64,000 nucleotides of DNA. It comes from Candidatus Poribacteria bacterium (GTDB taxonomy: Bacteria > Poribacteria > WGA-4E > WGA-3G). How positions within the stretch are numbered: position 1 is the stretch's first letter; the number at the start of each line of letters is the position of its first letter. Shown piece after piece: positions 1 to 64,000 of this stretch. The notes under the pieces are model-generated. The model did no database searches, had not been told where the DNA came from, and saw only the letters and a list, made by a program, of their open reading frames with translations. Made by a program: the position numbers and the translations under genes. The stretch lies in contig CAXXLX010000001.1 of the NCBI GenBank assembly GCA_963665235.2, forward strand, positions 1,312,001-1,376,000, in the 5' to 3' direction.

Positions 1-119
1 CTCAAACGTTCTGAATTCAATTATACACGTTTTTCGCTATTGGTGCAACTTTTTTTGTGGGTGACATAGGATTATTTAGTTCTCGATATTTTTGACCGTT
101 TTCTCAACACCCCTCTTAT

Positions 120-228
120 GTAGGAGCGTGCTGTGCACGCGATATTGCGCCTCCATATTTTCAATGGTCCTCTTATAGTATTCGGTGCGAAGCACCGCTC
201 CTCAAGAGCGTGCCGTGCACGCGATATT
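120..228. repeat. GTAG-type REP-like palindromic element with an internal 23-bp direct repeat
   Basis: gtaggagcg at 120 pairs with cgctcct near 197-203. gagcgtgc(t/c)gtgcacgcgatatt occurs twice (about 124 and 206). Confidence 0.55.
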
Positions 229-326
229 AAGGAATTGGCTGCTTGCCCGAATACTAGAGGAATATATACATATATAAAGTAAATTTATAAAACTAGACGG
301 GTGTGTAAAGTTTTTGTACAAAACCG

Positions 327-706
327 GTGCATAAGTTACACTTTTGACACAAAGTGTAACTTATGGTTTTGTGTATTGCATGTGTGTGAACGCACGCCTA
401 GTCTATGTTTGTAAGCGGTTTTGCCCTCTCTTTTTCGCGACACAAAAAAAACGCGTTGTGTCATTTCGACCGCCGATTTCGGGTATCAGTTCTGCGGAGT
501 TTTCTTACCGTTTTGCCTCCTACTTTTTTGTGCGGTTTGTGTGCATAAGTTACACTTTTGACACAAAGTGTAACTTATGGTTTTGTGTATTGCATGTGTG
601 TGAACGCACGCCCAGTCTATGTTTGTAAGCGGTTTTGCCCTCTCTTTTTCGCGACACAAAAAAAACGCGTTGTGTCATTTCGACCGCCGATTTCGGGTAT
701 CAGTTC
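327..706. repeat. About 165-bp direct repeat, two copies with a 214-bp period
   Basis: Copies start at 327 and 541 and are near-identical. Each starts with the hairpin cataagttacacttt-tgacac-aaagtgtaacttatg. A partial third copy lies near 760. Confidence 0.9.
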
Positions 707-917
707 ATCAGACTTTTCGGTCTGTTCTGCCTCCTATTTTTTGTGCTATTTGTGGGCAAATGTTACACTTTTGACACACGCTATCGATGTCTGGTCAGGT
801 GAGTTGCAAACCGTGCCGCTTTCCTCCGAAAAATGTTTTGGTTCTCTGTTATGTTATACCATTTTTATTAATTATTCTATCATTACCGGTTGTTAGAAAT
901 CAAACGGAGAACGGAAG

Positions 918-1041
918 ACACAAACTGGAAGTTTATGCTACAATAAAGAGCACAAACTGGAAGTTTATGCTACAATAAAGAGCACAAACTGGAAGTTTAT
1001 GCTACTACAAAAATGCACAAACTGGAAGTTTATGCTACAAG
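918..1041 (-). repeat. Four tandem GTAG-REP-like units (gtagcataaacttccagtttgtg on the minus strand)
   Basis: caaactggaagtttatgctac occurs four times with short A-rich spacers. The same family recurs at about 48207 and 48311. Confidence 0.85.
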
Positions 1042-1151
1042 AAAGAGACATTTTCAATTAGAAATGGTATTAGTTGCGAACTGTTTGATTTTTCTTCATA
1101 AAAAATATCGCAGACGTACAAAAACTTTACACACCCTTTCAAATTCTTTTT

Positions 1152-1181
1152 TTGCAACTTTTTGAGATTTTGGTGTATAAT
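1152..1181 (+). promoter_or_regulatory. Sigma70-type promoter of the 1242-5561 operon
   Basis: TTGCAA at 1152 and TATAAT at about 1176. Confidence 0.55.
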
Positions 1182-1241
1182 GTTAAAAAATGTTTTGTTT
1201 AGGTGTCGACTAGCTGACGAAATAGCGGAGTTTATTGAACG

Positions 1242-1670
1242 ATGTTACAGAAACACAAACACATCCTCATCTTACTTACGGCATTGGTGTACGTTTATTC
1301 CGTATGCCCGTTTCTCTGTGCGACTTTTGAAGAGAAGGTGTGCCATAACACCTCTCAAGAAATGTTGACAGGGGATGCTGGCTGTTGCCAGAAGGCGACC
1401 ACAGATGCCACGGGTGAGTCTGATACGGCATCAGAAAATGGAAAATTGTGTTGCACTCCCGTGCTAGAACTTATCCTGCTGGATGATACGCCTAATAGGG
1501 TTAATGTTCGTGAATTGAGTGGGCAGTATTTCGTTTTTACTGTTCCGCTTGTTGCAATTCCGTCGATTTCGCAGGCGAGGTTGCCGCGCTTTTTGTCCCT
1601 ACCCGCATTATACACATCTACCCCGAATTGCACGATATCCCGCCGGGGCCCTCCATATACGCACGTATAG
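1242..1670 (+). CDS. Cys-rich exported leader protein with C-terminal RGPP motif (DUF2946/CutF/CruR-like)
   Basis: Hydrophobic N-terminus, CxxxC, two CC pairs, ends ISRRGPPYTHV. It is the first gene of a metal-related operon. Confidence 0.6.
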   Translation: MLQKHKHILILLTALVYVYSVCPFLCATFEEKVCHNTSQEMLTGDAGCCQKATTDATGESDTASENGKLCCTPVLELILLDDTPNRVNVRELSGQYFVFTVPLVAIPSISQARLPRFLSLPALYTSTPNCTISRRGPPYTHV

Positions 1671-1776
1671 GCAGCTCTCTGCCATCAATTTCTCTTTCCG
1701 CTCCCATGTTTGCACGGGGGAATTCGCGGAAAGTCGTCTACTTTTAATTCAAACCTAATCATTTTTTTATGGAGGT

Positions 1777-1890
1777 CAGGACTTACGCATCGCGTTGATA
1801 AACCCTTATGATAGTGGGATTTAGAGGGAGACCTAGCGGGCGGGGGGACCCCGCCCCTACAAGGTTCCTGCTAAATTTGCGTAAGTCCTA
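1777..1890. mobile_element. MITE with AGGACTTACGCA terminal inverted repeats, flanked by GGAGGT direct repeats
   Basis: aggacttacgca (1778-1789) and tgcgtaagtcct (1878-1889). GGAGGT at 1771-1776 and 1891-1896. An internal REP hairpin gggcggggggaccccgcccctac is present. Confidence 0.8.
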
Positions 1891-1902
1891 GGAGGTATAA
1901 CA

Positions 1903-2943
1903 ATGCAACCCCAGAATTTCACGTTTTTGAAGTTTTTATCGCGATATTTTACAGTAGCACTCGCTATTAGCTTGCTGCTTTTTATTGAAATAGGTGCAGC
2001 TCAGGAGCAGGGTGCCCACGCCGGCCACAAAGCAGCGAACGGCTCATCTCTCAACGTTGCCCTTCACACCGAACCGAACACTGTTCAGGTTGGAACTCCG
2101 ACATCTCTGACGTTTCACCTTACCGATGCAAAAGGTGAACCGTTCACGGACCTTTTGGTACATCACGAGCGCGTTCTGCATGTGCTTATTGTTAGCGAGA
2201 ATTTGCAAATCATCGGCCATGTTCATCCCGAAGATTTTGAATCGCGGGATATGCTGGCAGAGTTAGCGGGGCACTATACGGTGCACTTTACGTTTCCGAC
2301 TGCAGGCCGCTATATTGTGGCAATAGATGTGATGACAGCGGAGGCAGAATTTTCCAAATATCTGTATGTAGATGTGAAAGGCACGCCGAAAATGACCGAG
2401 ATGCTCCGCGATTTTCGCCGAGCAAAAGCCATTCGCGGCTATACCGATGAAGGTGGTGACCGATATACTAAAGCGGTATCCGTAACGGAAACAGAGAGCA
2501 CGGCCGAAGCGGTGTATCATGTGAAAATGGAAACCCCTAAACAGATTCGGGCAGGTGAGATGGTGACGATTGGCTACCATTTCTCGCGCAATGGAAAACC
2601 GCTTACCGACCTCGTTCCGTTTTTGGATGCCCCGATGCATTTCGCAATTGTGAGCACCCGTTTAGATGGTGTGATACATACACACGGCAACGTGCCATCT
2701 AATAAACATGACGCGCATGGGACGAAGAAACAGGCGCAGCATGCGGGACATACAGGGCACGAGGTGCACAAAACACCGAAAGGGAAACATGAGCATCAGA
2801 GTGCTACGCCAGAGAAATTTGGTCCCACGGTGAATCTTATGACGATGTTTCCAAAGGCTGGCGTTTATCAAATTTTCGGGCAACTCAAACACACCAATCA
2901 GATTCTGTGGCTCAGTTTCATGGTTGAAGTTGTTAGCAAGTAG
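1903..2943 (+). CDS. Exported His-rich heavy-metal-binding protein with two Ig/YtkA-like domains
   Basis: Signal peptide; motifs HHERVLHVL, GHVHP, APMHFA, IHTHG; His-rich loop; repeated FPxAGxY. Confidence 0.7.
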   Translation: MQPQNFTFLKFLSRYFTVALAISLLLFIEIGAAQEQGAHAGHKAANGSSLNVALHTEPNTVQVGTPTSLTFHLTDAKGEPFTDLLVHHERVLHVLIVSENLQIIGHVHPEDFESRDMLAELAGHYTVHFTFPTAGRYIVAIDVMTAEAEFSKYLYVDVKGTPKMTEMLRDFRRAKAIRGYTDEGGDRYTKAVSVTETESTAEAVYHVKMETPKQIRAGEMVTIGYHFSRNGKPLTDLVPFLDAPMHFAIVSTRLDGVIHTHGNVPSNKHDAHGTKKQAQHAGHTGHEVHKTPKGKHEHQSATPEKFGPTVNLMTMFPKAGVYQIFGQLKHTNQILWLSFMVEVVSK

Positions 2944-2978
2944 GCGTAATCCTGGATTGCGTCTTAAGGAGGTTACAG

Positions 2979-3956
2979 ATGTTTTCTCAAATTTACCGTC
3001 CACTCTGGATATTTATCCTTTTGGCAGGTGTTTTGCTAATGGTAAGTATGCCGATGCAAGGCGATGCCCATGAGAAGGAGTGGCCAGGGCAGAAACTTAA
3101 GGCTTTTTTTCCGATGGCAAAGAAATTTGTTCAGCGAAGTGTCGTGCTTACGTCGGCTAAAATTGCTGCTATTGAGAAGGAGCTCGGCAGTAAACTCCGG
3201 AAGGAGGACCATAAACCGGTGTTTTATATTTCGCTCAATGCGAAGAATAGGCCAATAGGCTTGGTGCTGTTTGCTGATACACAGGGGCCGCGCGGCACAA
3301 TTGATGGCGCAGTCGGCTTGGACATGAAGGGGAAGATTGTGAAAGTGGCGGTCTATGAACACAAGGAGTCGGATGCAATTGCATCAGAGAAATTTTTGAA
3401 GCAGTTCATCGGCATGGATATAGACAGCACTTTCAAGGTGGGCAAGGATGTTAAAGCGGTTAAGGGGCAAGAGGCAGCATCAGAAGCGGTTGCACTGCTT
3501 CCGAAAAAGACGTTAATTATGAGCTATGCCCTCTTCCTCAAACGGAAACCGAAACCGAAGGCGGAAAAGCAACCGCAGACCGATGCCCAAAAGGATGAGA
3601 TGCCTGAAGTGGAAGACCTGAAGGAGCTTATGATGTTGATGGTGGATGCATATCTCAACATCGTTGACTACTTTGAGACTGGCAAGGACAAAGCGAAAGC
3701 GGTCGCTGCGGCGAAACAGCTCGTCACGTACGCGAAAGGCATCGGAGCGTTTGAACCCCCGAAAAATGCTGAACAGGCTAAGGAATATGCCGCGCTTCAC
3801 AAAAAGTTCGGCAAAACTCTCACGGAATTCGCTAAAAAGCTTGAGCAGGACGGTATTTCTGATGAGACGCGCAAACAGTGGAAGGCTATCGTCGCGTTAG
3901 TGAATCAGGCACACCGCCAGTTTAGCGAAGAAGAGGTTGACCTTGAGGCATATTAA
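2979..3956 (+). CDS. Exported FMN-bind-like domain fused to a cytochrome b562-like four-helix bundle
   Basis: Signal peptide. GxIxKVxVxEHKE..FLKQFxG is an FMN_bind/RnfG-like pattern. The C-domain DLKELM...PPK...NQAHRQF resembles b562. Confidence 0.65.
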   Translation: MFSQIYRPLWIFILLAGVLLMVSMPMQGDAHEKEWPGQKLKAFFPMAKKFVQRSVVLTSAKIAAIEKELGSKLRKEDHKPVFYISLNAKNRPIGLVLFADTQGPRGTIDGAVGLDMKGKIVKVAVYEHKESDAIASEKFLKQFIGMDIDSTFKVGKDVKAVKGQEAASEAVALLPKKTLIMSYALFLKRKPKPKAEKQPQTDAQKDEMPEVEDLKELMMLMVDAYLNIVDYFETGKDKAKAVAAAKQLVTYAKGIGAFEPPKNAEQAKEYAALHKKFGKTLTEFAKKLEQDGISDETRKQWKAIVALVNQAHRQFSEEEVDLEAY

Positions 3957-3969
3957 CCGTTGGAAACGC

Positions 3970-4000
3970 GTAGGGCGGGTTTTGACATCCGCCCTGCACG
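3970..4000. repeat. GTAG-REP-like intergenic hairpin
   Basis: gtagggcgg-gttttgacat-ccgccctgc. Confidence 0.6.
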
Positions 4001-4025
4001 CTTTTACTCAAAAAAGGAGTTTATC

Positions 4026-5561
4026 ATGCGCAAAATTTTGCTTTTTTACTTAGTCGCGTTCTTTTTAGCAGTCATGACAGAATATTCACCGAGTTTTGCT
4101 TTGCCCGCGTTCTATAAAATGTTTCGCACCAAATACAAGTGGGCAAGTGGATGCAATGTCTGCCACTCTTCAAAGACAGGTGGGGATTCTCCTAATTTAT
4201 ACGGCAGGGCATTCTTACACAACGGTATGAATTTCACAACGTTCACAAAGATTGAAAAGACAGATTCGGATAAAGATGGATTTAGCAATATTGCGGAGAT
4301 TCTCGCGCGTTCCTATCCGGGGGATGCTGCGAGTACACCGGAGAACGTCAAACCTACAGCCGATGCCGCCGGTGCGGACAATGGGTTGACTTCCGATTCG
4401 GAGGACATCTTCAGTTTCGATGACGTAGATGGAACAGAGGGGACAGAGGGTTCTGGATTTCTTGGAGATGCGTTCGGTAACCTTGTTTTTGGTGGGGCAT
4501 TGGATATCCGCCGCATTACGCGTGGACAGGATTTGATGCCTGATAGAGAAGACAATTGGGATACAGGGACCACGCTTATCCACGTCGCTGAATTTGTAGT
4601 GACAACGAGTGTCGGTGACCATATCAGTCTGTTGGGAGAACAGCTGCTGACAACCTCGCCCTTGGGGACGCAGGTTGCTGATGACCATGGGTTTGTATAT
4701 GCAATTTTGAGTAGCTTGCCAGTTTTACCAGCGGGTGCGTCTCTGAAAATTGGGCGATTTCGCCACGGTTTTGGTATTGACACAAAGTCGGATGCAGCCA
4801 CAAATCCGCTGTATAATTTGGTCCGGAAAAACATCGGTTTCATTTCCGACCGTGGCTTTCAACTCAACGGTTACGTTGGGCCCGTCTCCTACACCGTATC
4901 GCTTGCGGATGGGCCGGACTCACTTCGCACGGTTACGTCGGGAACTGTAGCATCCGGTATTCGCATCGGTCCGCACGGTAGTGGGGGTGGTGTTTTGAAA
5001 CCGCTCAGAAATAACAGTCCGCCTCTATTTCTCCATGTTAACGGTGACCTTCCGCTTTTGGGGAAGCGGATTTGGCTCGGTGTATCCTATTTTGATGGTA
5101 ACAGCTATCCGTTTAATCCACTGACAGGGGATGTTAATCCGTCGACGTTGGTTTACAAACGACGTGTCGGTTTGTCGACACATTTCAGGTTATGGCGGTT
5201 CGCGTTTGCTGGCGAGTGGGTTCGTGGAAGAGATACGCATCTTTTGAAATATCTACAAATTCCGCTCACAACAGAGGAACGTGGCGCGTCTGTGGAGGGT
5301 TATTACATGCATGCAGAAATACCGCTGTCGGAGTCCTTGGATTTTCGGTTAAAATATGATGTGTGGAATCCAAATACGGACCTGTATAAACGTTATGCTT
5401 TTCGCCGGGAATCTGAAGATGCGGTTTGGTCGACGCTCGGTGGTGCATTGACGTGGCATTTCACAGAGGGGGGGTTGGCTCGGCTTGCTTACCAGATAAA
5501 TAACGTTGAAAAACCGACGCGCAGTGGAGGCATAGTTCCGCAGCTTTTGGTAGAATTTTGA
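4026..5561 (+). CDS. Monoheme cytochrome c fused to an outer-membrane beta-barrel (Cyc2-like architecture)
   Basis: AAGGAG RBS before ATG 4026. Signal peptide ends SFA, followed by LPAF..CNVCH..NLYGRAF. DSDKDGFSNxxE motif, amphipathic beta strands, terminal Phe. Confidence 0.75.
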   Translation: MRKILLFYLVAFFLAVMTEYSPSFALPAFYKMFRTKYKWASGCNVCHSSKTGGDSPNLYGRAFLHNGMNFTTFTKIEKTDSDKDGFSNIAEILARSYPGDAASTPENVKPTADAAGADNGLTSDSEDIFSFDDVDGTEGTEGSGFLGDAFGNLVFGGALDIRRITRGQDLMPDREDNWDTGTTLIHVAEFVVTTSVGDHISLLGEQLLTTSPLGTQVADDHGFVYAILSSLPVLPAGASLKIGRFRHGFGIDTKSDAATNPLYNLVRKNIGFISDRGFQLNGYVGPVSYTVSLADGPDSLRTVTSGTVASGIRIGPHGSGGGVLKPLRNNSPPLFLHVNGDLPLLGKRIWLGVSYFDGNSYPFNPLTGDVNPSTLVYKRRVGLSTHFRLWRFAFAGEWVRGRDTHLLKYLQIPLTTEERGASVEGYYMHAEIPLSESLDFRLKYDVWNPNTDLYKRYAFRRESEDAVWSTLGGALTWHFTEGGLARLAYQINNVEKPTRSGGIVPQLLVEF

Positions 5562-5586
5562 AATAGCTACGGGAAACTATAGGAAT

Positions 5587-5649
5587 CATCGGCAAGAAGG
5601 GTTCTGGTGATTATGAAACAACTTTATCATCAGAAATCTCTTGCCGATG
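5587..5649. terminator. Long hairpin between convergent genes (gcaaga...tcttgc family)
   Basis: Outer arms catcggcaaga / tcttgccgatg; inner arms ttctggtgat / atcatcagaa. Confidence 0.6.
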
Positions 5650-5660
5650 GCTGACAACTC

Positions 5661-6665
5661 TTACTGCTGGGCTTGCTCCGCCTCAGTCTTGGCATGGATA
5701 GCGATAAGCACAAAACAGGTGGATTGCAAGTTGGCAGTAGGCTTTTCGAGTTCTATCGGGGTATTGCTGACGAAACTGCCATCTTTTCTCCGGGCTTTTG
5801 TGAGGTAATCGATAGCGACACGACGCGTATTGAGCGTGAGCAGGTCACTTCGAGCAGCAAGTGCCATAATAACACTGGCAGTCACTTCAGGGTCACTTGG
5901 TAAACCTTTGTATACAGGGAATCCACCGTCGGCATTCCGGTGCTGTTTTAACCAAAAAATATCTCTATCAATATCGTAAAATATTGATAATCCTTGAAGT
6001 ACCCAGGCGGTCACAAAAATATTGGAGGGTCCGCCGCGGCGGAGTGACCACCCCGTATCATTTTCGTCATTATCATTGCGGGTGCGGCGTGCTGGTTGGC
6101 CTAACCACTGCGCCCCCCTGGAAGCAGGTTCGAATCTCTGATTGAACCCGAGTTTTTTAAAGCCGGCTAAAACAGCGGCGGTATAGAGGATATTTCCGGG
6201 GCTGCCGCTCTGCTTTCCCCAGCTGCCGTTTGCATTTTGTGCATCCTTCATCCACTGAAGTCCCTTGAGTCGTATTTTGGGGTCGGTTTCGGCAGCTGCT
6301 AGGGCGATAAGGGAGAAGATGGTGTGGGCGGTGTTGTTGTTCCAGCTGCCATCTTGAGTCTGCGTCGACTTCAAATAGGTGACTCCGGCTCGGATAATAC
6401 GGGACCCGGTGCCCCATCCTGCGTCAATTAATGCCCAAATAGCAAATGCGGTGACTTCGGCATCACTTTTCCCTCCGGGTACAAGGGGCCATCCGCCATC
6501 TCGGTTTTGGTGTTTGATAATGTAGGTTTTCGCGCCTTCTATCGTTTGGTAGAGTGCCGGGAGCTCTGATGCATCATCGGCAAAACTTCGGGGCACGTTG
6601 AGACAGAGAAGGGACAACAGCATCTGGCAACATAATAGTATAGATATAGGTTTGTAATATCTCAT
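5661..6665 (-). CDS. Exported prenyltransferase/squalene-cyclase (QW) repeat protein
   Basis: Signal peptide MRYYK..SFA; repeats QNRDGGW, QTQDGSW, QNANGSW, RNADGGF. No DxDD motif. Confidence 0.75.
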   Translation of the reverse strand: MRYYKPISILLCCQMLLSLLCLNVPRSFADDASELPALYQTIEGAKTYIIKHQNRDGGWPLVPGGKSDAEVTAFAIWALIDAGWGTGSRIIRAGVTYLKSTQTQDGSWNNNTAHTIFSLIALAAAETDPKIRLKGLQWMKDAQNANGSWGKQSGSPGNILYTAAVLAGFKKLGFNQRFEPASRGAQWLGQPARRTRNDNDENDTGWSLRRGGPSNIFVTAWVLQGLSIFYDIDRDIFWLKQHRNADGGFPVYKGLPSDPEVTASVIMALAARSDLLTLNTRRVAIDYLTKARRKDGSFVSNTPIELEKPTANLQSTCFVLIAIHAKTEAEQAQQ

Positions 6666-6772
6666 TTTTTCACCTGCTAACGGTTGATAATCTAATTTTT
6701 GTCGGTTTTCTTGCCGAATGCGTGAACGGAAACCTTCGGCGTGTGTTTTCAACCCGACGGACAAAATAGAAA

Positions 6773-7897
6773 CTACAACTGTGGTTCAATCACGACTTTG
6801 TAAACGCCTTCCTCGCCGAGCATATCAATACCGGTTTCCAATTGATTTAAGGGTAGGTGGTGCGTTATCAATTCATGCAGCGGGGCCCGTGTCCGCTGGA
6901 GAAAATCCAACGCTGTCTGAAATTGGATTTGCGGATATGCCCACACCCCACAGACATCCAGGTCTTTATTACAAATTTGATGCGGTCTCACCCGGGTTTC
7001 GCCAGAATCGGTGTAGTGTCCAACCTCAATAACCTTGCCTCCGCGGCGGACTACGTCTAACGCTTCGGAGAAGACAATGGGTAAGCCAGCACATTCAAGT
7101 GCGATGTCCACGCCGACACCATCTGTGAGCTCCTGAATCTGTTCGAGCCGCTTTTCCGATGTTGTCTGACCAACATTGATAACTACATCTGCTCCCATCC
7201 GTTTCGCCATGTCTAAACGGCTATCGACGAGGTCGGTGGCGATGATGGTACCCGCGCCGCTATCCCTTAAGACAGCGATGACGAGTAGGCCTATCGGGCC
7301 ACATCCGAGCACGGCAACGCGGCTTCCGATACTGTAGCCGTCACCGACCTGCGGAAGTCCAGGGGCACAAGCGCGTTCAACAGCACGTGTCGCTACCGCT
7401 ACCGGCTCCGTCAACACAGCAATCTCTTCGGGAATGCTCTCCGGTATTTTGTAGACCCAGGAGTTTCCGTGGATATAGGTATACTCGGCGAATTCACCGG
7501 TGAGATAGGGTGGCGTTTCGCTGTTGCTGAACCCGTAAATGGTGCGTCCCGAACACAACGTTGGACGGCCCGGTACATGTAAGCAGTAATAGCATCTGCC
7601 GCAGTTTTTTGAACCCGGCACTACCGTCACACGGTCCCCGGTTTTGATGGGCCCGCCCATCACATTCATAACCTGATTCGCACGGGTGCCGAGCTCCGCG
7701 ACTGTTCCGACAACTTCATGTCCAGGGATGACAGGAAATTTTAGTGCGGTGTGCCCGAGATACATGTGCTTATCGCTTCCACAGATGCCGACTTTGTCAA
7801 CTTGGAGTAGAAGGGAATCTTCTGTGGGTCTCGGTTTCTCAAATTCGCGGAGCTGTATCCGGCCCGGTTGGAGCATGACTGCTGCTTGAACTTGCAT
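6773..7897 (-). CDS. Zinc-dependent alcohol dehydrogenase (MDR family)
   Basis: ICGSD, GHE, CGRCYYC..C, GCGPIG. Confidence 0.9.
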   Translation of the reverse strand: MQVQAAVMLQPGRIQLREFEKPRPTEDSLLLQVDKVGICGSDKHMYLGHTALKFPVIPGHEVVGTVAELGTRANQVMNVMGGPIKTGDRVTVVPGSKNCGRCYYCLHVPGRPTLCSGRTIYGFSNSETPPYLTGEFAEYTYIHGNSWVYKIPESIPEEIAVLTEPVAVATRAVERACAPGLPQVGDGYSIGSRVAVLGCGPIGLLVIAVLRDSGAGTIIATDLVDSRLDMAKRMGADVVINVGQTTSEKRLEQIQELTDGVGVDIALECAGLPIVFSEALDVVRRGGKVIEVGHYTDSGETRVRPHQICNKDLDVCGVWAYPQIQFQTALDFLQRTRAPLHELITHHLPLNQLETGIDMLGEEGVYKVVIEPQL

Positions 7898-7933
7898 AGT
7901 TGGAATTCCTTGTCCTGTTTTTTTTAGTTTATT

Positions 7934-9091
7934 TCATCGTGACCAGAGGGGAATCAATACTTTTGTTAGCTGCGCTAAACTTTCCAAATTGTGTGCGGGC
8001 AGAAAATAGTCTAGATATGGCAGTGCTGTGCGGATACCCCGACAAATCGGTTGATAATTGTCGCTGCCGAGCAGCGGGTTCAGCCATATTAAGCGGTAGG
8101 CGTGCCGATGCAACATCTCCATAGACCGGCGGAGCACATCTACATCGCCACGGTCCCAACCGTCGCTAATGAGAATGACTACCGTACGATACGCTGAGAA
8201 AGATGGAGCGAACTGTCGATAGAATTCCAGTAGACTTTCGCCAATCTTTGTGCCTCCCGACCAGTCGGGGACGACGTTTGCGACTTCGTTCAAGCCTTCT
8301 GTCAATCCTTTTCGTCGAAGCAAACCTGTAATATTTGTCATGTGTGTGCTGAAGACTGCGACTTCTACCTCTCTCAATGCCTGTTGCATTCCGTAGATAA
8401 ATTGGATGAGGAATTTGGCGTAGCAATCCATGGACCCGCTGACATCACAGAGGAGAAGGATTTTTGTTTTTTTGATTTTGCGTTGTTTGCGCATTAATTC
8501 AAGCGGTTCACCGCCGTGTGTGAGACTTTTTCGCCAGCTTCTTCGAAAATCGATAGCTCTGCCTTTTTTGCTAACAACTTTTCGTCTACTGAGTCTTGTT
8601 GCCAATACCTGCGCCAATTTTGCGATAATGTCCCGCGCCTTGTCCATATCTTCTGCTGTGAACTCGCTGAAATCTTTGCGGGTTAGGAGCTCTTCAGCAC
8701 TGTAGGCGATAGGGTCGTTTTCGTGTCCATTCTCCGCAGCTTCATCCTCAAAATCCACCCATTGGTCAAGTATATCCTCTCCGTCGGCTGCGTCGTAAAG
8801 GTCCTGGAGGCTGGAGGGTTCAGGCGTTTCTCGTTCTGTATCAACGGTTTGGAATTCAGGACGCGGGTATCGCCAAAAGAGGTTGAAGGCGATGTCAAAC
8901 GTCTCCCGGTCTGCTTGATTAGCGATGAGGTTTGTGCGCGCCGTATGGTAAAACGCCTCTCGCTCGCTGATGTCAATTAGTTCAACGCTCTTGCACCAAC
9001 TCAGCTGATTGGTGGTGCTGACGTTAATGCCGTTGTGTCGGAGCAATCGGCAGAAATCAGTGATTTGTTGGAGAAGGGTCTGATCAGTCAT
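7934..9091 (-). CDS. VWA-domain protein, CoxE family
   Basis: DVSGSM MIDAS motif, WSGGTKIG, ISDGWD, WLNPL. Confidence 0.9.
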   Translation of the reverse strand: MTDQTLLQQITDFCRLLRHNGINVSTTNQLSWCKSVELIDISEREAFYHTARTNLIANQADRETFDIAFNLFWRYPRPEFQTVDTERETPEPSSLQDLYDAADGEDILDQWVDFEDEAAENGHENDPIAYSAEELLTRKDFSEFTAEDMDKARDIIAKLAQVLATRLSRRKVVSKKGRAIDFRRSWRKSLTHGGEPLELMRKQRKIKKTKILLLCDVSGSMDCYAKFLIQFIYGMQQALREVEVAVFSTHMTNITGLLRRKGLTEGLNEVANVVPDWSGGTKIGESLLEFYRQFAPSFSAYRTVVILISDGWDRGDVDVLRRSMEMLHRHAYRLIWLNPLLGSDNYQPICRGIRTALPYLDYFLPAHNLESLAQLTKVLIPLWSR

Positions 9092-9135
9092 TTTTCTCGA
9101 TTTCCATAGAGAGTGGTTTAGTATTTGTTTTAGTT

Positions 9136-9408
9136 TTATTTTTTTAAGTCACCATAATGTGCCCTAAAACCCATTCGATATGCGGTCCGGTGTCCTATTC
9201 TCAGTAGGTAAACCGTAGCATTAGGATCCTTCGCGAGGAGACGAGTAACGGCTACCGTGCCGTTGACATCAATTTCACAGCCTTCCGTTTCAATGTCAAT
9301 TGCTAAGAATTTTCCATTGTGGTGTGGTTCGACCTCGTCTCGGAGTTGTTGATATATCATTCTACCCCGAGTCGCGATAGTTCCAGTTGTGTGCTCTGAA
9401 TGTGGCAT
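9136..9408 (-). CDS. Small hypothetical protein (DUF5678-like)
   Basis: GRxIY..EP.H.GKFLAIDIETxx pattern; RBS ggag. Confidence 0.55.
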   Translation of the reverse strand: MPHSEHTTGTIATRGRMIYQQLRDEVEPHHNGKFLAIDIETEGCEIDVNGTVAVTRLLAKDPNATVYLLRIGHRTAYRMGFRAHYGDLKK

Positions 9409-9434
9409 TGTGATTCTCCGAAGATTCTAATTGT

Positions 9435-10346
9435 TTAAAACTGGACTGAGCAGGCGTTTTCCTGTTCTTCTAAGTAAAGGATGAAGGCATCCAGTTCTTT
9501 GGAGAAAGTGCTAAACAACTCGCCGATTCGCTTTGCATTTTTCTCCGTTCTTTGGTAAACCAATTCCTGTCCGTATATATTATTGAAAACGTGGCGGAAC
9601 TCCAGCAATTCCTGCAAATATGCGAAAGTCTCTTGAGAAATTACAGGGTGTCGTTCAGGCCGCGCTTCGGACATCTGCGTTACTAGTTCTTTATGCCATC
9701 TACTTCCATCGGGCATCCGTAAATCAACATCGAGAGCGATTCGTTTAAAAATGTTCTCCACCCCCCTATAGTAGTCCACAAGATTTTTGGCGATGGTCGT
9801 TTCTATCTCTTCTCTATATTCAATCGGGGCAGTTTCAATTTTTTCTAATCTCTCTTGTATTTTTTTTAACGTTGCTTCTATCTTGTCGCGCTCGTCAAAA
9901 ATTCGCTGGATAAGTTCGCTTCTGTCCACTTCGTAGATTACCCCTTTTTCGATGGGAATTAGTTGGCTCTGGATTCTCTCGCGAAACAGCCCTTTGCAAT
10001 CTTTAAAATCGACTAAATCAATCTTAAACAGTCCGCTGATGTCGGATGCTACTGATGATGCCCGGAAATACTTGTCGTTGGGGATGCCCCAGACAGCGAT
10101 GTCAATATCGGACCATTTTGAGAACGATTCCCGTTCGGCAAGTGAGCCGAAGACAGCGACCTGGGTCGCGCCGAAGTCGCTGTAGAGGATGGTTGCAATT
10201 CGATGTGCGGTCTGCCATGCGCGTTGCAGCAAGGCTTCATCGACCTTCCTGTTCTGAAAGTGCTCATCGAGTCGCTGGCGATATTCCGCTAATTCTTCTG
10301 GCGATAAATCTTTGGCTGTGCGATGGGTGTCCGTAGATTGATGCAT
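9435..10346 (-). CDS. Fused minimal nucleotidyltransferase-HEPN (MntA-HepT-like) protein, copy 1
   Basis: FGSLA..SDIDIAV; C-domain ENIFKRIA..WHKEL..FRHVFNNIY. Confidence 0.85.
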   Translation of the reverse strand: MHQSTDTHRTAKDLSPEELAEYRQRLDEHFQNRKVDEALLQRAWQTAHRIATILYSDFGATQVAVFGSLAERESFSKWSDIDIAVWGIPNDKYFRASSVASDISGLFKIDLVDFKDCKGLFRERIQSQLIPIEKGVIYEVDRSELIQRIFDERDKIEATLKKIQERLEKIETAPIEYREEIETTIAKNLVDYYRGVENIFKRIALDVDLRMPDGSRWHKELVTQMSEARPERHPVISQETFAYLQELLEFRHVFNNIYGQELVYQRTEKNAKRIGELFSTFSKELDAFILYLEEQENACSVQF

Positions 10347-10362
10347 AGGATTGTCTCATGAA

Positions 10363-11304
10363 TTACTCGTCAGGATTTTTTAGCCACACTATGAACACGT
10401 CGAGTTCGGCAGATAAACTGTCAAACATATTGCAGACCTCTTGTGCGTTTTCAACTATTTTTTCAAGTTCCAATTCAAATACGTATATGTTTCTAAAACG
10501 GTGGCGGAATTTTAAAGGACGCGTTAAAGCGGCGGCTGTTTTTTCGGAAATCACAGATGGACGCACTGGGCGCGACATTGACATCTGCTCTAATAAATCT
10601 GTGTGCCAATTTTTTCCCTGAGATTCGTCCTGGTCAATTTCTTGAGCAATCCGTTTGAAAATGTTCTCTAATCCGGTATAGAAAACAGAGAGGCGTATAG
10701 CAATCAATTCTTTAAGCTCTTCCCGAGCTTCAGCGGATGCCGTTTTCATTCTTTCGAGGCGCGTTTTGATTTCTTCAACAGTTCTCGCTATTTTTTTTCG
10801 TTCATCAGCGATTCGATTGATGAGTTCTTGCTTGTTCATTTTGTCAGTTTCAGCGCGGATTTTTTGACATTCAGAGATTAATCCACTGTAGCCTGTTTCT
10901 CCCTGTTGAATTCGGATAGCTTGACTTTGAATCCGTTCGCGAAATCGGCCTTTCGCGCTGTGAAAGTTGATGAGCTCTATTTTGAACTCTGGACTGAAAT
11001 TTCTGGTTTCCCATAACGCGTCAAGATATGTGTCATCAGAAAGTCCCCAGACAGCAATATCAATATCTGACTCTTTTGAAAACCACCTCTGTCCGGCAAG
11101 CGAGCCGAAGACAGCGACCTGTGTCGCGCTAAAGTCGCTATAGAGCATGGTTGCAATCCGATGTGCGGTCTGCCATGCGCGTTGCAGCAATGCTTCATCC
11201 ACTTTCCGGTTCTGAAAGTGTTGGTCAAGTCGCTGGCGATATTCTGCCAATTCTTCTGGCGATAAATCTTTCGCTGTGCGATGGGTGTCCGTAGATTGAT
11301 GCAT
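10363..11304 (-). CDS. Fused MNT-HEPN protein, copy 2
   Basis: FGSLA..SDIDIAV; ENIFKRIA..WHTDLL..FRHRFRNIY. The N-terminus is nearly identical to copy 1. Confidence 0.85.
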   Translation of the reverse strand: MHQSTDTHRTAKDLSPEELAEYRQRLDQHFQNRKVDEALLQRAWQTAHRIATMLYSDFSATQVAVFGSLAGQRWFSKESDIDIAVWGLSDDTYLDALWETRNFSPEFKIELINFHSAKGRFRERIQSQAIRIQQGETGYSGLISECQKIRAETDKMNKQELINRIADERKKIARTVEEIKTRLERMKTASAEAREELKELIAIRLSVFYTGLENIFKRIAQEIDQDESQGKNWHTDLLEQMSMSRPVRPSVISEKTAAALTRPLKFRHRFRNIYVFELELEKIVENAQEVCNMFDSLSAELDVFIVWLKNPDE

Positions 11305-11335
11305 CAAAATCTCCATTTAACTGCCATCCAGACTA

Positions 11336-11788
11336 TCATTCGGGACTTGTCGGAAAGGGAAGTTTACTCACAACCCAACTTCCATCCGCTTTTCCGGCTG
11401 CTAAAAAACATTTCTCACCTGCACAGACGCGTGCAAGGACAGGATTCAGTGTTATCTTCAAATCAAACATGCTAATTCCTATGTTACCGCCAATTACGGA
11501 CCAAGAGCCTCCCTCATGGCTATAACTGACGGTGGGCGACTTTAGCACAATCCGCTTAAAACTGGCTTCGCCTTTTTCGGTAACATGAAATATCACATCG
11601 AAATTGTACCCATCCGCACTGGCGGTGTAGTGACAACTTTCGCCCGGCTGCAACTTTAATCCGATAACGGCGGGTTGGGGTGCTTTGCGTGTACCCCGAA
11701 GGATTTTGATTGAGGAACACCCTAGACAGCAAAACAGTGTTAGCAGCAATATCGGAAGGGCGGTGCAAGCGAATTTTTTCCGTATCAT
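11336..11788 (-). CDS. Hypothetical lipoprotein
   Basis: Lipobox-like CLGC after a hydrophobic stretch; AAGGAG RBS. Confidence 0.6.
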   Translation of the reverse strand: MIRKKFACTALPILLLTLFCCLGCSSIKILRGTRKAPQPAVIGLKLQPGESCHYTASADGYNFDVIFHVTEKGEASFKRIVLKSPTVSYSHEGGSWSVIGGNIGISMFDLKITLNPVLARVCAGEKCFLAAGKADGSWVVSKLPFPTSPE

Positions 11789-11885
11789 CAGATTTCTCCT
11801 TAATTGCAGGTTTGCTGTTTGTCCCGATGGCGTATCTCAAAATCTCACTACGTGTAGGATACCATGAAATACGTTTTGAATGCAA

Positions 11886-12169
11886 GAAAAAAGAGAGGGG
11901 GAAGGATGGAAGACAGGAAGGATGGAAGGGTGGAAGGGGGGAAGGATGGATTTCGCTTATGTTGTCTGAATGCACGTCGCATTTGGGCGAGTACGCCGCA
12001 AATCGCGGATTGCACGGAGAACGCGGAGAACGCGGAAAGAAGAGGTTTTCGCGCCTGAAACATATCGCCCCGATGAGGCTAGTTTGTTGGCGCGTTACGC
12101 CTTCTTCTATAAATATAACGCCCATACTGGGCTAATACTGAACAACTTGTACAGAAACTGGACACACTC
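11886..12169 (+). repeat. Composite dispersed repeat (purine-rich GGAAG tract, 51-bp core, gcccc..gggc hairpins)
   Basis: Core 11961-12011 is identical to the reverse complement of 39712-39762. Confidence 0.85.
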
Positions 12170-12387
12170 ATTTTTTTTCTTGACATTCTTTGAGAAAATT
12201 GTGATAATTATACTCAGGAGATTGTGATAATAATTGGGCAAAGGTGAGAAAAGAGGGATATGAGGTCCTCTGTCTCATCATCAATTTACCGAAAACCTTC
12301 CACCTTGAACGCATCGGGCCAATTTTGCTCATCTGTTTTTCTTTAGGTATATCAATTATTCTTGCCTACACAGCAACCAGGTGAACT

Positions 12388-12813
12388 TTGACCGGCTTAG
12401 AGAGCACGCTTTGGCAAATCTTTGTCTTCGCCGGAGGCCTTGCAGGTTCGTTCATTTTCGGTCGCCAATCGGCGCGGGAGGCAGCGAGAGAGGTTCTCAA
12501 ACCGTATGCTCGTGGTGCAGCCCGATATCTTATATCCCTCTATAAGAGTATTATGCGCGCCCGCTCGGCTGCCACAATGCAAACGCCACAAGACCTTGAA
12601 TCTTCTGCCGGGTACCACGTTATTCGCGCTTACCTAATAGCAACTTTCACCGAACAACTGGCTACAGCAGATGATGCCTTAGAAAATTGGCGCGACGTTT
12701 TAGACGAAGAGTTAGAAGATTTGATCGAAAAACTCCGAGAAGATATCACAATACCGGAAGAACTGGAAGGTCTGATCGAAAAATCCCGAGAGGACAACAC
12801 AAACGAGGTATAA
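12388..12813 (+). CDS. Hypothetical membrane-anchored protein
   Basis: 141-aa ORF with an N-terminal TM segment. The start is uncertain and the 5' end may be degraded. Confidence 0.5.
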   Translation: MTGLESTLWQIFVFAGGLAGSFIFGRQSAREAAREVLKPYARGAARYLISLYKSIMRARSAATMQTPQDLESSAGYHVIRAYLIATFTEQLATADDALENWRDVLDEELEDLIEKLREDITIPEELEGLIEKSREDNTNEV

Positions 12814-12815
12814 AA

Positions 12816-13350
12816 ATGACTGAACCTATTCGCGGAAAAGTCGCACGCGTCCTTAATGGACAAGAAATCGTCCTAAACGCTGGAATTGTAGATGGCGTAA
12901 CTGTTGGCATGGACTTCAATGTAATGGATCCCAACGGTGAAGATATAAGGGATCCCGATACGAATGAATTCTTAGGCTCTATTGAACGGCCGAAAGTTAA
13001 AGTGCGAGTCATCCATACTCAAGAAAAATTAGCCGTGGCAACACCGTCTCCATCAAAAGGAACAGATACTGACGTAATAGCCGACTTGTCTCGACGATAC
13101 CGACTCTTGGTCCAATTGCTCGATCCCTCATGCCGCCTAGTTGGGTAGAAAGGTCTGAGAGACCTCGGAAAACCTCTCAGACTCTCGACGATACCGACTC
13201 GTCCAATTGCTCGATCCCTCATGCCGCCTAGTTGGGTAGAAAGGTCTGAGAGACCTCGGCTTCTTTTTCACCAAAACCTCTCAGACTTCTGACGCACTCA
13301 ATGTGAAAATCGGAGATCCCGTCGTTCAAGTCATCGAAGAAACGGAGTAG
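12816..13350 (+). pseudogene. Frameshifted hypothetical protein gene containing an internal 80-bp duplication
   Basis: MTEPIRGKVAR.. stops at 13148. A plausible C-terminus VKIGDPVVQVIEETE* ends at 13350 in another frame. Duplication at 13089-13168 / 13183-13259. Confidence 0.6.
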
Positions 13351-13354
13351 GACT

Positions 13355-13603
13355 ATGCCAAGACTTACTGAACAGGAACAACAAGAAATCATCCGCTTTA
13401 TTGAGGCAGACAAACCGCTGCCTGACAAATACCGCTTTCTGCTGTTTGAGGACAAACGTGAGGTAGAACTTGTCTGGAACGGCAAGACTAACGAGGTCTG
13501 CAACATCGTCCTTCCGTTTCAGACGATTGAGCAGGTGGACGAACCTCGCGCCGAAAAACCCTCCGAAGATAACCGGCAGTTGCCCTACTACAAACGATTA
13601 TGA
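13355..13603 (+). pseudogene. Truncated N-terminus of a site-specific DNA methyltransferase (type III Mod-like)
   Basis: KPLPDKYRFLLF..EVELVWNGK..LPFQTIEQVDEPR resembles Mod N-termini. It ends after 82 aa with no DPPF/DPPY motif. Confidence 0.7.
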
Positions 13604-13611
13604 ATGAAGGT

Positions 13612-14517
13612 TCAAAAATCGACTGCTTTCTGCAGCTCGCGATACCGCTCCTCGATTTCGCGGAATTGGACAGACTTTTGGCGGTTAATGCTGAAATCTT
13701 CAATGTTGAAGGAGGCGATAACGGTGCCATATATCATCGCTTTGCGGATGGCGGTCTCTGATGTGGCATCAACAGCGGCGAGATATCCTATAAACCCCCC
13801 GGCGAAACTGTCGCCTGCTCCCGTAGGGTCGGCAACTTTTGTGAGCGGATATGCCGGTGCGCTGAAGAAAGATGTGTCCGTGACGCTGATTGCTCCGTGT
13901 TCTCCCTTCTTGACAATAACCCGTTTGGGCCCGTAGTGCAGAATTGCACGTGCGGCCTTTATCAGATTAGATTCACCGGTTAGTAAACGTGCCTCGCTAT
14001 CGTTCAGGATGAGGATATCCACGTGTGCTATCGTTTCGATTAAAGCTTCTGGCTCCTGGTTAATCCAGAAATCCATTGTATCACAGACGACTAATTTTGG
14101 GTTTGATGTCTGCTCAATGATGCTCAATTGCAGCTGGGGTGGGTTGTTGGCGAGGAAGATATAAGGGGTTTTTTTATAGACATCGGGCAGAATAGGGTTA
14201 AAATCGTTGACGACGTTCAATTCCGTAAAAAGCGTCCCGCGTACGTTGAAGTCTTCCGAATACCGGCCGCCCCATCGGAACGTTTTGCCATTTTCGATAC
14301 GTTTTAAGCCTTGGAGGTCAATTCCACGGGTCTGTAGAAAATCGGTGTGGGTGTGAGCGAAATCAGACCCGACCACACCGACGAGTCGAACGGGTGCCTC
14401 AAAAAAACTCGCTGCGACAGCAGCATAAACCCCAGAACCTCCGACAACATCTTCAACGCGTTTGTGAGGGGTTTCTACGGTATCCAGTGTCACCGTTCCG
14501 ACAATTAATACACCCAT
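13612..14517 (-). CDS. PfkB-family sugar/nucleoside kinase
   Basis: GGSG at the N-terminus, DPTGAGDSFAGG signature. Confidence 0.9.
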   Translation of the reverse strand: MGVLIVGTVTLDTVETPHKRVEDVVGGSGVYAAVAASFFEAPVRLVGVVGSDFAHTHTDFLQTRGIDLQGLKRIENGKTFRWGGRYSEDFNVRGTLFTELNVVNDFNPILPDVYKKTPYIFLANNPPQLQLSIIEQTSNPKLVVCDTMDFWINQEPEALIETIAHVDILILNDSEARLLTGESNLIKAARAILHYGPKRVIVKKGEHGAISVTDTSFFSAPAYPLTKVADPTGAGDSFAGGFIGYLAAVDATSETAIRKAMIYGTVIASFNIEDFSINRQKSVQFREIEERYRELQKAVDF

Positions 14518-14542
14518 TATTTAGCTATCTCCATCGGTTTTG

Positions 14543-14788
14543 CTAGAACAGAAAGGGGCCTGGTCGATTTTTGTTATCGCGCATTGCTCGGAGGATGCGG
14601 CGTAAGCGGCGGATGAGAATAACACCGAGGACAATAACAACCGGTACTTGCAAAAATCCCAATAATCTTAGGATTCCCGCTGGAAATTGGAGCTTGCCAG
14701 CGTGTGCTAACCATATCGGTAATAACAGAAGGGCTGAAAGGAGTAATATGATGCTTTCCCAGATTTCCGATTTCTTCATCTGTTTCAC
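14543..14788 (-). CDS. Small two-TM membrane protein
   Basis: Two hydrophobic segments and a basic tail; fits between ahcY and pfkB. Confidence 0.55.
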   Translation of the reverse strand: MKQMKKSEIWESIILLLSALLLLPIWLAHAGKLQFPAGILRLLGFLQVPVVIVLGVILIRRLRRILRAMRDNKNRPGPFLF

Positions 14789-14797
14789 CGTTGGCTA

Positions 14798-16060
14798 TTA
14801 GGTGCCCATTTCCCATGAATTGAGATATTTTTCCTGTTCTGGTGTGAGCGTATCAATTTCAATACCGAATGCGGCTAACTTGAGGCTTGCAACTTCCTCG
14901 TCAATAGATTTGGGAACGTCGTAAACTCGATTTTCAAAGGATTGGTGATTTTGGGCGATATATTCTAGAGATAACGCCTGATTGGCGAAGCTCATGTCCA
15001 TGACACTTGCTGGGTGTCCCTCAGCGGATGCAAGGTTGACTAACCGTCCCTCGCCGATGAGATACACCGTGTTACCGTTTTGGAGGGTGTATGCCTCGAC
15101 GAATTTGCGTGCTGTGGCCTTTTCGACTGCGAGTTCTTCAAGTGCGGGGATATCAATTTCGACGTTAAAATGCCCTGAGTTAGCGATAATTGTGCCATCT
15201 TTCATCGCCTCGAAATGCGATTTTCGGAGGACGTGGATATCGCCTGTTAGGGTCACGATAAGGTCAGCTTCCTGAACGGCGTTTTGCATGGGCATAACTC
15301 GGAATCCATCCATGACAGCTTCCAACGCTTTCAAAGCGTTAACCTCTGTTACGATAACATTTGCGCCGAGGCCGCGGGCACGATTTGCTACGCCTCTACC
15401 GCACCATCCGTATCCTGCCACGACAACGGTTGTTCCTGCAATGAGCAGATTAGTTGAGCGAATGATGCCATCTAACGTGCTTTGCCCGGTGCCGTATCGG
15501 TTATCAAAGAAATGTTTTGTATCGGCATCGTTAACAGCAATAATTGGGTATTTCAGGACACCTTCAGCTGCCATGCTTTTGAGTCGAATAACCCCGGTTG
15601 TTGTTTCTTCAGTACCAGCAATTACTTGTTCAACAAGGGCAGGGTTCGTCTCCTCGGAGTGTAGTCTTGAGACGAGGTCAGCTCCATCATCCATCGTAAT
15701 CGTAGGTTGGGCATTGAGGGCGGAGTCGATGTGTTGATAATAGGTCTCTGTATCCTCCCCGTTAATTGCAAAGACACCGATTTTCTCATCAACGACGAGG
15801 GCTGCGGCGACATCGTCCTGTGTGCTGAGCGGATTTGATGCACACAAGACCAATTCGGCACCGCCCGCCTTCAAGGTCTTCATCAGATTTGCTGTTTCGG
15901 TTGTGACATGTAGGCATGCGGCGATGTTTAATCCTTGGAGTGGACGTTCTTTTGCGAACCGTTCTCGGATAGATGTGAGTACCGGCATAAACCTATTTGC
16001 CCAGTCAATCCGCTGTTTTCCTGTAGCTGCAAGGTCTGTGCTTTTGATATCGTAGTCCAT
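14798..16060 (-). CDS. ahcY: Adenosylhomocysteinase
   Basis: [39 protein letters not shown]; AAGGAGG RBS before ATG 16060. Confidence 0.97.
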
Positions 16061-16068
16061 GAGCCTCC

Positions 16069-17196
16069 TTAGGTCTTTAATTTTTCGACATAATCGGTTT
16101 GTTCCCATGTGAAACCTGCTTCGGTGCGGCCGAAGTGTCCATAAGCTGCGGTGTTTCTATAGATAGGTTCGCGGAGTTTCAACCGTTCGATAATACCTGC
16201 GGGTGTGAGTTCGAAATGCTGCTGGATTAATTGTGCTGCGCGTTCATCGTCTCCGGTGCCGAAGGTATCGACCATAACGGAGACAGGGGTTTTGCGTCCG
16301 ATTGCGTAAGCGATTTGGATTTCGCACCGTTCGGCTAACCCAGCGGCGACGAGATTTTTGGCGGCGTGGCGTGCGGCATAAGTTGCGCTTCTATCAACTT
16401 TGGTTGGGTCTTTTCCGGAGAGCGCGCCGCCGCCATGCCGGCCCATTCCGCCATAAGTATCAACGATAATTTTGCGCCCGGTTAATCCGGCATCGCCGTG
16501 GGGGCCACCCGTCACAAAACGTCCGGTGGGGTTAATGTGGTACACTACATCAGGGCTCATAAGGTTTTCAGGGATAACTTTTTTGATAACCTCCTCGATG
16601 ATACCTTCCTTTAGGTCAGTATCAGCGACATCTGGGTCATGTTGTGCGGAGACAACAACCGTTTTGACGTGTACCGGTCTGTTATCAACATATTCGACCG
16701 TTACCTGCGATTTTCCATCAGGTCTGATGAAATCGAGGATATTGGTTTTGCGAACTTCAGCGAGGCGGCGCGTTAATTGGTGAGCTAAGGTAATCGGCAG
16801 CGGCATCAATTCCGGTGTTTCTGTGCATGCGTAACCGAACATTAACCCCTGGTCGCCTGCCCCGCCTGGGTTGACCCCCATTGCAATATCAGGCGATTGT
16901 TTATCAATAGCGGTTAAAACTGCGCTATGTTCAGCATCAAACCCGTAGCTTGCATCGGTATACCCGATGTCAGCTATGACTGCTCGGGCAACTTCTTGCA
17001 AATTAGGGGTTGCTGTTGTGGTAATTTCACCTGCAATAAGGACAAGCCCTGTTGTTACGAGGGTTTCACAGGCGACTCTGCCCGTTGTATCTTCTGTCAG
17101 GATGGCATCTAGAATAGCATCAGAGATCTGGTCAGCGATTTTATCCGGATGTCCTTCCGTGACCGATTCGGACGTAAACAAAAAATTTTGGTTCAA
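16069..17196 (-). CDS. metK: S-adenosylmethionine synthetase
   Basis: [27 protein letters not shown]; TTG start. Confidence 0.98.
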
Positions 17197-17301
17197 TTCG
17201 GCTCTCCTGTTCTGTGCATTGGTCCCCGCATCTGACTAGCATAGCGTGGGACCAGCATTCAGAAAATTCAGGGTTGTGTTCATCAGCCGTTGCTGTGAAC
17301 G

Positions 17302-20112
17302 TTAATTCTCTGCGTTTTCAGCGTCTTCCGGGGTTTCAGCGTCGTCATTGTCCTCGGTCACTTCTCCGGGGTCAGCGTCATTTTCGGCCTCGGTTTGCGC
17401 TTCGGGTGTGTCAACGTCATCCTCGGTTTGTGCTTCAGCCGTTTCGACCGTTTCCACAGTGTCAGCACTTTCCGCAGTTTCGGGGGTTTCAGCGTCGTCG
17501 TTGTCCTCGGTTTGCGCTTCGGGTGTGTCAACGTCATCCTCGGCTTGCGTATTATCCTCGGTTTGTGCTTCAGCCGTTTCAGCGTCATCTTCGGTTTGCG
17601 CTTCGGGTGTGTCAGCGTCATCCTCGGCTTGCGTATTATCCTCGGTTTGTGCTTCAACCGTTTCAGCGTCATCTTCGGTTTGCGCTTCGGGTGTGTCAGC
17701 GTCATCCTCGGCTTGCGTATTATCCTCGGTTTGTGCTTCAGCCGTTTCAGCGTCATCTTCGGTTTGTGCTTCAGCCGTTTCGACCGTTTCCACAGTTTCG
17801 GGGGTTTCCACAGTTTCGGGGGTTTCCGCAGTTTCAGTATCCGCTTCGCTTTCAGCAGTCGGCAAATCTTTTGCGTTTTCTGCGTTGGATCTTCCGATTT
17901 CCCTCTTGAGCAGTGCGGCCATCACGGTTTCTTCCTCTTCTTCAACCGGTTTAGGTCGTCTCGTTTCACGTTGGGAAGTTGCGCGTTCACGTCGGGGTCG
18001 CCTTTGCCGTTCTTCTTGCGGTGTTGTCATCTGTTCTTGGTCTACTTCAGCGGCTTTCAGGCTCAAACCGATGCGTCTGTTTTTCGGGTCTAGATTAATC
18101 ACTTTCACGTTTACTTCTTCGCCAACAGCGACAATTTCTTCAGGTCTTTCGATGCGTCTATTAGCGAGTTCAGAGATGTGGATTAATCCTTCAATCCCTT
18201 CCTCAAGTTTTGTGAATGCGCCAAAGCTGGTGAGGTTGACAATTTCGCCGAGTACGGTGGTGCCGACCTTATATTTTTCGGGGACTTCGTCCCAGGGGTC
18301 GGGTTGGGTCTGCTTAAACCCGAGTGAGACTCGGCGTTCAGCTGCATCGATTTGCAGGACGACAACATCTACCTGTTCCCCTTCCTTCAAAATTTCGTGG
18401 GGGTTCGCCACACGTTGTGTCCATGAAAGGTCAGTGGTATGAATTAATCCATCGATGCCATCTTCGATTTCGACAAACGCGCCAAAATTCGTGAGATTTC
18501 GGATACGTCCCGTAATTTTTGTCCCGATGGGGTACTTCTGTTCTAGGAGTTCCCAGGGATTCTGCTGTAGCTGCTTGATACCGAGTGAAATCCGTTTGTC
18601 CTCTTTGGAGATTTCCAGTACTATGGCTTCGACCTCATCCCCTTTATTGACAATTCGGGAGGGTGCAACGTTGCGGCGTGTCCATGCCATTTCGGAAACG
18701 TGAATTAGGCCCTCGACAGCTTCTTCAAGTTGAACGAACGCGCCATAGTTGACAATGTTAACAACTGTGCCTTTGACAGTTGAGCCGACTGGATATTTTT
18801 CGGCGACGTTTTGCCAGGGGTCATCCGTTTTCTGTTTCAAGCCTAGTGAAATTTTTTCGCTTTCCCGGTTGATAGCGATGACTTGTACTTCAAGTTCTTG
18901 ACTAACGGAGACGATTTCGGCGGGGTGATGGATTCGCTTCCATGCCATGTCTGTCTTATGGAGTAGTCCATCAATTCCGCCGAGGTCAACGAACGCTCCG
19001 AAGTCGGTGATGTTTTTGACAGTGCCTGTCACGAGTTGGCCGACTTCGAGGGTATTGAGGACCTCCGCTTTTTTCTCTGCTAGTTCTCTTTCCAACCATG
19101 CTCTTCTGGACAAAACGATATTGTGGCGTCGCTTACTCAAGCTGATGACTTGCATCTGAAAGACCTCACCGACATATTGGTCGAGGTTTTGAACAGGTCG
19201 CAGTTCCACTTGGGAAGCGGGCAAAAATCCTCGTAAAGAGCCGACGGTTACGTGGAGTCCGCCTTTAATTCGTTCCGTAATTCGGCCTTCGACGGGTAAA
19301 TTGTTGTCATGAGCGGCGGTTATTTCGTCCCAAATAAGCGTTTGGTCCGCGATCTTCTTTGAAAGGACAATTTGTCCATCAGCGTCCTCGCGCCGGACGA
19401 TGTACACGTCGATTTCGTCTCCCACCTGTACGGCGGGCAAATCGTCCTGATCGGTGCCGAACTCCTCTGCTGGAATGTAGCCTTCCGATTTAAAACCGAT
19501 ATCGATCATGACTTCGTCGCGACTTATATCGACGACGATTCCTTTAACAATTTCGCCATCTGTGAACGCCTTGAGTGAGTTATCGTAAGCCTCTTCGAGA
19601 GATTCTTGGCTCATTATGGCCGGCTGTTCTGGCTCGGTTGTTTCACTTTCGGTATCAGTGGTTTGTTCGGTTTCCGTGGCTTCTACCTCAGGTGTATCGC
19701 TCGTACCGTCATCCGTTGCGGCGGGTTCATCAGCATCGATAGTTTGTTCAGTTGCAGTGGGTTCATCAACATCAGCGGTCGGTTCGGTTTCGTCTGCTGT
19801 TGCCTCGAGTGTATCGCTCGTATCATCATCAGCTGCAGCGGGTTCATCAGCGGGTGGAGCTGCCTGTTCCGTTTCAGTATCCTCAGCGGTGGCTTCCGGT
19901 TCTTCGGCTTCAGTTGTCGCTGCATCCGCAACTTCGGGGGCACTTTCAGAATCCTGCGCCTCCGAGTCGGGTGTTTCTGTCTCGCTTACGTCTTCCTGAA
20001 CCGCTTCAGTTGTATCTTCAACTGAGTGCTTCTCTTCATCCACATCGACAGTGGTTTCATCTATGTTTGTTTGTTCGTTATTCATTAACATAACATGGGT
20101 TTCTCTACACAC
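17302..20112 (-). CDS. rpsA: 30S ribosomal protein S1 with long acidic N- and C-terminal extensions
   Basis: Six S1 domains (FGAFV..GxxGLxH) flanked by E/D/T/A-rich tails. The start is uncertain. Confidence 0.95.
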   Translation of the reverse strand: MCRETHVMLMNNEQTNIDETTVDVDEEKHSVEDTTEAVQEDVSETETPDSEAQDSESAPEVADAATTEAEEPEATAEDTETEQAAPPADEPAAADDDTSDTLEATADETEPTADVDEPTATEQTIDADEPAATDDGTSDTPEVEATETEQTTDTESETTEPEQPAIMSQESLEEAYDNSLKAFTDGEIVKGIVVDISRDEVMIDIGFKSEGYIPAEEFGTDQDDLPAVQVGDEIDVYIVRREDADGQIVLSKKIADQTLIWDEITAAHDNNLPVEGRITERIKGGLHVTVGSLRGFLPASQVELRPVQNLDQYVGEVFQMQVISLSKRRHNIVLSRRAWLERELAEKKAEVLNTLEVGQLVTGTVKNITDFGAFVDLGGIDGLLHKTDMAWKRIHHPAEIVSVSQELEVQVIAINRESEKISLGLKQKTDDPWQNVAEKYPVGSTVKGTVVNIVNYGAFVQLEEAVEGLIHVSEMAWTRRNVAPSRIVNKGDEVEAIVLEISKEDKRISLGIKQLQQNPWELLEQKYPIGTKITGRIRNLTNFGAFVEIEDGIDGLIHTTDLSWTQRVANPHEILKEGEQVDVVVLQIDAAERRVSLGFKQTQPDPWDEVPEKYKVGTTVLGEIVNLTSFGAFTKLEEGIEGLIHISELANRRIERPEEIVAVGEEVNVKVINLDPKNRRIGLSLKAAEVDQEQMTTPQEERQRRPRRERATSQRETRRPKPVEEEEETVMAALLKREIGRSNAENAKDLPTAESEADTETAETPETVETPETVETVETAEAQTEDDAETAEAQTEDNTQAEDDADTPEAQTEDDAETVEAQTEDNTQAEDDADTPEAQTEDDAETAEAQTEDNTQAEDDVDTPEAQTEDNDDAETPETAESADTVETVETAEAQTEDDVDTPEAQTEAENDADPGEVTEDNDDAETPEDAENAEN
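17507..17780 (-). repeat. 84-bp (28-aa) tandem repeat x3 in the rpsA tail
   Basis: Unit EAQTEDDAETAEAQTEDNTQAEDDADTP; copies are offset by 84 bp (e.g. 17521, 17605, 17689). Confidence 0.85.
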
Positions 20113-20276
20113 AAAACTGCGGTAATTCCGCCCGTTCCTCCTTATTTCGACGAAGTGCTTTTGGCACTTTGAAATCGGTTACCTATATAGTATATCACAA
20201 CGTGCATAAAAATGCAACAAATTTTTAATATTTGACAGAATTGTGAATTTATGCCAAAATAAAAAACGGAGGAAAT

Positions 20277-21032
20277 ATGTTTATGAAATTTGCACGATAT
20301 GAATTGAATGGAACAATTGAGTACGGTATCGTTGATGGGAATAATTTGCGCGCGCTTGATGGCTGTCCGTTTACTGACTACAATGAAACTAGCGACACTG
20401 TTGCGCTGGCAGATGTGACGCTTCTCGCTCCGACAACTCCCTCGAAAGTTTTAGCTGTCGGTTTGAATTATCGGAGCCACTTGGGAGATGCTCCGGAACC
20501 TCAAAATCCGGAAATATTCATCAAAACGCCATCTTGTATCAATAACCCGGGGGGCGACATTGTGCTCCCAGAAGGCGATGATGATGTTCACGCCGAAGGC
20601 GAATTGGTAGTGATACTTAAGGAGCAGGCATGTAAGGTGACCCCTACAGAAGCGGAAGCGAAAATATTGGGCGTAACGTGTGGAAACGATGTGAGTGCGC
20701 GAACCTGGCAGAAAAACGATTTGCAATGGTGGCGTGCTAAAGCATCCGACACCTTCGGACCGATAGGGCCTGTCATCGCTACCGATGTTGACTATAACGA
20801 CCTGCAATTGGAAACCCGTATCAACGATGAGGTAGTTCAGGCACAAACCACAGGAGACCTTATTTTTCCGGTGCCCGTGATTGTGAGTTTCATCTCACAG
20901 GCGATAACGTTGGAACCCGGAGATGCGATTTTCACAGGGACACCCGGCACTACAACTGCCTTGAAAGCAGGCGATGTTGTTGAAATTGAGATTGAGGGCA
21001 TCGGCGTGTTGCGAAATAACGTTGTGGCCTAG
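20277..21032 (+). CDS. Fumarylacetoacetate hydrolase family protein
   Basis: GLNYRSH, EGEL, NDVSAR, TLEPGDAIFTGTP. Confidence 0.92.
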   Translation: MFMKFARYELNGTIEYGIVDGNNLRALDGCPFTDYNETSDTVALADVTLLAPTTPSKVLAVGLNYRSHLGDAPEPQNPEIFIKTPSCINNPGGDIVLPEGDDDVHAEGELVVILKEQACKVTPTEAEAKILGVTCGNDVSARTWQKNDLQWWRAKASDTFGPIGPVIATDVDYNDLQLETRINDEVVQAQTTGDLIFPVPVIVSFISQAITLEPGDAIFTGTPGTTTALKAGDVVEIEIEGIGVLRNNVVA

Positions 21033-21049
21033 CTGTTTGAGGTGGAAAG

Positions 21050-21466
21050 ATGGCTAAAATTAAGATGTTTAAAGGATACGAGGGAATCCCGCCGATTCCG
21101 AAACCTAAGGAACAGGTAAAGGCGAACGTTGTCACAGTTCAAGATGGCGTGCCGGTTAAATATCCTGGTTGTGACGGCATTGGCGTGCGCGTTGTACATC
21201 CTGCGAACCCACAAGCTCCTGCCCAAAATTTAGGGATGGTGATGTTTTTTGTTCCCCCCCATGTCGTTTTGGAACCGGGCAGTCATCACACAGAGGAGTG
21301 CTATGTTATCATGCGTGGGGAGGGTACGATGACAGTTGCAGGGGAGAAGGTCGCTGTGAAAGCGGGGACGTTTATCCATCTCCCGCCGTGGTGTGAGCAC
21401 GGTATTGAAAACACTGGGGATGAAACGTTGGAAGTCCTAATCTGTACCTCGCCGCCGAATCCGTAA
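21050..21466 (+). CDS. Cupin-domain protein
   Basis: SHHTEECY..GEG..P..HGIEN cupin motifs. Confidence 0.85.
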   Translation: MAKIKMFKGYEGIPPIPKPKEQVKANVVTVQDGVPVKYPGCDGIGVRVVHPANPQAPAQNLGMVMFFVPPHVVLEPGSHHTEECYVIMRGEGTMTVAGEKVAVKAGTFIHLPPWCEHGIENTGDETLEVLICTSPPNP

Positions 21467-21478
21467 AAATGTTACGCG

Positions 21479-22273
21479 TTACCAGTCGCGTGTGTATCCG
21501 GCGGTCCATCCGCCATCAACGGTGAGAATAGCTCCGTTGATGTAGCTCGCTGCGGGGGCTACCAAAAAAAGCACGGCTGCGGCAATTTCTTCAGGTTTTC
21601 CCGGTCGCCCGAGCGGAATATGCGATAAGAGGCTGGTAGCCTTTTCTGTGTAGGTGCCATTGGGCCCATAAAAGAGTGCCTCTGTCCCGCGTGTTAGTGT
21701 GGAGCCCGGGGCGACCGCGTTGACGAGAATGCCTTGGGGCCCGAGTTCTAACGCCATTGAACGGGTTAGATTCGCAACGCCTGCCTTCGCGGCGACGAAC
21801 GCGCTTTGAAGCCGAAGCGGGACGAGTCCTGCAATAGAACTGATGTTAACAATACGCCCGGGCGGATTTTCGAGCATGTAGGGTATAACCGCCCGGCTCA
21901 CGACAAACACCCCTGTGAGGTCAACTTGTAGGATACGGTGCCAATCGGTTAAAGTGTATTGATGGATTGGCACGCGTTCACTACGTGTGTTAATGCCTGC
22001 GTTGTTGACAAGTATCTGAATTTTGTCGAATTGGGTTGCGATGTCCGCTGCGGCAGCTTCCATCTGTTCGGTATCGGCAACATCGCCTTCTACAAAGAGG
22101 CATGTTCCCCCTGCTTGTTGGATAGCTTGGGCGGTCTGTGTGCCAGCGTCGGTATCGATATCCACAATTGCGACGCGCGCGCCGTTTTCCACAAAGGCGT
22201 GCACGATAGCCTTACCGATTCCTTGTGCGCCGCCGGTTACAATTGCGTTGTAGCCTTCAAGCGGGATCTTCAT
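21479..22273 (-). CDS. SDR-family oxidoreductase
   Basis: TGGAQGIG, NNAG; YxxxK is replaced by FVAAK. Confidence 0.9.
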   Translation of the reverse strand: MKIPLEGYNAIVTGGAQGIGKAIVHAFVENGARVAIVDIDTDAGTQTAQAIQQAGGTCLFVEGDVADTEQMEAAAADIATQFDKIQILVNNAGINTRSERVPIHQYTLTDWHRILQVDLTGVFVVSRAVIPYMLENPPGRIVNISSIAGLVPLRLQSAFVAAKAGVANLTRSMALELGPQGILVNAVAPGSTLTRGTEALFYGPNGTYTEKATSLLSHIPLGRPGKPEEIAAAVLFLVAPAASYINGAILTVDGGWTAGYTRDW

Positions 22274-22297
22274 GCGTTTTTCTCCTTGCGCGGGTGT

Positions 22298-23119
22298 CTA
22301 GGATGCTATCTGTGCGGTAAGCGTCAGCTCCGTTTTACCGTCGAGCCCCGCCACAACCGGAAAAGTCCGCTCTCCCTTACCATCTTTTGTTACAAATCTG
22401 ACCTGTGGCGAAAAGTAGGCGTAGAGTGCGGTGTTTCTGGGATTCGGCGATGTATTGGGCCCGGAGCCGTGCACCATGAGACTATGAAAAAATAGGGCAC
22501 TGCCTGCGGAGAGGGGGACATCCATCTGCTGTTTGGCGACATCCTCTCGGTCGGTAAGCTGTGCATCCTGTTGGCGTGCAATGCCTCCCCATTCTTGAAC
22601 GCCCCATAGATGACTGTGTGGAATGACCTTAAAACAACCGTTTTCTGGCGTGGCATCGTTTAGGGCAATACTGACTGTGACGAGGCTTGGGGGTTCCATC
22701 GGCCAGTATGCTGAATCCTGGTGCAGCCCGTGTGATGAGCCGTGGAATGCGGGTTTGAACATGAGCGTGCTTCTAAAGAGGAGCAGGTCTTCCCCGATGA
22801 GATTTCGGAGTACTGCAATAAGGTTGGGATGTTGTGCCAAATTCCGGAACACTTCTGAGTATTGGCGGGTATTTTCCGCCTTTCGCAGCACGGGTAATCT
22901 ATCCCCCTGCGTTTCGTCTTTCGCGAAGGGTTCACGTTGGACGTGCCTGCGTGCAATATCTGCGCGCTCCTTTTCTGCCTCAGATTCCTGCCCTGCAGCA
23001 AACTGATGCAACCGAAGCACTTCTGCCTGACATTCTTTTACCTCTGTAGGAGAGAGTAGGTTTTCAACAACGAGATAGCCTTCTGTCTCAAAAAAGGTTT
23101 TTTGAGCATTTTTATCCAT
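22298..23119 (-). CDS. Phytanoyl-CoA dioxygenase (PhyH) family protein
   Basis: HQDxxYW, ENGC, HGSGPNxS..R. Confidence 0.9.
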   Translation of the reverse strand: MDKNAQKTFFETEGYLVVENLLSPTEVKECQAEVLRLHQFAAGQESEAEKERADIARRHVQREPFAKDETQGDRLPVLRKAENTRQYSEVFRNLAQHPNLIAVLRNLIGEDLLLFRSTLMFKPAFHGSSHGLHQDSAYWPMEPPSLVTVSIALNDATPENGCFKVIPHSHLWGVQEWGGIARQQDAQLTDREDVAKQQMDVPLSAGSALFFHSLMVHGSGPNTSPNPRNTALYAYFSPQVRFVTKDGKGERTFPVVAGLDGKTELTLTAQIAS

Positions 23120-23121
23120 TT

Positions 23122-24570
23122 TTATCCTCCGATGATAAGTCGTTGAATTTCCAAGATGATACTTGAAACAGCAAACCCGATGTAAACCGCTGAGGCGATA
23201 AGCATCATTATGGTTGATAGCGTCTTGGGTTTAGCAAATTTAGGTAAAAATCGGTGGTTCATATAGAGCGTAAGGGGTACATAGATAGCCATTGCAATCC
23301 CACCCATATACGCTGCACTGAGAAGGAAACCGAGTCCACTGACATTTAAATTCTCCATTACATAAGTGAGCACACATCCAGCGACAATCCAGATTCCGAC
23401 GATGAGCAGGTACCACCAACTTAATTCCCGTTTTTGCGCGCCTTTGAAATTAGTGTAGATAATATCAGAGACGGAGCGGCCGACACCATCAAGCAGTGCA
23501 AGTTGTGTGCCGAAGAGGGTTGCGACTCCGACTAGCAGGAAAACCCGGCGTCCGAGTTCGCCAAAGCTTTTGCCTAATATATCCGCTTCGTCATAGATGA
23601 GTTGGTTTCTGTCAGGAACAATTCCTTCAGGATGCAAAACAGCGAGCGCGCCGAAAATAAAGAGCAGGATTGTAAAAGTATTGAGTGCCCAGAAGAAGAG
23701 CATCTGGTCGCGTTTGATGTATCCCCACCAGTCAGCGAATCGTCTGCGGTTTTCTTCTGTATCTGCGAAGAGGAATCCTGTTGCGGGAACTTTTTCTGTG
23801 CGTCCCCGTAGGGGGTTGCGGAGCCCTGGCACCCTTGCGCCCATCCCGATGTTTTTATCCCGTAAATAGAACGTATAGAAGAGATTAGCGGTGCCGCCTG
23901 CACCAGCGAATACCAACGCGATAAACAGTTTGCTTACCGACATATTTGGGTCTTTGTAACCGACGTTTATCAAACCTTTTCCTAACTCTTTCCATGTATC
24001 CAAGGAGCCTACTAAAATGGCAACGAAAATCAGTCCGATTGTCACAACAGCGACGAGTACCTCTATTGTGTGTTCTAAGGAGTTATAGACCAGCTTTGGA
24101 CCGAATAGGATAGCAGCGGCTGCTGTGAACGTTATTATTGTCCAAAAGGTGTCTGAACCCCAGAACGTTCCCTCTTGCCATTTTGCGTTGAAAAGGAGTG
24201 CTTTGAGGGCAGCCCCCGATTCGCGTGCCCAGCCGGGGGCAATCCAGCCGACTACAATAAGTAGAATAAACAGCGGCCCGAAACCACGCCAAATGCGACT
24301 GTAGCCGGTGTATACAGTTTCACCGGTAGCGATTGTCCATCTCCCGACCTCAAAGTTAATCCAGAGCTGAAGGAATACGCCGAGGACTGCTGCCCAGACC
24401 ATGCTTGCGCCGTACTCTGCGGCGATTAGGGGCCAAATTACAATTTCGCCAGCACCGATAGATAAACCGACTAAGATAGCACCAGGGCCAGCTATTTTCC
24501 AGAAAGGCAGCTGTTTTTCGGGTAAATCGACAGTTTTAAAATCATCAAGCGGTTCATAAATTTTTGACAT
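23122..24570 (-). CDS. Nramp-like/APC-superfamily membrane transporter
   Basis: GPG..IGAGE..W..ATGE and multiple TM helices. Confidence 0.75.
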   Translation of the reverse strand: MSKIYEPLDDFKTVDLPEKQLPFWKIAGPGAILVGLSIGAGEIVIWPLIAAEYGASMVWAAVLGVFLQLWINFEVGRWTIATGETVYTGYSRIWRGFGPLFILLIVVGWIAPGWARESGAALKALLFNAKWQEGTFWGSDTFWTIITFTAAAAILFGPKLVYNSLEHTIEVLVAVVTIGLIFVAILVGSLDTWKELGKGLINVGYKDPNMSVSKLFIALVFAGAGGTANLFYTFYLRDKNIGMGARVPGLRNPLRGRTEKVPATGFLFADTEENRRRFADWWGYIKRDQMLFFWALNTFTILLFIFGALAVLHPEGIVPDRNQLIYDEADILGKSFGELGRRVFLLVGVATLFGTQLALLDGVGRSVSDIIYTNFKGAQKRELSWWYLLIVGIWIVAGCVLTYVMENLNVSGLGFLLSAAYMGGIAMAIYVPLTLYMNHRFLPKFAKPKTLSTIMMLIASAVYIGFAVSSIILEIQRLIIGG

Positions 24571-24599
24571 ACTTCACTTCCTTCACATAGACACGAAAC

Positions 24600-27530
24600 T
24601 TATACCGCCTCTATCGCTTCACTTAACACCTCAATTGGGTGCTTTGGATGGATACCGGTTCCGTGTTCAAGTTGATGTCGACAGGAAAATCCTGAGGCTG
24701 TCAACGTAAATTCAGTAGTTTTTTCACGGATAGTTGGGAACAAACGGAGTTCCCCGATGTTCATAGAGAGTTCGTAATGTGTTTTTTCATAGCCGAACGC
24801 GCCTGCCATACCGCAGCAACTTGAATCGATAACTGTCACGTTGTGTGCCGGTGGTAACGAAAGCATCTGCACCGTGGGTTGAATGCCGACAAGGGCTCTT
24901 TGATGACAGTGCCCGTGCAACAGAATATCGCGGGGGTCAGTTTTAAATGTGAGGGGCAGGGTGCCATTTTCATGAATGTGGACTATGAATTCTTCGAAGG
25001 AGCGGGTTGCCTCGGCAACCTGTTTCGCCTTTTTGGTGTTGATAAGTTCGACATAATCGTCGGTAAGGGTGGAGGTACAACTCGGTTCACATCCGACAAT
25101 CGGAATGCCCGCCTTCGCGTACTCGTGGAGCTGTGCAATATTGTACGTTGCATTCTCAATAGCTCTGTCAAGCATCCCTTCAGAGATAAGGGGTCTGCCA
25201 CAACACTTTTTATCGGGTAAGATAACCTCAAATCCTGCTGCTTCTAGCACATGGACTGCTGCCTTGCCGATATTCGGTTCGCTGTGGTTCATAAAGGTAT
25301 CGTGAAACAGGACTACCTTTTTGTCTGAGGTGGCGGGTGTGTGCTGTTTTCGGAACCACTTTTGAAATGTTCGATGAACGAAGGTAGGCATATCGCGTCT
25401 GCGGTCGATGCCGAGCAGTTTTTCAGCTATCCACTTGGCAGGAACGTTGTTGGTCGCCCAGCTAGAGAGCGGGGCGAACGCTGACCCCAGGATAGCAAGT
25501 GCTCCAATCTCTCCGAAGAGGCGATTCCGTAGCGGGAGCCCGTTCGCTTTTCGGTAGTGAGCAAGCACTTCATATTTAATCTTCGCCATGTCAACGTTAG
25601 AGGGACATTCCGCCTTGCAGGCTTTACAACCAAGACACAGGTCGAGGACATCGTAGAGGCGGTCGCTCGTGAAATCGGTATGTGGTAGTGCCCCGGAGAT
25701 GACCAAGCGTAGTGCGTTTGCCCGGCCCCGCGTAGAGTGCTCCTCTTCGCGTGTGCCAATAAAGGAGGGACACATCGTACCCGTGAGCGTCTTGCGGCAT
25801 GCGCCGACCCCGTTGCACATCTCAATTGCCCTCCCAAATCCATCTTGTGACGAAAAATCGAAATAGGTGTCAATTTTAATAGTGTTGTATTTTTTGCCGA
25901 ATCGGAGGTTTTCTGTCATAGGGGGCGGGTCAATAATTTTACCAGGGTTCATAATGCCATCCGGGTCGAAAGCGTTTTTAACCTCGCGGAGTGCCTGATA
26001 AATTTGGGGGCCGAACATACTTTCAATCCATTCGCTTCGAACGAGCCCATCGCCGTGTTCGCCACTCATTGCGCCACCAAGTTCCATAAGTAGGTCGCGC
26101 ACCTCGCGAGCGATATTGTGCATCTTTTCGATATCCGCTTCCGATTTGAGATTGACAATTGGACGGTTGTGGAGCAATCCTACGCTGGCGTGTGCATAAT
26201 AAGCTGCGGTTGTCCCATGTGCCGTGACGATGTCGTCGAACCTGCGGACATATTCGGGTAGATTTTCAATAGGGACAGCGGCATCTTCCACAAATCCGAC
26301 CGGTTTTGCATCCCCTTTCATGCCCATAAGTAAGCCGAGGCCCGCTTTTCGAGTTTCCCAGACGCGTGCCTTCTCTGCGGGGGTGAAACATCGGACGAAT
26401 GCGTAACCGAAGCCGGCACTTTTTAAGGTTTTTTCAAGGTGATTAATTTGCTCGTGCAGTGCAGCTTCTATGTCTCCGTAAAATTCTACTGCGAGGAGTG
26501 CCGCCGGTTCGCCTTCAATAAAGGTGGTAAGCCGTGAAAATTCAAGGGAGCCGCGTGCCATATCGAGTATCGTTTTGTCAATCAGTTCAACAGCTGTGGG
26601 TTTGCATGCCAACACTGTTTGCATCGCTTCCATGGCGGCAACGAGGTCTGTAAAATGAACGACGCAGAGTGCTGTCATTTTGGGGATAGGGACGAGGTTA
26701 ATCTGCGCCTCAACGGTTGTCGCCAGTGTCCCTTCGGAACCGACGAGAATCTTTGTGAGACTAAACGGATGGTCAGCATCACATCCATCTCGTCTATAGG
26801 GGGTTACCTCTTTTGAGCCTGCGTCAGTGACAAATTCATCGAGATTATAGCCTGCAACTCGCCGTAAAATTCGGGGGTATCGTTTCCGAATTTCGGCTGC
26901 ATTGTCAGCACAGATTCTGCACAGTTCGCGATAGATGTTCGCTTCTAACGAGTTTTCCTGCTGCTTTGAAGCGACCTCGTTAAGCGATAGAGGGGCTGCG
27001 GTTATTTCATCGCCGTTGGCAAGGACAAGGTCAAGCGACATCACATGGTCAATCGTTTTGCCGTAGATAAGGGAATGCGACCCTGCGGAGTTGTTACCAA
27101 TAGTGCCGCCAACATTAGCACGGCTGCTTGTAGCAACATCTGGGGCGTACATCAACCCGTGCGGTTTAAGACGGTGATTTAGCTCGTCAAGAACGATACC
27201 GGGCTGCACGCGCGCCCAATGCTCATCGACGTTAACCTCAATGAGTTGATTCATGAACTTAGACATGTCTAGGACAATCGCTTTGCCGACGCTCTGGCCT
27301 GCGAGACTTGTCCCGCCGCCGCGTGGTAGAATCGGCAATTTGTGTTCAGCTGCGATTTGTACCGTCGTAGTGACATCCTGTTTTTGCCGAGGAATGACAA
27401 CGCCTATCGGTTCAATCTGGTAGAGGCTGGCATCTGTGCTGTAAAGTGCTTTTGAATAGGCATCAAAGCGTACCTCTCCCTCAAGTTCTTTCGCGAGAAG
27501 TTGTTCAAGTGCTGGTTCAGAATTTTGCAT
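24600..27530 (-). CDS. FAD-binding and Fe-S-containing oxidoreductase (GlcD/GlcF-type fusion)
   Basis: RGGGTSLAGQ, GEHGDG, CNGVGAC, CLGCKACKAECP, CCG domains. Confidence 0.92.
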   Translation of the reverse strand: MQNSEPALEQLLAKELEGEVRFDAYSKALYSTDASLYQIEPIGVVIPRQKQDVTTTVQIAAEHKLPILPRGGGTSLAGQSVGKAIVLDMSKFMNQLIEVNVDEHWARVQPGIVLDELNHRLKPHGLMYAPDVATSSRANVGGTIGNNSAGSHSLIYGKTIDHVMSLDLVLANGDEITAAPLSLNEVASKQQENSLEANIYRELCRICADNAAEIRKRYPRILRRVAGYNLDEFVTDAGSKEVTPYRRDGCDADHPFSLTKILVGSEGTLATTVEAQINLVPIPKMTALCVVHFTDLVAAMEAMQTVLACKPTAVELIDKTILDMARGSLEFSRLTTFIEGEPAALLAVEFYGDIEAALHEQINHLEKTLKSAGFGYAFVRCFTPAEKARVWETRKAGLGLLMGMKGDAKPVGFVEDAAVPIENLPEYVRRFDDIVTAHGTTAAYYAHASVGLLHNRPIVNLKSEADIEKMHNIAREVRDLLMELGGAMSGEHGDGLVRSEWIESMFGPQIYQALREVKNAFDPDGIMNPGKIIDPPPMTENLRFGKKYNTIKIDTYFDFSSQDGFGRAIEMCNGVGACRKTLTGTMCPSFIGTREEEHSTRGRANALRLVISGALPHTDFTSDRLYDVLDLCLGCKACKAECPSNVDMAKIKYEVLAHYRKANGLPLRNRLFGEIGALAILGSAFAPLSSWATNNVPAKWIAEKLLGIDRRRDMPTFVHRTFQKWFRKQHTPATSDKKVVLFHDTFMNHSEPNIGKAAVHVLEAAGFEVILPDKKCCGRPLISEGMLDRAIENATYNIAQLHEYAKAGIPIVGCEPSCTSTLTDDYVELINTKKAKQVAEATRSFEEFIVHIHENGTLPLTFKTDPRDILLHGHCHQRALVGIQPTVQMLSLPPAHNVTVIDSSCCGMAGAFGYEKTHYELSMNIGELRLFPTIREKTTEFTLTASGFSCRHQLEHGTGIHPKHPIEVLSEAIEAV

Positions 27531-27643
27531 CCGTTTTTCAGCTCCTGTGCATGTTGCAAGATGTTAGAAAGCTGTGCATCGAGTTAATTCCTCGATATAA
27601 GTATGTCAAAAACAGGGGAGAATGTCAAGTTTTTAAAAAAAAT

Positions 27644-27672
27644 TTGACATTCCGCTTTTAAAAAGGTATAAT
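27644..27672 (+). promoter_or_regulatory. Consensus sigma70 promoter of tRNA-Leu
   Basis: TTGACA-17 nt-TATAAT. Confidence 0.85.
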
Positions 27673-27685
27673 TATAAAATCAAAT

Positions 27686-27768
27686 GCCCCTGTGGTGGAA
27701 TTGGTATACACGGCAGGTTGAGGGCCTGTGCCTTAATTGGCATGCTGGTTCGAGTCCAGTCGGGGGCA
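27686..27768 (+). tRNA. tRNA-Leu(GAG)
   Basis: Cloverleaf with anticodon loop ttGAGgg, a variable arm and a GTTCGAG T-loop. CCA is not encoded. Confidence 0.95.
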
Positions 27769-27774
27769 TCCCTT

Positions 27775-28914
27775 TTATTTTTCCTGCTGCGCCAATAGCT
27801 CCTGATATACCTGATAGGTGCGTTGGGCAATCGTTTCCCAGGTGAACTGTTGTACTCTGACAAGCCCGCGTTTTTGGAGCGTTTCGCTGAGGTTACCCTC
27901 TTTTGCAATTCTGCGTATTTGTGTCGCCAAAGTATTCACATCCGCTTCCGGAAAGATTAACCCCGCATCGCCGATGACTTGAGGTATCTCGCCTGAATCT
28001 GAGCCGATAACGGGTACTTCGCAGGCCATTCCCTCAATAAGCACTCTCCCGAAAAATTCGACCCACTCCGCAGTTGTCCGGGACGGTAAAACAAGCGTAT
28101 CCATACAATTGAGATAGTCGGGTACCTCTTCAGGCGGAATAGCATCTATCCAGACAAGTTTTTCTGCGATTCCGTGCGTTTCTGCGATGTTGTGGAGCCT
28201 CGGTTTATCGTCGCCTCGCCCGACGATTAGGAGTTTATACGGAAAGTCGAGCGTTGCTGCAGCATGTAGGAGCGTATCCACGCCCTTCATCGGAATCAAT
28301 CTACCGACATAACCGATGACGAAGCAATCGTCAAGTCCGAGGGAGGTCTTGAGTTGACTCGCATCTCGTTTCTGGAATAGCGACATGTCGACACCGTTTG
28401 GAAACGGAATTTGTTTACCTGTGTATCCTCTCTCCTTTAAGATTTTGCCAGCATTTTCGCTGAGCGGAAAGGCGATGTCGGTTTCCCGAAAGACGCGCCT
28501 CTCAATCCAAACTGGCAAGGGGCCAAAACGTTGCTTTGTCGGAATACTCATTGAGGTTCGAAAAATGAAGCGGCTGTTTGGACAAAACTTCCGTTTCAAC
28601 CACACAGTTTGCAAAGCGTTCAGGCTCCAAGCTTCCTCTTCGAGATGAATAATATCCGGCTGAAAGTGCTTGAAGTGTTGTGCAATGCCTCGCCGGTAGT
28701 AGAAGCGGCTGCCGTAGCCGGAAAACCGTATCGGACATGGCATCTCTTCACAACGGGTACGCGTCTCCGGTACAAAACGGAGGTGTTGAAAGTTTTCGTA
28801 CCAGCGGTCAGGAGTGAGCACGCGCATCACTACGTCCGGTGCTGCCGCGATGTGTGCGAACTTCTGCCGATACGGTTTCATAATATAGGAATGGGAAAGG
28901 ACTAAAACACGCAC
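27775..28914 (-). CDS. Glycosyltransferase family 4
   Basis: YVGRL..KG, EFFGRVLIEGMAC. Confidence 0.92.
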   Translation of the reverse strand: MRVLVLSHSYIMKPYRQKFAHIAAAPDVVMRVLTPDRWYENFQHLRFVPETRTRCEEMPCPIRFSGYGSRFYYRRGIAQHFKHFQPDIIHLEEEAWSLNALQTVWLKRKFCPNSRFIFRTSMSIPTKQRFGPLPVWIERRVFRETDIAFPLSENAGKILKERGYTGKQIPFPNGVDMSLFQKRDASQLKTSLGLDDCFVIGYVGRLIPMKGVDTLLHAAATLDFPYKLLIVGRGDDKPRLHNIAETHGIAEKLVWIDAIPPEEVPDYLNCMDTLVLPSRTTAEWVEFFGRVLIEGMACEVPVIGSDSGEIPQVIGDAGLIFPEADVNTLATQIRRIAKEGNLSETLQKRGLVRVQQFTWETIAQRTYQVYQELLAQQEK

Positions 28915-28919
28915 AGGTT

Positions 28920-29276
28920 TTAGGATTCAGTATCCGTTTCGTCACTTTTTACCGTAAAGGTGACTTCGGCTTCAGCATCCTCCCCGTTTTCAGCTGGTTC
29001 CTCAAGGCCCGCCATTAATGCTTCAAGTTTCTTACGAATTCCGGAGCGTTCATCCTCAGTAGCTAACCGCTCCCTTTCGGCTGTCTCCTCTAGGTCCCTT
29101 TTTTGGGATTCTAGTTCTTGAATTCGTGCATCGCGTTGTTGCAAATCGCTGTTAAGACGTTCAACTTCAGCCTCGAGTGCACGCCTTTCTTCTCTTAACG
29201 TTTGAACAGTTGAAATCGCGTGTTCAACATGTTCTTCCAGAAGTGTGACAACGTTTTTTTCTAATGTGTCAGACAT
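28920..29276 (-). CDS. ZapB-like coiled-coil protein
   Basis: LEEHVEHAISTVQTLREE resembles the ZapB N-terminus; fully coiled-coil. Confidence 0.55.
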   Translation of the reverse strand: MSDTLEKNVVTLLEEHVEHAISTVQTLREERRALEAEVERLNSDLQQRDARIQELESQKRDLEETAERERLATEDERSGIRKKLEALMAGLEEPAENGEDAEAEVTFTVKSDETDTES

Positions 29277-29422
29277 AGAAAAAAGCCTCCTATGATAGAT
29301 TATTGAAAGTTCCTTGTAGGCATATCCACAGTTCTTGCGTTCACGGGTGTTATCTGTTCTGCAATTGATATTTGATAATTATACCACCTGCAAGTTGAAA
29401 TATGCAACTTCTGCCCCCCAGT

Positions 29423-30313
29423 TTATCGGGTTGCGGTTAGTAGCGATAAATGTTCAGCATCTGCCCACTTCGGCTGATTTTGTGCGTAGTGGAACAGATA
29501 TTGTTGTGCGTATCCGACAAATTCGCCGAAATAGTTTTTCGCAAATTCGTGTATTTCGCGGGGCGTTGCCTGCCGCCGGAGGTACACCTGCTCAAAAATG
29601 CGTTTTATCCAGACATCAACCGGCAACGCTTCACCGTGCTCAAGTGAGAAAAGACAGATACAATCGGCTACCTTTTCGCCAACGCCCTTTAAGGTCATTA
29701 ATTCCTGCTTTGCTTCGATGTAGGGCATCTGTTTTAGGACATCAAGGTCGAGGGCCCCGGTCGTTACATTAGCGGCGGCCTGCCAAAGATATTCGGCACG
29801 ATAGCCGGTCCCACATGCAAAAATTGCGTCAACTCCAGCTTCCGCGAGCGTTACTGCTGTCGGAAAGGTATAATCGATGTATCCTTCAAATGTCAACTTC
29901 TCACCGAATTTTTCAGAAAGCGTCCGAATGATACGACGAATCCGAGCTACATTGTTGTTCTGCGATAAGATAAATGAGGCAATAGTTTCCCAAAGCTCTT
30001 GATTCAGAATACGCATCCCCCAGTACTGCACAATGGCACGATGGATATAGGCATCGACATCGACAGCCGCTAAGATGGTAGCTAGGTCACGATGCAGGTC
30101 AAGGTAGTGCTGAACGTACGATGTGAAGGTAGATTCATCCTCTTCGGCGGAGCTCTCAACATTTAAAATATCGTTGCTTTGCCAAATTTTGAGTATCCGC
30201 CCTTCAACAACGCCGCAATATGCGTCATCGACCCGGTGCCATCTAAAGGATTGCCCGGATTCTAGGGTGTATTTCAGGTTAAAGTCTGTAAAATTAGCAA
30301 TCTTTATGGTCAT
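29423..30313 (-). CDS. 8-oxoguanine DNA glycosylase (OGG1/HhH-GPD)
   Basis: TLESGQSFRW, SQNNN, GVGEKVADC, PVDVWI, GYAQQYLF. Confidence 0.92.
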   Translation of the reverse strand: MTIKIANFTDFNLKYTLESGQSFRWHRVDDAYCGVVEGRILKIWQSNDILNVESSAEEDESTFTSYVQHYLDLHRDLATILAAVDVDAYIHRAIVQYWGMRILNQELWETIASFILSQNNNVARIRRIIRTLSEKFGEKLTFEGYIDYTFPTAVTLAEAGVDAIFACGTGYRAEYLWQAAANVTTGALDLDVLKQMPYIEAKQELMTLKGVGEKVADCICLFSLEHGEALPVDVWIKRIFEQVYLRRQATPREIHEFAKNYFGEFVGYAQQYLFHYAQNQPKWADAEHLSLLTATR

Positions 30314-30439
30314 TTGTTGCATTATATCTAAAAACGGAACCGGATGCAAGCTATTAAAAAAAAATCATTTGAAAAATCGATTATAATATTGTATCATTAA
30401 AGTATATAATTATTAAAATTGAGGAGCAGACGTTTAAAT

Positions 30440-32389
30440 ATGATTATCTTTCTACGGGAAAAATTTATAGCCCAACTTTTTATGTGGGTTATCGCGATTG
30501 TCTTCGTCGTAGGCTCTATTTTGCTTTACAGCAGCTCAAGTGGGCAGCGCGATGGGCCGGAGGCAGACGTAGTTCTCAAAATTAAGGGATTGGAGGTCAG
30601 GCGGGACGACTTTGAGCAAAGAATCACGAATACCATCGAATCTCGCCGAAATCAGCGGTTTGGCGCAATTGACCGAGAGAAAGCACAAGAGGAAGTGATT
30701 GCGAACGTGATTCAAGGCGCAATACTCGGCAGCGTAAACATTAGCGACGCAGAGGTCGAACACTATATCCGAAGCGATGAAAACCTACTTGTACAGTACA
30801 ATCAATTACCGGAGAACATTGTAGCACAGCTTAGGCAACAGGTCCGCTACTATCTCAGTGCGACAGCACTGCGAGATAGTATTCGAACCCTTGAATTGGT
30901 AACCGACCCCGAAGTGGAACAGGCTTATCAGCTTGAAGCGAACAAGGCTAAAGTCAAGTTTATTGAATTTAAGCACCACGTTTATACGCCGACTGTGGAC
31001 ATTGATGAGGCTGCTGCAAAAGCCTACTTCGAAAAGAACAAGGCGGCTTATAAAACGGAGCAGGAAATAAAGGCAAAGCTCATCGAAATCAGGCCTGCCG
31101 ATTTCGTCTCAGATTCAGACATAGAAGAGTATTATAAAAGGAATCAGAGCAGATTTATGACGGTGGAAGCTGTTAAAGCACGGCACATTTTGAAAAAGTT
31201 CCCTGATAATGCCACAGATGAACAGAAGACGGAGGTCAAAGCAGCTGCGGAAGAGCTCCTTAAAACCGTGAAAACGGAGCTCGCAGCGGGGGCAACGTTT
31301 GCGGATTTGGCAAAAACGCATTCAGAGGGGCCTTCAGGCGAACAGGGCGGAGCCTTGCGTGGCGGAAATCCGAAACTGCCCCCCGGGGACTATTTTGCCC
31401 GCGGGGATATGGTTAAACCCTTTGAAGAGGCATGCTTCGATACGTTAAAGCTCGGTGAAGTCAGCGACCTCGTTGAAACTGTGTTCGGATATCACATTAT
31501 CCAATTGGAGGAGAAAAAACCCGCAGAGGCGCAACCTCTTTTACAAGTAGAGGCGGAAATCCGAGAAAAGTTGGTTAAAATTAACGGGGTAGAGGGGGCG
31601 AAAACTTTTGCCAATGACTTAATTATTGAAATTGAGATTCGGGATTATGATACTGCTCTGGCTCTTGACAAGTATAAGGAGAAATCCCTTATTGTGAAAG
31701 AGACCGGATTCTTTAGTCAAACCACCTCAAATATTCCGGAAATTGGCTCAGCAATTTACTACCGGGGCTTAACTGATGAGCTCTTCGACATGGAGCTGAA
31801 AATCATCAAAAAAATTGAGACGAAGAATTTTAAGGAGGAGGTCACCGCCTATTTTGTTGCTACTGTTCTTGAAAAGAGGGCGGCAGCAATTCCTGAATTC
31901 GCCGATGTCAAAGCACAAGTTATTGACGACATGCGCGAGCAAAAGGCAAAGGAACTTGCATTCGCGGACGCGCAAAAACTGTTTAATCAACGCACAGAAA
32001 ACGAATCCCTAGAGACGTTGCTAAAAAAATATAAAATGCCCGAAGGTGTCACCACCGAGGCGCTCACGGTTCAAGAGAGCAACCTTTTTAATCTGACTGC
32101 CGGGAGCAGCTATGTCTCCGGTATGGGAAACGCTAAAGACGTAATGTTTGCAGCGTTTAATATGGGGAAAGGGGACGTGCAAGGGCCATTCGCCGGAGAA
32201 ACCGCTGCTTACATCGTTGAATTGGTTGAGCAGGAGGAGGCTGACCTTGAATTGTTCCGGACAGACCCTGCTGAAAAGACGAAGCGGTCTCAGACGCTCC
32301 TGCAAACGAAAAAGGAGAAGGCTTATAACAATTGGTTTGCCGCTCGCAAAAACCGTGCGAATCCCTGGGTTCATGAGGACTATCGCTAA
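30440..32389 (+). CDS. Membrane-anchored parvulin PPIase (PpiD/SurA-like)
   Basis: N-terminal TM; ARHIL..FADLAKTHS..MVKPFE..GYHII. Confidence 0.85.
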   Translation: MIIFLREKFIAQLFMWVIAIVFVVGSILLYSSSSGQRDGPEADVVLKIKGLEVRRDDFEQRITNTIESRRNQRFGAIDREKAQEEVIANVIQGAILGSVNISDAEVEHYIRSDENLLVQYNQLPENIVAQLRQQVRYYLSATALRDSIRTLELVTDPEVEQAYQLEANKAKVKFIEFKHHVYTPTVDIDEAAAKAYFEKNKAAYKTEQEIKAKLIEIRPADFVSDSDIEEYYKRNQSRFMTVEAVKARHILKKFPDNATDEQKTEVKAAAEELLKTVKTELAAGATFADLAKTHSEGPSGEQGGALRGGNPKLPPGDYFARGDMVKPFEEACFDTLKLGEVSDLVETVFGYHIIQLEEKKPAEAQPLLQVEAEIREKLVKINGVEGAKTFANDLIIEIEIRDYDTALALDKYKEKSLIVKETGFFSQTTSNIPEIGSAIYYRGLTDELFDMELKIIKKIETKNFKEEVTAYFVATVLEKRAAAIPEFADVKAQVIDDMREQKAKELAFADAQKLFNQRTENESLETLLKKYKMPEGVTTEALTVQESNLFNLTAGSSYVSGMGNAKDVMFAAFNMGKGDVQGPFAGETAAYIVELVEQEEADLELFRTDPAEKTKRSQTLLQTKKEKAYNNWFAARKNRANPWVHEDYR

Positions 32390-33453
32390 TTGAGAATGTC
32401 GTAAAAAAAGTTCCTACGTTTCGGAACATATCCCAATTCTGAGATGGTTCGTTCGATTTCGGCTGATGGCATGCAGTAAACGGTGCCGGCTTTGCTGACG
32501 ACGTTTTCCTCTATCATGGTGCCGCCCATATCGTTGGCACCGAACTTGAGCGAGAGCTGACCAATTTTTGGGCCTTGGGTGACCCACGATGACTGGAAGT
32601 TATCGAAATTATCGAGAAATAAGCGGGAAATCGCTAAGGTTTTGAGGTATTCAAAACTGCCCGCGGGCGGAATGTGTGCCAGTTCTGTATTGTTCGGTTG
32701 AAACGACCAACAGATAAAAGCGGTGAAGCCGCCGGTTTCATCTTGTAGGTCACGCAGTTTCATCAGATGTTCAACCCGTTCGGTGTAGCTTTCGACGTGT
32801 CCATACATCATAGTGGCACTCGATTTGAGTCCGATAAGATGCCCCTGGCGCATGACTTCGAGCCATTCCGCTGCGGTGCATTTCTTAGGACTAATTATGT
32901 TTCGGGCATGGTCGGTTAAGATTTCGGCACCGCCGCCGGGGATGGAGTCGAGCCCAGCGTCGCGTAACCGTGTGAGCACTTCTTGCAACGACATTCGATT
33001 AATTTTAGCAAACCAATCTAATTCGGGTGGCGAGAATCCGTGAATGTGAATTCGATAGTTCGCTTTAATCCATCGGAGGAGGTCTTCATACCACTCTAAC
33101 TTAAGTTTCGGATGTAAACCGCCTTGCATGAGAATGAGTTCGCCTCCTAAGTCAAGCGTTTCCTGTATTTTTTTTCCGAGCTCCTCCCGTTCCATTACAT
33201 AAGCGTCGGGGTCTTTTCGATGGCGGTAGAAGGCGCAAAACTCACAATCTACATAGCACCAATTGGTATAGTTAATGTTTCTATCTACTATATAGGTGAT
33301 GTAGTTTTCAGGGTGCTTTCGCTGCCGCACAATGTCTGCAGCCTGTCCGAGTGCTAGTAAATCGTGGCTCTTGAAAAGGGTGAGGCCATCATTGAAATCC
33401 AAACGTTTTCCGGCGAGTGCTTTCTCTAAAATAGGTTGAGTGCTGTTGTCCAT
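32386..33453 (-). CDS. mqnC: Cyclic dehypoxanthinyl futalosine synthase (radical SAM)
   Basis: DRNINYTNWCYVDCEFCAFYR, SIPGGGAEIL, QSSWVTQG. Confidence 0.9.
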   Translation of the reverse strand: MDNSTQPILEKALAGKRLDFNDGLTLFKSHDLLALGQAADIVRQRKHPENYITYIVDRNINYTNWCYVDCEFCAFYRHRKDPDAYVMEREELGKKIQETLDLGGELILMQGGLHPKLKLEWYEDLLRWIKANYRIHIHGFSPPELDWFAKINRMSLQEVLTRLRDAGLDSIPGGGAEILTDHARNIISPKKCTAAEWLEVMRQGHLIGLKSSATMMYGHVESYTERVEHLMKLRDLQDETGGFTAFICWSFQPNNTELAHIPPAGSFEYLKTLAISRLFLDNFDNFQSSWVTQGPKIGQLSLKFGANDMGGTMIEENVVSKAGTVYCMPSAEIERTISELGYVPKRRNFFYDILN

Positions 33454-33537
33454 CGGTTTTCTATTGTCCTTTTTGTATAGGTTTATTGATTGTAATAAGA
33501 ATTTTACCATTTTAACGCGGATATGTCAAATTTTAAT

Positions 33538-33566
33538 TTGACATTGTCAGAAAAGTTGGGTATAAT
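33538..33566 (+). promoter_or_regulatory. Sigma70 promoter of rpoZ
   Basis: TTGACA-17 nt-TATAAT. Confidence 0.8.
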
Positions 33567-33600
33567 TAAGGATTGAGTTTGCAAATAGCGGAGGAATACA

Positions 33601-33933
33601 ATGGCGATTGTTTACCTTGAAGAATTGGTAGAAAAGGTGTCGAATAAAAATAAATACCTGGCCGTTAATATTATCTCAAAACGTGCGCGGGCACTAAATG
33701 ATGAATTCGCAGGCATCAGTTTAGCACAAAAACAGAAACCTGTCTCTGTTGCGACTGAAGAATTGGCGGCGGGTGAACTGACATACAAACAGGGGACATC
33801 AGAGCAAGAAACATCTCAACCGGCGGCGGTCTTTGCATCGGAGTCCGAGGATTTTGATGCTGTGGATGGCGATGAACAGTTTGCAGCCCTCTACGGTATT
33901 ACTGACGATGCTGATACGCAAGAAGAAGAGTAA
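33601..33933 (+). CDS. rpoZ: RNA polymerase omega subunit with acidic tail
   Basis: NKY..V..SKRAR.L..KPVSVATEE. Confidence 0.8.
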   Translation: MAIVYLEELVEKVSNKNKYLAVNIISKRARALNDEFAGISLAQKQKPVSVATEELAAGELTYKQGTSEQETSQPAAVFASESEDFDAVDGDEQFAALYGITDDADTQEEE

Positions 33934-33983
33934 TATGGAACGGGGGGTCTTTTCTCTAAGTCCTGCGTAAAATTAAAATTTTC

Positions 33984-34012
33984 TTGACAAACTCGGAAAA
34001 ACGGTGTATACT
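33984..34012 (+). promoter_or_regulatory. Promoter of the tRNA operon
   Basis: TTGACA-17 nt-TATACT. Confidence 0.8.
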
Positions 34013-34065
34013 TATATATAGGGAACCGTTCCGTTGTTTCGTCACTGAGCGTAAAAACAGGTGAC

Positions 34066-34137
34066 GCTGACGTGGCTCAATGGTAGAGCAAGTGATTTGT
34101 AATCACTAGGTTGGAGGTTCGATTCCTCTCGTCAGCT
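34066..34137 (+). tRNA. tRNA-Thr(TGT)
   Basis: Cloverleaf; anticodon arm agtga-ttTGTaa-tcact. Confidence 0.95.
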
Positions 34138-34147
34138 TTTTAAAATT

Positions 34148-34229
34148 CGGGGTGTGCTTGAGCGGTCAAAAAGGGCAGACTGTAAATCTGTTGGCTATGC
34201 CTACGGTGGTTCGAATCCATCCGCCCCGA
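34148..34229 (+). tRNA. tRNA-Tyr(GTA) with a C1:G72 pair
   Basis: Acceptor stem cggggtg/cgccccg plus A73; anticodon arm gcaga-ctGTAaa-tctgt; variable arm present. Confidence 0.93.
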
Positions 34230-34240
34230 TTCGCTTTTGT

Positions 34241-34313
34241 GCGGGAGTAGCTCAGCTGGTAGAGCATTGGCCTTCCAAGCCATGCGTCGCGGGTTCGAAT
34301 CCCGTCTCCCGCT
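34241..34313 (+). tRNA. tRNA-Gly(TCC)
   Basis: Acceptor stem gcgggag/ctcccgc; loop ctTCCaa. Confidence 0.95.
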
Positions 34314-34332
34314 TGGGGTCCGTTTTTAAGGT

Positions 34333-34405
<73 letters not shown>

Positions 34406-34414
34406 TCACGTTAA

Positions 34415-34540
34415 TTGGCAAATGGCGATTGGCAGCAATTAGCAAGAGTTGGTGATTCATCAAAGATATTTGAAGAGCATCAGATATTTCTTGCCAATAG
34501 CCAACGCTCATAAGTCAACAGTTTCTAATAGTCATTGTCG
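34415..34540. repeat. Degenerate heptamer-armed inverted-repeat element
   Basis: ttggcaa/tggcga/ttagcaaga ... tcttgccaa/tagccaa. Confidence 0.6.
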
Positions 34541-34587
34541 GATTGGACTTTGTTCAACCCGACCTACAACAAAATAGGACAGTAGTT

Positions 34588-34740
34588 ATGCCTAGAGATA
34601 TTGTGACCTTAGCCTGTGATATATGCAAACAACGGAATTACGTTACAACTCGGAATCGGCGAACACACGAAGCCCGGTATGAACGGAAAAAGTTCTGTCG
34701 ATTCTGCAGGAAACATACACTCCATAAGGAGACACGTTAA
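34588..34740 (+). CDS. rpmG: 50S ribosomal protein L33 (Zn-binding type)
   Basis: [28 protein letters not shown]. Confidence 0.97.
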
Positions 34741-34753
34741 AACGCAGCCTTGA

Positions 34754-34827
34754 AGGCCAGTAGCTCGAACTGGTAGAGCGCCGGTCTCCAAAACCGGATG
34801 TTGGGGGTTCGAATCCCTCCTGGCCTG
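34754..34827 (+). tRNA. tRNA-Trp(CCA)
   Basis: Acceptor stem aggccag/ctggcct; anticodon arm ccggt-ctCCAaa-accgg. Confidence 0.95.
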
Positions 34828-34879
34828 CTTCTCATCGGGGGCACCTGGGTGTTCCGATAAAAGAGGGTTTCTTTGTTCT

Positions 34880-35257
34880 ATGATCAAACGTATTAAACAG
34901 TATATTCAGAATATCCTTTTAGAATGGCAAAAGGTCTCTAAACCTGATGCAGAACAGGTCCGCGGCAGTACTATTGCAGTTTTAGTTGCCACCGCGCTGC
35001 TCGGTCTGTACATTTGGCTCGTTGATGGAAGCGGTAGTTATCCAACGTGGGATTCACCCCTGACCCTGCTTCTACTAATTTTAATTCCGCTGGGAGTCTT
35101 TTTTATGGGTGAGGACGCTTTGGCAAATAGACGTTTTCTGATAACCGCTATCGCGTGTATTCCTTTAATCATTGTTCTCATTAACAATTACGCGCTTAAA
35201 CTTTCACACCTTGAAGGTTTTGGGATGTCTTTTTTAAGGCATCTCTTTATCCGTTAA
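34880..35257 (+). CDS. secE: Preprotein translocase SecE with extra C-terminal TM helices
   Basis: Position between tRNA-Trp and nusG; E..KVSxP..T..V..D pattern. Confidence 0.8.
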   Translation: MIKRIKQYIQNILLEWQKVSKPDAEQVRGSTIAVLVATALLGLYIWLVDGSGSYPTWDSPLTLLLLILIPLGVFFMGEDALANRRFLITAIACIPLIIVLINNYALKLSHLEGFGMSFLRHLFIR

Positions 35258-35296
35258 CTTCAGGCTCGGGCCTATATAGATACGTGAGAATTAACT

Positions 35297-35869
35297 ATGG
35301 ACGGTTACTGGTACATTGTTCAAGTCTATACGGGACATGAAAAGAAAATAGAGCATAACCTCAAGACGCGTCTTGCTACCGATTCAGACGTAGATAAGGA
35401 ACTCCAGGACGAAATTCTACAAATTAACGTTCCGATGTCTAAGACTGTTAAAAATGAGGATGGAAAACGCAAAGTGCGAACCGTGCCGACGTATCCGGGG
35501 TATCTGCTTGTCAACTTTCTTCATGAAACGGGGCCTTATACGGAAGACCCAATTGGACAAAAGAGTTGGGCGTTCATTAGAGAAACGCCTGGCGTTATGA
35601 ATTTTTTGGGGAACGCCAATCCGACCCCGCTCGGGCCTGAAGATGTAGAGCAGATGCTGCAAAGTTCAACGGTTGAAGAGGAAGAGCCGGTCCTCGAAGT
35701 TCCATACGCAGTAGGTGATAAAGTTCGCGTGATTGAAGGGCCGTTTAGCTCGTTCACTGCTGAAATTCTCGGAATTGATGAGCAGCGGAACCGATTAAGC
35801 CTCTCTATTACTATCTTTGGCCGTTCAACACCGCTTGAACTCGGATTTCTCGGCGTGGAGCGTCTCTAG
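35297..35869 (+). CDS. nusG: Transcription termination/antitermination factor NusG
   Basis: WYIVQVYTGHE, YPGY, KOW motif, IFGRSTP. Confidence 0.97.
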   Translation: MDGYWYIVQVYTGHEKKIEHNLKTRLATDSDVDKELQDEILQINVPMSKTVKNEDGKRKVRTVPTYPGYLLVNFLHETGPYTEDPIGQKSWAFIRETPGVMNFLGNANPTPLGPEDVEQMLQSSTVEEEEPVLEVPYAVGDKVRVIEGPFSSFTAEILGIDEQRNRLSLSITIFGRSTPLELGFLGVERL

Positions 35870-35900
35870 CATGTTTGTAGAGATACGGAGACATTAACAA

Positions 35901-36323
35901 ATGGCAAAAAAAGTAGCAGGTGAAGTCAAACTTCAATTAGTGTCCGGGCAAGCCACACCGCAGCCGCCTGTCGGCCCAAGTCTTGCCCCGTATGCAATTA
36001 ATCTGCAAGAATTTATCAAATCCTTCAACGCACAAACACAGCAACAGAGCGGGATGGTTGTTACAACAATCATCACCTGTTATAGCGACCGGTCCTTTAC
36101 ATTCACAGTCAAATCGCCCCCGGCGGCTGTCCTGCTTAAAACCGCTGCAAAAATCGCAAAGGGGTCAGGTGAACCGAATCGGAATAAGGTCGCTACTATT
36201 ACCGAAGCCCAAATTCGAGAAATCGCACAAACCAAATTACCAGATCTCAATACCACCGATATAGAGGCAGCAGTCCGAATGGTTGAAGGGACAGCACGTA
36301 GCATGGGTTTAACTATTGACTAA
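35901..36323 (+). CDS. rplK: 50S ribosomal protein L11
   Basis: [16 protein letters not shown]. Confidence 0.98.
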
Positions 36324-36337
36324 TTTGAGGAAAAAAC

Positions 36338-37036
36338 ATGGCGAAAAGAGGAAAACGGTACCGAGAGCTTCAGCAACATGTGGAGCGGCTCCAATTATAT
36401 ACAGTGGATGAAGCAATTTCACTCCTAAAAAAGACAGGCACAGCGAAATTTGATGAAACAGTCGATTTAGCCTCCCGCCTCGGCGTTGATGCCCGCATTG
36501 CTGAACAGAATATACGCGGCACTGTTTCGCTCCCCCACGGAACGGGGAAAAGTGTACGCGTCGCTGTCTTCGCTGAAGGCGATAAAGCACAGGAAGCTGA
36601 GGAAGCTGGTGCAGACTTTGTCGGAAGTGATGACCTCGTCGATAAAATCGTTGAGGGATGGCTCGATTTTGACGCAACAATCGCAACACCCGACTTGATG
36701 CGCAGTATCACCCCAAAGTTAGGACGCATCCTCGGACCACGCGGATTAATGCCTAATCCAAAAGCTGGCACTGTCACTATCGATATCACCGAAACGCTGC
36801 AGAACATCAAAGCTGGGCAAATTGAATATCGCGTTGAACGTACATCCGGAATTGTACACGTGCCCATCGGTAAAATCTCTTTTGAGGAGCAGCAGATTAA
36901 GGAAAACTTGACCACTGTGATGGACGCGCTTGTCAAGGCACGCCCCGCATCAGCAAAAGGACGATACATTAGAAGCGTGGCTGTCTCATCAACAATGGGA
37001 AGCAGTATCCGAATTGACCCGCAGCAATTTGCATAA
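36338..37036 (+). CDS. rplA: 50S ribosomal protein L1
   Basis: [21 protein letters not shown]. Confidence 0.98.
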
Positions 37037-37087
37037 TTTCAAGTGAAGGAAGAATAAGTAAGAAGACACATTCCGAAAAAACAGAAT

Positions 37088-37232
37088 AGAGTCGTAGACA
37101 GTAGGTGCCGTTGGCTTAATAACCTGCCGAGGCTCGGATAGGGTCGCAAAATACACCGTCTCTTTTAAGACGGTCCGTGTTTGTCCCCCCGAAGTTCGGT
37201 AAAGCCTCCAGGGACCTGGAGGTTTTTCTATT
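37088..37232 (+). promoter_or_regulatory. L10 leader (autogenous regulatory RNA)
   Basis: gtagacagtagg...ttaa..cctgccgagg motif upstream of rplJ, followed by hairpins. Confidence 0.8.
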
Positions 37233-37270
37233 TCTGGACGGAATAGTCACGAAATAAAAGGAGTTGCCCT

Positions 37271-37837
37271 ATGCCGAATGAAGCGAATATTCAGCAGGTT
37301 GGACAAATTCGAGAGCTCTTCGAAAATTCGGATGTTGTCCTTTTAGCAGATTTTCAAGGGCTCACCGTCGCGGAGGTAAACGCGTTACGCCAACAGCTGC
37401 GCGAAGCGAATATTCAATACAAAGTTTGCAAGAATACCTTGATAAACGTCGTCGCGCAGGAACGAGGCGTTGAAGGAATTGAACCCTATCTAAAAGGGAA
37501 CACCGCCCTGGCAGGTAGTGATGACCCGGCAGCCGCCACCAAAATATTGCTCGATTTTAGTGAGGAGCATGAAAACTTGGAAATTAAAGGCGGCATCCTT
37601 GGACAACGGGTAGTTGACGCTGAAGCTGTTAAAACCTTCCAAGATTTACCCTCAAAGGATGTCCTGATTGCTAAAGCTATCGGGAACATTAGCGCACCGC
37701 TCGCCGGACTTGTCGGTGTCTTGAATGCTGGGTCGCCTATCACAGGGCTCGTCAATGTGCTTAACGGCACAATACGTCAGGTGACAACTGTCCTAACACA
37801 GGTCACCGAACAGAAGAAAGCAGCCGAAGAGGCTTAA
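37271..37837 (+). CDS. rplJ: 50S ribosomal protein L10
   Basis: GLTV..LR..KVCKNTL; extended C-terminal helix. Confidence 0.97.
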   Translation: MPNEANIQQVGQIRELFENSDVVLLADFQGLTVAEVNALRQQLREANIQYKVCKNTLINVVAQERGVEGIEPYLKGNTALAGSDDPAAATKILLDFSEEHENLEIKGGILGQRVVDAEAVKTFQDLPSKDVLIAKAIGNISAPLAGLVGVLNAGSPITGLVNVLNGTIRQVTTVLTQVTEQKKAAEEA

Positions 37838-37844
37838 TTTTATC

Positions 37845-37970
37845 GCTGGCTATTGGCTTATGGCTTATAGCAAATGGCAAGAGGAAGAAACAAAGAGAAC
37901 GCTTATATTTCTTGCTAATTGCTAATCGCCAACTGCTAATTGCCAATGAGCTAATCGCCAATCGCCAAAT
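37845..37970. repeat. Heptamer-armed inverted-repeat element between rplJ and rplL
   Basis: (tggctat/tggctta)n..gcaaga ... tcttgc..(taattgc/taatcgc/caatcgc)n. Confidence 0.75.
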
Positions 37971-37987
37971 TGAAAGGATTGAAAAAC

Positions 37988-38380
37988 ATGGCAAACATAG
38001 AACAATTGATTGATGAAATCAGTAATATGACCGTTTTGGAACTCTCCGAATTGGTCAAAGCGTTAGAGGACAAATTCGGTGTCAGTGCTGCCGCAGCACC
38101 CGCAATCGCGGTGCCGGGAGCGGTCGCAGCTGCGGCCCCAGAAGAAGCCGCTGCGGAAGCGGAAGAAAAAACCGAATTTGATGTGCAACTCAAGGAATTT
38201 GGTGCCCAGAAAATTCCGGTTATCAAAGAGGTCCGCGCCCTTACCGGCCTCGGCTTAAAGGAAGCCAAGGAAAAGGTTGAAGCAGCCCCGGTCGTCATTC
38301 AAGAGGGTATCAGCAAAGAGGATGCGGAAAAAAGTAAAGAACGGCTTGAAGAACTTGGTGCTGTCGTCGAAATCGTCTAA
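37988..38380 (+). CDS. rplL: 50S ribosomal protein L7/L12
   Basis: [34 protein letters not shown]. Confidence 0.98.
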
Positions 38381-38412
38381 CCTCACCTATCAACATCAAA
38401 CGCTCGTCTAAA

Positions 38413-38455
38413 AGAAACCCATTATGGTTCACCAGCTATAATGGGTCTTCTTTTA
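38413..38455 (+). terminator. Intrinsic terminator after rplL
   Basis: Stem acccattat/ataatgggt followed by cttctttt. Confidence 0.7.
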
Positions 38456-38516
38456 TATCACATTTGAAAACGCGGCGCCACGCCCCCATTTTCGGAGGAG
38501 ACTTCACTAAGCGACC

Positions 38517-39362
38517 ATGTTTAGTATCGTTGACGTTTTTTATCTCGTTTTCAGCCAATTGGCAGTAGGTGGATTCGGTATCCTTCTAATGATACCGAAA
38601 GGGGTAGTCGGCGCGAACTATTATCGCTTGATGGGGGGCATCTATCTCCTTGTTAGCGGTTTAGCCCGTTGCGCGAACCTCTCTTTCCATAAACAGGCTG
38701 TCACCTTTCGCAATTTTTTCGGATTTTTACCGGACATTGAATCTATTTTGCTCCTCAGCTTTGTTCTACTTGTCTTTGCCTATACGCTCAGTTGGTGGTT
38801 TAAAGGGGGGTGGGTTAGACAGCTCCTGTTTTTCGGCGGGATGCTCAGTGGGATTGCCTGGGTTTGTTTCAGCACCCCACGTTACCTTGAAGTTGTTCAA
38901 TTTCCCGGTGAGATGTTCCTTGTCCCGCTCCAGTTCTTGACAGCAGCTCTTCTGCTCGGCACAGTTCACAGTGGGATGTGGTTTGGGCACTGGTACCTCG
39001 TGGTTCCCGAATTGCCGGTAGCGTATTTACGGCGGTTTAATACCGTTCTGCTTTACAGCCTTTTAGGGATGACCTTTCTTTTATGCCTCAATATATTTTT
39101 TAGATGGCAATCTGCTGAGGATGTTGTTCCTTTTAACCTTTTTTATGGACTTATCCTCGGCATGCGTGTTGGTATTGGGCTCGGTGGGACGTTGTTTCTC
39201 TATTTTATTAGCTGGGATTGTTTACGTCCTAAATCGGTTGCCCGCGACGAACTCGGTGCGACCCGTGCGGCGACCGGCTTCCTATTTATCGCTATCATTA
39301 CGGTGTTTATAGGTGAGTTTTGCAGTCGCCTACTGTTTTTTGAAATGCAGTTTATATTTTAA
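38517..39362 (+). CDS. Polytopic membrane protein (about 8 TM) of unknown function
   Basis: Multiple TM segments; motifs GMWFGHWYL and AATG..GE. Confidence 0.7.
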   Translation: MFSIVDVFYLVFSQLAVGGFGILLMIPKGVVGANYYRLMGGIYLLVSGLARCANLSFHKQAVTFRNFFGFLPDIESILLLSFVLLVFAYTLSWWFKGGWVRQLLFFGGMLSGIAWVCFSTPRYLEVVQFPGEMFLVPLQFLTAALLLGTVHSGMWFGHWYLVVPELPVAYLRRFNTVLLYSLLGMTFLLCLNIFFRWQSAEDVVPFNLFYGLILGMRVGIGLGGTLFLYFISWDCLRPKSVARDELGATRAATGFLFIAIITVFIGEFCSRLLFFEMQFIF

Positions 39363-39461
39363 TGGCTATTGGCTATTGGCTATTAGCAATTAGCAATTAG
39401 CAAGATGTTGTGATTCTAAGCAGATTTCTGACGCGCGTCAGAGACCTCTTTCTCTTGCTAG
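39362..39461. repeat. Heptamer-armed element (tggctat)x3 (tagcaat)x2
   Basis: Followed by agcaaga ... tcttgct. Confidence 0.75.
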
Positions 39462-39585
39462 AAAAGGACTATAGTTTGGACAATTTCTGTGGGCCTGATA
39501 CCCAATTTTCAAAGCATTTCTCATTTTTCTCTAAGTTCCTCACACAAGGACAAATAGGAGAAAAATAGGATAGGATGCGCGAAAA

Positions 39586-39917
39586 CGCAGCCCCAGCGGG
39601 GCGACATGTTTATAGCAAACCCAAACAAAACAGAAGCTAGCCCCATCGGGGCGGAATGTTTATAGACTACACAACCCCCTCTTTTCCCGCGTTCTCTGTG
39701 TCCTCCGCGATAATCCGCGATTTGCGGCGTACTCGCCCAAATGCGACGTGCATTCAGACAACCCACGCGAAATCCCTTTTCCACCCTTCCCCTCTTCTAC
39801 CCCTCCATCCTTCCACCCTTCCCCTCTTCCATTCTTCCCCTCTTCCCCTCTTCCATCCTTCCATCCTTCCCCCCTTCCATCCTTCCACCTATCATAGTAC
39901 AAAAACTTTACACACCC
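39586..39917 (-). repeat. Second, inverted copy of the composite dispersed repeat, ending in the 21-bp motif
   Basis: 51-bp core identical to 11961-12011; pyrimidine tract; gtacaaaaactttacacaccc at 39897-39917. Confidence 0.85.
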
Positions 39918-39993
39918 CCGCCAATTAAATTTCCTTGTCAATTAAATAAAAATATGCTAAACTAATAGTATTCATTAAATAAGGAGGCACATA

Positions 39994-41064
39994 ATGAAAT
40001 CTCAAATTTTCTATGAACCTGAATCCATGAGCCTCGAGGACCGGCCCGTACCGGAAGCTAGTGATACTGACCTATTAGTTGAGGTCCGGTCGGTAGGCAT
40101 CTGCGGTTCGGATGTTGCTTACTATTTCGGCAATAGTTCCCTTGAAACCGACGACGGCAAAGGCCCACTTATCCTCGGGCACGAATTTACCGGTGAAGTG
40201 GTAGCGGTGGGAAGTGTAGCTAGAACAACAGGCGGCTTTAAAGTCGGCGACCGGGTTGTAGTGAATCCTGTGCAATCGAACCCAGATTCTTTTTGGAGTC
40301 AGAGAGGATTGTCCAACCTATGTCCTGAAAAGCGCGTTTTAGGGGTAGGCGTTGATGGCGGTTTCGCTGAATACGCTGTCTCCGATTACCGCTGGACAGT
40401 CAAACTGCCCGACAACGTCACTTATGACCAAGGCGCACTAACTGAACCGCTTGCCTGCGGCTTATATGCTGTCAACAACCTCAACGCTGAAGAGGGGCAG
40501 ACCGCCGTAGTCTTCGGCCCCGGGCCTATCGGTTTGATGATGGTTCAAGTGCTAAAAAGCCGGGGTTTGAAGAACGTCCTGCTTGTCGGAACGCGCGACT
40601 ATCGATTGGAATGTGGAAAGGAGCTCGGCGCAGATGTTATCGTCAACGTCAAGGATACCAGCTCACCACACTACGTCCAAGACCTCGGCGAAGCAATTCA
40701 GGATATCAATAACGGTGAACTAGCGGACCGCGCCATTACGGCTACCAGTTCCCTAGATGCAATTCACACTGCACTTGAGGTTACAGGAAGGCACGCTACC
40801 GTCGTTATCTTTGGGCTCCCAGGCGATGAAGATGTTATGGAGGTTCCGATCCTTGACACTATCCTTATGGACAAGACTATCAGATTCTCCTGGCTCGCCC
40901 CAAATACTTGGGAAGAAGCCGTGCAACTCATCTCTAGTGGCGATGTCGACATGGATACCATCATCAGCCATGAATTCCCACTGGAATCGCTTGTTGAAGG
41001 AATTACAAAGGTACGAAACCGCGAGGATAACTGCACGAAAGGGTTAATTAAAGTCTCTGATTAA
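39994..41064 (+). CDS. Zinc-dependent dehydrogenase (MDR family, lacking the structural Zn cysteines)
   Basis: GICGSD, GHE, GPGPIG. Confidence 0.9.
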   Translation: MKSQIFYEPESMSLEDRPVPEASDTDLLVEVRSVGICGSDVAYYFGNSSLETDDGKGPLILGHEFTGEVVAVGSVARTTGGFKVGDRVVVNPVQSNPDSFWSQRGLSNLCPEKRVLGVGVDGGFAEYAVSDYRWTVKLPDNVTYDQGALTEPLACGLYAVNNLNAEEGQTAVVFGPGPIGLMMVQVLKSRGLKNVLLVGTRDYRLECGKELGADVIVNVKDTSSPHYVQDLGEAIQDINNGELADRAITATSSLDAIHTALEVTGRHATVVIFGLPGDEDVMEVPILDTILMDKTIRFSWLAPNTWEEAVQLISSGDVDMDTIISHEFPLESLVEGITKVRNREDNCTKGLIKVSD

Positions 41065-41080
41065 CTTCGGTACATAAGCA

Positions 41081-41425
41081 ATGGGTATCCCATTTTTTAC
41101 TGTCTTTATCCTTTCAATTGCTTTTTTATCACTCGGAATTACAGGGTGGGGGGACTTCGTTTCGGTGGAGTGGCCCGGACAGGACTCCCTCGAGACCACT
41201 CAAAACGACATCGCTGTCACCCCTTACCTGTCCTTGAAACTTGATTATTGGGCGATGGGACGGTGCTTCATCGGTTTTCTACTATTTTTGGTAAGTCTTT
41301 ATCTCATGGGGTTTTTTCTCTATCTTGAAGAACGCGAAAGCGGCAGGATAATGAAAAATGTGAAAAGCTTTGCGAAATTAAGGCAGCTCCTAGAACGACA
41401 TCAGAACCGGGATACTTCACCATGA
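41081..41425 (+). CDS. Hypothetical membrane protein
   Basis: Two hydrophobic segments; lies in an operon context. Confidence 0.5.
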   Translation: MGIPFFTVFILSIAFLSLGITGWGDFVSVEWPGQDSLETTQNDIAVTPYLSLKLDYWAMGRCFIGFLLFLVSLYLMGFFLYLEERESGRIMKNVKSFAKLRQLLERHQNRDTSP

Positions 41426-41435
41426 AACTTTTATC

Positions 41436-42524
41436 ATGACAGAAATGGCACAGCAATTAAAAAATGATCTTCTTCTTCGCGCCGCGAAATACCGACCTGT
41501 GGAACGCGTACCTGTATGGATGATGCGACAGGCGGGCCGCTCGGACCCGCTCTATCGGCAAATTCGTGAAACGTGTAACCTTCCGTTGGAACGGCTTTTC
41601 CGAACCTGTCCCGCCCCGATGTCGGATACTGATGTGGAATGGGCAGTAAAAATTTCACTTCTGCCCAAACGTATCGGTGTAGACGGTATTATTGTATATA
41701 AAGATATTCTTACACCGCTCGCCCCTATGGGGGCACACTTCCGATTTTTACCCGGTCCCATTCTGAATCCCCCGATACGGACGCAAGCGCAAGTAGACGC
41801 ATTATGCCCACTAGATGAACCCCCTGTACAATTAGAGTACACAGGAGCGGTTATTCACAAGCTTCGTGAAACATTGGCTGGCGACCTACCGCTTATCGGT
41901 TTCGCGGGCGCGCCTTTAACGCTCGCTTTTTTTCTCATAGCGGGGGAAAGTCCTATGAAAAGGGGGCGCGAAATATCCGATAAAGCAACGCCTATTTTGG
42001 AAATGATGACTGAGGCACCGGCCCTTCTGCATCAGCTATTAGATAAGTTGACCGACATGACAATTAACTATCTGAATTACCAGCTCAGCAAGGGGGTGCA
42101 GATTGTGCAGCTATTTGAGTCCATCGCTGATGTGCTATCGCGGCAGATGTATGAAAATTTTGCCCTGCCGTACCACCAACGCATCTTTGCAGAACTCCCA
42201 GAGGCGGCTCCCAGCATTCTCTTCGCGAAGGAGTGCCCTTATGTGGATTTAATGGCCCGCAGCGGTGCAAGTGTCCTCAGTATCGGCAAATGTGTCAATC
42301 TCCAAAAAGCCAAAACGGAAATAGGTAAAGGTATCGCATTTCAAGGAAATGTGGATAACGATATCCTTCGAGATGGCACATGTGACGATATAACGGAGGC
42401 TGTCCGCACGTGTCTGAAGCAGGGGGAAGGAATAGGGCACATTCTCAATCTCAGCCACGGTCTTCACAGAGATACACCTTTTGAAAACGTTAAACATTTC
42501 GTCCACATCGCAAAGACGCTATAG
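41436..42524 (+). CDS. hemE: Uroporphyrinogen decarboxylase
   Basis: PVWMMRQAGR, LIGFAGAP, NLSHG. Confidence 0.95.
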   Translation: MTEMAQQLKNDLLLRAAKYRPVERVPVWMMRQAGRSDPLYRQIRETCNLPLERLFRTCPAPMSDTDVEWAVKISLLPKRIGVDGIIVYKDILTPLAPMGAHFRFLPGPILNPPIRTQAQVDALCPLDEPPVQLEYTGAVIHKLRETLAGDLPLIGFAGAPLTLAFFLIAGESPMKRGREISDKATPILEMMTEAPALLHQLLDKLTDMTINYLNYQLSKGVQIVQLFESIADVLSRQMYENFALPYHQRIFAELPEAAPSILFAKECPYVDLMARSGASVLSIGKCVNLQKAKTEIGKGIAFQGNVDNDILRDGTCDDITEAVRTCLKQGEGIGHILNLSHGLHRDTPFENVKHFVHIAKTL

Positions 42525-42537
42525 GATAAAGAATATA

Positions 42538-43983
42538 ATGCAAAACCCTTTCGCGCCACGCCAATATGGTCAACTTGTTAAGGTAACAGAGCGGGTCTAC
42601 CTGTTTCGCAATATTGTTAACTCTTCTATTGTTATCGGAGATAGCGGTGTTGCTGTAATTGATACACAGGTAAACCAAATGATGGCGAAACGGCTGCTTC
42701 ACGCGATTCGGGACATCACAGATAAACCGATTCTCTATGCAATTAATACACATTATCACTGGGACCACACGAACGGAAACCTTATTTTTCAAGAGACGGG
42801 GGCAACTGTCGTCGCCCGCGAAATGACGAAAGATTTTATGGTCAACCGCGCACCTCGACAGGAAAATTTCCTACGGTCACGGGGGTTTACGCTTGGTGCT
42901 CCCCCGTTTCTGCCGCAGCAAACGTTCAAGCACGAAATGGAACTCAATTTAGGGAATCAACCGCTGCACCTAGTCAACTTAGGAAAGGCGGAAACAGATG
43001 ACGCAACGGCTATCAGAATTCCCGCAGAGGGGTGTATCGTTTCTGGCGACACAGTTATGACCGGCAGTTTTCCCATTTTTGGGCAACCTGTCATGAATGA
43101 AGGTCTTATGGCAAACCACGATTGGGTTAATACGATTCGCGAACTCCGAACGTATCAACCTGAACACGTCCTACCAGGGCACGGGCCCCTGGCACATGAC
43201 GCGGAAATCGACCTTTTACTCAAAATTGAAACCTATTTCCTTACAGAGGTACGAAAACGGGTTGAACAGGGGATGTCCTTAGCCGAATTGCTCGCCGACA
43301 TGGAAGCTAACATGCCGAACTGGATTAGAGACATAGCGGAAGTTTGGGGAACACCCCGCTATGCAATTCTACGGGTCTATCGAGGCTGTATCGACGAGGC
43401 AGAACCGGGATGGCAACATCTCAAACCCTCGGCTATTCCGACAGCGGATACCGAAGTCCTACACAAACGGACACGAGAACTCAAAGACTTTGAGGCCTAT
43501 CGAGAAACGGCTGAAGAGGTGGCTGAAGGAAATGACTTCGGATTGGCTCTCGCTATTTTGAAGACCGCCACCGAAAAATTTCCTAACCTTCCGGAGGCCT
43601 GGACAGAATACGCGAATTTACTCACAAACGCTTCACGCACCGTGTCAAGTGTACTGGAAAAGGGGGATTTTTTCTATGAAGCAAAAAATGCCCTCAATAT
43701 CGCTCTCGAATTGAAAACCGACTACGCACCCGCACATCTTTTGCGCGGATACACCCAAATCCTAGCGGCATATCGAAATGGAGATGACCCAAAACCTGGG
43801 ATTGACTCCATATATAAGGCTCTCGTCAGCGGACTTAACGGCACACAACTCGCCCAAGCATACTTTGCTATCGGACTTGCACATCGCACAAATGGCGATG
43901 AACCCCTTGCACATCAAGCGTTTGAACAGGCACTCGCTGCTGACCCACGGTATATGCCGGCACAATTCGCGAAGGGGGCGTAA
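42538..43983 (+). CDS. Metallo-beta-lactamase-fold hydrolase with C-terminal TPR repeats
   Basis: THYHWDH, GD, PGHG; TPR-like helical C-terminal half. Confidence 0.85.
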   Translation: MQNPFAPRQYGQLVKVTERVYLFRNIVNSSIVIGDSGVAVIDTQVNQMMAKRLLHAIRDITDKPILYAINTHYHWDHTNGNLIFQETGATVVAREMTKDFMVNRAPRQENFLRSRGFTLGAPPFLPQQTFKHEMELNLGNQPLHLVNLGKAETDDATAIRIPAEGCIVSGDTVMTGSFPIFGQPVMNEGLMANHDWVNTIRELRTYQPEHVLPGHGPLAHDAEIDLLLKIETYFLTEVRKRVEQGMSLAELLADMEANMPNWIRDIAEVWGTPRYAILRVYRGCIDEAEPGWQHLKPSAIPTADTEVLHKRTRELKDFEAYRETAEEVAEGNDFGLALAILKTATEKFPNLPEAWTEYANLLTNASRTVSSVLEKGDFFYEAKNALNIALELKTDYAPAHLLRGYTQILAAYRNGDDPKPGIDSIYKALVSGLNGTQLAQAYFAIGLAHRTNGDEPLAHQAFEQALAADPRYMPAQFAKGA

Positions 43984-44005
43984 AATTTTGTCAATAGGAG
44001 AAGAA

Positions 44006-44947
44006 ATGAAATACGATAGTGTGTTATTAGTAGCATTTGGGGGACCGACCCCAGGCTGCTGTAAAAAATACGATACCGATGCATGCCCCGGCGAAGCCTA
44101 CTGTTTTGTAGAAGGCATTGCTGGCGAAGCAGAATCTCAAAAAGGGCGGGTCAAGGATATAGCGGGCCATTACATAAAGTTGGGCGGATTTTCACCTTTC
44201 AACGAATTAACCTTCAAACAGGCAAACGCACTACAAAACGCATTACGCACGCGCGACCTCCCGCTGCCTGTTTACGCCGGATTTCGGCATTGGGCCCCCT
44301 ATTTAAAGGAGGTCATCGCGGAGATGGCACAAAAAGGTCACCGTAAAATACTCGGCATTATCATGGCACCCCACCAATCTAAAGTCAGCTGGGAGTGGTA
44401 CCAAAAAACTGTCAGACAGGCGATTGATGCCATCGAGACAGAAAAACCGAGTGTTGATTACCTTGACCCTTGGTACACACACAACGGTTATGTCGGGGCA
44501 ATTGCTGAAATTATTAAGTCCGCCTGTGGCGACAAGTTAGAACGTGCCGAGCTCGTTTTCACCGCCCATGCAATTCCGCAAGCTGCAGCGGATAGCTCAC
44601 CTTACACACAACAGTTTCAGAAAACAGGTAAAGCGGTCGCAAAAGAGATAGGCAAAACACAGTTCGGATTTGCATATCAAAGCGAGGTCGAAAACAGCCC
44701 GGTGCCATGGACGCAACCCGATATCAACGATTGGCTTAAAGCGAAGAGTGCCGAAGGCGTTGACACCGTTGTCGCATCCCCCATCGGTTTCCTCTGTGAC
44801 CACGTCGAAGTGCTCTATGACCTAGATATAGAGGCGACAGAAACCGCGGAAGCATGTGGCATCGATTTTATTCGGGCTGGCACTGTCGGCGCACATCCTA
44901 AATTTATTAACATGTTAGCAGATTTTGTCCATGAAAAATCTTCATAA
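44006..44947 (+). CDS. hemH: Ferrochelatase
   Basis: FGGP, GGFSP, FTAHAIP, W..P, GFLCDHVEVLYDLD. Confidence 0.95.
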   Translation: MKYDSVLLVAFGGPTPGCCKKYDTDACPGEAYCFVEGIAGEAESQKGRVKDIAGHYIKLGGFSPFNELTFKQANALQNALRTRDLPLPVYAGFRHWAPYLKEVIAEMAQKGHRKILGIIMAPHQSKVSWEWYQKTVRQAIDAIETEKPSVDYLDPWYTHNGYVGAIAEIIKSACGDKLERAELVFTAHAIPQAAADSSPYTQQFQKTGKAVAKEIGKTQFGFAYQSEVENSPVPWTQPDINDWLKAKSAEGVDTVVASPIGFLCDHVEVLYDLDIEATETAEACGIDFIRAGTVGAHPKFINMLADFVHEKSS

Positions 44948-44958
44948 GGTGTTAGGTA

Positions 44959-46383
44959 ATGGAATCTGAAAAAAAACGTGCCATCGTTATCGGCGGTGGG
45001 ATTACAGGATTAACTGCCGGGTACCGTCTCATGCGGGAAGCGAAAAAACGGAATATCCCCCTTAAACTCACGCTCCTTGAAGCGAGCAACCGAGTCGGCG
45101 GCACTATTCAGACCGAACACAGAGATGGATTCGTCATCGAACACGGGCCCGATGCATTCATCTCTACAAAACCCTGGGCGAAAGCCTTATGTGATGAACT
45201 CGGTATCGCGGACAAATTAATAGGCACAAATCCGAACGTGCGCCAAAGTTTTGTCTGCCGTAACGGAAAACTGCTACCGGTACCCAAAGGCTTTTACATG
45301 ATGGCACCCGGCGCATTTTTACCCTTTTTAAAAAGCCCTATTTTCAGTTGGCGTGGAAAACTCCGTATATCGCTTGACCTCTTTATCTCACGTCGACAGG
45401 AGATAGATGATGAATCGGTGGCTGATTTTGTGAGACGTAGACTCGGCACCGAGGCGTTCGAACGGATAGCACAACCGATGATAGGCGGAATCTATACCTC
45501 AGACGCAGAAAATTTAAGTCTAAACGCAACGTTTCCGAGGTTTCTGGAAATGGAACAGGAACACGGAAGTATCATCAAAGCACTCCTAGCACGAAAACGC
45601 AGTGCCACTCAGACAAACCAAGACACTAGCGGGCCCCGCTACAGCCTCTTCCTATCGTTTGCCTCCGGAATGCAGACGCTCGTTGACGCACTCGCGGAAC
45701 ACCTCACTGAACAGATTCGGCTCGGTACCCGCGTGGACACTATCCAACGCGGAGAAAGCGGCATAGGATGGCGTGTCGCCGTGGCGGATGGTGAAATATT
45801 GGAGGCGGAACTGCTCTGCATTGCGCTTCCCGCACCGCAGGCAAGTAGAATCCTGAAAAGTACGTCTCCACTGCTTGCTGAAAAACTGAACGCAATTCCA
45901 TATTCCTCCTCTACAACGGTTAATCTAGCATTCCACCGCGAAGACATCGCACACGCGCTCAACGGGATGGGATTCGTGGTGCCCATAACAGAACAAATTG
46001 ACCTTATCGGCTGTTCGTTTAGCAGCGTCAAATTTGAAAACCGCGCCCCTGCCCAATACGTTTTGCTACGGGCTTTTGTAGGAGAAAAACAGGACCTTAC
46101 CAGCAGTAGACCGGACCAAGAAACGTTGGCAGCATCGGTATTACAGGATGTGAGCAAACTCCTCGGAATTAAAAAACAACCGCTGTTCTCTATCGTTAGT
46201 CAACATTCGCAGGCTATGGCACAGTATTTGGTGGGACATCAAAAGATTGTAACGGAGATTGAAACCCTAGCAAAAGATTTGCATGGGATTGCTTTAGCAG
46301 GGAATGCATACCACGGTATCGGCATTCCGGATTGTGTTCACAGTGGTGAACAGGCGGCGGAGGCTCTTCTTAATAGTAGCTAA
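44959..46383 (+). CDS. hemY: Protoporphyrinogen/coproporphyrinogen oxidase (HemY)
   Basis: GGGITGL, EHGPDAF, SSVKFENRAP, GIGIPDC. Confidence 0.93.
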   Translation: MESEKKRAIVIGGGITGLTAGYRLMREAKKRNIPLKLTLLEASNRVGGTIQTEHRDGFVIEHGPDAFISTKPWAKALCDELGIADKLIGTNPNVRQSFVCRNGKLLPVPKGFYMMAPGAFLPFLKSPIFSWRGKLRISLDLFISRRQEIDDESVADFVRRRLGTEAFERIAQPMIGGIYTSDAENLSLNATFPRFLEMEQEHGSIIKALLARKRSATQTNQDTSGPRYSLFLSFASGMQTLVDALAEHLTEQIRLGTRVDTIQRGESGIGWRVAVADGEILEAELLCIALPAPQASRILKSTSPLLAEKLNAIPYSSSTTVNLAFHREDIAHALNGMGFVVPITEQIDLIGCSFSSVKFENRAPAQYVLLRAFVGEKQDLTSSRPDQETLAASVLQDVSKLLGIKKQPLFSIVSQHSQAMAQYLVGHQKIVTEIETLAKDLHGIALAGNAYHGIGIPDCVHSGEQAAEALLNSS

Positions 46384-46489
46384 TTACGCACGTAACGTAC
46401 AACGCAAATCTGACGTTTCATGTACACATTACGAATGACTTGACATCGTAAGTCCTGTCTGTTATACTACCATAAAAGAGGAGTCTATT

Positions 46490-46954
46490 TTGGAAAAGCA
46501 AACGCGTGTACCGATTCTTTCGGCAAATCCAACGTTGATAAGTTTAGAGATTATCATTATTTTCTGCACGACCGCCATCTATGCTATATTCGTGGGGCGA
46601 CATGTAGGGCCGAAAGAGGCTGAGACGATGGACGCAGTCATAGAGACTGTTGGCCCCGTTTCCGATTCTATATTGTTGATTATTATTAGCGTCGCTGCGC
46701 TATTTGAAATTGGAGGTGAACTGATGTTACGTTATACCGCAGTCCTTGCAAAAACACGAGCCGAAGGTAAAGCCGAAGGGATAGTCGAAGGTAAAGCCGA
46801 AGGGATAGTCGAAGGTAAAGCCGAAGGCAGAGCCGAGGTCTATAAAGAGTGGCGTGCTGACTGGGAGAGAAGACGACAGGAAGCACAAGTAAAAGGGATA
46901 CCCTTTAGCGAACCGCCGCCACCTAACCCCGAAACCAATAACCATAAACCCTGA
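46490..46954 (+). CDS. Membrane protein with a C-terminal (G[KIR][AV]E)n Rpn-like repeat tail
   Basis: TTG start after a GAGGAG RBS; promoter TTGACA..TATACT at 46440-46468; two TMs; 12-bp repeats. Confidence 0.65.
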   Translation: MEKQTRVPILSANPTLISLEIIIIFCTTAIYAIFVGRHVGPKEAETMDAVIETVGPVSDSILLIIISVAALFEIGGELMLRYTAVLAKTRAEGKAEGIVEGKAEGIVEGKAEGRAEVYKEWRADWERRRQEAQVKGIPFSEPPPPNPETNNHKP

Positions 46955-47067
46955 GCTAACGGGAAACCGCATTAACACTGGCGTTGCACGCGCGATGACT
47001 TCACCCGATTCTATATTGTTGATTATTATTAGCGTCGCTGCGCCATTTGAAATTTGGAGGTGAACCG

Positions 47068-47403
47068 ATGTTCCGTTATACAGCAGCCCTTGAAAGAGCA
47101 CGAGCAGAAGGCTGGGCAGAAGGGATAGCCGAAGGCAGAGCCGAAGGCAAAGCCGAAGGGATAGCCGAAGGCAGAGCCGAAGGCAGAGCCGAAGGCAGAG
47201 CCGAAATCAAAGCTAAGGCCAAGGCTTATCAAGAGTGGTATGCGGCAGGCAAAGCCGAAGGCAGAGCCGAGGTTTATCGAGAGTGGCGTGCTGACTGGGA
47301 GAGAAGACGACAGGAAGCACAAGAAAAAGGAATACCCTTTAGTGAACCGCCACCACCAAACCCCGGCATCTCAGCTAATTATTCAGATTCGGCAACGAAT
47401 TGA
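47068..47403 (+). CDS. Duplicated C-terminal repeat module with its own RBS
   Basis: GGAGGTG at 47056, ATG at 47068; paralogous to 46724-46954. Confidence 0.55.
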   Translation: MFRYTAALERARAEGWAEGIAEGRAEGKAEGIAEGRAEGRAEGRAEIKAKAKAYQEWYAAGKAEGRAEVYREWRADWERRRQEAQEKGIPFSEPPPPNPGISANYSDSATN

Positions 47404-48115
47404 AACCGAGCAGCCGTTTTAGTGTCGGTGTTGCACGCGCAATAACCTCATCCGATACCAATTGCAAATGGTTCTGTTGCGGTTTCAGAATAGACCGACA
47501 GAAAAAACCGAGCAGCGCAACGCGAGGCGTATCCGTTCTATTTTCTGACGAACCGTGCCATACCGAACCGTTGACAATCAGCACAGACCCCCGAGGGCCG
47601 CAGACCTGTTTCGCATCAGCGTATTCAACACCCGGCTCCGGCAACGCTTCAAGCCGTTGATGGCTCTCCGGCACACAGCGGGTCGCACCGTTTTCACGCG
47701 TAAAGTCATCTAAAAACCACACACTGTTCGCAACCATAGGAAAAGTAGGACGCGGTGTCGGAAGACCAGATAACGGATAATCAATATGGAGCCCCGCATC
47801 GGGTGCCCCCGGATAAAGCACATTTGCTGTAAACGAACTCAGCGTGCAATCAGCTCCAAGCAGATACTCCATGGCGGCAAGCATTTTCGGTTGTTGGATA
47901 GCCGCTTCAAAGACCTCGCCTTTGTCAATGAGATTCCAGACGCGCTGCGCACGTCCATCAGTTAAATAGGTGTGCCCCTTACCGGCCGCCTGCTCCGAAT
48001 TCGCAAGGAATAGAGCGCGTTCCCGGAGTTCGACCGCTGCATCCGATGTTATTAAATTTTCAAGGAGCAGAAAACCGCTTTGCATAAGTTGAGATTTTTC
48101 GGAAAGTGTCAACAT
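47375..48115 (-). CDS. Phytanoyl-CoA dioxygenase (PhyH) family protein
   Basis: LHID, DDFTRENGAT, WHGSSEN..R; RBS upstream of ATG 48115. Confidence 0.9.
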   Translation of the reverse strand: MLTLSEKSQLMQSGFLLLENLITSDAAVELRERALFLANSEQAAGKGHTYLTDGRAQRVWNLIDKGEVFEAAIQQPKMLAAMEYLLGADCTLSSFTANVLYPGAPDAGLHIDYPLSGLPTPRPTFPMVANSVWFLDDFTRENGATRCVPESHQRLEALPEPGVEYADAKQVCGPRGSVLIVNGSVWHGSSENRTDTPRVALLGFFCRSILKPQQNHLQLVSDEVIARATPTLKRLLGFNSLPNLNN

Positions 48116-48127
48116 AGATAAATTTCC

Positions 48128-48336
48128 CTCTAACGATTTAACGTGAGCTTGATAATAAATATCCATTTGCTCTAAACCTTTTTCACCGCGAAAAAAGCGG
48201 TATACTTGTAGCATAAACTTCTTAGTTTGTGCTCTAACGATTTAACGTGAGCTTGATAATAAATATCCATTTGCTCTAAACCTTTTTCACCGCGAAAAAA
48301 GCGGTATAATTGTAGCATAAACTTCCTAGTTTGTGC
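48128..48336. repeat. 104-bp tandem duplication, each copy ending in a GTAG-REP unit
   Basis: Copies at 48128-48231 and 48232-48336 differ at only a few positions. Confidence 0.9.
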
Positions 48337-48420
48337 TGTTTTTTGCTAAAACTACCACAGAACGCTCTAGGTCAAAACTTTTTTTCAAACTCGCGTTTAA
48401 GGATTTAACGATTTTTTTTC

Positions 48421-48668
48421 TTGACAATATTATAAGGTTTTTGGTAACATGTCAATTAGTTTAGTTTTTAATTGGATAAACAAAAGTTTTTATGCAAAAA
48501 AATGTATTTTTGACTTGACATATCTTGCAAATTGTGGTATCATATTAAATACGTGTTCAATTTAATCGATGATAATACCCACGGATGGGGGAATTTTGCC
48601 AAATTTCGGTAAAAAATACCGCATACCGATTAAAATGCTTGATTAATTTTGTCACTTTATGCTAAAAT
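48421..48668 (+). promoter_or_regulatory. Three tandem sigma70-like promoters upstream of the giant protein gene
   Basis: TTGACA 48421 / TGgTAACAT; TTGACA 48515 / TGgTATCAT; TTGATT 48639 / TGcTAAAAT. Confidence 0.6.
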
Positions 48669-49012
48669 AAAAGATATGGGCAAATTTTACAAAATACATC
48701 GGATTGATGATATATAATCACCCCAATCTGTGATGCAATTGTCTAAACGGATTTTCATAGGTCAAATATAGAGCTTCGGTGCCCAATTTTTACCTGCTTT
48801 GACCTTAAGATTACGGAATAATTAACTACGGAGATGTTGACTCCATCCCAGGGTCGATTTTACGTATACGGAAAATTTAGCACTGGGTAGTAGGATGGTT
48901 AGATGGGCAAACACCTACCTCCGGTTGTTTTTGTTGTGTTTCCCGCTTGCCCATCTAAAAACTTCAGTATTTAGTCTTGTGTTTGCACAGACTTAACGAG
49001 GAGGATGAGTTA

Positions 49013-52000
49013 ATGAAAAAACGAACACTTGTTTGTTTTTTGATTTTTACATTGTGTATTTTTTACAGTTCGATTCCGAACACCGTGTTCGCGCAAGATG
49101 GTAAATCTCTCGCCCAACAGGTGTTTGACAAGCACAGCGAGACGCTTTTACGCGACGACGTTAAAGTCCTTTTGCCAGAGCTGTTCGACGGTCTTAAGGG
49201 TTCAAACGTAGATGATCTCCCGGGGCTCATAAGTCTGGCTATCATTTTACTGAACGCTAATCAAGACGCGGCCGTAAAAGCGCAGGCCGCCAATAACGGT
49301 GTCACGCTAACAGATGATCACATTAAGCTTCTTAAAGACTCAGCTGTCCAAGCTGTCCTCAATGATGAAGCTACGAAGAGTTTACTTGGACTTAAAGGGG
49401 ACGGACTTGGGACAGCAATTGACGAACTTTCTAGGTTGATTAATGAGGCTGGCACTGACCCAGGTGATGGAACCGACCCAGGTGATGGAACCGACCCAGG
49501 TGATGGAACCGACCCAGGCGATGGAACTGACCCAGGTGATGGAACTGACCCAGGTGATGGAACTGACCCAGGTGATGGAACTGACCCAGGTGATGGAACC
49601 GACCCAGGTGATGGAACCGACCCAGGTGATGGAACCGACCCAGGCGATGGAACTGACCCAGGCGATGGAACTGACCCAGGTGATGGAACTGACCCAGGCG
49701 ATGGAACTGACCCAGGCGATGGAACCGACCCAGGCACAGATCCAATTATCCCTATTGATTCAGACCTAAATGGCACTTCACGACTTGGTGGACTTTCCCT
49801 TAACAAGGTTCATTTTGAACAGTTTGTGCAAGATATCATTGCTGCAGTGGACCCTTCAGGGCCTTCGGGTGCTCTAAGTTCCCTTATAAAACCGGATGAG
49901 ATAGATAGTCTGATAGATGGTATTCTACGTCTACCTCAGATTAAAGGATTTCTTCCAGCGGATCAGATTTCCATGATTAGTTGGCTTTTAAAGAATGAAT
50001 TTTCTATTTTCCAGGATGAACCCGCAGGATTAGATTCTGAGAACTTTGGAAATGCTATTATGCCTAGCCTTTCTGAGCTCCTCTATTCTGATGTTCCTAC
50101 CAAAAGCAAGTACCTGACAAGCGATAATCTGAATCTCTATGTGCGTGTTCCATCAGCACTGAACGGTGGTAAAGTTGAATTTAGACTCAATGGTCAGCAA
50201 GTAGCAGAGGCTACAAGAATTACCCCGGTTGAATTCCAAAAGGATACTATTCCTTATACCTTCCGGTTGGAGGAGACTCTCGCTGCTACCAACCTGCCTG
50301 CATTACCAGCACATGGCAATCAGATTTTCTCGGGTGTTGTGCTTCGCTATTCACAAACCGGATCAGATGGAGATTATATCGCTGTTGATATGATGCCGAT
50401 GCATGAGGGTAAAGGGGTTGTATGGAAAACTGAGATAGGCATTTTACCAAAAGGTAGTACCTATTACTATTTTGAAGTCACCCTCGCCGAGCCGGTTTAC
50501 CTTGAGGTTGTCAATCGTGAAGCACTTGCTGAGGCTGTATCTTCAGCAAACGCTACGCACACCCAAGAGCTAACAAGAACATATAAGATTGAGAATTGGG
50601 CAATGCCCGATCCGCATAACCTCCAATTGGTTGATCGGGGTATTTTTAAGGCACTCTTCACCGTCGATATTTTAGGAATTTTAGCTCTGCCCGAAGTCGG
50701 TAACGCCATTCGGAGTGGAGATCTAAGCGGGATTCGCCAAGAAACTTGGAATAGACTTCAGGGTTTATTCCTGCGCAATGCCGAAAAATTGACCAGCGAG
50801 CTTGAAGGGATGCCTATGGAAGAGGATGGAAAGCAGGTATATACTGGTGGTCTGTTTGATCCGTTGCTGGCTTCTGTCTTCAGCGTGCCAAACGTTGATG
50901 TAGAAACGCAGTCCCTTTGGTATGCTGATATCGGTTCAATTGCGGACAATTCAAGGTCTAATCCAATCCACACGCTGGAAGCTGTTGTACGCGATGCAAA
51001 TGGGGATGCAGTTGATGTAATTGCTGCTGCCTTCAGTAAGGATACCACTGCACCGGAAGCTACAATTGAGATTGCGCCTAGCGAAAATACGGCTGGTTAT
51101 ACGAACAACGATCGCATTTATGTTGCTACAGTTCCCTCAAGAGATGCTGCCGCGCTGCTAAGCATTAGAAGTCAAGTGCAAGCTGATGAGGTGGGACTGG
51201 ATAAAGGTTCTCTCATTTATCAAATTGCGCGGACAGATGAGGCTGGAAATCCTGTAAGCACTTGGATGCCTTTGGATGTTCAGGGTACTATGTTAGCCTC
51301 TGAGCTTTGGGATGTCGCTAGAGAGCGATTGACCTTAATTCCAGATGAAATTAAAGACCCAGCTACAGGTGCCTCCATTAAACCCAAAGAATTGTCTTTA
51401 GATGCACTTTTGGCACTGCTAAGCTCCCCGCTTGTGCAGCCTACATTGATAGGAGCCCTCAAGAACCTTGGTCTAACGAATGCTGATGAACAGCACGCCG
51501 CAGTGTTAACAGGGCTGCTAGGTGCAATCGCCGGGGATATTAACCTTGTACCGCTAACCTGGGATGCATCTCAGGAGATGACGATGGCTATTCAAGGTGA
51601 GAACATGCCGCTCCTTACCGGGAACTATCGTATTCGTGCCCTCGGTATCGATTCGCTCCTCAATATCAGTTCTCATGACCAGGGACAGCATCTCAGAATC
51701 GTCGCGCCTGAAGAAAATTATGATCGGGCAAGCGTCATCCTCGCAAGTTTAGGCGATGTCAACGATAATGGCAAGGCTGATGATTACGAAACGGGGACTA
51801 TCTACAAAAATACCACCGACAATGTCATGTTAACTGTTAAGTTCAGCGAGCGTTCAGTGCATCCTGTTACTCTCCAAGTTCAATACATGGATGCAGATGG
51901 CATCACGTGGAATAACATCGGCGACCTGCTTTCCCTTGCCGAAGGGGTGGACGAAGTTGCCCCAATTTCTTGGAACGTCACCGATTTTGATGCATTAGTC

Positions 52001-55000
52001 GCAGCTGGCGATACTGTCAAGGTCCGTGCAGTCGCAGAAAACGCCCTTGGACTCCCAGATGACGACCCAATGGTGCTCTCCATTAATTTGGATGACGATG
52101 TGCATCCAGTCGATCCGGTGGTATTAGCTGTTGACGTTGATGCAACGTCCATTATGAAAACGAATCAGGATAGCGGTGCCCCGCAAGGGACAATCAACCT
52201 TATCGGGTATACACCACGTCGGACGGTCCCAGCAACTGACATAATTCGTGTTGAAGCCAAACGGATGACTGACGAAATGTGGATGGAAATCGGTATTGTT
52301 GAAGTCAGCGATGCTAACGGTATGGGAGGCGGAGATACCGCTGCTATTCCCTTTAAAGGTAAAACACTGGCAGATGCGCATTCCGGGCTCCATATAGATC
52401 CGACCAGTAGTTATCTCAAATGGGTGGTTACTGTAGATACGACCGCCTTAGCGGATACCATCACGAAGGATAGCCCCGGCGCACGCGATGTAGCACTTGA
52501 TGACAACCGCTACATGGTGCGGGCTTATGCTGTCGGTGAGGACGGTAGTGATGTTTCTCCTGTCCTTGAAGGTGATAACACTGAAATGTTCTCCGTTGAC
52601 AACGATGACGATGTCGCACCACTCGGGCCGACAAAAGTTGTAGTAGTTTCTACTAGGGTTGACGCAGTTAATCCCCACTTTGTAGACCATGGCGAAGGTA
52701 AGTACGAAGCAGGTGGCCTCGTTGACAAATATGACGATACCTCACCTGTTATTACCTTGATGCTTACGCCAACAGCCAAGCGGTCAACTTATGCAGGGGT
52801 GAAGTTGATAACGACTCTTCCTGAAGGTGCTGTGATAGTAGGACCGACTGAGACTGCGGAAGGCAGTGGTGTCTTTAAAGTAACAGTTGATATCGGCACA
52901 CTTATGGACGAAGACGATATGGTCCACAACGACGTATATCTGCCAAACGGTGATTATATGTTCCACGCCCTGGCTTATGACAAGGCGGAGCCATACAATG
53001 ACGAGACTGCTGCTGACGAAATGTTTCTCGAATACGGAAATATTCAAGCCGATACTTACGACGATGATGAAATCACGGTGACTGTCAAGAACACTTACCG
53101 TCCCGCTCCGGGCGTAGTAGCAATCACCGTCGACAATTCAGACGAGATGATGAATCCGGATAGCAGCGCGCCGCAAGGCGAACTCACGCTCAATGCATAT
53201 TCGCACGATATCACTTCACCGCCAACAGAAGAGGTTCGATTTGAAGTCAAACGTTCTGGCGATGAAGCTTGGACTGTCGTTGGCACTGCAAGTGAATCCA
53301 CACCTGTTACGAAAGCGGATGCGGATATAGCAGATGTTTTAAATGGGCTTGTCGGAATTACAGAAAACGGCACAATGTCGGGTGAGGAATCAGAAACCGA
53401 CATCCTTGAACCCTACCAGAAATGGTCTATTACCATTGATACTGTTGCTCTTGGATTAGAGGATACTATCGCACGTGGTGATGCCGCGCAACGCGATGTC
53501 AAGTTAGATGATAACCAGTATGAGGTCCGCGCGATTTCACTCACGCCGAAAAACCCCGAGATGCCCGAACATGAGCAGCTGGCCGGTGTGGCAGCATCCT
53601 TCTCATTAGATAATGTTGATGATGTTCCCCCACTCGGACCGACAAACATCACCGGTATTTCTGATATTGCAGGGGACATCGCTCAGAACGAAGATGGCAG
53701 CTACACTGTCAGTTTAATCGTTGATGAACCAGCCCTCGCAGCAACGACAGATGTCACATTTACCATTAAACCGACTGCTGATGAGAAAACTTATGTCGGC
53801 GGTAAGGTTATCTTGGTTCAAACTGCGCCTGATGGCACAGTCATGGAATTTGAAAATGCTGTTGAAGCTGGACAGGTTACGATTAACGTCAATCAGGATG
53901 CAAACGAAAACGGCATCTACACGTATTACGCGCTTGTTGAAGATAGTGAAAGCAATAGGCAAGCAAATACAGAAGAGGAAGGGATTTCTCCAGTCATCGA
54001 TGTCCATGTCAAAAACTTCCGTGCAAGTGACATTCAGGAACTTATGGTCACGGCAGTTGATGGCAAATCGGTGGATGAGAATGGTTTCCTTGAGGTGGAT
54101 GGCAAACTTCTGAAGGTAAACGGCGAAGATGCTGTCCGAATTCCGCTCCGAGACTCAATCGATGTGAGTTTCAATGTTGCTGATACCTCATGGCTAGCAG
54201 TTGGAGACCTCACAGGTGTCCTTGTCGCTCAAAACGAGGTAATGTTCACCGCAAGTAGCGATGCTGAGAATATGTTCGCACTGATGGCAGAAAAGCTTTC
54301 AGAGCTGGACGATGGCTGGTATACAGCAGAAGGCGAAATCACAAAACGGAACGGTTCTATAATCTTCCCGTTAGCGGACATTAATTTGGATAACACCGGC
54401 CCAATGATCGTTATTAAAACGCCAACAGTAGGGGCTACAGTCAATGACTTGCCAACACTGCTTGCTAGTTTAGACGATGGCGAATTGGGTAGTGGTGTCA
54501 GTGCACAAGATACAGCTGTTGTGACCCTCGTCCGGATTCGTCCGAAACATGAGGGGCAGGTAGAAGTTGATGTTGATGTCGACGATAGCCTTGTTGAGCA
54601 AAATCTCGACTCGCTCGTCTACACTGGCACTAATAACCTTTCCGGTGGCGCATATACGTTTAAAATCCAGGTTGCAGATAGTCTAGGAACCGTTGGTACA
54701 GAGTCGGTAACGTTTGCTATTGAAGGTTTAAACCCAACAGTTGTCATTACCGCACCTGCTTCCGGGCAAACTTTTGATGCGAGCCCAGAAAGCATTACAG
54801 GTTTCTTTGCTGGTGGCGGCGAGGTTAGCGTTACGAAGTTTTCCGTTAACGACGTGGATATGGATATAACGCCAGATGGAAACAACTTCACTTATATGCC
54901 AGCTGAAGGATTCAGTGAAGGCGACCACAAAGTCAATGTTGAAGTTACGGATGGCAGCGGCTTAACGGCTGAAACCTCCTTAACCTTCACAGTAGAATTA

Positions 55001-58000
55001 CCGATTCCGACAGTGTCTATAGCAGCACCTGCTCCTGGTAGCATTCATGACCATGAGTTCAGTCATATCGCTGGTGAATTCAGCGGTGTCGGTGATGTTG
55101 AAATCACACTGATGGTCGGTGATAAGGAAGTTGATGTAACCCAAAAGGGTAATCAGTTTACCGCTACATATCCAGAGAAGTTAGCTGAAGGCGACCATAA
55201 GGTATCTGTCATGATTACCGATGCGAATGAAAAAACCGCCAACGCATCAGCCGCATTCTCCGTAGTCTATCCTGTCCCAACGGTGTCTATAGCGTCACCC
55301 GCTGCAGGTAGTGCTCACGACCATGAGTTCAATCATATCGCTGGCGAGTTCAGCGGTGTCGGTGATGTTGAAATCACACTGATGGTCGGTGATACAGAGG
55401 TTGATGTAACGCAAAAGGGTAATCAGTTTACCGCTGCATACCCAGAGAAGTTAGCTGAAGGTGACCATATGGTATCTGTCATGATTACCGATGCGAATGA
55501 AAAAACCGCCAACGCATCAGCCGCATTCTCAATCGCCTATCCTGATGCGATGATATCTATAACCTCACCCGCTGCAAGCGGTGCTTATGACCACGAGTTC
55601 CGTTACATTGAGGGTGAATTTACTGGCGTTGGTCCAGTAGATATCAGCCTGATGGTTGGGGAGACCGAGGTTAAAGGTGTATCTATAGCAGGCATGCAGT
55701 TTAGTGCTACATTGCCAGATAAGCTGCCCGAAGGCGACCATAAGGTAACCGCCAAGATTAAGGATGCAAATGATGAAGAGGCCGCAGCATCGACCGAATT
55801 CAAAGTTACGTATCCTGATGCGATGGTGTCTATAGCGTCACCTGCTGCAGGTAGCACACACGACCATGAGTTCAGTCATATCGCTGGCGAGTTCAGCGGT
55901 GTCGGTGAAGTCGAAATCACACTGATGGTCGGTGATATGGAAGTTGATGTAACGCAAAAGGGTAATCAGTTTACCGCTGCATATCCAGAGAAGTTAGCTG
56001 AAGGTGACCATACGGTATCCGTTATGATTACCGATGCCAATGGGGAAACCGCTAACGCATCAGCCGCATTCTCAATCGCCTATCCTGATGCGATGATATC
56101 TATAACCTCACCCGCTGCAAGCGGTGCTTATGACCACGAGTTCCGTTACATTGAGGGTGAATTTACTGGCGTTGGTCCAGTAGATATCAGCCTGATGGTT
56201 GGGGAGACCGAGGTTAAAGGTGTATCTATAGCAGGCATGCAGTTTAGTGCTACATTGCCAGATAAGCTGCCCGAAGGCGACCATAAGGTAACCGCCAAGA
56301 TTAAGGATGCAAATGATGAAGAGGCCGCAGCATCGACCGAATTCAAAGTTACGTATCCTGATGCGATGGTGTCTATAGCGTCACCTGCTGCAGGTAGCAC
56401 ACATGACCATGAGTTCAGTCATATCGCTGGCGAGTTCAGCGGTGTCGGTGAAGTCGAAATCACACTGATGGTTGGTGATAAGGAAGTTGATGTAACGCAA
56501 AAGGGTAATCAGTTTACCGCTGCATACCCAGAGAAGTTAGCTGAAGGCGACCATACGGTATCCGTCATGATTACCGATGCCAATGAGAAAACCGCTAACG
56601 CATCAGCCGCATTCTCAATCGTCTATCCTATGCCGATGGTGTCTATAGCAGCACCCGCTGCAGGTAGCACACACGACCATGAGTTCAGCCATATCGCTGG
56701 TGAATTCAGCGGTGTCGGTGAAGTCGAAATCACACTGATGGTTGGTGATAAGGAAGTTGATGTAACGCAAAAGGGTAATCAGTTTACCGCTGCATACCCA
56801 GAGAAGTTAGCTGAAGGCGACCATACGGTATCTGTCATGATTACCGATGCCAATGAGAAAACCGCCAACGCATCAGCCGCATTCTCGATTGCATATCCAA
56901 TGCCGACAGTGATGATCCAATCACCTGCTGCTGGCCACATGTACGGTCATAGCGAATCGGTGGCAATCCTGGGTGAATTTACCGGTGTAGATAAAGTTGA
57001 TGTCGATGTCACACTTGATGGTAAAGCCGTTGAAGGCGTATCTGTAAAAGATAACCAGTTTACCGCTAACCTTAAAGCGGCAACATTAAGTGATGGTGAA
57101 CATAGGATTGATGTTACAGTCACGGATGCGAACAAGAAAACCGCGCAAACATCGACTATCTTCAAAGTCAATGTACCAGGGCCGACAGTTGAACTCCTCT
57201 CACCGGCCGCGGGTCAAACCTATGACCACGGTAAACCGGTTGTTCGGGGGACATACACAGGCGTTGGTGACATTACGCTAATGCTTGCTATTGACGACGG
57301 TGACCCGTTTGAGGTTGCAGGCGAAGATAACCAATTCACTTATATGCCTCCTGAAGAGCTAGGTGGCGGTGAACACACCGTTTCTGTTACAGCGGAAGAT
57401 GCCAATGGCAAAACGGCGCATGCAACCGTTGTCTTCTCAATAGAGCTAGATTCAACACCGCCTGTCATTTCAGAGGTATCGCCATCTGGTGTGGTGAGGC
57501 TCAATAAAGCGGATGTCCTCGCGGAGAACTTTGCCATAACGATTTCGGCAGTTGTCAGTGATGACGAGTCTGATATCTTAGACGTTAACTACGTAATTGA
57601 CGGTGGAGACACAAACACTTATCCTGTCAACCGCGTTAAGAATAGGTTCGAGATTGTAGAAAGCTTTACCGCCGGTCCACACACAGTTAAACTGTCAGTG
57701 ACCAGTAAAGGTGGCACTCGGGAATTCAGTTGGCAATTCGTATTAGAGGTTGATGATGTTGCCCCGGTAATTTCGTCAATCACGCCTACGGGTACCCTCC
57801 ATGCGGGACTTCCGACAATTTCGGCAAGTGCTGTGGATGCATCCGGTGTAACCGAAATGGTTATCACACTGATGGATAGCAGTGGCGAAGTGGTGGAAGG
57901 CGAGACCCAAGATGATGATGAAGATAGAATTAACCCAGGTATCACCCGTTTAGACTTCCATCCGGCTGAACCTCTCGCTGAGGGGACTTACGTGATTGAG

Positions 58001-58750
58001 GTTAGAGCGACCGATGCGTTCGGTAATTCTGCTACGGCAAAAGGCGGTTTCACAATTGATTTCGATACCGCTGCGCCTATCATCACGATGGCATCGCCAC
58101 AGAACGGCGCACGCTTGATGTATGATATGGATGAAGCACGGCGCCCGACGATTTCAATCACCTACGCCGATGCTGAAACTGGGATAGATGTTGATTCCAT
58201 CCGATTCGTTTTGAATGACAATTTGATTACCCTCACAGCCGCGCAAAAGTCAGCTTCACAGGTAGTGTATGTACCAGATGCTGACCTTGAGCCTGGACAG
58301 TATGCTGTGAAGTTGGAAGTGTCTGACAGAGCGCATCAACAGGGCAACGTCTCTGATGAGAACGAAGGGGCTCGGAAGGCTAATATGGCCGTCTACGAAT
58401 TCGGCTTCTCTGTTGAAGTCAAGGACGGACCGATATTGGCAGCACGTCCCATTAACTACCCCAACCCGTTCAAAGAGAACACTCGGATTTCCTTCACGCT
58501 TGCACGGCAGTCAACCGTTACGATTGTCATTTATGACGCAACGTTACGACCTGTCCGCGTGCTTGTAGATAACGAAGTCTGGGATGCAGGCGAGTATACC
58601 CACAAGCCTGACGGTTCAGATGCAATCGGGTGGGATGGAAAAACAAGCGGTGGCGAAGACCTGGCACGAGGCATCTATTTCTGCCAGATTACGGTAGCCG
58701 ATGGCTTCGAACCAGAGACCGCTATTCTTAAGCTCGCTCTGACGCGCTAA
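49013..58750 (+). CDS. Giant acidic surface protein with Ig-like repeats and a C-terminal PNPF/FlgD-Ig (T9SS-CTD-like) domain
   Basis: Signal peptide ending VFA; (GDGTDP)n; about 10 Ig-like repeats of about 90 aa (L.EGDH.V.V..TD); NYPNPF..WDGK..GIYF. Confidence 0.9.
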   Translation: MKKRTLVCFLIFTLCIFYSSIPNTVFAQDGKSLAQQVFDKHSETLLRDDVKVLLPELFDGLKGSNVDDLPGLISLAIILLNANQDAAVKAQAANNGVTLTDDHIKLLKDSAVQAVLNDEATKSLLGLKGDGLGTAIDELSRLINEAGTDPGDGTDPGDGTDPGDGTDPGDGTDPGDGTDPGDGTDPGDGTDPGDGTDPGDGTDPGDGTDPGDGTDPGDGTDPGDGTDPGDGTDPGDGTDPGTDPIIPIDSDLNGTSRLGGLSLNKVHFEQFVQDIIAAVDPSGPSGALSSLIKPDEIDSLIDGILRLPQIKGFLPADQISMISWLLKNEFSIFQDEPAGLDSENFGNAIMPSLSELLYSDVPTKSKYLTSDNLNLYVRVPSALNGGKVEFRLNGQQVAEATRITPVEFQKDTIPYTFRLEETLAATNLPALPAHGNQIFSGVVLRYSQTGSDGDYIAVDMMPMHEGKGVVWKTEIGILPKGSTYYYFEVTLAEPVYLEVVNREALAEAVSSANATHTQELTRTYKIENWAMPDPHNLQLVDRGIFKALFTVDILGILALPEVGNAIRSGDLSGIRQETWNRLQGLFLRNAEKLTSELEGMPMEEDGKQVYTGGLFDPLLASVFSVPNVDVETQSLWYADIGSIADNSRSNPIHTLEAVVRDANGDAVDVIAAAFSKDTTAPEATIEIAPSENTAGYTNNDRIYVATVPSRDAAALLSIRSQVQADEVGLDKGSLIYQIARTDEAGNPVSTWMPLDVQGTMLASELWDVARERLTLIPDEIKDPATGASIKPKELSLDALLALLSSPLVQPTLIGALKNLGLTNADEQHAAVLTGLLGAIAGDINLVPLTWDASQEMTMAIQGENMPLLTGNYRIRALGIDSLLNISSHDQGQHLRIVAPEENYDRASVILASLGDVNDNGKADDYETGTIYKNTTDNVMLTVKFSERSVHPVTLQVQYMDADGITWNNIGDLLSLAEGVDEVAPISWNVTDFDALVAAGDTVKVRAVAENALGLPDDDPMVLSINLDDDVHPVDPVVLAVDVDATSIMKTNQDSGAPQGTINLIGYTPRRTVPATDIIRVEAKRMTDEMWMEIGIVEVSDANGMGGGDTAAIPFKGKTLADAHSGLHIDPTSSYLKWVVTVDTTALADTITKDSPGARDVALDDNRYMVRAYAVGEDGSDVSPVLEGDNTEMFSVDNDDDVAPLGPTKVVVVSTRVDAVNPHFVDHGEGKYEAGGLVDKYDDTSPVITLMLTPTAKRSTYAGVKLITTLPEGAVIVGPTETAEGSGVFKVTVDIGTLMDEDDMVHNDVYLPNGDYMFHALAYDKAEPYNDETAADEMFLEYGNIQADTYDDDEITVTVKNTYRPAPGVVAITVDNSDEMMNPDSSAPQGELTLNAYSHDITSPPTEEVRFEVKRSGDEAWTVVGTASESTPVTKADADIADVLNGLVGITENGTMSGEESETDILEPYQKWSITIDTVALGLEDTIARGDAAQRDVKLDDNQYEVRAISLTPKNPEMPEHEQLAGVAASFSLDNVDDVPPLGPTNITGISDIAGDIAQNEDGSYTVSLIVDEPALAATTDVTFTIKPTADEKTYVGGKVILVQTAPDGTVMEFENAVEAGQVTINVNQDANENGIYTYYALVEDSESNRQANTEEEGISPVIDVHVKNFRASDIQELMVTAVDGKSVDENGFLEVDGKLLKVNGEDAVRIPLRDSIDVSFNVADTSWLAVGDLTGVLVAQNEVMFTASSDAENMFALMAEKLSELDDGWYTAEGEITKRNGSIIFPLADINLDNTGPMIVIKTPTVGATVNDLPTLLASLDDGELGSGVSAQDTAVVTLVRIRPKHEGQVEVDVDVDDSLVEQNLDSLVYTGTNNLSGGAYTFKIQVADSLGTVGTESVTFAIEGLNPTVVITAPASGQTFDASPESITGFFAGGGEVSVTKFSVNDVDMDITPDGNNFTYMPAEGFSEGDHKVNVEVTDGSGLTAETSLTFTVELPIPTVSIAAPAPGSIHDHEFSHIAGEFSGVGDVEITLMVGDKEVDVTQKGNQFTATYPEKLAEGDHKVSVMITDANEKTANASAAFSVVYPVPTVSIASPAAGSAHDHEFNHIAGEFSGVGDVEITLMVGDTEVDVTQKGNQFTAAYPEKLAEGDHMVSVMITDANEKTANASAAFSIAYPDAMISITSPAASGAYDHEFRYIEGEFTGVGPVDISLMVGETEVKGVSIAGMQFSATLPDKLPEGDHKVTAKIKDANDEEAAASTEFKVTYPDAMVSIASPAAGSTHDHEFSHIAGEFSGVGEVEITLMVGDMEVDVTQKGNQFTAAYPEKLAEGDHTVSVMITDANGETANASAAFSIAYPDAMISITSPAASGAYDHEFRYIEGEFTGVGPVDISLMVGETEVKGVSIAGMQFSATLPDKLPEGDHKVTAKIKDANDEEAAASTEFKVTYPDAMVSIASPAAGSTHDHEFSHIAGEFSGVGEVEITLMVGDKEVDVTQKGNQFTAAYPEKLAEGDHTVSVMITDANEKTANASAAFSIVYPMPMVSIAAPAAGSTHDHEFSHIAGEFSGVGEVEITLMVGDKEVDVTQKGNQFTAAYPEKLAEGDHTVSVMITDANEKTANASAAFSIAYPMPTVMIQSPAAGHMYGHSESVAILGEFTGVDKVDVDVTLDGKAVEGVSVKDNQFTANLKAATLSDGEHRIDVTVTDANKKTAQTSTIFKVNVPGPTVELLSPAAGQTYDHGKPVVRGTYTGVGDITLMLAIDDGDPFEVAGEDNQFTYMPPEELGGGEHTVSVTAEDANGKTAHATVVFSIELDSTPPVISEVSPSGVVRLNKADVLAENFAITISAVVSDDESDILDVNYVIDGGDTNTYPVNRVKNRFEIVESFTAGPHTVKLSVTSKGGTREFSWQFVLEVDDVAPVISSITPTGTLHAGLPTISASAVDASGVTEMVITLMDSSGEVVEGETQDDDEDRINPGITRLDFHPAEPLAEGTYVIEVRATDAFGNSATAKGGFTIDFDTAAPIITMASPQNGARLMYDMDEARRPTISITYADAETGIDVDSIRFVLNDNLITLTAAQKSASQVVYVPDADLEPGQYAVKLEVSDRAHQQGNVSDENEGARKANMAVYEFGFSVEVKDGPILAARPINYPNPFKENTRISFTLARQSTVTIVIYDATLRPVRVLVDNEVWDAGEYTHKPDGSDAIGWDGKTSGGEDLARGIYFCQITVADGFEPETAILKLALTR
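49451..49745 (+). repeat. 18-bp VNTR encoding about 16 GDGTDP units
   Basis: (gacccagg(t/c)gatggaac(t/c))n. Confidence 0.95.
55000..56920 (+). repeat. Near-identical 270/273-bp Ig-domain repeats, including a 543-bp duplication
   Basis: Identical antisense ORFs at 55603 and 56146 (offset 543 bp). Repeat order is A-A-B-A-B-A-A. Confidence 0.9.
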
Positions 58751-58825
58751 GTAAACGATAGACCGCAAATCGGGGCTGGACATCACGTCCAACCCCCGAT
58801 AGCGCGGCTATGAAGGAGAATATGA

Positions 58826-59854
58826 ATGTCTATCACAAAGCAAAAATTGCTATGCGGTGTAATACCCGTTTTACTTCTTATCCTAGCTGTGTCACCTGTC
58901 TGTTTTGCCGAAGGGGAAGTTAACGCTATGCCCCATTTACGGCTTGGCGCAGGGGCCCGCTCGATTGGCTTAGGCGGCGCTTTCACAGCTATTGCGGAAG
59001 ATGCTACCGCCACCGTCTGGAACCCAGCCGGCCTCGGTTCATCATCCGACCTGAATCTTAATATTTCCACACAGCGGCTCTCCTTAGATAGAAGCCATAC
59101 GTTCATCGCGCTCACAAAAACGCTCGGCACTTATGGCTCCATCGGAATCGCTGCAACGAATTTCGGTGTCAGTGATTACGACTTATACGACGCAAAAGGC
59201 GAATACGGCGGTCAATCTAATTACAGCGCAAACGCCTACTCCCTCTCTTACGGAGTCGCCTTCGGACAATTCAATGCTGGACTCACAGGCCGAATATTGA
59301 CAGACAACTTCGGCGTTGAGAGCGTCGAAAACCAAAGCGGTTTCGGCGGCGTAGATATCGGATTGATGGGACATGCACTCCCTATAGATGTACCCGCAAA
59401 ATTTAAGCACCATGCACTACACGTACATGAAAACGGCGCAGAGGGAGAAGACCTGAGCGTGCCGACTTTCCATTACGGGCTCGCTGCGAAATACCTCGGG
59501 GCATCCCTTGGTGAAGCCACGGTCCCCATGGTCGTCAGCTTCGGACTAGCTTATGACCTCTATATGGGCAACGCTGTCACATTCGCTGCCGATATTGAGC
59601 ACGAGTTTGTCAAACTTGACGAGAGCACGACAAGCCTGCGCGTCGGCACAGAGTACACCATTGTTACTACGAAACACACAGCATTTGCCATCCGTGGCGG
59701 AGTCAAAGCCTCCCGCGACGCGCAAAATCTATTCGGTGGATTTGGTATAAACATCGGCGGTTTGCAGATTGACTATGCTATCCAAGATGGCATGGCAAGT
59801 GAAATCAACGGAGTCGGATCAACGCATTTTGCTTCTGTCTCCTATAGATATTAA
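58826..59854 (+). CDS. PorV/PorQ-family (FadL-like) outer-membrane barrel
   Basis: GAGARSIGLGGAFTAIAEDATATVWNPAGL; terminal YRY. Confidence 0.85.
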   Translation: MSITKQKLLCGVIPVLLLILAVSPVCFAEGEVNAMPHLRLGAGARSIGLGGAFTAIAEDATATVWNPAGLGSSSDLNLNISTQRLSLDRSHTFIALTKTLGTYGSIGIAATNFGVSDYDLYDAKGEYGGQSNYSANAYSLSYGVAFGQFNAGLTGRILTDNFGVESVENQSGFGGVDIGLMGHALPIDVPAKFKHHALHVHENGAEGEDLSVPTFHYGLAAKYLGASLGEATVPMVVSFGLAYDLYMGNAVTFAADIEHEFVKLDESTTSLRVGTEYTIVTTKHTAFAIRGGVKASRDAQNLFGGFGINIGGLQIDYAIQDGMASEINGVGSTHFASVSYRY

Positions 59855-59874
59855 TACCTAAAAGGAGGAAACCG

Positions 59875-60738
59875 ATGAAAATGATAAAAGCCACTCTCAA
59901 GCTAGCACTGATTCTCTATATCTGCGCGGCACTCAGTGGCGTTTACGTGTTATCCGCATCCGCGAGAATCACACCCCACGATGGCGATGAAAGCACTACG
60001 CTCATCACCATCGAAAAGGGCGATACCCTCTGGCATCTCTGCCAAGAACATTTGAAAGATCCGCTCCGATGGCGTGAATTGAGCAAATACAACGACTTCA
60101 CGAATCCACACCTCATCTATCCAGGCGAAAAACTCCGTATCCCCATCGCTATGATGAAAGAGATGGAAGATGAACTTGGAAAAGAAAATGAGGAACTTCA
60201 GTCACAACTTGACGAAGCAGTCGCCAAGTCAAAACAACTTGAAGCGAAAGTCGCAGCTGCCGAAAAAGACGCTAAAGGCCTTCAAGCTCAACTTGATAAA
60301 GCCGCAGCACAACTTAAGGCTCTTGAGGCCGCATTGAAATCACAAGAAGCACTCACACAAGCAGTGACCAAATCTGTGGACAACGTGAATGATAGCCTCA
60401 AAAAAGAACTGGCCGCAGCCCATGAAGCACTTCAGAAAAAAATGAACCAAGCCAACCGACGCGTCAACGCATTAGAAAAGATGCTCACTGAACAGAATGC
60501 TGCTCTGGAAGAATCGCAGAAAAAACTGATGGCGGTTCATCAAAGTACTGAAGCACTTTTAAAACAGATTGAAGCGAACCAGCAAGGCATCGCAGAAATC
60601 AAAAGACTAATCGAAGACGCAAAAGGGTTCCACGAGAAACCCTCCCCCGGGAAACGGGCACTTGTGTTCGTTACCACAGTTGCAGCGGGTATCGGATGGT
60701 TTGCAATCAAGGCTATCGGCGGAAGAAGTAGTGACTAG
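59875..60738 (+). CDS. LysM and coiled-coil protein with a C-terminal TM anchor
   Basis: KGDTLW..NPHLIYPGEKL LysM motif, long heptad region, C-terminal hydrophobic helix. Confidence 0.85.
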   Translation: MKMIKATLKLALILYICAALSGVYVLSASARITPHDGDESTTLITIEKGDTLWHLCQEHLKDPLRWRELSKYNDFTNPHLIYPGEKLRIPIAMMKEMEDELGKENEELQSQLDEAVAKSKQLEAKVAAAEKDAKGLQAQLDKAAAQLKALEAALKSQEALTQAVTKSVDNVNDSLKKELAAAHEALQKKMNQANRRVNALEKMLTEQNAALEESQKKLMAVHQSTEALLKQIEANQQGIAEIKRLIEDAKGFHEKPSPGKRALVFVTTVAAGIGWFAIKAIGGRSSD

Positions 60739-60831
60739 CAGCAACCTAGCCGCTAATACCGATTTACAAAAAAGCAGGGAGGGTGTTTGTATGCCTTCTC
60801 TGCTTTTTTCTTATTAAGTAGAGATACGCCT

Positions 60832-61698
60832 ATGAAAGCAATCTTTAACCGCCGAACCCATTCAACACAGCACAGCATTATCGCAGCTGTCCTTACTCTC
60901 ATGTTAACCTTTGGTACGGGGTGTGCCTTTAGCCTCAGCACCCTAGGAAGTGCTGGAAATGCTGCCGTTGAGACGTTGCGTGACATCAACATCTTCACCG
61001 ATGCTGAGGAGGTACAATTCGGTCTAGCATACGTTGCGGAGCATGAGAAGGAGATAAGACTTTACCATGACCCTGTTGTGAACAACTATATCAACGGGCT
61101 TGGTCAGTCGCTCGTTCGGCACAGCAAACGTAATAATATCCGCTACACGTTTAAGGTTGTTGATACAAAAGGAGCTAACGCCTATGCTATACCGGGAGGG
61201 TTCATTTACATTCACCTCGATCTCATCCGAATAGCGAAAACAGAATCGGAGTTAGCGGCTGTTATCGGACACGAAATTGGGCACATTGTTGGGCAACATT
61301 CTATGAAACAGCTCACACAAGTTTACAGTCTTGAGCTTGTAAAGCAGCTTATCTTAGATGAAGACTCAGGCGCGCTGAAAAAGATAATTGCGGATATCCT
61401 CGCTGCAGGGCTTCTCTTCAGATACAGTCGCGATTATGAGCGGGAAGCGGATAGATACGGGGTGCAAAACATCTATGATGCAGGTATAGCCCCTGAGGGA
61501 GCAGCAAAATTCTTTGAAACTTTGCGGGCACAACAGAGACGAAACCCGACTACCCTGGAAAAATTGCTTTCAACGCATCCAGTTCATAGCGAGCGCATCG
61601 CAAATGTTAATTCGCAGATTAGGAGTTTACCCTTTAAGCCTGGACTTCGCACAGACTCCACCGCTTTCCGGCAGGTGAAGCGACGGCTAGGCCAATAG
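60832..61698 (+). CDS. M48-family metalloprotease lipoprotein
   Basis: NAYAIPGG, HEIGH, YSRDYEREAD, THP; lipobox-like FGTGC. Confidence 0.9.
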   Translation: MKAIFNRRTHSTQHSIIAAVLTLMLTFGTGCAFSLSTLGSAGNAAVETLRDINIFTDAEEVQFGLAYVAEHEKEIRLYHDPVVNNYINGLGQSLVRHSKRNNIRYTFKVVDTKGANAYAIPGGFIYIHLDLIRIAKTESELAAVIGHEIGHIVGQHSMKQLTQVYSLELVKQLILDEDSGALKKIIADILAAGLLFRYSRDYEREADRYGVQNIYDAGIAPEGAAKFFETLRAQQRRNPTTLEKLLSTHPVHSERIANVNSQIRSLPFKPGLRTDSTAFRQVKRRLGQ

Positions 61699-61956
61699 TG
61701 ACGAGAATATGTTTAACATCGCTCTGATGGGCAATGTTTACACACTTTTGCGGTTCTGTGGTTGTAATTTACTTGACAATTTTTGACAAAAATTGTATCA
61801 TGTGCGTTAATATTAGAAAATGGACAGCACCAGAGCTAAATGGTTTATTCGCCAAATATTTATGATATATAAAACTCAGGTAATAGCACCAAAAATCCTT
61901 CCCCCCCGCCTGCTGGGGGGTTAGGGGGGGTATTTAGCGCGTTTAAAAGTTAAAAC

Positions 61957-62568
61957 ATGGTATCAAATACTTCAACAGATGTCCTGCTTCTCTCGAACAA
62001 GGCAATCCAGCTCTACGGAGATAGAGCCGGTAGACGGGGCAACTTCAAATTCGCAGGGCTCGCTGAGCTCCAATCGGCAAAAGTCGTTTTACTACAAGGC
62101 GACGTTGAGAGTCTTTATCAACCCGCCGATTGGCGGCGCTGCTTGCGTCTCGTAACCCTTGCAGACCGACTCAAAAAACCGCTAGTGTTCTGGAACCTGC
62201 CGCTTGTACGTATCGCTACGACGCAGCATCCAACTTCATTAGCATTGGGCACAGCAATTCAGAAAGCCGAAGTGCAATTATTAAAGTTTCCGCACCCTAT
62301 TCTCACTGTTTTCGATCAGGAGTACGAATTGCAGAACGCCATACAGGAATTGGGATGGGGAGACGGAACCGTTCTCGTCAAACCGCCTGAAGTAGACCTA
62401 CCCGAATTGCCGGATGTTCAGCAGTCCAACGTGAAAATTGTTTATCGCCAAGCAGACGTTCCAGCACAAATTGTGGAACTTTTACAAGACCTGTCCGAGA
62501 TTCCGGGCACGGAATTAGTTGCGAACCGGTTAGAATCGCTGCGCTTGCTCACAGAGAGGGACCGTTAG
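61957..62568 (+). CDS. Degenerate AccA (carboxyltransferase alpha)-like protein
   Basis: LYGDR, GLA, RCLRLVTLADRLKKP and AI..LLKFPHPI align by eye with AccA; the Gly-rich catalytic motifs are missing. Confidence 0.55.
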   Translation: MVSNTSTDVLLLSNKAIQLYGDRAGRRGNFKFAGLAELQSAKVVLLQGDVESLYQPADWRRCLRLVTLADRLKKPLVFWNLPLVRIATTQHPTSLALGTAIQKAEVQLLKFPHPILTVFDQEYELQNAIQELGWGDGTVLVKPPEVDLPELPDVQQSNVKIVYRQADVPAQIVELLQDLSEIPGTELVANRLESLRLLTERDR

Positions 62569-62610
62569 CCTGAGGCAAGTCCAATCCATCTGGTAGGGAG
62601 TACCGCCCGC

Positions 62611-63234
62611 ATGTTTGAAGTTAAATTAAGACCCCGTCTTGAGGCGATGCTTGCTGTTGTCGCCAAAAAAATGGTTGCTATAGGAATCACCGCAAATATG
62701 GTGACGTTTTCCGGATTGCTCGTTAACCTCGTTGCAACCTTCTGTTTAGCAAGAGGATATTTGGTTGCAGGCGGTATTCTCTTACTGTTTGGGGGGAGTT
62801 TTGATATGATAGATGGAGCTGTGGCACGGGCCCAATCCACTCGTCATCCCTCCGGGGCACTCCTGGACTCCGTAATTGACCGCTATTCGGAGGGGTTTCT
62901 CTTTCTTGGTGCCCTCATCTATTTCTACAGCTTGGAAAATCTGCTGGGCATAATTTTTGCGTTTGGGGCGTGGTTCGGTTCAATCCTCGTCAGTTATGTG
63001 AGAGCAAGAGCCGAAGGATTACAAGCAACTTGTAAGGTAGGGCTCATGCAGCGTCCGGAGCGTATTGTCCTCTTCGGTTTTGGCGTTCTGCTCCAAGGCG
63101 CGCTTTCACCCTTTATCCCCAGGCTCAGCACCGACGGCTTAATCCTGCTCTGTGCACTCGGCATCTTGACGCTTTTCTCACATATCACCGCTATCCATCG
63201 GCTGATTTTCTCCTACCGCGAATTGGAACGTTAA
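62611..63234 (+). CDS. CDP-alcohol phosphatidyltransferase family protein
   Basis: DMIDGAVAR..GALLDSVIDR signature; SYVRARAEG. Confidence 0.93.
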   Translation: MFEVKLRPRLEAMLAVVAKKMVAIGITANMVTFSGLLVNLVATFCLARGYLVAGGILLLFGGSFDMIDGAVARAQSTRHPSGALLDSVIDRYSEGFLFLGALIYFYSLENLLGIIFAFGAWFGSILVSYVRARAEGLQATCKVGLMQRPERIVLFGFGVLLQGALSPFIPRLSTDGLILLCALGILTLFSHITAIHRLIFSYRELER

Positions 63235-64000
63235 GGCGTAAGGTTGAGAAGGGATTTAATATCCCAACCAAGCGGTTTCAAAGCCAGATCAGCGGCGTAA
63301 ACCGTGACAGTGATAACCAGCACGACTTTAATCCATTTTTCGCCTGCGTTGACTGCCCAATGGCTGCCAATCCAAGCACCCGTAGCGTTCCCAAACGCCA
63401 ATGTTATTCCTAACACCCAATTGACCTGTCCTTGACTGACGAAAATACCGAGGGCAATAATGGTATAGAAGAAAATAATAAAGACCTTTAATGCGTTAGT
63501 AATAATCAGGTCATCCCCATCAATAATTCGCAACGCGGCGATAATCAACAAACCAACGCCTGCCTGAATAAACCCGCCATAAATTCCGACAAAAAAGAGC
63601 ACCACGCTTGTGATAATTCTGTGGTGTGTATCGCTGGGGTTAATTTTATCGTGCAGCCATTCTGTCGGGTTGAAAAGGGTTAAAAGGAGCATCCCGATCA
63701 TTACAACTGCCAGAATGGGTTCAAAAACATTATCCTCTGTCTGGGTAGCAATGTAAGCACCAATAGCTGCGCCAATAGCTGCGGGTATCGTGAGTGCGAT
63801 TGCGTATCGAAAATTTGAAACGCCTTTTCGGCGAAATCCAAAAATCGCGCTAAAGGTTTGCAAAAGAATCGCCACCCGATTTGTACCGTTCGCTAGGGGC
63901 GTTACGTTTGTTTTTATGCCAGTGGCAAAAGGTAAAAGAAATATGAGTGTGGGCAGCGTCAACAGTGACCCGCCACAAGCGAGTGTATTTAGAAAACCAG
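63231..64000 (-). CDS. TauE/SafE-family sulfite exporter (5' end beyond the window)
   Basis: GFLNTLACGGSLLTLP at the window edge; ANGTNRV, YGGFIQAGVG. Confidence 0.9.
   Translation of the reverse strand, partial: GFLNTLACGGSLLTLPTLIFLLPFATGIKTNVTPLANGTNRVAILLQTFSAIFGFRRKGVSNFRYAIALTIPAAIGAAIGAYIATQTEDNVFEPILAVVMIGMLLLTLFNPTEWLHDKINPSDTHHRIITSVVLFFVGIYGGFIQAGVGLLIIAALRIIDGDDLIITNALKVFIIFFYTIIALGIFVSQGQVNWVLGITLAFGNATGAWIGSHWAVNAGEKWIKVVLVITVTVYAADLALKPLGWDIKSLLNLTP

Follow-up and report, generated by a model that had tools for sequence, protein, structure and literature searches.

A four-gene operon of Poribacteria encoding a predicted heme-domain porin, a putative heme carrier and a likely leader peptide

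Organization and conservation of the operon

The window, a stretch of 64,000 nucleotides from a Candidatus Poribacteria contig (CAXXLX010000001.1), contained four co-directional genes, here A to D, all present as open reading frames as the original prediction had described (Table 1). A hydrophobic signal-like stretch was recognized by eye at the N-terminus of each product, which agrees with the earlier claim that all four are exported. The promoter proposed ahead of A was found as a TTGCAA-18-TATAAT element, which could be picked out by eye in 18 of the 19 relatives, while the sigma70-type scan as a whole stayed at chance level (12 sites vs 9.9 ± 3.1). The hairpin thought to close the operon was strong (−33.8 kcal/mol, z −5.65), but it had no U-tract and was strain-specific; the 100 nt 3′ of D varied among 19 relatives, and a vWA gene lay directly 3′ of D in seven of them.

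Table 1. Features of the operon and its flanks in the window.
Feature	Position	Strand	Description
Promoter, sigma70-type, predicted	1152-1181	+	TTGCAA-18-TATAAT, upstream of A
Gene A	1242-1670	+	142 aa, 8 Cys, RGPP four residues before stop
Dispersed REP-like repeat	1778-1889	.	112 nt, before ribosome-binding site of B
Gene B	1903-2943	+	346 aa, 25 His
Gene C	2979-3956	+	325 aa
Gene D	4026-5561	+	511 aa, one CxxCH
Strong hairpin, possible terminator	5586-5650	+	between D and convergent next gene

The repeat in the A–B spacer gave 101 BLAST pieces across the genome of the window and was missing from an RNA-library contig of a related strain; it was therefore regarded as a passenger outside the system. 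No RNA family was found in an Rfam search of window positions 1–7000. One RNA-library contig spanned A and the start of B and left most of C and D uncovered. RNA contigs give no levels, so that this uneven coverage is no evidence of attenuation.

The operon is kept in many sponge-symbiont Poribacteria. Co-occurrence across related genomes, which had been named as a check on the prediction, was borne out: the order A-B-C-D was kept in all 19 loci examined, taken from the 23 relatives with full-length D, and B and full-length D occurred in the same 23 of the 36 genomes of the window's family. A CusA orthologue was present in 12 of the 13 genomes of this family without B/D vs 1 of the 23 with B/D, a pattern that represents few independent events among kin. 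In the D-less loci examined from the family, C followed this CusA-type gene (9/9). Three D-less loci of one of the two sister families (f2 and f3), f3, carried an A-like RAPP leader, an efflux protein and a multicopper oxidase before C.

Predicted leader peptide A and His-rich protein B

Protein A contained two CC pairs and a CxxxC. The motif R[AG]PP lay four residues before the stop in all 20 copies, 61–64 residues beyond the second CC pair, and a C-terminal ending of this type was found in 1 of the 5833 open reading frames of the window's genome. In the same 20 copies, A stood first in the operon and carried an export signal (by eye). Leaders with RAPP or RGPP stand first in copper-homeostasis operons (PMC9426467, PMC12992588), and the conserved C-terminal motif lends weight to the earlier proposal of a leader for translational sensing. 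By its sequence, A is likely a ribosome-stalling leader, an arrest peptide of the CruR/CutF kind. The likeness was incomplete: A matched neither DUF2946 (PF11162) nor any other Pfam family at E up to 1, nor an NCBIfam model, and a CC pair 61–64 residues before the motif was found in place of a CXXC 45 residues before it. A Rho-utilisation site after A was unsupported as a conserved feature, the excess of C over G being modest and uneven in the 60 nt past the stop.

Protein B matched Pfam YtkA with 29.7 bits (cut-off 25.9) and was composed of two YtkA-like repeats (internal repeat E 9e-6). Its His-rich character, as originally described, was evident, and 14 of the histidines were invariant in 20/20 copies. 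Homologues on plasmids were named 'heavy metal-binding domain-containing protein' and adjoined heavy-metal ATPases in two of the three regions examined. B is likely a periplasmic metal carrier.

Predicted structure of C

Protein C was composed of a signal peptide, a His at the predicted mature N-terminus, an RnfG/NqrC fold, a linker and a b562/c′-like four-helix bundle. It scored 25.1 bits against Pfam FMN_bind (cut-off 22), and the predicted RnfG fold matched 8ahx_G with Z 15.3 and an r.m.s.d. of 2.4 over 138 aligned residues. The FMN-bind-like/four-helix fusion of the original prediction was thus retained in both of its folds, but a flavin was not supported. The flavinylation motif [S/T]GA[S/T] was present in 0 of 28 C-type sequences, and ApbE was not found in the window's genome (92.6% complete) or in 53 bundle-carrying relatives from the window's family, f2 and f3; the same search found it in 4/7 f4 genomes and 8/14 controls. 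With neither the motif nor ApbE, the reading of C as a flavin shuttle falls. An FMN_bind match alone does not make a flavoprotein.

The bundle best matched cytochrome c′ (6a3k; Z 13.3, r.m.s.d. 2.2, 108 aligned) and cytochrome b562 (3u8p; Z 12.1), values that fit an up-down four-helix bundle but lie near the generic level, because four-helix bundles generically score Z near 13 and non-heme bundles reach Z 11.4. LMxxM and HxxF, holding an invariant Met and His, were found in 45/45 bundle copies; in b562, Met and His are the heme ligands at the two ends of the bundle. The C-terminal CXXCH of cytochrome c′ was missing, the sequence there being QAHRQF with no Cys. C is predicted to be a putative heme carrier of the b type. 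A His followed the predicted signal site in 20/20 copies beside D and in 2/21 without D, which again counts as few independent events, and it also occurred in 22 of 23 single-domain homologues from barrel loci of other phyla.

Genomic link between C and Rieske/cytochrome b

In the two sister families, C stood directly before the Rieske and cytochrome b genes in 9 of the 12 loci examined and before a Rieske gene in the other three. Cytochrome b lay 520–550 bp after C by coordinates, or was observed to do so, in 13/17 genomes, and the f2 copies of C had a lipobox-like Cys. Moreover, a copy of the bundle 69% identical to that of C was found at the end of cytochrome b in the window's genome and in 5 of 36 relatives. 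Gene order and fusion thus tie the b562-type domain of the original prediction to a Rieske/cytochrome b complex. Encoded ahead of Rieske/cytochrome b, and in six genomes joined to cytochrome b in one protein, the bundle is likely a stand-in for cytochrome c1; no c-type cytochrome gene lay beside the bundle-fused pair in the window's genome. If true, a Rieske/cytochrome b complex with a b562-type subunit would be a new respiratory-chain architecture. No description of such a third subunit was found in the open-access literature.

Within the window's family, C was no longer beside Rieske/cytochrome b, and the cytochrome b of the window's genome carried its own bundle, which counts against a relay through C. 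The tree of the C-type bundle gave no firm order of events within this family. Genes for c-type maturation, Rho and a heme-copper oxidase with CuA were present in the window's genome.

Predicted heme domain and barrel of D

Protein D comprised a signal peptide, a monoheme CxxCH domain with DSDxDG (about residues 26–110, with CNVCH at 43–47), an acidic linker and a predicted 16-strand OprP-like porin. The model had 16 long strands and was best matched by OprP (2o4v; Z 24.3, r.m.s.d. 4.8, 325 aligned), so that the CxxCH-beta-barrel fusion described earlier corresponds, in the predicted structure, to a porin fold with a tethered heme domain. A PDB sequence search with D found no match, nor did searches of plasmids with the heme domain or the accessory barrel, and the ESM Atlas yielded no more than clusters without names and a weak lead to Porin_O_P. 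The heme domain had 875 matches, mostly unrelated to barrels.

As in Cyc2, a single N-terminal CXXCH followed the signal peptide of a protein longer than 365 aa. The motif AXPXFAR[Q/K][T/Y], five residues before CXXCH in Cyc2, was replaced by ALPAF-YKMF-RTKY with a four-residue insertion and no AR, and it occurred in 0/261 related sequences. The PXL located four residues after CXXCH in Cyc2 was represented by PNL eight residues after, the family consensus being GG..xN.YG. D was accordingly not assigned to Cyc2, and a CxxCH-porin is not automatically an iron oxidase. Pattern searches of 121 Poribacteria genomes, 5 outside genomes and viral contigs yielded no true Cyc2. No Met or Cys of the barrel was invariant among the 20 Poribacteria copies. 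The residues conserved family-wide were His, Asp, Glu and Arg, with His/carboxylate residues on strands 2–4, a set that would suit Cu but equally Fe, Mn, Zn or anions.

Barrel loci in other phyla

Thirty-seven barrel loci from outside the Poribacteria, several of them near-duplicates (L107/L110, L108/L119), encoded a membrane protein (31 loci), a heme-domain/RnfG-fold fusion (29), a single RnfG-fold protein (25) and a heme-domain/barrel fusion (2). The heme domain stayed at the barrel locus in 31 of the 37, fused to either partner, and the domains known from the Poribacteria operon recurred in these loci in other arrangements. The membrane protein had an invariant His pair and is a candidate quinol link. 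An either/or relation between this protein, with matches in 7/7 f4 genomes and 0/53 others, and the bundle of C was rejected, since what matched in f4 was a paralogue that carries CxxCH and lies in unrelated surroundings.

Copper-type genes, encoding a P1B ATPase, a CusA/CzcA-type pump, a multicopper oxidase, a DUF305 protein or a CsoR-like repressor, were present in 23/37 loci, although Zn, Co and Ni are likewise handled by the P1B, RND and CsoR families; the other 14 had no copper-type gene in the DNA examined. Multicopper oxidases occurred in 11 loci. No copper gene adjoined the window's own operon. Taken together, the neighbourhoods point to copper, not Fe(II) oxidation.

These loci bear on a Cyc2-like function, towards which the original prediction leaned, taken here as the oxidation of Fe(II) or Mn(II) for energy. 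The shared architecture with its predicted barrel, the partial motif likeness, the conserved His/carboxylate residues of the strands and barrel homologues in two Manganitrophaceae genomes are consistent with it. This function is nevertheless very unlikely, given the missing Cyc2 motif, the lack of a heme domain in most barrel homologues, the metal-resistance genes as neighbours, and hosts that include Bdellovibrionota and Myxococcota, which are not known to oxidise iron.

Proposed mechanism

The operon is tentatively read, with somewhat less than even confidence, as a copper-linked envelope electron relay from the respiratory chain through C and D to copper, with A tuning expression. The Rieske/cytochrome b complex would reduce the predicted b-type heme in the four-helix bundle of C, and C would pass the electron on to D, whose predicted c-type heme is tethered beneath the porin. 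This heme would likely reduce copper that D, B and the N-terminal His of C capture at the pore, and A likely tunes expression to metal by ribosome stalling. Heme binding by C and D, their contact, copper as the metal, the outward direction and the stalling by A are all parts that we infer.

The outward, reducing direction is preferred because the bundle of C stands at the acceptor position of the Rieske/cytochrome b complex and because the His-pair membrane protein outside Poribacteria is a candidate quinol link. The reduction of Cu(II) would be downhill from quinol. The direction may be the reverse, since Cu(I) made in detoxification islands on the 32-kb scale would do harm if its formation were not linked with export. 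D would then oxidise Cu(I) at the pore, taking the part of a multicopper oxidase independently of O2, and C would deliver the electrons to the terminal oxidase. Such inward flow is judged improbable: the complex at whose acceptor position the bundle stands oxidises quinol, and, with menaquinone, electron transfer from Cu(I) through the direct quinone link of other phyla would run uphill. It would nonetheless explain the multicopper oxidases at outside loci and before C in three f3 loci, the replacement of the B/D module and the CusA pump by each other at one locus, and the heme-copper oxidase with CuA, and CutF-type leaders are reported to turn on detoxification (10.1101/2025.02.05.636593).

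Handling of copper or heavy metals could also proceed with no dedicated relay. D would then be a gated porin for metal, with its heme domain as sensor or plug, the ion would be carried by B and the first His of C, and the bundle of C would be a respiratory subunit that came along. The copper-type neighbourhoods and the leader can be explained with no electron flow, the heme domain is a mobile one, and C persists in 12 D-less genomes of the window's family. The retention of the heme domain at most of the outside barrel loci, the frequency there of the His-pair membrane protein, and the bundle Met/His kept in every copy of C beside D make this reading unlikely.

Returning to the outward relay, its acceptor might be another metal, most plausibly iron as Fe(III), in a reductive uptake system. 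The His/Asp/Glu-type residues of the barrel are compatible with iron, and RGPP leaders are also found ahead of TonB receptors and PepSY proteins generally (PMC12992588), but FTR1, FeoB and TonB receptors were absent from the recurrent annotated neighbours (39 representatives scanned, not every ORF), and iron uptake is decidedly improbable.

In its widest form, the copper relay would be an undescribed envelope machine of several phyla that connects a metal-binding porin with the quinone pool and sets the copper redox state at the outer membrane via flavin-free RnfG adaptors with an N-terminal His; in Poribacteria it would be fed by Rieske/cytochrome b with a non-covalent b562-type third subunit instead of cytochrome c1. 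This generalization is possible but doubtful. No description of the module was found in the open-access literature. Two open questions are touched, the copper redox state in the Gram-negative envelope and the role of cytochrome-porins in organisms not living on iron, and C, the heme domain of D and leader A are small expressible parts for testing both.

Comparison with known systems

The DUF2946 leaders CruR of Bordetella (PMC9426467) and CutF of Rhodobacter (10.1101/2025.02.05.636593) resemble A in their length (about 145 aa), in the export signal and conserved Cys, in a C-terminal RAPP/RGPP at a fixed distance from the Cys, and in their position as first gene of an operon with a long spacer behind. 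A differs in having no DUF2946 match, in its two CC pairs and CxxxC instead of CXXC, and in the spacing (61–64 vs 45); the genes downstream are not a TonB receptor, PepSY or CutO.

C shares its fold and FMN_bind match with the ApbE-flavinylated RnfG/NqrC and FMN-binding proteins (PMC8238504), and a porin neighbour with the porin-FMN_bind-ApbE clusters of Ralstonia plasmids, one of which is in a copper-resistance island. Unlike the ApbE substrates, C has neither flavinylation motif nor ApbE, and has a conserved N-terminal His and a fused b562-like bundle. With cytochromes b562 and c′ it shares the four-helix bundle, the N-terminal Met and the C-terminal His; unlike in cytochrome c′, there is no CxxCH, so that the heme would be non-covalent, and the bundle is fused to an RnfG fold. 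In Bacillus QcrC, the cytochrome c domain is placed after subunit IV. The C-type bundle likewise comes after the last helix of the Rieske/cytochrome b complex or in a gene adjacent to it, and when fused to cytochrome b it sits where QcrC has its cytochrome c domain.

D resembles Cyc2 (Keffer et al., 10.1101/228056; PMC13692758) in the signal peptide, the single N-terminal CxxCH and the predicted 16-strand OprO/OprP-like barrel, and AXPXF and [Q/K][T/Y]-x5-CXXCH are each present. It differs in the four extra residues that break the full motif, the PXL at eight instead of four residues after CXXCH, and a heme domain that runs on into DSDxDG and a long acidic linker. Unlike that of Cyc2, this domain is fused to an RnfG-fold protein more often than to a barrel, and its neighbourhoods are of the copper type.

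Organization of the operon

The named homologues of B and D belong to Candidatus Poribacteria, and on this basis the window was assigned to the same phylum. Four co-directional ORFs behind one promoter had been predicted, and both were recovered: genes A-D lie at the predicted positions, and the promoter-like site before them was recognisable in 18 of 19 relatives. The predicted closing hairpin was strong (z -5.65) but strain-specific. The A-B spacer contained a dispersed repeat, and a related strain lacked this repeat. Another genome-wide repeat, of 838 bp, lies outside the operon system. It has perfect inverted repeats of 21 bp at its termini, a pair of 202-bp direct repeats and four units of 32-33 bp, and it gave >1100 BLAST pieces across the genome, one 23-mer occurring 815 times. 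By its sequence, it appears to be a MITE-like or composite repeat. The products of two tandem paralogous genes, whose counterparts adjoin the locus in relatives, are presumably nucleotidyltransferase/HepT-like fusions.

Features of the window (plain positions) and of other loci (G000, the window's own genome; L numbers, fetched loci)
Feature	Location	Strand	Description
Repeat element	299-1136
Promoter-like site	1152-1181
Gene A	1242-1670	+	ORF, leader
Gene B	1903-2943	+	ORF, His-rich protein
Gene C	2979-3956	+	ORF, RnfG fold and four-helix bundle
REP-like hairpin	3970-4000		GTAG-tagged, between C and D
Gene D	4026-5561	+	ORF, heme domain and barrel
Tandem paralogues	9435-10346, 10363-11316
Long ORF	48977-58750	+	3257 aa
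Rieske/cytochrome b pair	G000:C1:1518220-1520174		outside the window
Second cytochrome b cluster	G000, ~C1:2817800-2835500		multiheme, near heme-copper oxidase
Repetitive ORF	G000:C1:3588191-3590272		693 aa, Asn/Asp/Pro-rich
Extra His-rich barrel gene	L025:4412-5347		also L022, L023, L024, L026, L027
Second barrel family	L042:6451-7317		unnamed; also 12 other loci
CxxCH-bearing membrane protein	L181:1069-1794		also 7 other loci of the same family
RAPP-leader run	L173:6421-12171		also L171, L174
C homologue with insertion	L180:5972-7393		DUF7088 between RnfG fold and bundle

Conservation within Poribacteria

Full-length D was found in 23 of 36 same-family genomes, with a remnant in one more, and B in the same 23. 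Among 24 genomes of other families, D appeared only as weak heme-domain matches in two, and B occurred alone in one. Loci were fetched from 19 of the 23 relatives with full-length D, and the order A-B-C-D was kept in all 19, so the predicted co-occurrence of the genes held. Six of these operons contained an extra gene for a His-rich barrel. Past its signal peptide, this gene has an in-frame TGA in a CxxU (five) or UxxU (one) motif; judged by this sequence, it probably encodes a selenoprotein.

Leader A and His-rich protein B

The 20 copies of A were 26-47% identical, and all kept two CC pairs and an R[AG]PP motif exactly four residues from the stop. The second CC pair preceded this motif by 61-64 residues (63 in 15 of 20). 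Such an ending was found in A alone among the 5833 G000 ORFs of at least 100 aa. Gene A gave no Pfam or NCBIfam match; lacking the former, it was ruled out as a DUF2946 member. CruR of Bordetella heads copper operons and depends on a Cys motif whose spacing from RAPP is fixed (PMC9426467), its arrest was demonstrated in vitro and was most stable with RGPP (PMC12992588), and CutF shows copper-responsive stalling upstream of a multicopper oxidase (10.1101/2025.02.05.636593). By analogy, A is probably an arrest leader acting like CruR and CutF.

B consists of two YtkA-like repeats, with 14 His invariant across 20 copies. Distant plasmid homologues (20-26% identity) are annotated either as hypothetical proteins or as 'heavy metal-binding domain-containing'. 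In two of the three regions opened, their neighbours included heavy-metal ATPase, cupredoxin or efflux genes; none of these occurred in the third. Metal handling without electron flow is a somewhat unlikely explanation of the operon as a whole.

Predicted heme-barrel protein D

The predicted structure of D (pLDDT 82, pTM 0.81) had 16 long strands, preceded by a small helical heme domain and an acidic linker that is disordered, and its closest structural match was OprP. Among the barrel residues invariant family-wide are His, Glu, Asp and several Arg. The heme domain, which is mobile, was the sole shared part in most of 875 library matches; in P0083, P0093 and P0104 it occurs, with its DSDxDG segment, in 4-7 tandem copies per protein. 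Its mature start is typically x-Pro directly past the signal site, as seen in 79 sequences, all matched by a pattern that demands x-Pro. Cytochrome f has a similar mature start, and its N-terminal amine is the sixth heme ligand; we would guess by analogy that the amine of D serves likewise.

The original prediction leaned towards a Cyc2-type cytochrome-porin for D. The predicted heme domain and 16-strand architecture are common to D and Cyc2 (10.1101/228056; PMC13692758; PMC13741234), whereas the defining Cyc2 motif was absent from D and occurred in 0 of 261 related sequences. Cyc2-like oxidation of Fe(II) or Mn(II) is very improbable.

Protein C and the Rieske/cytochrome b complex

C had been predicted to be an FMN-bind-like/four-helix fusion. 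The RnfG/NqrC fold of its N-terminal domain and the bundle were supported, but not the flavin: the [S/T]GA[S/T] motif that ApbE modifies (PMC8238504) occurred in 0 of 28 sequences, and no ApbE turned up in G000 or 53 bundle-carrying relatives. The C-terminal bundle matched cytochrome c' and b562 best, at Z values attainable by chance among bundles. LMxxM and HxxF were kept in 45 of 45 copies, a count that left out a degenerate third G000 copy lacking both. This copy, with Met and His lost, forms the C-terminal end of the repetitive 693-aa ORF, after which lies a near-duplicate of the C-D spacer.

The bundle was present in 36/36, 9/9 and 8/8 genomes of the window's family and its two sister families, respectively, and in 0/7 of a further Poribacteria family. 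Loci were fetched from 12 of the 17 sister-family genomes, and nine showed the order C-Rieske-cytochrome b. The other three encoded, in this order, a RAPP leader, a DUF3347-like protein, an outer-membrane efflux protein, a multicopper oxidase, C and Rieske; here the leader at the head of the run is A-like and cytochrome b lies elsewhere. In four further sister-family genomes, cytochrome b lay 524-549 bp past C. Furthermore, cytochrome b itself ends in a b562-like bundle copy in G000 and in five of 36 relatives of its family; in one relative (G008) this is the sole copy. In G000, PEWY and the four His of cytochrome b are retained. The partner Rieske protein carries Ala and Phe at the positions of Ser and Tyr in high-potential Rieske proteins, and no c-type cytochrome gene adjoins the pair. 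We infer that the bundle acts as the periplasmic electron acceptor of the Rieske/cytochrome b complex.

Copper-type genes and barrel loci of other phyla

The residue directly following the predicted signal site of C was His in all 20 of the copies that adjoin D and in 2 of 21 without D. In the window's family, two genes, one CusA-type and the other for a small barrel, preceded C in 9 of 9 fetched loci from genomes without D. This CusA was present in 12 of 13 genomes without B and D and in 1 of 23 with them. As the genomes are kin, these patterns represent few events.

Homologues of the D barrel were found in Bdellovibrionota, Myxococcota, Nitrospirota, Marinamargulisbacteria and Omnitrophota records. 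Of 62 genome loci, 25 were analysed, the remainder being Poribacteria or Poribacteria-like; of 23 metagenome loci, 12 were kept once the short and Poribacteria-like ones and one duplicate had been set aside. These 37 outside loci contained a membrane protein in which His-x-His, Asp and Trp-Trp are invariant (31), a heme-domain/RnfG-fold fusion (29), a single RnfG-fold protein (25; His-first in 22 of 23 aligned), a second His/Met barrel (13) and the heme-barrel fusion as in Poribacteria (2). These counts therefore indicate the same parts reshuffled among phyla. The second barrel family, beside the module, bears an N-terminal HH..HPF..HM. No copy of the His-pair membrane protein turned up in G000 or its relatives in the three bundle-carrying families, so Poribacteria probably use the Rieske/cytochrome b complex in its place. 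A ~245-aa CxxCH-bearing membrane protein of the further Poribacteria family, with no Pfam family, is related to the His-pair membrane protein.

A copper-type gene (P1B ATPase, multicopper oxidase, CusA/CzcA-type pump, CsoR-like repressor or DUF305) was present in 23 of the 37 loci and in 18 of the 25 of at least 11 kb; as a rough yardstick, the 5.3 Mb of G000 contain three such regions. Copper could also be handled by Cu(I) oxidation with inward electron flow, which is unlikely.

Proposed mechanism and comparison with known systems

The reading that we tentatively favour is a quinol-fed heme relay to copper. Electrons from quinol would pass through Rieske/cytochrome b to a predicted heme b on C, then to a predicted heme c on D and finally to copper at the pore; B and the first His of C would serve as metal carriers and A as the sensor. 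Against this copper relay, the barrel has no invariant Met or Cys, no copper gene adjoins the window's operon, and the window's family does not have C next to Rieske/cytochrome b. Reductive iron uptake, with iron as the metal, is quite unlikely. Searches of the open-access literature yielded no account of the module, nor of a Rieske/cytochrome b complex with a b562-type subunit. By analogy, the operon would belong among the porin-cytochrome conduits, under an arrest-peptide leader.

Follow-up and report, generated by a model that had tools for sequence, protein, structure and literature searches.

The gene at positions 4026 to 5561 (+) of the window, the 64,000-nucleotide stretch of Candidatus Poribacteria DNA that was analysed, encodes a protein with a cytochrome-type motif near its N-terminus and a porin-like domain behind it. 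It raises the question of whether such a protein belongs with Cyc2 or was put together from other parts. We privilege the second answer. With a probability of about 85%, the product is an outer-membrane protein in which a heme-type module was fused ahead of a porin-like barrel, the two having once been separate partners. This estimate covers the architecture and the fusion origin only; the binding of heme and Ca2+ we infer from the motifs described below.

Architecture of the Poribacteria protein

The listed ORF extends from 3960 to 5561 (+) and opens at a TTG codon, with an ATG at 4026 inside the same frame. This ATG was retained as the start because a Shine-Dalgarno-like AGGAG, read from the sequence at 4015-4019 (+), lies 6 nt 5' of it and because the Poribacteria homologues also begin with MRK. 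Translation of 4026-5561 gives a product of 511 aa followed by a stop codon. Its N-terminus reads MRK/ILLFYLVAFFLAVM/TEYSPSFA, then LPAF, and by inspection has the features of a signal peptide spanning residues 1-25 (4026-4100, +), with a hydrophobic core of 14 residues and cleavage at SFA/LP. In the alignment the homologues end at the matching position in (Y/F)A, followed by LPAF. The Poribacteria bacterium hosting the gene is a sponge symbiont.

The predicted signal peptide is followed by a small four-helix domain of ~80-85 aa (residues 26-105; 4101-4340, +), referred to here as the heme/EF-loop module. It carries the motif CNVCH (residues 43-47; 4152-4166, +), whose C43 and C46 are the sole Cys residues of the protein, then the stretch PNLYGRAF (residues 56-63) and the 12-residue segment DSDKDGFSNIAE (residues 80-91; 4263-4298, +), a DxDxDGxxNxxE loop of the EF-hand/TSP3 type. 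Conservation of CNVCH in homologues, on which the earlier note had made its reading depend, is complete: CXXCH is kept in 68/68 full-length Poribacteria homologues (P0002-P0069), and also in the fused relatives P0083, P0095, and P0103. Among 875 representative matches, most of the 150 listed correspond to the heme/EF-loop module, which heads many unrelated secreted proteins and occurs also in 4-7 tandem copies. In 137 module segments from 123 proteins, residues C43, C46, H47, D80, D82, D84, and E91 are 100% conserved, while G85 and N88 of the loop reach 89% and 91%, respectively. Every position of the module pattern, C-x-x-C-H...N-x-Y-G...D-x-D-x-D-G-x-x-N-x-x-E...P-G-D, is present in the query. 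Pfam recognizes the loop of homologues as TSP3_bac in P0201 (E 8.7e-7) and as EF-hand_1 in P0084 (E 6.2e-9). The thrombospondin-3-like Ca motif noticed earlier is indeed there, its D/E positions being fully conserved, but it is not an extra element set on a Cyc2 scaffold: it pre-existed as part of the CXXCH module. The DxDxDG loop and CXXCH are integral parts of a single ~85-aa module, the former a presumed Ca2+ site with a structural role and the latter a presumed covalent heme c site with His47 as the proximal ligand.

The closest family model is NCBIfam NF041762, "GEGP motif-containing diheme protein", which matches residues 39-109 with E 1.3e-15 over model positions 47-125, the likeness covering CXXCH, the N-x-Y-G stretch, and the DxDxDG loop. 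The match remains below the family cut-off (57.5 bits versus 300), spans 79/359 model positions, and includes one heme site instead of two; the remainder of the Poribacteria protein is the barrel. Pfam Temptin_C (PF24784) matches the module with E 6.9e-4 and Cytochrome_CBB3 barely detects it (E 0.14). AF2 models residues 24-112 with a pLDDT of 90.1 and a pTM of 0.81, and Foldseek of this model against the PDB revealed no fold match, its sole hit (E 4.6) being meaningless. The module may represent a class of small c-type cytochromes that is new and has no solved structure.

CXXC is a classic Cu(I) motif, and CXXCH could also be read as the Cys2-His ligands of a metal such as Cu(I), in a porin that binds metal and carries out no electron transfer. 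The copper-linked context of the relatives (see below) would suit such a site, as would the lack of a PDB match, the poor Cytochrome_CBB3 score, and the fact that no conserved Met or second His is found as distal ligand among the 137 module segments. We consider this reading very improbable: the His after the second Cys is conserved throughout, as expected for heme c attachment, the NCBIfam curators assign the region matched by NF041762 to a diheme protein, and the module is found fused to multiheme cytochromes in P0155, P0202, P0138, and P0221.

Residues 106-148 (4341-4469, +) form an acidic linker of low predicted order (pLDDT ~28-44 in the full-length AF2 model) that includes the motif FSFDD; residues 101-148 hold 12 D/E against 1 K/R. 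An acidic linker of ~45 aa had been reported in the earlier note. The linker stands, but part of it is no addition to a Cyc2 scaffold and belongs to the barrel family: stand-alone barrels have ...FDFDxPxL... near their N-terminus, in alignment with the FSFDD stretch.

Residues 149-511 (4470-5561, +) are predicted to fold as a 16-strand porin-like β-barrel that ends, as had been pointed out, in Phe (...QLLVEF) followed by the stop codon. AF2 gives 16 long strands and one short loop hairpin, with most blocks at pLDDT 70-94. The Foldseek top match is OprP (2o4v, E 6.8e-13), OprO (4rjx/4rjw) is found at ranks 6 and 10, and OmpU, Omp32, and PorB are among the other matches, best-match E values ranging from 6.8e-13 to 1e-10. 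TM by target amounts to 0.54-0.70 for OprP/OprO and general 16-strand porins and is lower for the 18-strand AlgE and OccK. The proposal of a cytochrome-type CXXCH domain combined with a C-terminal barrel is well borne out by these models. Structure prediction, which had been recommended for both strand count and heme-domain position, gave a clear result for the first but placed the module without confidence: its pLDDT is 38-54 in the full-length model. A complex prediction of the barrel (residues 148-511) with the module (residues 24-112) scored 0.11 (mark 0.32) and is taken as evidence neither way.

At the sequence level, the whole protein retrieved a chance hit only from PDB chain sequences (E 1.3), the family alignment profile (A1) gave 0 matches to PDB sequences, and Pfam Porin_O_P (PF07396) does not match the protein at E<=1. 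A second A1 profile search returned 86 matches, all unnamed or "hypothetical", with nothing new beyond fragments. The relative L068 matches BBP2 (PF07642, E 7.3e-7), and an atlas cluster (score 0.90), 20% of whose members have PF07396, is a lead only. The barrel is assigned here to a separate, unnamed family.

The most conserved barrel stretch, residues 243-273 (GRFRHGFGIDTKSDAATNPLY...; 4752-4844, +), takes in the final residues of strand 5 and, after them, a long loop that bears helices and sits at the L3 position. DSSP places helices at residues 250-253 and 265-269 between strands 239-246 and 274-284. In the alignment, G243, R244, R246, G250, D252, D256, and G271 of this stretch are invariant and N260, P261, K268, and I273 nearly so; the invariant set of charged and His residues of the barrel consists of H186, H221, E189, E205, D252, D256, D275, R244, and R246. 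By analogy with classical porins the loop of residues 243-273 may act as a constriction loop, and the conserved His/Asp/Glu/Arg residues around it suggest a specific ionic ligand. OprP/OprO have the same 16 strands and long helix-bearing third loop. However, the conserved residue set of the Poribacteria barrel differs from the Arg ladder that the title of OprP entry 2o4v mentions, an N-terminal heme module is added, and there is no match to OprP/OprO at the sequence level.

Relationship to Cyc2 and to other outer-membrane cytochrome systems

Membership in Cyc2 was judged by published motif, fold, and length criteria (Keffer 2021) alone. In the part of PMC8406198 that deals with its definition, Cyc2 has a PxFAR[Q/K][T/Y] signature ending 5 residues before CXXCH and a PxL with 4 intervening residues after it, together with a signal peptide, a single N-terminal CXXCH, a 16-strand barrel modelled on OprO/OprP, and a length of >365 aa. 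The Poribacteria protein has a signal peptide (by inspection), a single CXXCH, an OprO/OprP-like barrel of 16 strands, and 511 aa. Its likeness to Cyc2/Cyt572 includes also the order of the parts, a short monoheme domain preceding the barrel, the size (400-570 aa), and the lack of an evident distal heme ligand. By analogy, a dissolved metal ion could plausibly exchange one electron with the protein at the outer membrane.

The likeness to the Cyc2 pattern that had been seen at the mature N-terminus proved loose on closer comparison. The expression P.FAR[QK][TY] is found in 0/81 sequences (query and P0002-P0081). Before CXXCH the query reads ALPAFYKMFRTKYKWASG-CNVCH, in which only F-10, K-7, and Y-6 are in the Cyc2 register, and ALPAF sits 4 residues too far upstream. 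On the other side of the motif, 8 residues separate His47 of the query from the Pro (the 9th), versus 4 in Cyc2; the PxL position is occupied by PNP in 64/69 sequences and by PNL in 3, and it is absent from 2.

The protein could still be a divergent Cyc2/Cyt572 member that oxidises dissolved Fe(II) and delivers electrons to the respiratory chain. The matching parts list, the OprP/OprO fold matches, and the F(-10), K(-7), and Y(-6) residues in register with FAR[QK][TY] point in this direction, as does the absence of a conserved distal ligand in the module, since the AF3 models of Cyc2, Cyt572, and Cyc2PV-1 presented in the 2026 review PMC13741234 have one predicted axial ligand only. A table row for a vent Poribacteria MAG in PMC12482716 lists cyc2 among Fe-oxidation genes, this row not giving the identity of the gene. 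We regard such a descent as distinctly unlikely. Beyond the missing and out-of-register signatures, the heme domain of the Poribacteria protein is another module, one that carries an EF-hand-type loop and is widely reused as a mobile unit in hundreds of non-porin proteins, and a 45-aa acidic tether separates it from the barrel. Members of the barrel family are as a rule unfused and clustered with RnfG-like and 4-TM genes (see next section), the gene neighbors of barrel relatives are copper and not iron-oxidation genes, and the scanned window and loci show no genes for cyc1, rusticyanin, or a terminal oxidase nearby. The iron-oxidase role implied by the name Cyc2 thus draws no support from gene context. 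The Poribacteria fusion looks convergent with Cyc2 and built from different parts; the earlier description of a divergent or convergent cytochrome-porin class was a fair one.

MtrCAB and PioAB/MtoAB also combine an outer-membrane barrel with a c-type cytochrome for metal redox and, as in these complexes, the barrel and the cytochrome of the non-Poribacteria relatives are encoded by separate genes. According to the comparison made in PMC8406198, MtrCAB, PioAB, and MtoAB have 26-strand barrels with decaheme cytochromes threaded inside; the 16 strands and single heme site found here fall outside this type.

Separate genes for barrel and module, and their neighbors

Outside Poribacteria the barrel is a stand-alone gene in 28 genomes of at least six lineages, and the barrel ORF lacks CXXCH in 28/28 of these loci. 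Within 6 kb of it are found a module-bearing gene (24/28 loci), a gene for a protein with four transmembrane segments (4-TM; 23/28), and an RnfG-like gene (18/28). Because barrel and module-bearing genes are separate yet adjacent elsewhere, the Poribacteria protein is understood as a fusion of two partners of an envelope system, and it is the fused form of a system previously undescribed. Fused forms appear at no fewer than two places on the barrel tree: the Poribacteria fusion clade has support 100/100, and the P0083 fusion is nested with the stand-alone P0088 and P0086 (97/93, 98/92). Further combinations are found among the same partners, P0201 and P0148 being fusions of module, RnfG-like, and 4-TM parts, and P0086 and L065:3639-5630 fusions of 4-TM and barrel. 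The Poribacteria module is closest to proteins that join the module to an RnfG-like domain, which make up 17 of the 30 best listed matches versus 40/122 overall. Loci L055, L062-64, L072, L074, and L080 were considered as candidate fusions and discarded, module and barrel lying there in different ORFs; the barrel of the Manganitrophaceae loci L063-L065 is unfused.

These arrangements bear on whether the heme has anything to do with the pore. The protein could be an ordinary substrate-specific porin to which the module is merely tethered as a carrier or scaffold for the co-encoded proteins; the permeant would then undergo no redox reaction and the fusion would only keep partners close. The length, acidity, and low predicted order of the tether are compatible with this, and the module is an autonomous domain of many contexts that resides on a soluble RnfG-like protein in most lineages. 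We find this arrangement unlikely. Since the barrel gene has a module-bearing gene close by in 24/28 loci from several phyla, and the two were fused at two or more places of the tree, a direct functional interaction of the two is preferred, and the conserved His/Asp/Glu/Arg residues around the L3-position loop speak further against a passive tether.

In Poribacteria the fusion gene is preceded by an operon gene at 2979-3956 (+) that encodes an RnfG/FMN_bind-like periplasmic protein (Pfam FMN_bind, E 2.9e-5). Its profile (A3) matches RnfG 7zc6_G with E 1.2e-5, and the gene lies beside the barrel in 52/52 Poribacteria loci. The product has a Poribacteria-specific helical tail and an H31, at the predicted mature N-terminus, that is invariant in 18/18 sequences. 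The likeness to RnfG/NqrC concerns the FMN_bind fold. In contrast to these proteins, there is a Glu at the position aligned with the FMN-bearing Thr of RnfG, the N-terminal His is invariant, and Rnf/Nqr partners are lacking. ApbE had no match in the scanned loci (non-Poribacteria flanks and 6 Poribacteria loci). A role of the 2979-3956 product as flavinylated FMN carrier was entertained and rejected on account of this Glu and of the missing ApbE.

Two further genes lie upstream. The operon gene at 1903-2943 (+) codes for a YtkA-like protein (Pfam YtkA, E 1e-6, 29.7 bits for a cut-off of 25.9) with a His-rich C-terminal stretch and is syntenic in 48/52 Poribacteria loci. The gene at 1242-1670 (+), syntenic in 47/52 loci with 26-47% identity, encodes a small protein rich in Cys (CPFLC, CH, CC, CC) whose N-terminus is hydrophobic and which has no Pfam or NCBIfam family match. 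The 4-TM protein, which has a conserved His and is closest by atlas features to Aq_1264_TM (score 0.92), is absent from 52/52 Poribacteria loci and, by tblastn, from the window, so the Poribacteria system appears rewired. tblastn of the "mid" domains found none in the window. Searches of Pfam and NCBIfam at permissive E-values assigned no family to the 4-TM protein or to the unassigned genes of the cluster. No literature was found on Aq_1264, the GEGP motif, or a cytochrome-porin together with CsoR, and the paper on Manganitrophaceae Cyc2 (PMC9040806), in its accessible part, does not concern the barrel cluster.

The neighbors of the non-Poribacteria barrels include CopA-type ATPases, CopZ-like HMA proteins, and RND proteins. 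A CsoR/RcnR-type repressor is encoded in 7/28 loci, a multicopper oxidase in 4/28, a YHS/HMBD P-type ATPase and an HMA protein in 3/28 each, and a cupredoxin in 1/28. At least one copper marker occurs in 11/28 loci, or 14/28 when DUF305 and DUF326 are counted, these being raw counts from loci many of which belong to related Bdellovibrionota. Five of the marker-free loci are contigs <6 kb, and the loci with markers span Bdellovibrionota, Myxococcota, Nitrospirota, and Pseudomonadota. No copper marker was detected among the scanned genes of the window or in the flanks of the 6 Poribacteria loci scanned out of 52. The CsoR/RcnR family senses also Ni, Co, and non-metal signals (see PMC3320959). 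A search of the literature for such a gene combination in copper resistance led to general copper reviews only.

A possible role in metal redox at the outer membrane

We put forward tentatively, at somewhat less than even odds for the mechanism as a whole, that an outer-membrane porin carries out metal redox with its tethered heme, likely on copper. The barrel would either let a metal cation pass selectively or bind it, and the heme, held on the periplasmic side, would exchange one electron with this cation. The electron could then pass to the co-encoded periplasmic proteins, the RnfG-like one with its N-terminal His and the His-rich YtkA-like one. Cyc2 has been proposed to work on Fe2+ by the same principle, which here would have been arrived at through an independent fusion within a different, multi-phylum gene system. 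Copper is taken as the likeliest substrate because CsoR-type, CopA-type, CopZ-like, and multicopper oxidase genes are neighbors of the barrel, and the reaction could be, for example, Cu(I) oxidation as a means of detoxification; iron or manganese would be less likely.

Electrons could also flow outward, the heme serving as last donor at the porin; extracellular or periplasmic Cu(II) or Fe(III) would be reduced in order to be taken up, or to some other end. The 4-TM protein with its conserved His and two RnfG-like domains would make a plausible chain from the inner to the outer membrane, and the RnfG fold is known from electron-transfer complexes. However, the neighboring genes are those of efflux and detoxification (CopA-type ATPase, RND, multicopper oxidase, CsoR) and not of uptake, the RnfG-like protein has Glu in place of the FMN-Thr with no ApbE in the scanned loci, and Poribacteria have no 4-TM gene at the barrel locus. 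Outward flow is for these reasons considered improbable, and inward transfer of the electron from the metal is preferred. A bolder version is that the relatives form an undescribed trans-envelope metal-redox system in at least seven lineages, oxidising or reducing copper at the outer membrane, with the module as a new cytochrome class. It would comprise the 16-strand channel, the heme-c/Ca2+ module, the non-flavinylated RnfG-like protein with N-terminal His, and the Aq_1264-type 4-TM protein. Taken as a whole, this version seems rather unlikely.

The protein matters first for annotation. Cyc2 is a marker gene for microbial iron oxidation, and calls based on CXXCH plus a porin can lead to genes being wrongly annotated as iron oxidases. 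The ~85-aa heme/EF-loop module, which is widespread and has a confident model and no solved relative, is a good target for structure determination. The fusion ties together a five-gene "hypothetical" cluster that extends from Bdellovibrionota to Nitrospirota, often under a CsoR-type repressor, and it gives a testable hypothesis for outer-membrane copper redox handling in some bacteria. A second, independently assembled cytochrome-porin fusion would make this architecture a recurring solution and, if the proposed substrate is the true one, a "copper Cyc2" would have arisen independently of the iron oxidase.

The cytochrome-barrel gene and its surroundings in Poribacteria

The cytochrome-barrel gene (window 4026-5561, plus strand) lies in a single long plus-strand ORF at 3960..5561 that opens with TTG. 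An AGGAG at 4015-4019 precedes ATG 4026, and homologues begin at the position matching this ATG (MRK...). Translation from there gives 511 aa and a stop, and all the features listed in the earlier note are found in it: an N-terminus that looks, by inspection only, like a signal peptide and ends SFA|LPAF, CNVCH (residues 43-47) with the only two cysteines of the protein, PNLYGRAF, a Ca-like loop (DSDKDGFSNIAE, residues 80-91), an acidic linker at residues 101-148 with 12 D/E against one K/R, and a C-terminal end ...QLLVEF. In the protein search 77 of 80 matches have 71-90% identity, the named ones being annotated 'hypothetical protein [Candidatus Poribacteria bacterium]'. A genome-contig scan for the barrel and its relatives returned 80 loci, 52 from Poribacteria, all carrying the target gene, and 28 from other lineages.

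The gene is preceded by a Cys-rich gene (1242-1670; 47/52 Poribacteria loci), a YtkA-like His-rich gene (1903-2943; 48/52) and an RnfG-like gene (2979-3956; 52/52), with short intergenic gaps of 232, 35 and 69 nt in the window. The last gap holds a hairpin, AGGGCG ... CGCCCT with a 12-nt loop (3972-3995), that might serve for processing or attenuation within the operon. The RnfG-like protein and 17 relatives (alignment A3) share an invariant His that becomes the first residue once the signal peptide is cut at the predicted site (A|HEKxWPG, 18/18). They carry Glu where the alignment puts the FMN-bearing Thr of RnfG, and this Thr is missing in all 18. With a His at the start of the mature protein, there is a resemblance, as a lead only, to copper 'histidine brace' sites; the His may form a metal-binding N-terminus. 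A VWA gene and a small barrel resembling Phenol_MetA_deg are additional members of some Poribacteria loci.

Immediately before the operon lies a repeat of a 214-bp unit (2.1 copies, 327-778) in which one 36-nt hairpin occurs identically at 330-365 and 544-579; beside it is a 32-nt unit repeated 4.2 times (915-1047). The 214-bp repeat has probably given rise to spurious ORFs at 344-628 and 558-896. Convergent to the target, the gene at 5661-6764 (minus strand) codes for a secreted protein with prenyltransferase/squalene-cyclase repeats (alpha-alpha toroid); it is syntenic in 40/52 Poribacteria loci, along with ADH (36/52) and CoxE-type VWA (33/52) genes, and has no evident link to the target. 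Tandem paralogues at 9435-10346 and 10363-11316 (minus strand) each encode a protein in which a Polbeta-type nucleotidyltransferase is joined to a HepT-like_2 (HEPN-type) domain, a gene type found again downstream in Poribacteria loci L001 and L029. A giant 3257-aa ORF at 48977-58750 (plus strand) has Ig-like repeats (Big_13, Big_7, HYR, TIG, PKD) and also matches the CopC domain (E 6.7e-9). The window carries a uroporphyrinogen decarboxylase gene (41436-42524, plus strand) and a flavin amine-oxidase-type gene, possibly protoporphyrinogen oxidase (44959-46383, plus strand), so this part of the genome includes genes of heme synthesis.

A presumed heme/EF-loop module joined to a predicted 16-strand barrel

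HMMER against 1.84 billion representative sequences (E<=1e-3) matched 875 proteins to the query. Among the 150 matches listed, most align to residues ~1-120 only and come from proteins of 106 to 1127 aa with unrelated C-terminal parts, including Ig-like domains, multiheme cytochromes and carboxypeptidase-regulatory domains. The N-terminal part is, on the strength of these matches, a reusable module. Over 137 segments from 123 proteins, C43, C46, H47, D80, D82, D84 and E91 are 100% conserved, followed by P98 (99%), Y37 and G60 (96%), P105 (92%), N88 (91%), and N57 and Y59 (86%). No conserved Met or second His was found in these segments. We regard it as very unlikely that CXXCH is a non-heme Cys2-His metal site.

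The pattern D80-x-D82-x-D84-G85-x-x-N88-x-x-E91 is a canonical 12-residue EF-hand/TSP3-type loop. Module homologues match the Pfam TSP3_bac and EF-hand models; the query itself matches only Temptin_C in Pfam (E 6.9e-4) and, far under the model cut-off, the NCBIfam model NF041762 'GEGP motif-containing diheme protein' (E 1.3e-15). Residues 24-112, folded alone on the 84-row module alignment A2, gave four helices with pLDDT 90.1 and pTM 0.81, and Foldseek found no PDB relative of this model. Since CXXCH and the loop are co-conserved in, and are predicted to fold as, one module, the Ca-like motif is half of this unit and not the 'extra' element proposed earlier. Metagenomic homologues P0084, P0094 and P0105 are made almost wholly of seven, five and four tandem module copies, respectively, a CXXCH and a DxDxDG loop recurring in every copy; such 'beads-on-a-string' proteins would represent a novel multiheme type.

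AlphaFold2, run on the 36-row family alignment A1, gave a mean pLDDT of 67.9 for the full protein, with most of the barrel (150-511) at 70-94, against values <55 for the N-terminal module and near 30 for the linker. DSSP assigns 16 long strands and one short hairpin within a low-confidence loop, and a long helix-bearing loop after strand 5 at the L3 position. The best Foldseek match in the PDB is OprP (2o4v, E 6.8e-13), followed by OprO (4rjx, 4rjw), OmpU, Omp32, PorB and further 16-strand trimeric porins (TM by target 0.54-0.70), with lower TM values (0.37-0.45) for the 18-strand AlgE and OccK. The predicted fold thus bears out the C-terminal barrel of the earlier note. The query matches no porin model in Pfam, the A1 profile has zero matches to PDB sequences, and the atlas neighbours are unnamed clusters of 400-429 aa; judged by sequence, it is a barrel without a sequence-level family. 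Invariant A1 columns (G156, D160, R162, H186, E189, L203, E205, L207, L208, H221, G222, G243, R244, R246, G250, D252, D256, G271, D275, G282, G296, S354, G358, E397, G401, R486 and Q506) cluster most densely where strand 5 ends and within the L3-position loop.

Unfused partners in other lineages

The 28 non-Poribacteria loci belong to Bdellovibrionota, Myxococcota, Nitrospirota (including Ca. Manganitrophaceae), Ca. Margulisiibacteria, Omnitrophota and Pseudomonadota, and CXXCH is missing from the barrel ORF in all 28. Neighbours no more than 6 kb from the barrel are a heme-module gene (24/28), a gene for a protein with four transmembrane segments (4-TM; 23/28, the five others being contigs <6 kb) and an RnfG/FMN_bind-like gene (18/28). 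The 4-TM gene is absent from the 52 Poribacteria loci, and no homologue was found in the 64-kb window. Gene order is typical in L063: small cytochrome c (4662-5102), 4-TM gene (5099-5851), barrel (5848-6987), RnfG-like gene (6998-7558) and module plus RnfG-like gene (7542-8402), with an RND pump on one side and a YHS-domain P-type ATPase on the other. The 4-TM partner (L063:5099-5848 and homologues) has a conserved SHxHLFG / SWW motif and no match in Pfam searches; its atlas features point to a likeness with Pfam PF27139 Aq_1264_TM (score 0.92), on which no paper was found in open-access PMC and bioRxiv main text. An Omnitrophota MAG (L076, 2299-3655) has its barrel homologue broken into two overlapping ORFs, owing perhaps to a frameshift or to faulty assembly. 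The cluster of a Bdellovibrio MAG (L056, 8647-12305) adjoins ArdC-like and phage-integrase genes and, with metal-resistance cargo, may be carried by a mobile element.

Other fusions combine the same parts. P0201 and P0148 join module, RnfG-like and 4-TM domains, P0201 matching the 2979-3956 product (BLASTP, E 7e-6), and P0086 joins 4-TM and barrel, with E 2e-20 to the P0201 tail, an arrangement repeated in L065:3639-5630. In each of these two, one ORF holds the alpha-helical 4-TM domain and the beta-barrel, with a signal-peptide-like stretch retained between; such a topology is odd for a single chain and may involve translation from an internal start, or cleavage afterwards. The nearest relatives of the Poribacteria module are module plus RnfG-like cluster proteins (17 of the best 30 listed, 40/122 overall). 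In a maximum-likelihood tree of 50 barrel domains, with a midpoint root only, fused forms stand at >=2 places: the Poribacteria clade (support 100/100) and P0083, nested with stand-alone P0088 and P0086 (97/93 and 98/92); the positions of P0095 and P0103, both on long branches, are unsure. Because barrels occur unfused, module genes are linked to them, other fusions exist and the tree places fused forms in this way, the Poribacteria gene is best read as a fusion of two partners from an older system.

The candidate metal and the comparison with Cyc2

From the 28 non-Poribacteria loci, 143 + 135 ORFs were searched with Pfam, the first batch without seven small or opposite-strand ORFs. CsoR/RcnR-type repressors, usually within or abutting the cluster, occur at seven loci (L053, L058, L059, L066, L067, L070, L077), multicopper oxidases at four (L062, L067, L077, L079), YHS/HMBD P-type ATPases at three (L063, L066, L077), HMA proteins at three (L058, L060, L070), a cupredoxin at one (L070) and RND pumps at six. 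CsoR-family sensors are not all copper-specific. At least one strict copper marker is found in 11/28 loci, or 14/28 with DUF305 (L056, L070, L071, L078) and DUF326 (L071, L078), which we presume to be copper-linked; these are raw counts and many loci are related. Copper markers are absent from 29 flank ORFs scanned at 6 of the 52 Poribacteria loci, and Pfam revealed none near the target gene in the window. Neighbouring genes of the system make copper the best-supported candidate metal.

A domain N-terminal to an even-stranded barrel is periplasmic by general outer membrane protein topology, and so should be the heme module. The disordered acidic tether could let the module contact either the mouth of the barrel or co-encoded periplasmic proteins. 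The barrel would pass or bind a metal cation, with which the presumed heme would exchange an electron. That the module is instead a passive tether to the barrel appears unlikely.

The alternative that the metal is iron, as in Cyc2, is weaker than copper and we hold it to be distinctly improbable. Keffer et al. (2021, PMC8406198) define Cyc2 by a signal peptide, a single CXXCH with AxPxFAR[Q/K][T/Y] five residues upstream and PxL four downstream, a 16-strand OprO/OprP-like barrel and a length >=365 aa; sequences without PxFAR[Q/K][T/Y] were taken out of their tree. The query shares the signal peptide (by inspection only), lone CXXCH, OprP/OprO-like 16-strand barrel (by model) and length. However, the Cyc2 motif regex matches 0/81 family sequences. 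In ALPAFYKMFRTKYKWASG-CNVCH only F-10, K-7 and Y-6 are in register with the motif, ALPAF lying one helical turn further upstream, and PxL begins nine residues past the His; this position reads PNP in 64/69 sequences. As F-10/Y-6 spacing is common to both, remote homology of the heme regions is possible. According to a 2026 review (PMC13741234), the CXXCH His is the only predicted axial ligand in AF3 models of Cyc2, Cyt572 and Cyc2PV-1; the query module likewise has no evident second one. The earlier Cyc2-like reading holds for architecture; it appears to fail for ancestry, and probably for substrate. The protein is a new form of the cytochrome-porin idea.

No paper on the cluster, module or fusion was found in open-access PMC and bioRxiv main text. 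The accessible parts of the Poribacteria literature there that mention Cyc2 do not describe the target gene; in one survey (PMC12482716) the row of a vent Poribacteria MAG has cyc2 among Fe-oxidation genes, the gene not being specified. The target also indicates an envelope system of wide distribution that has yet to be described.
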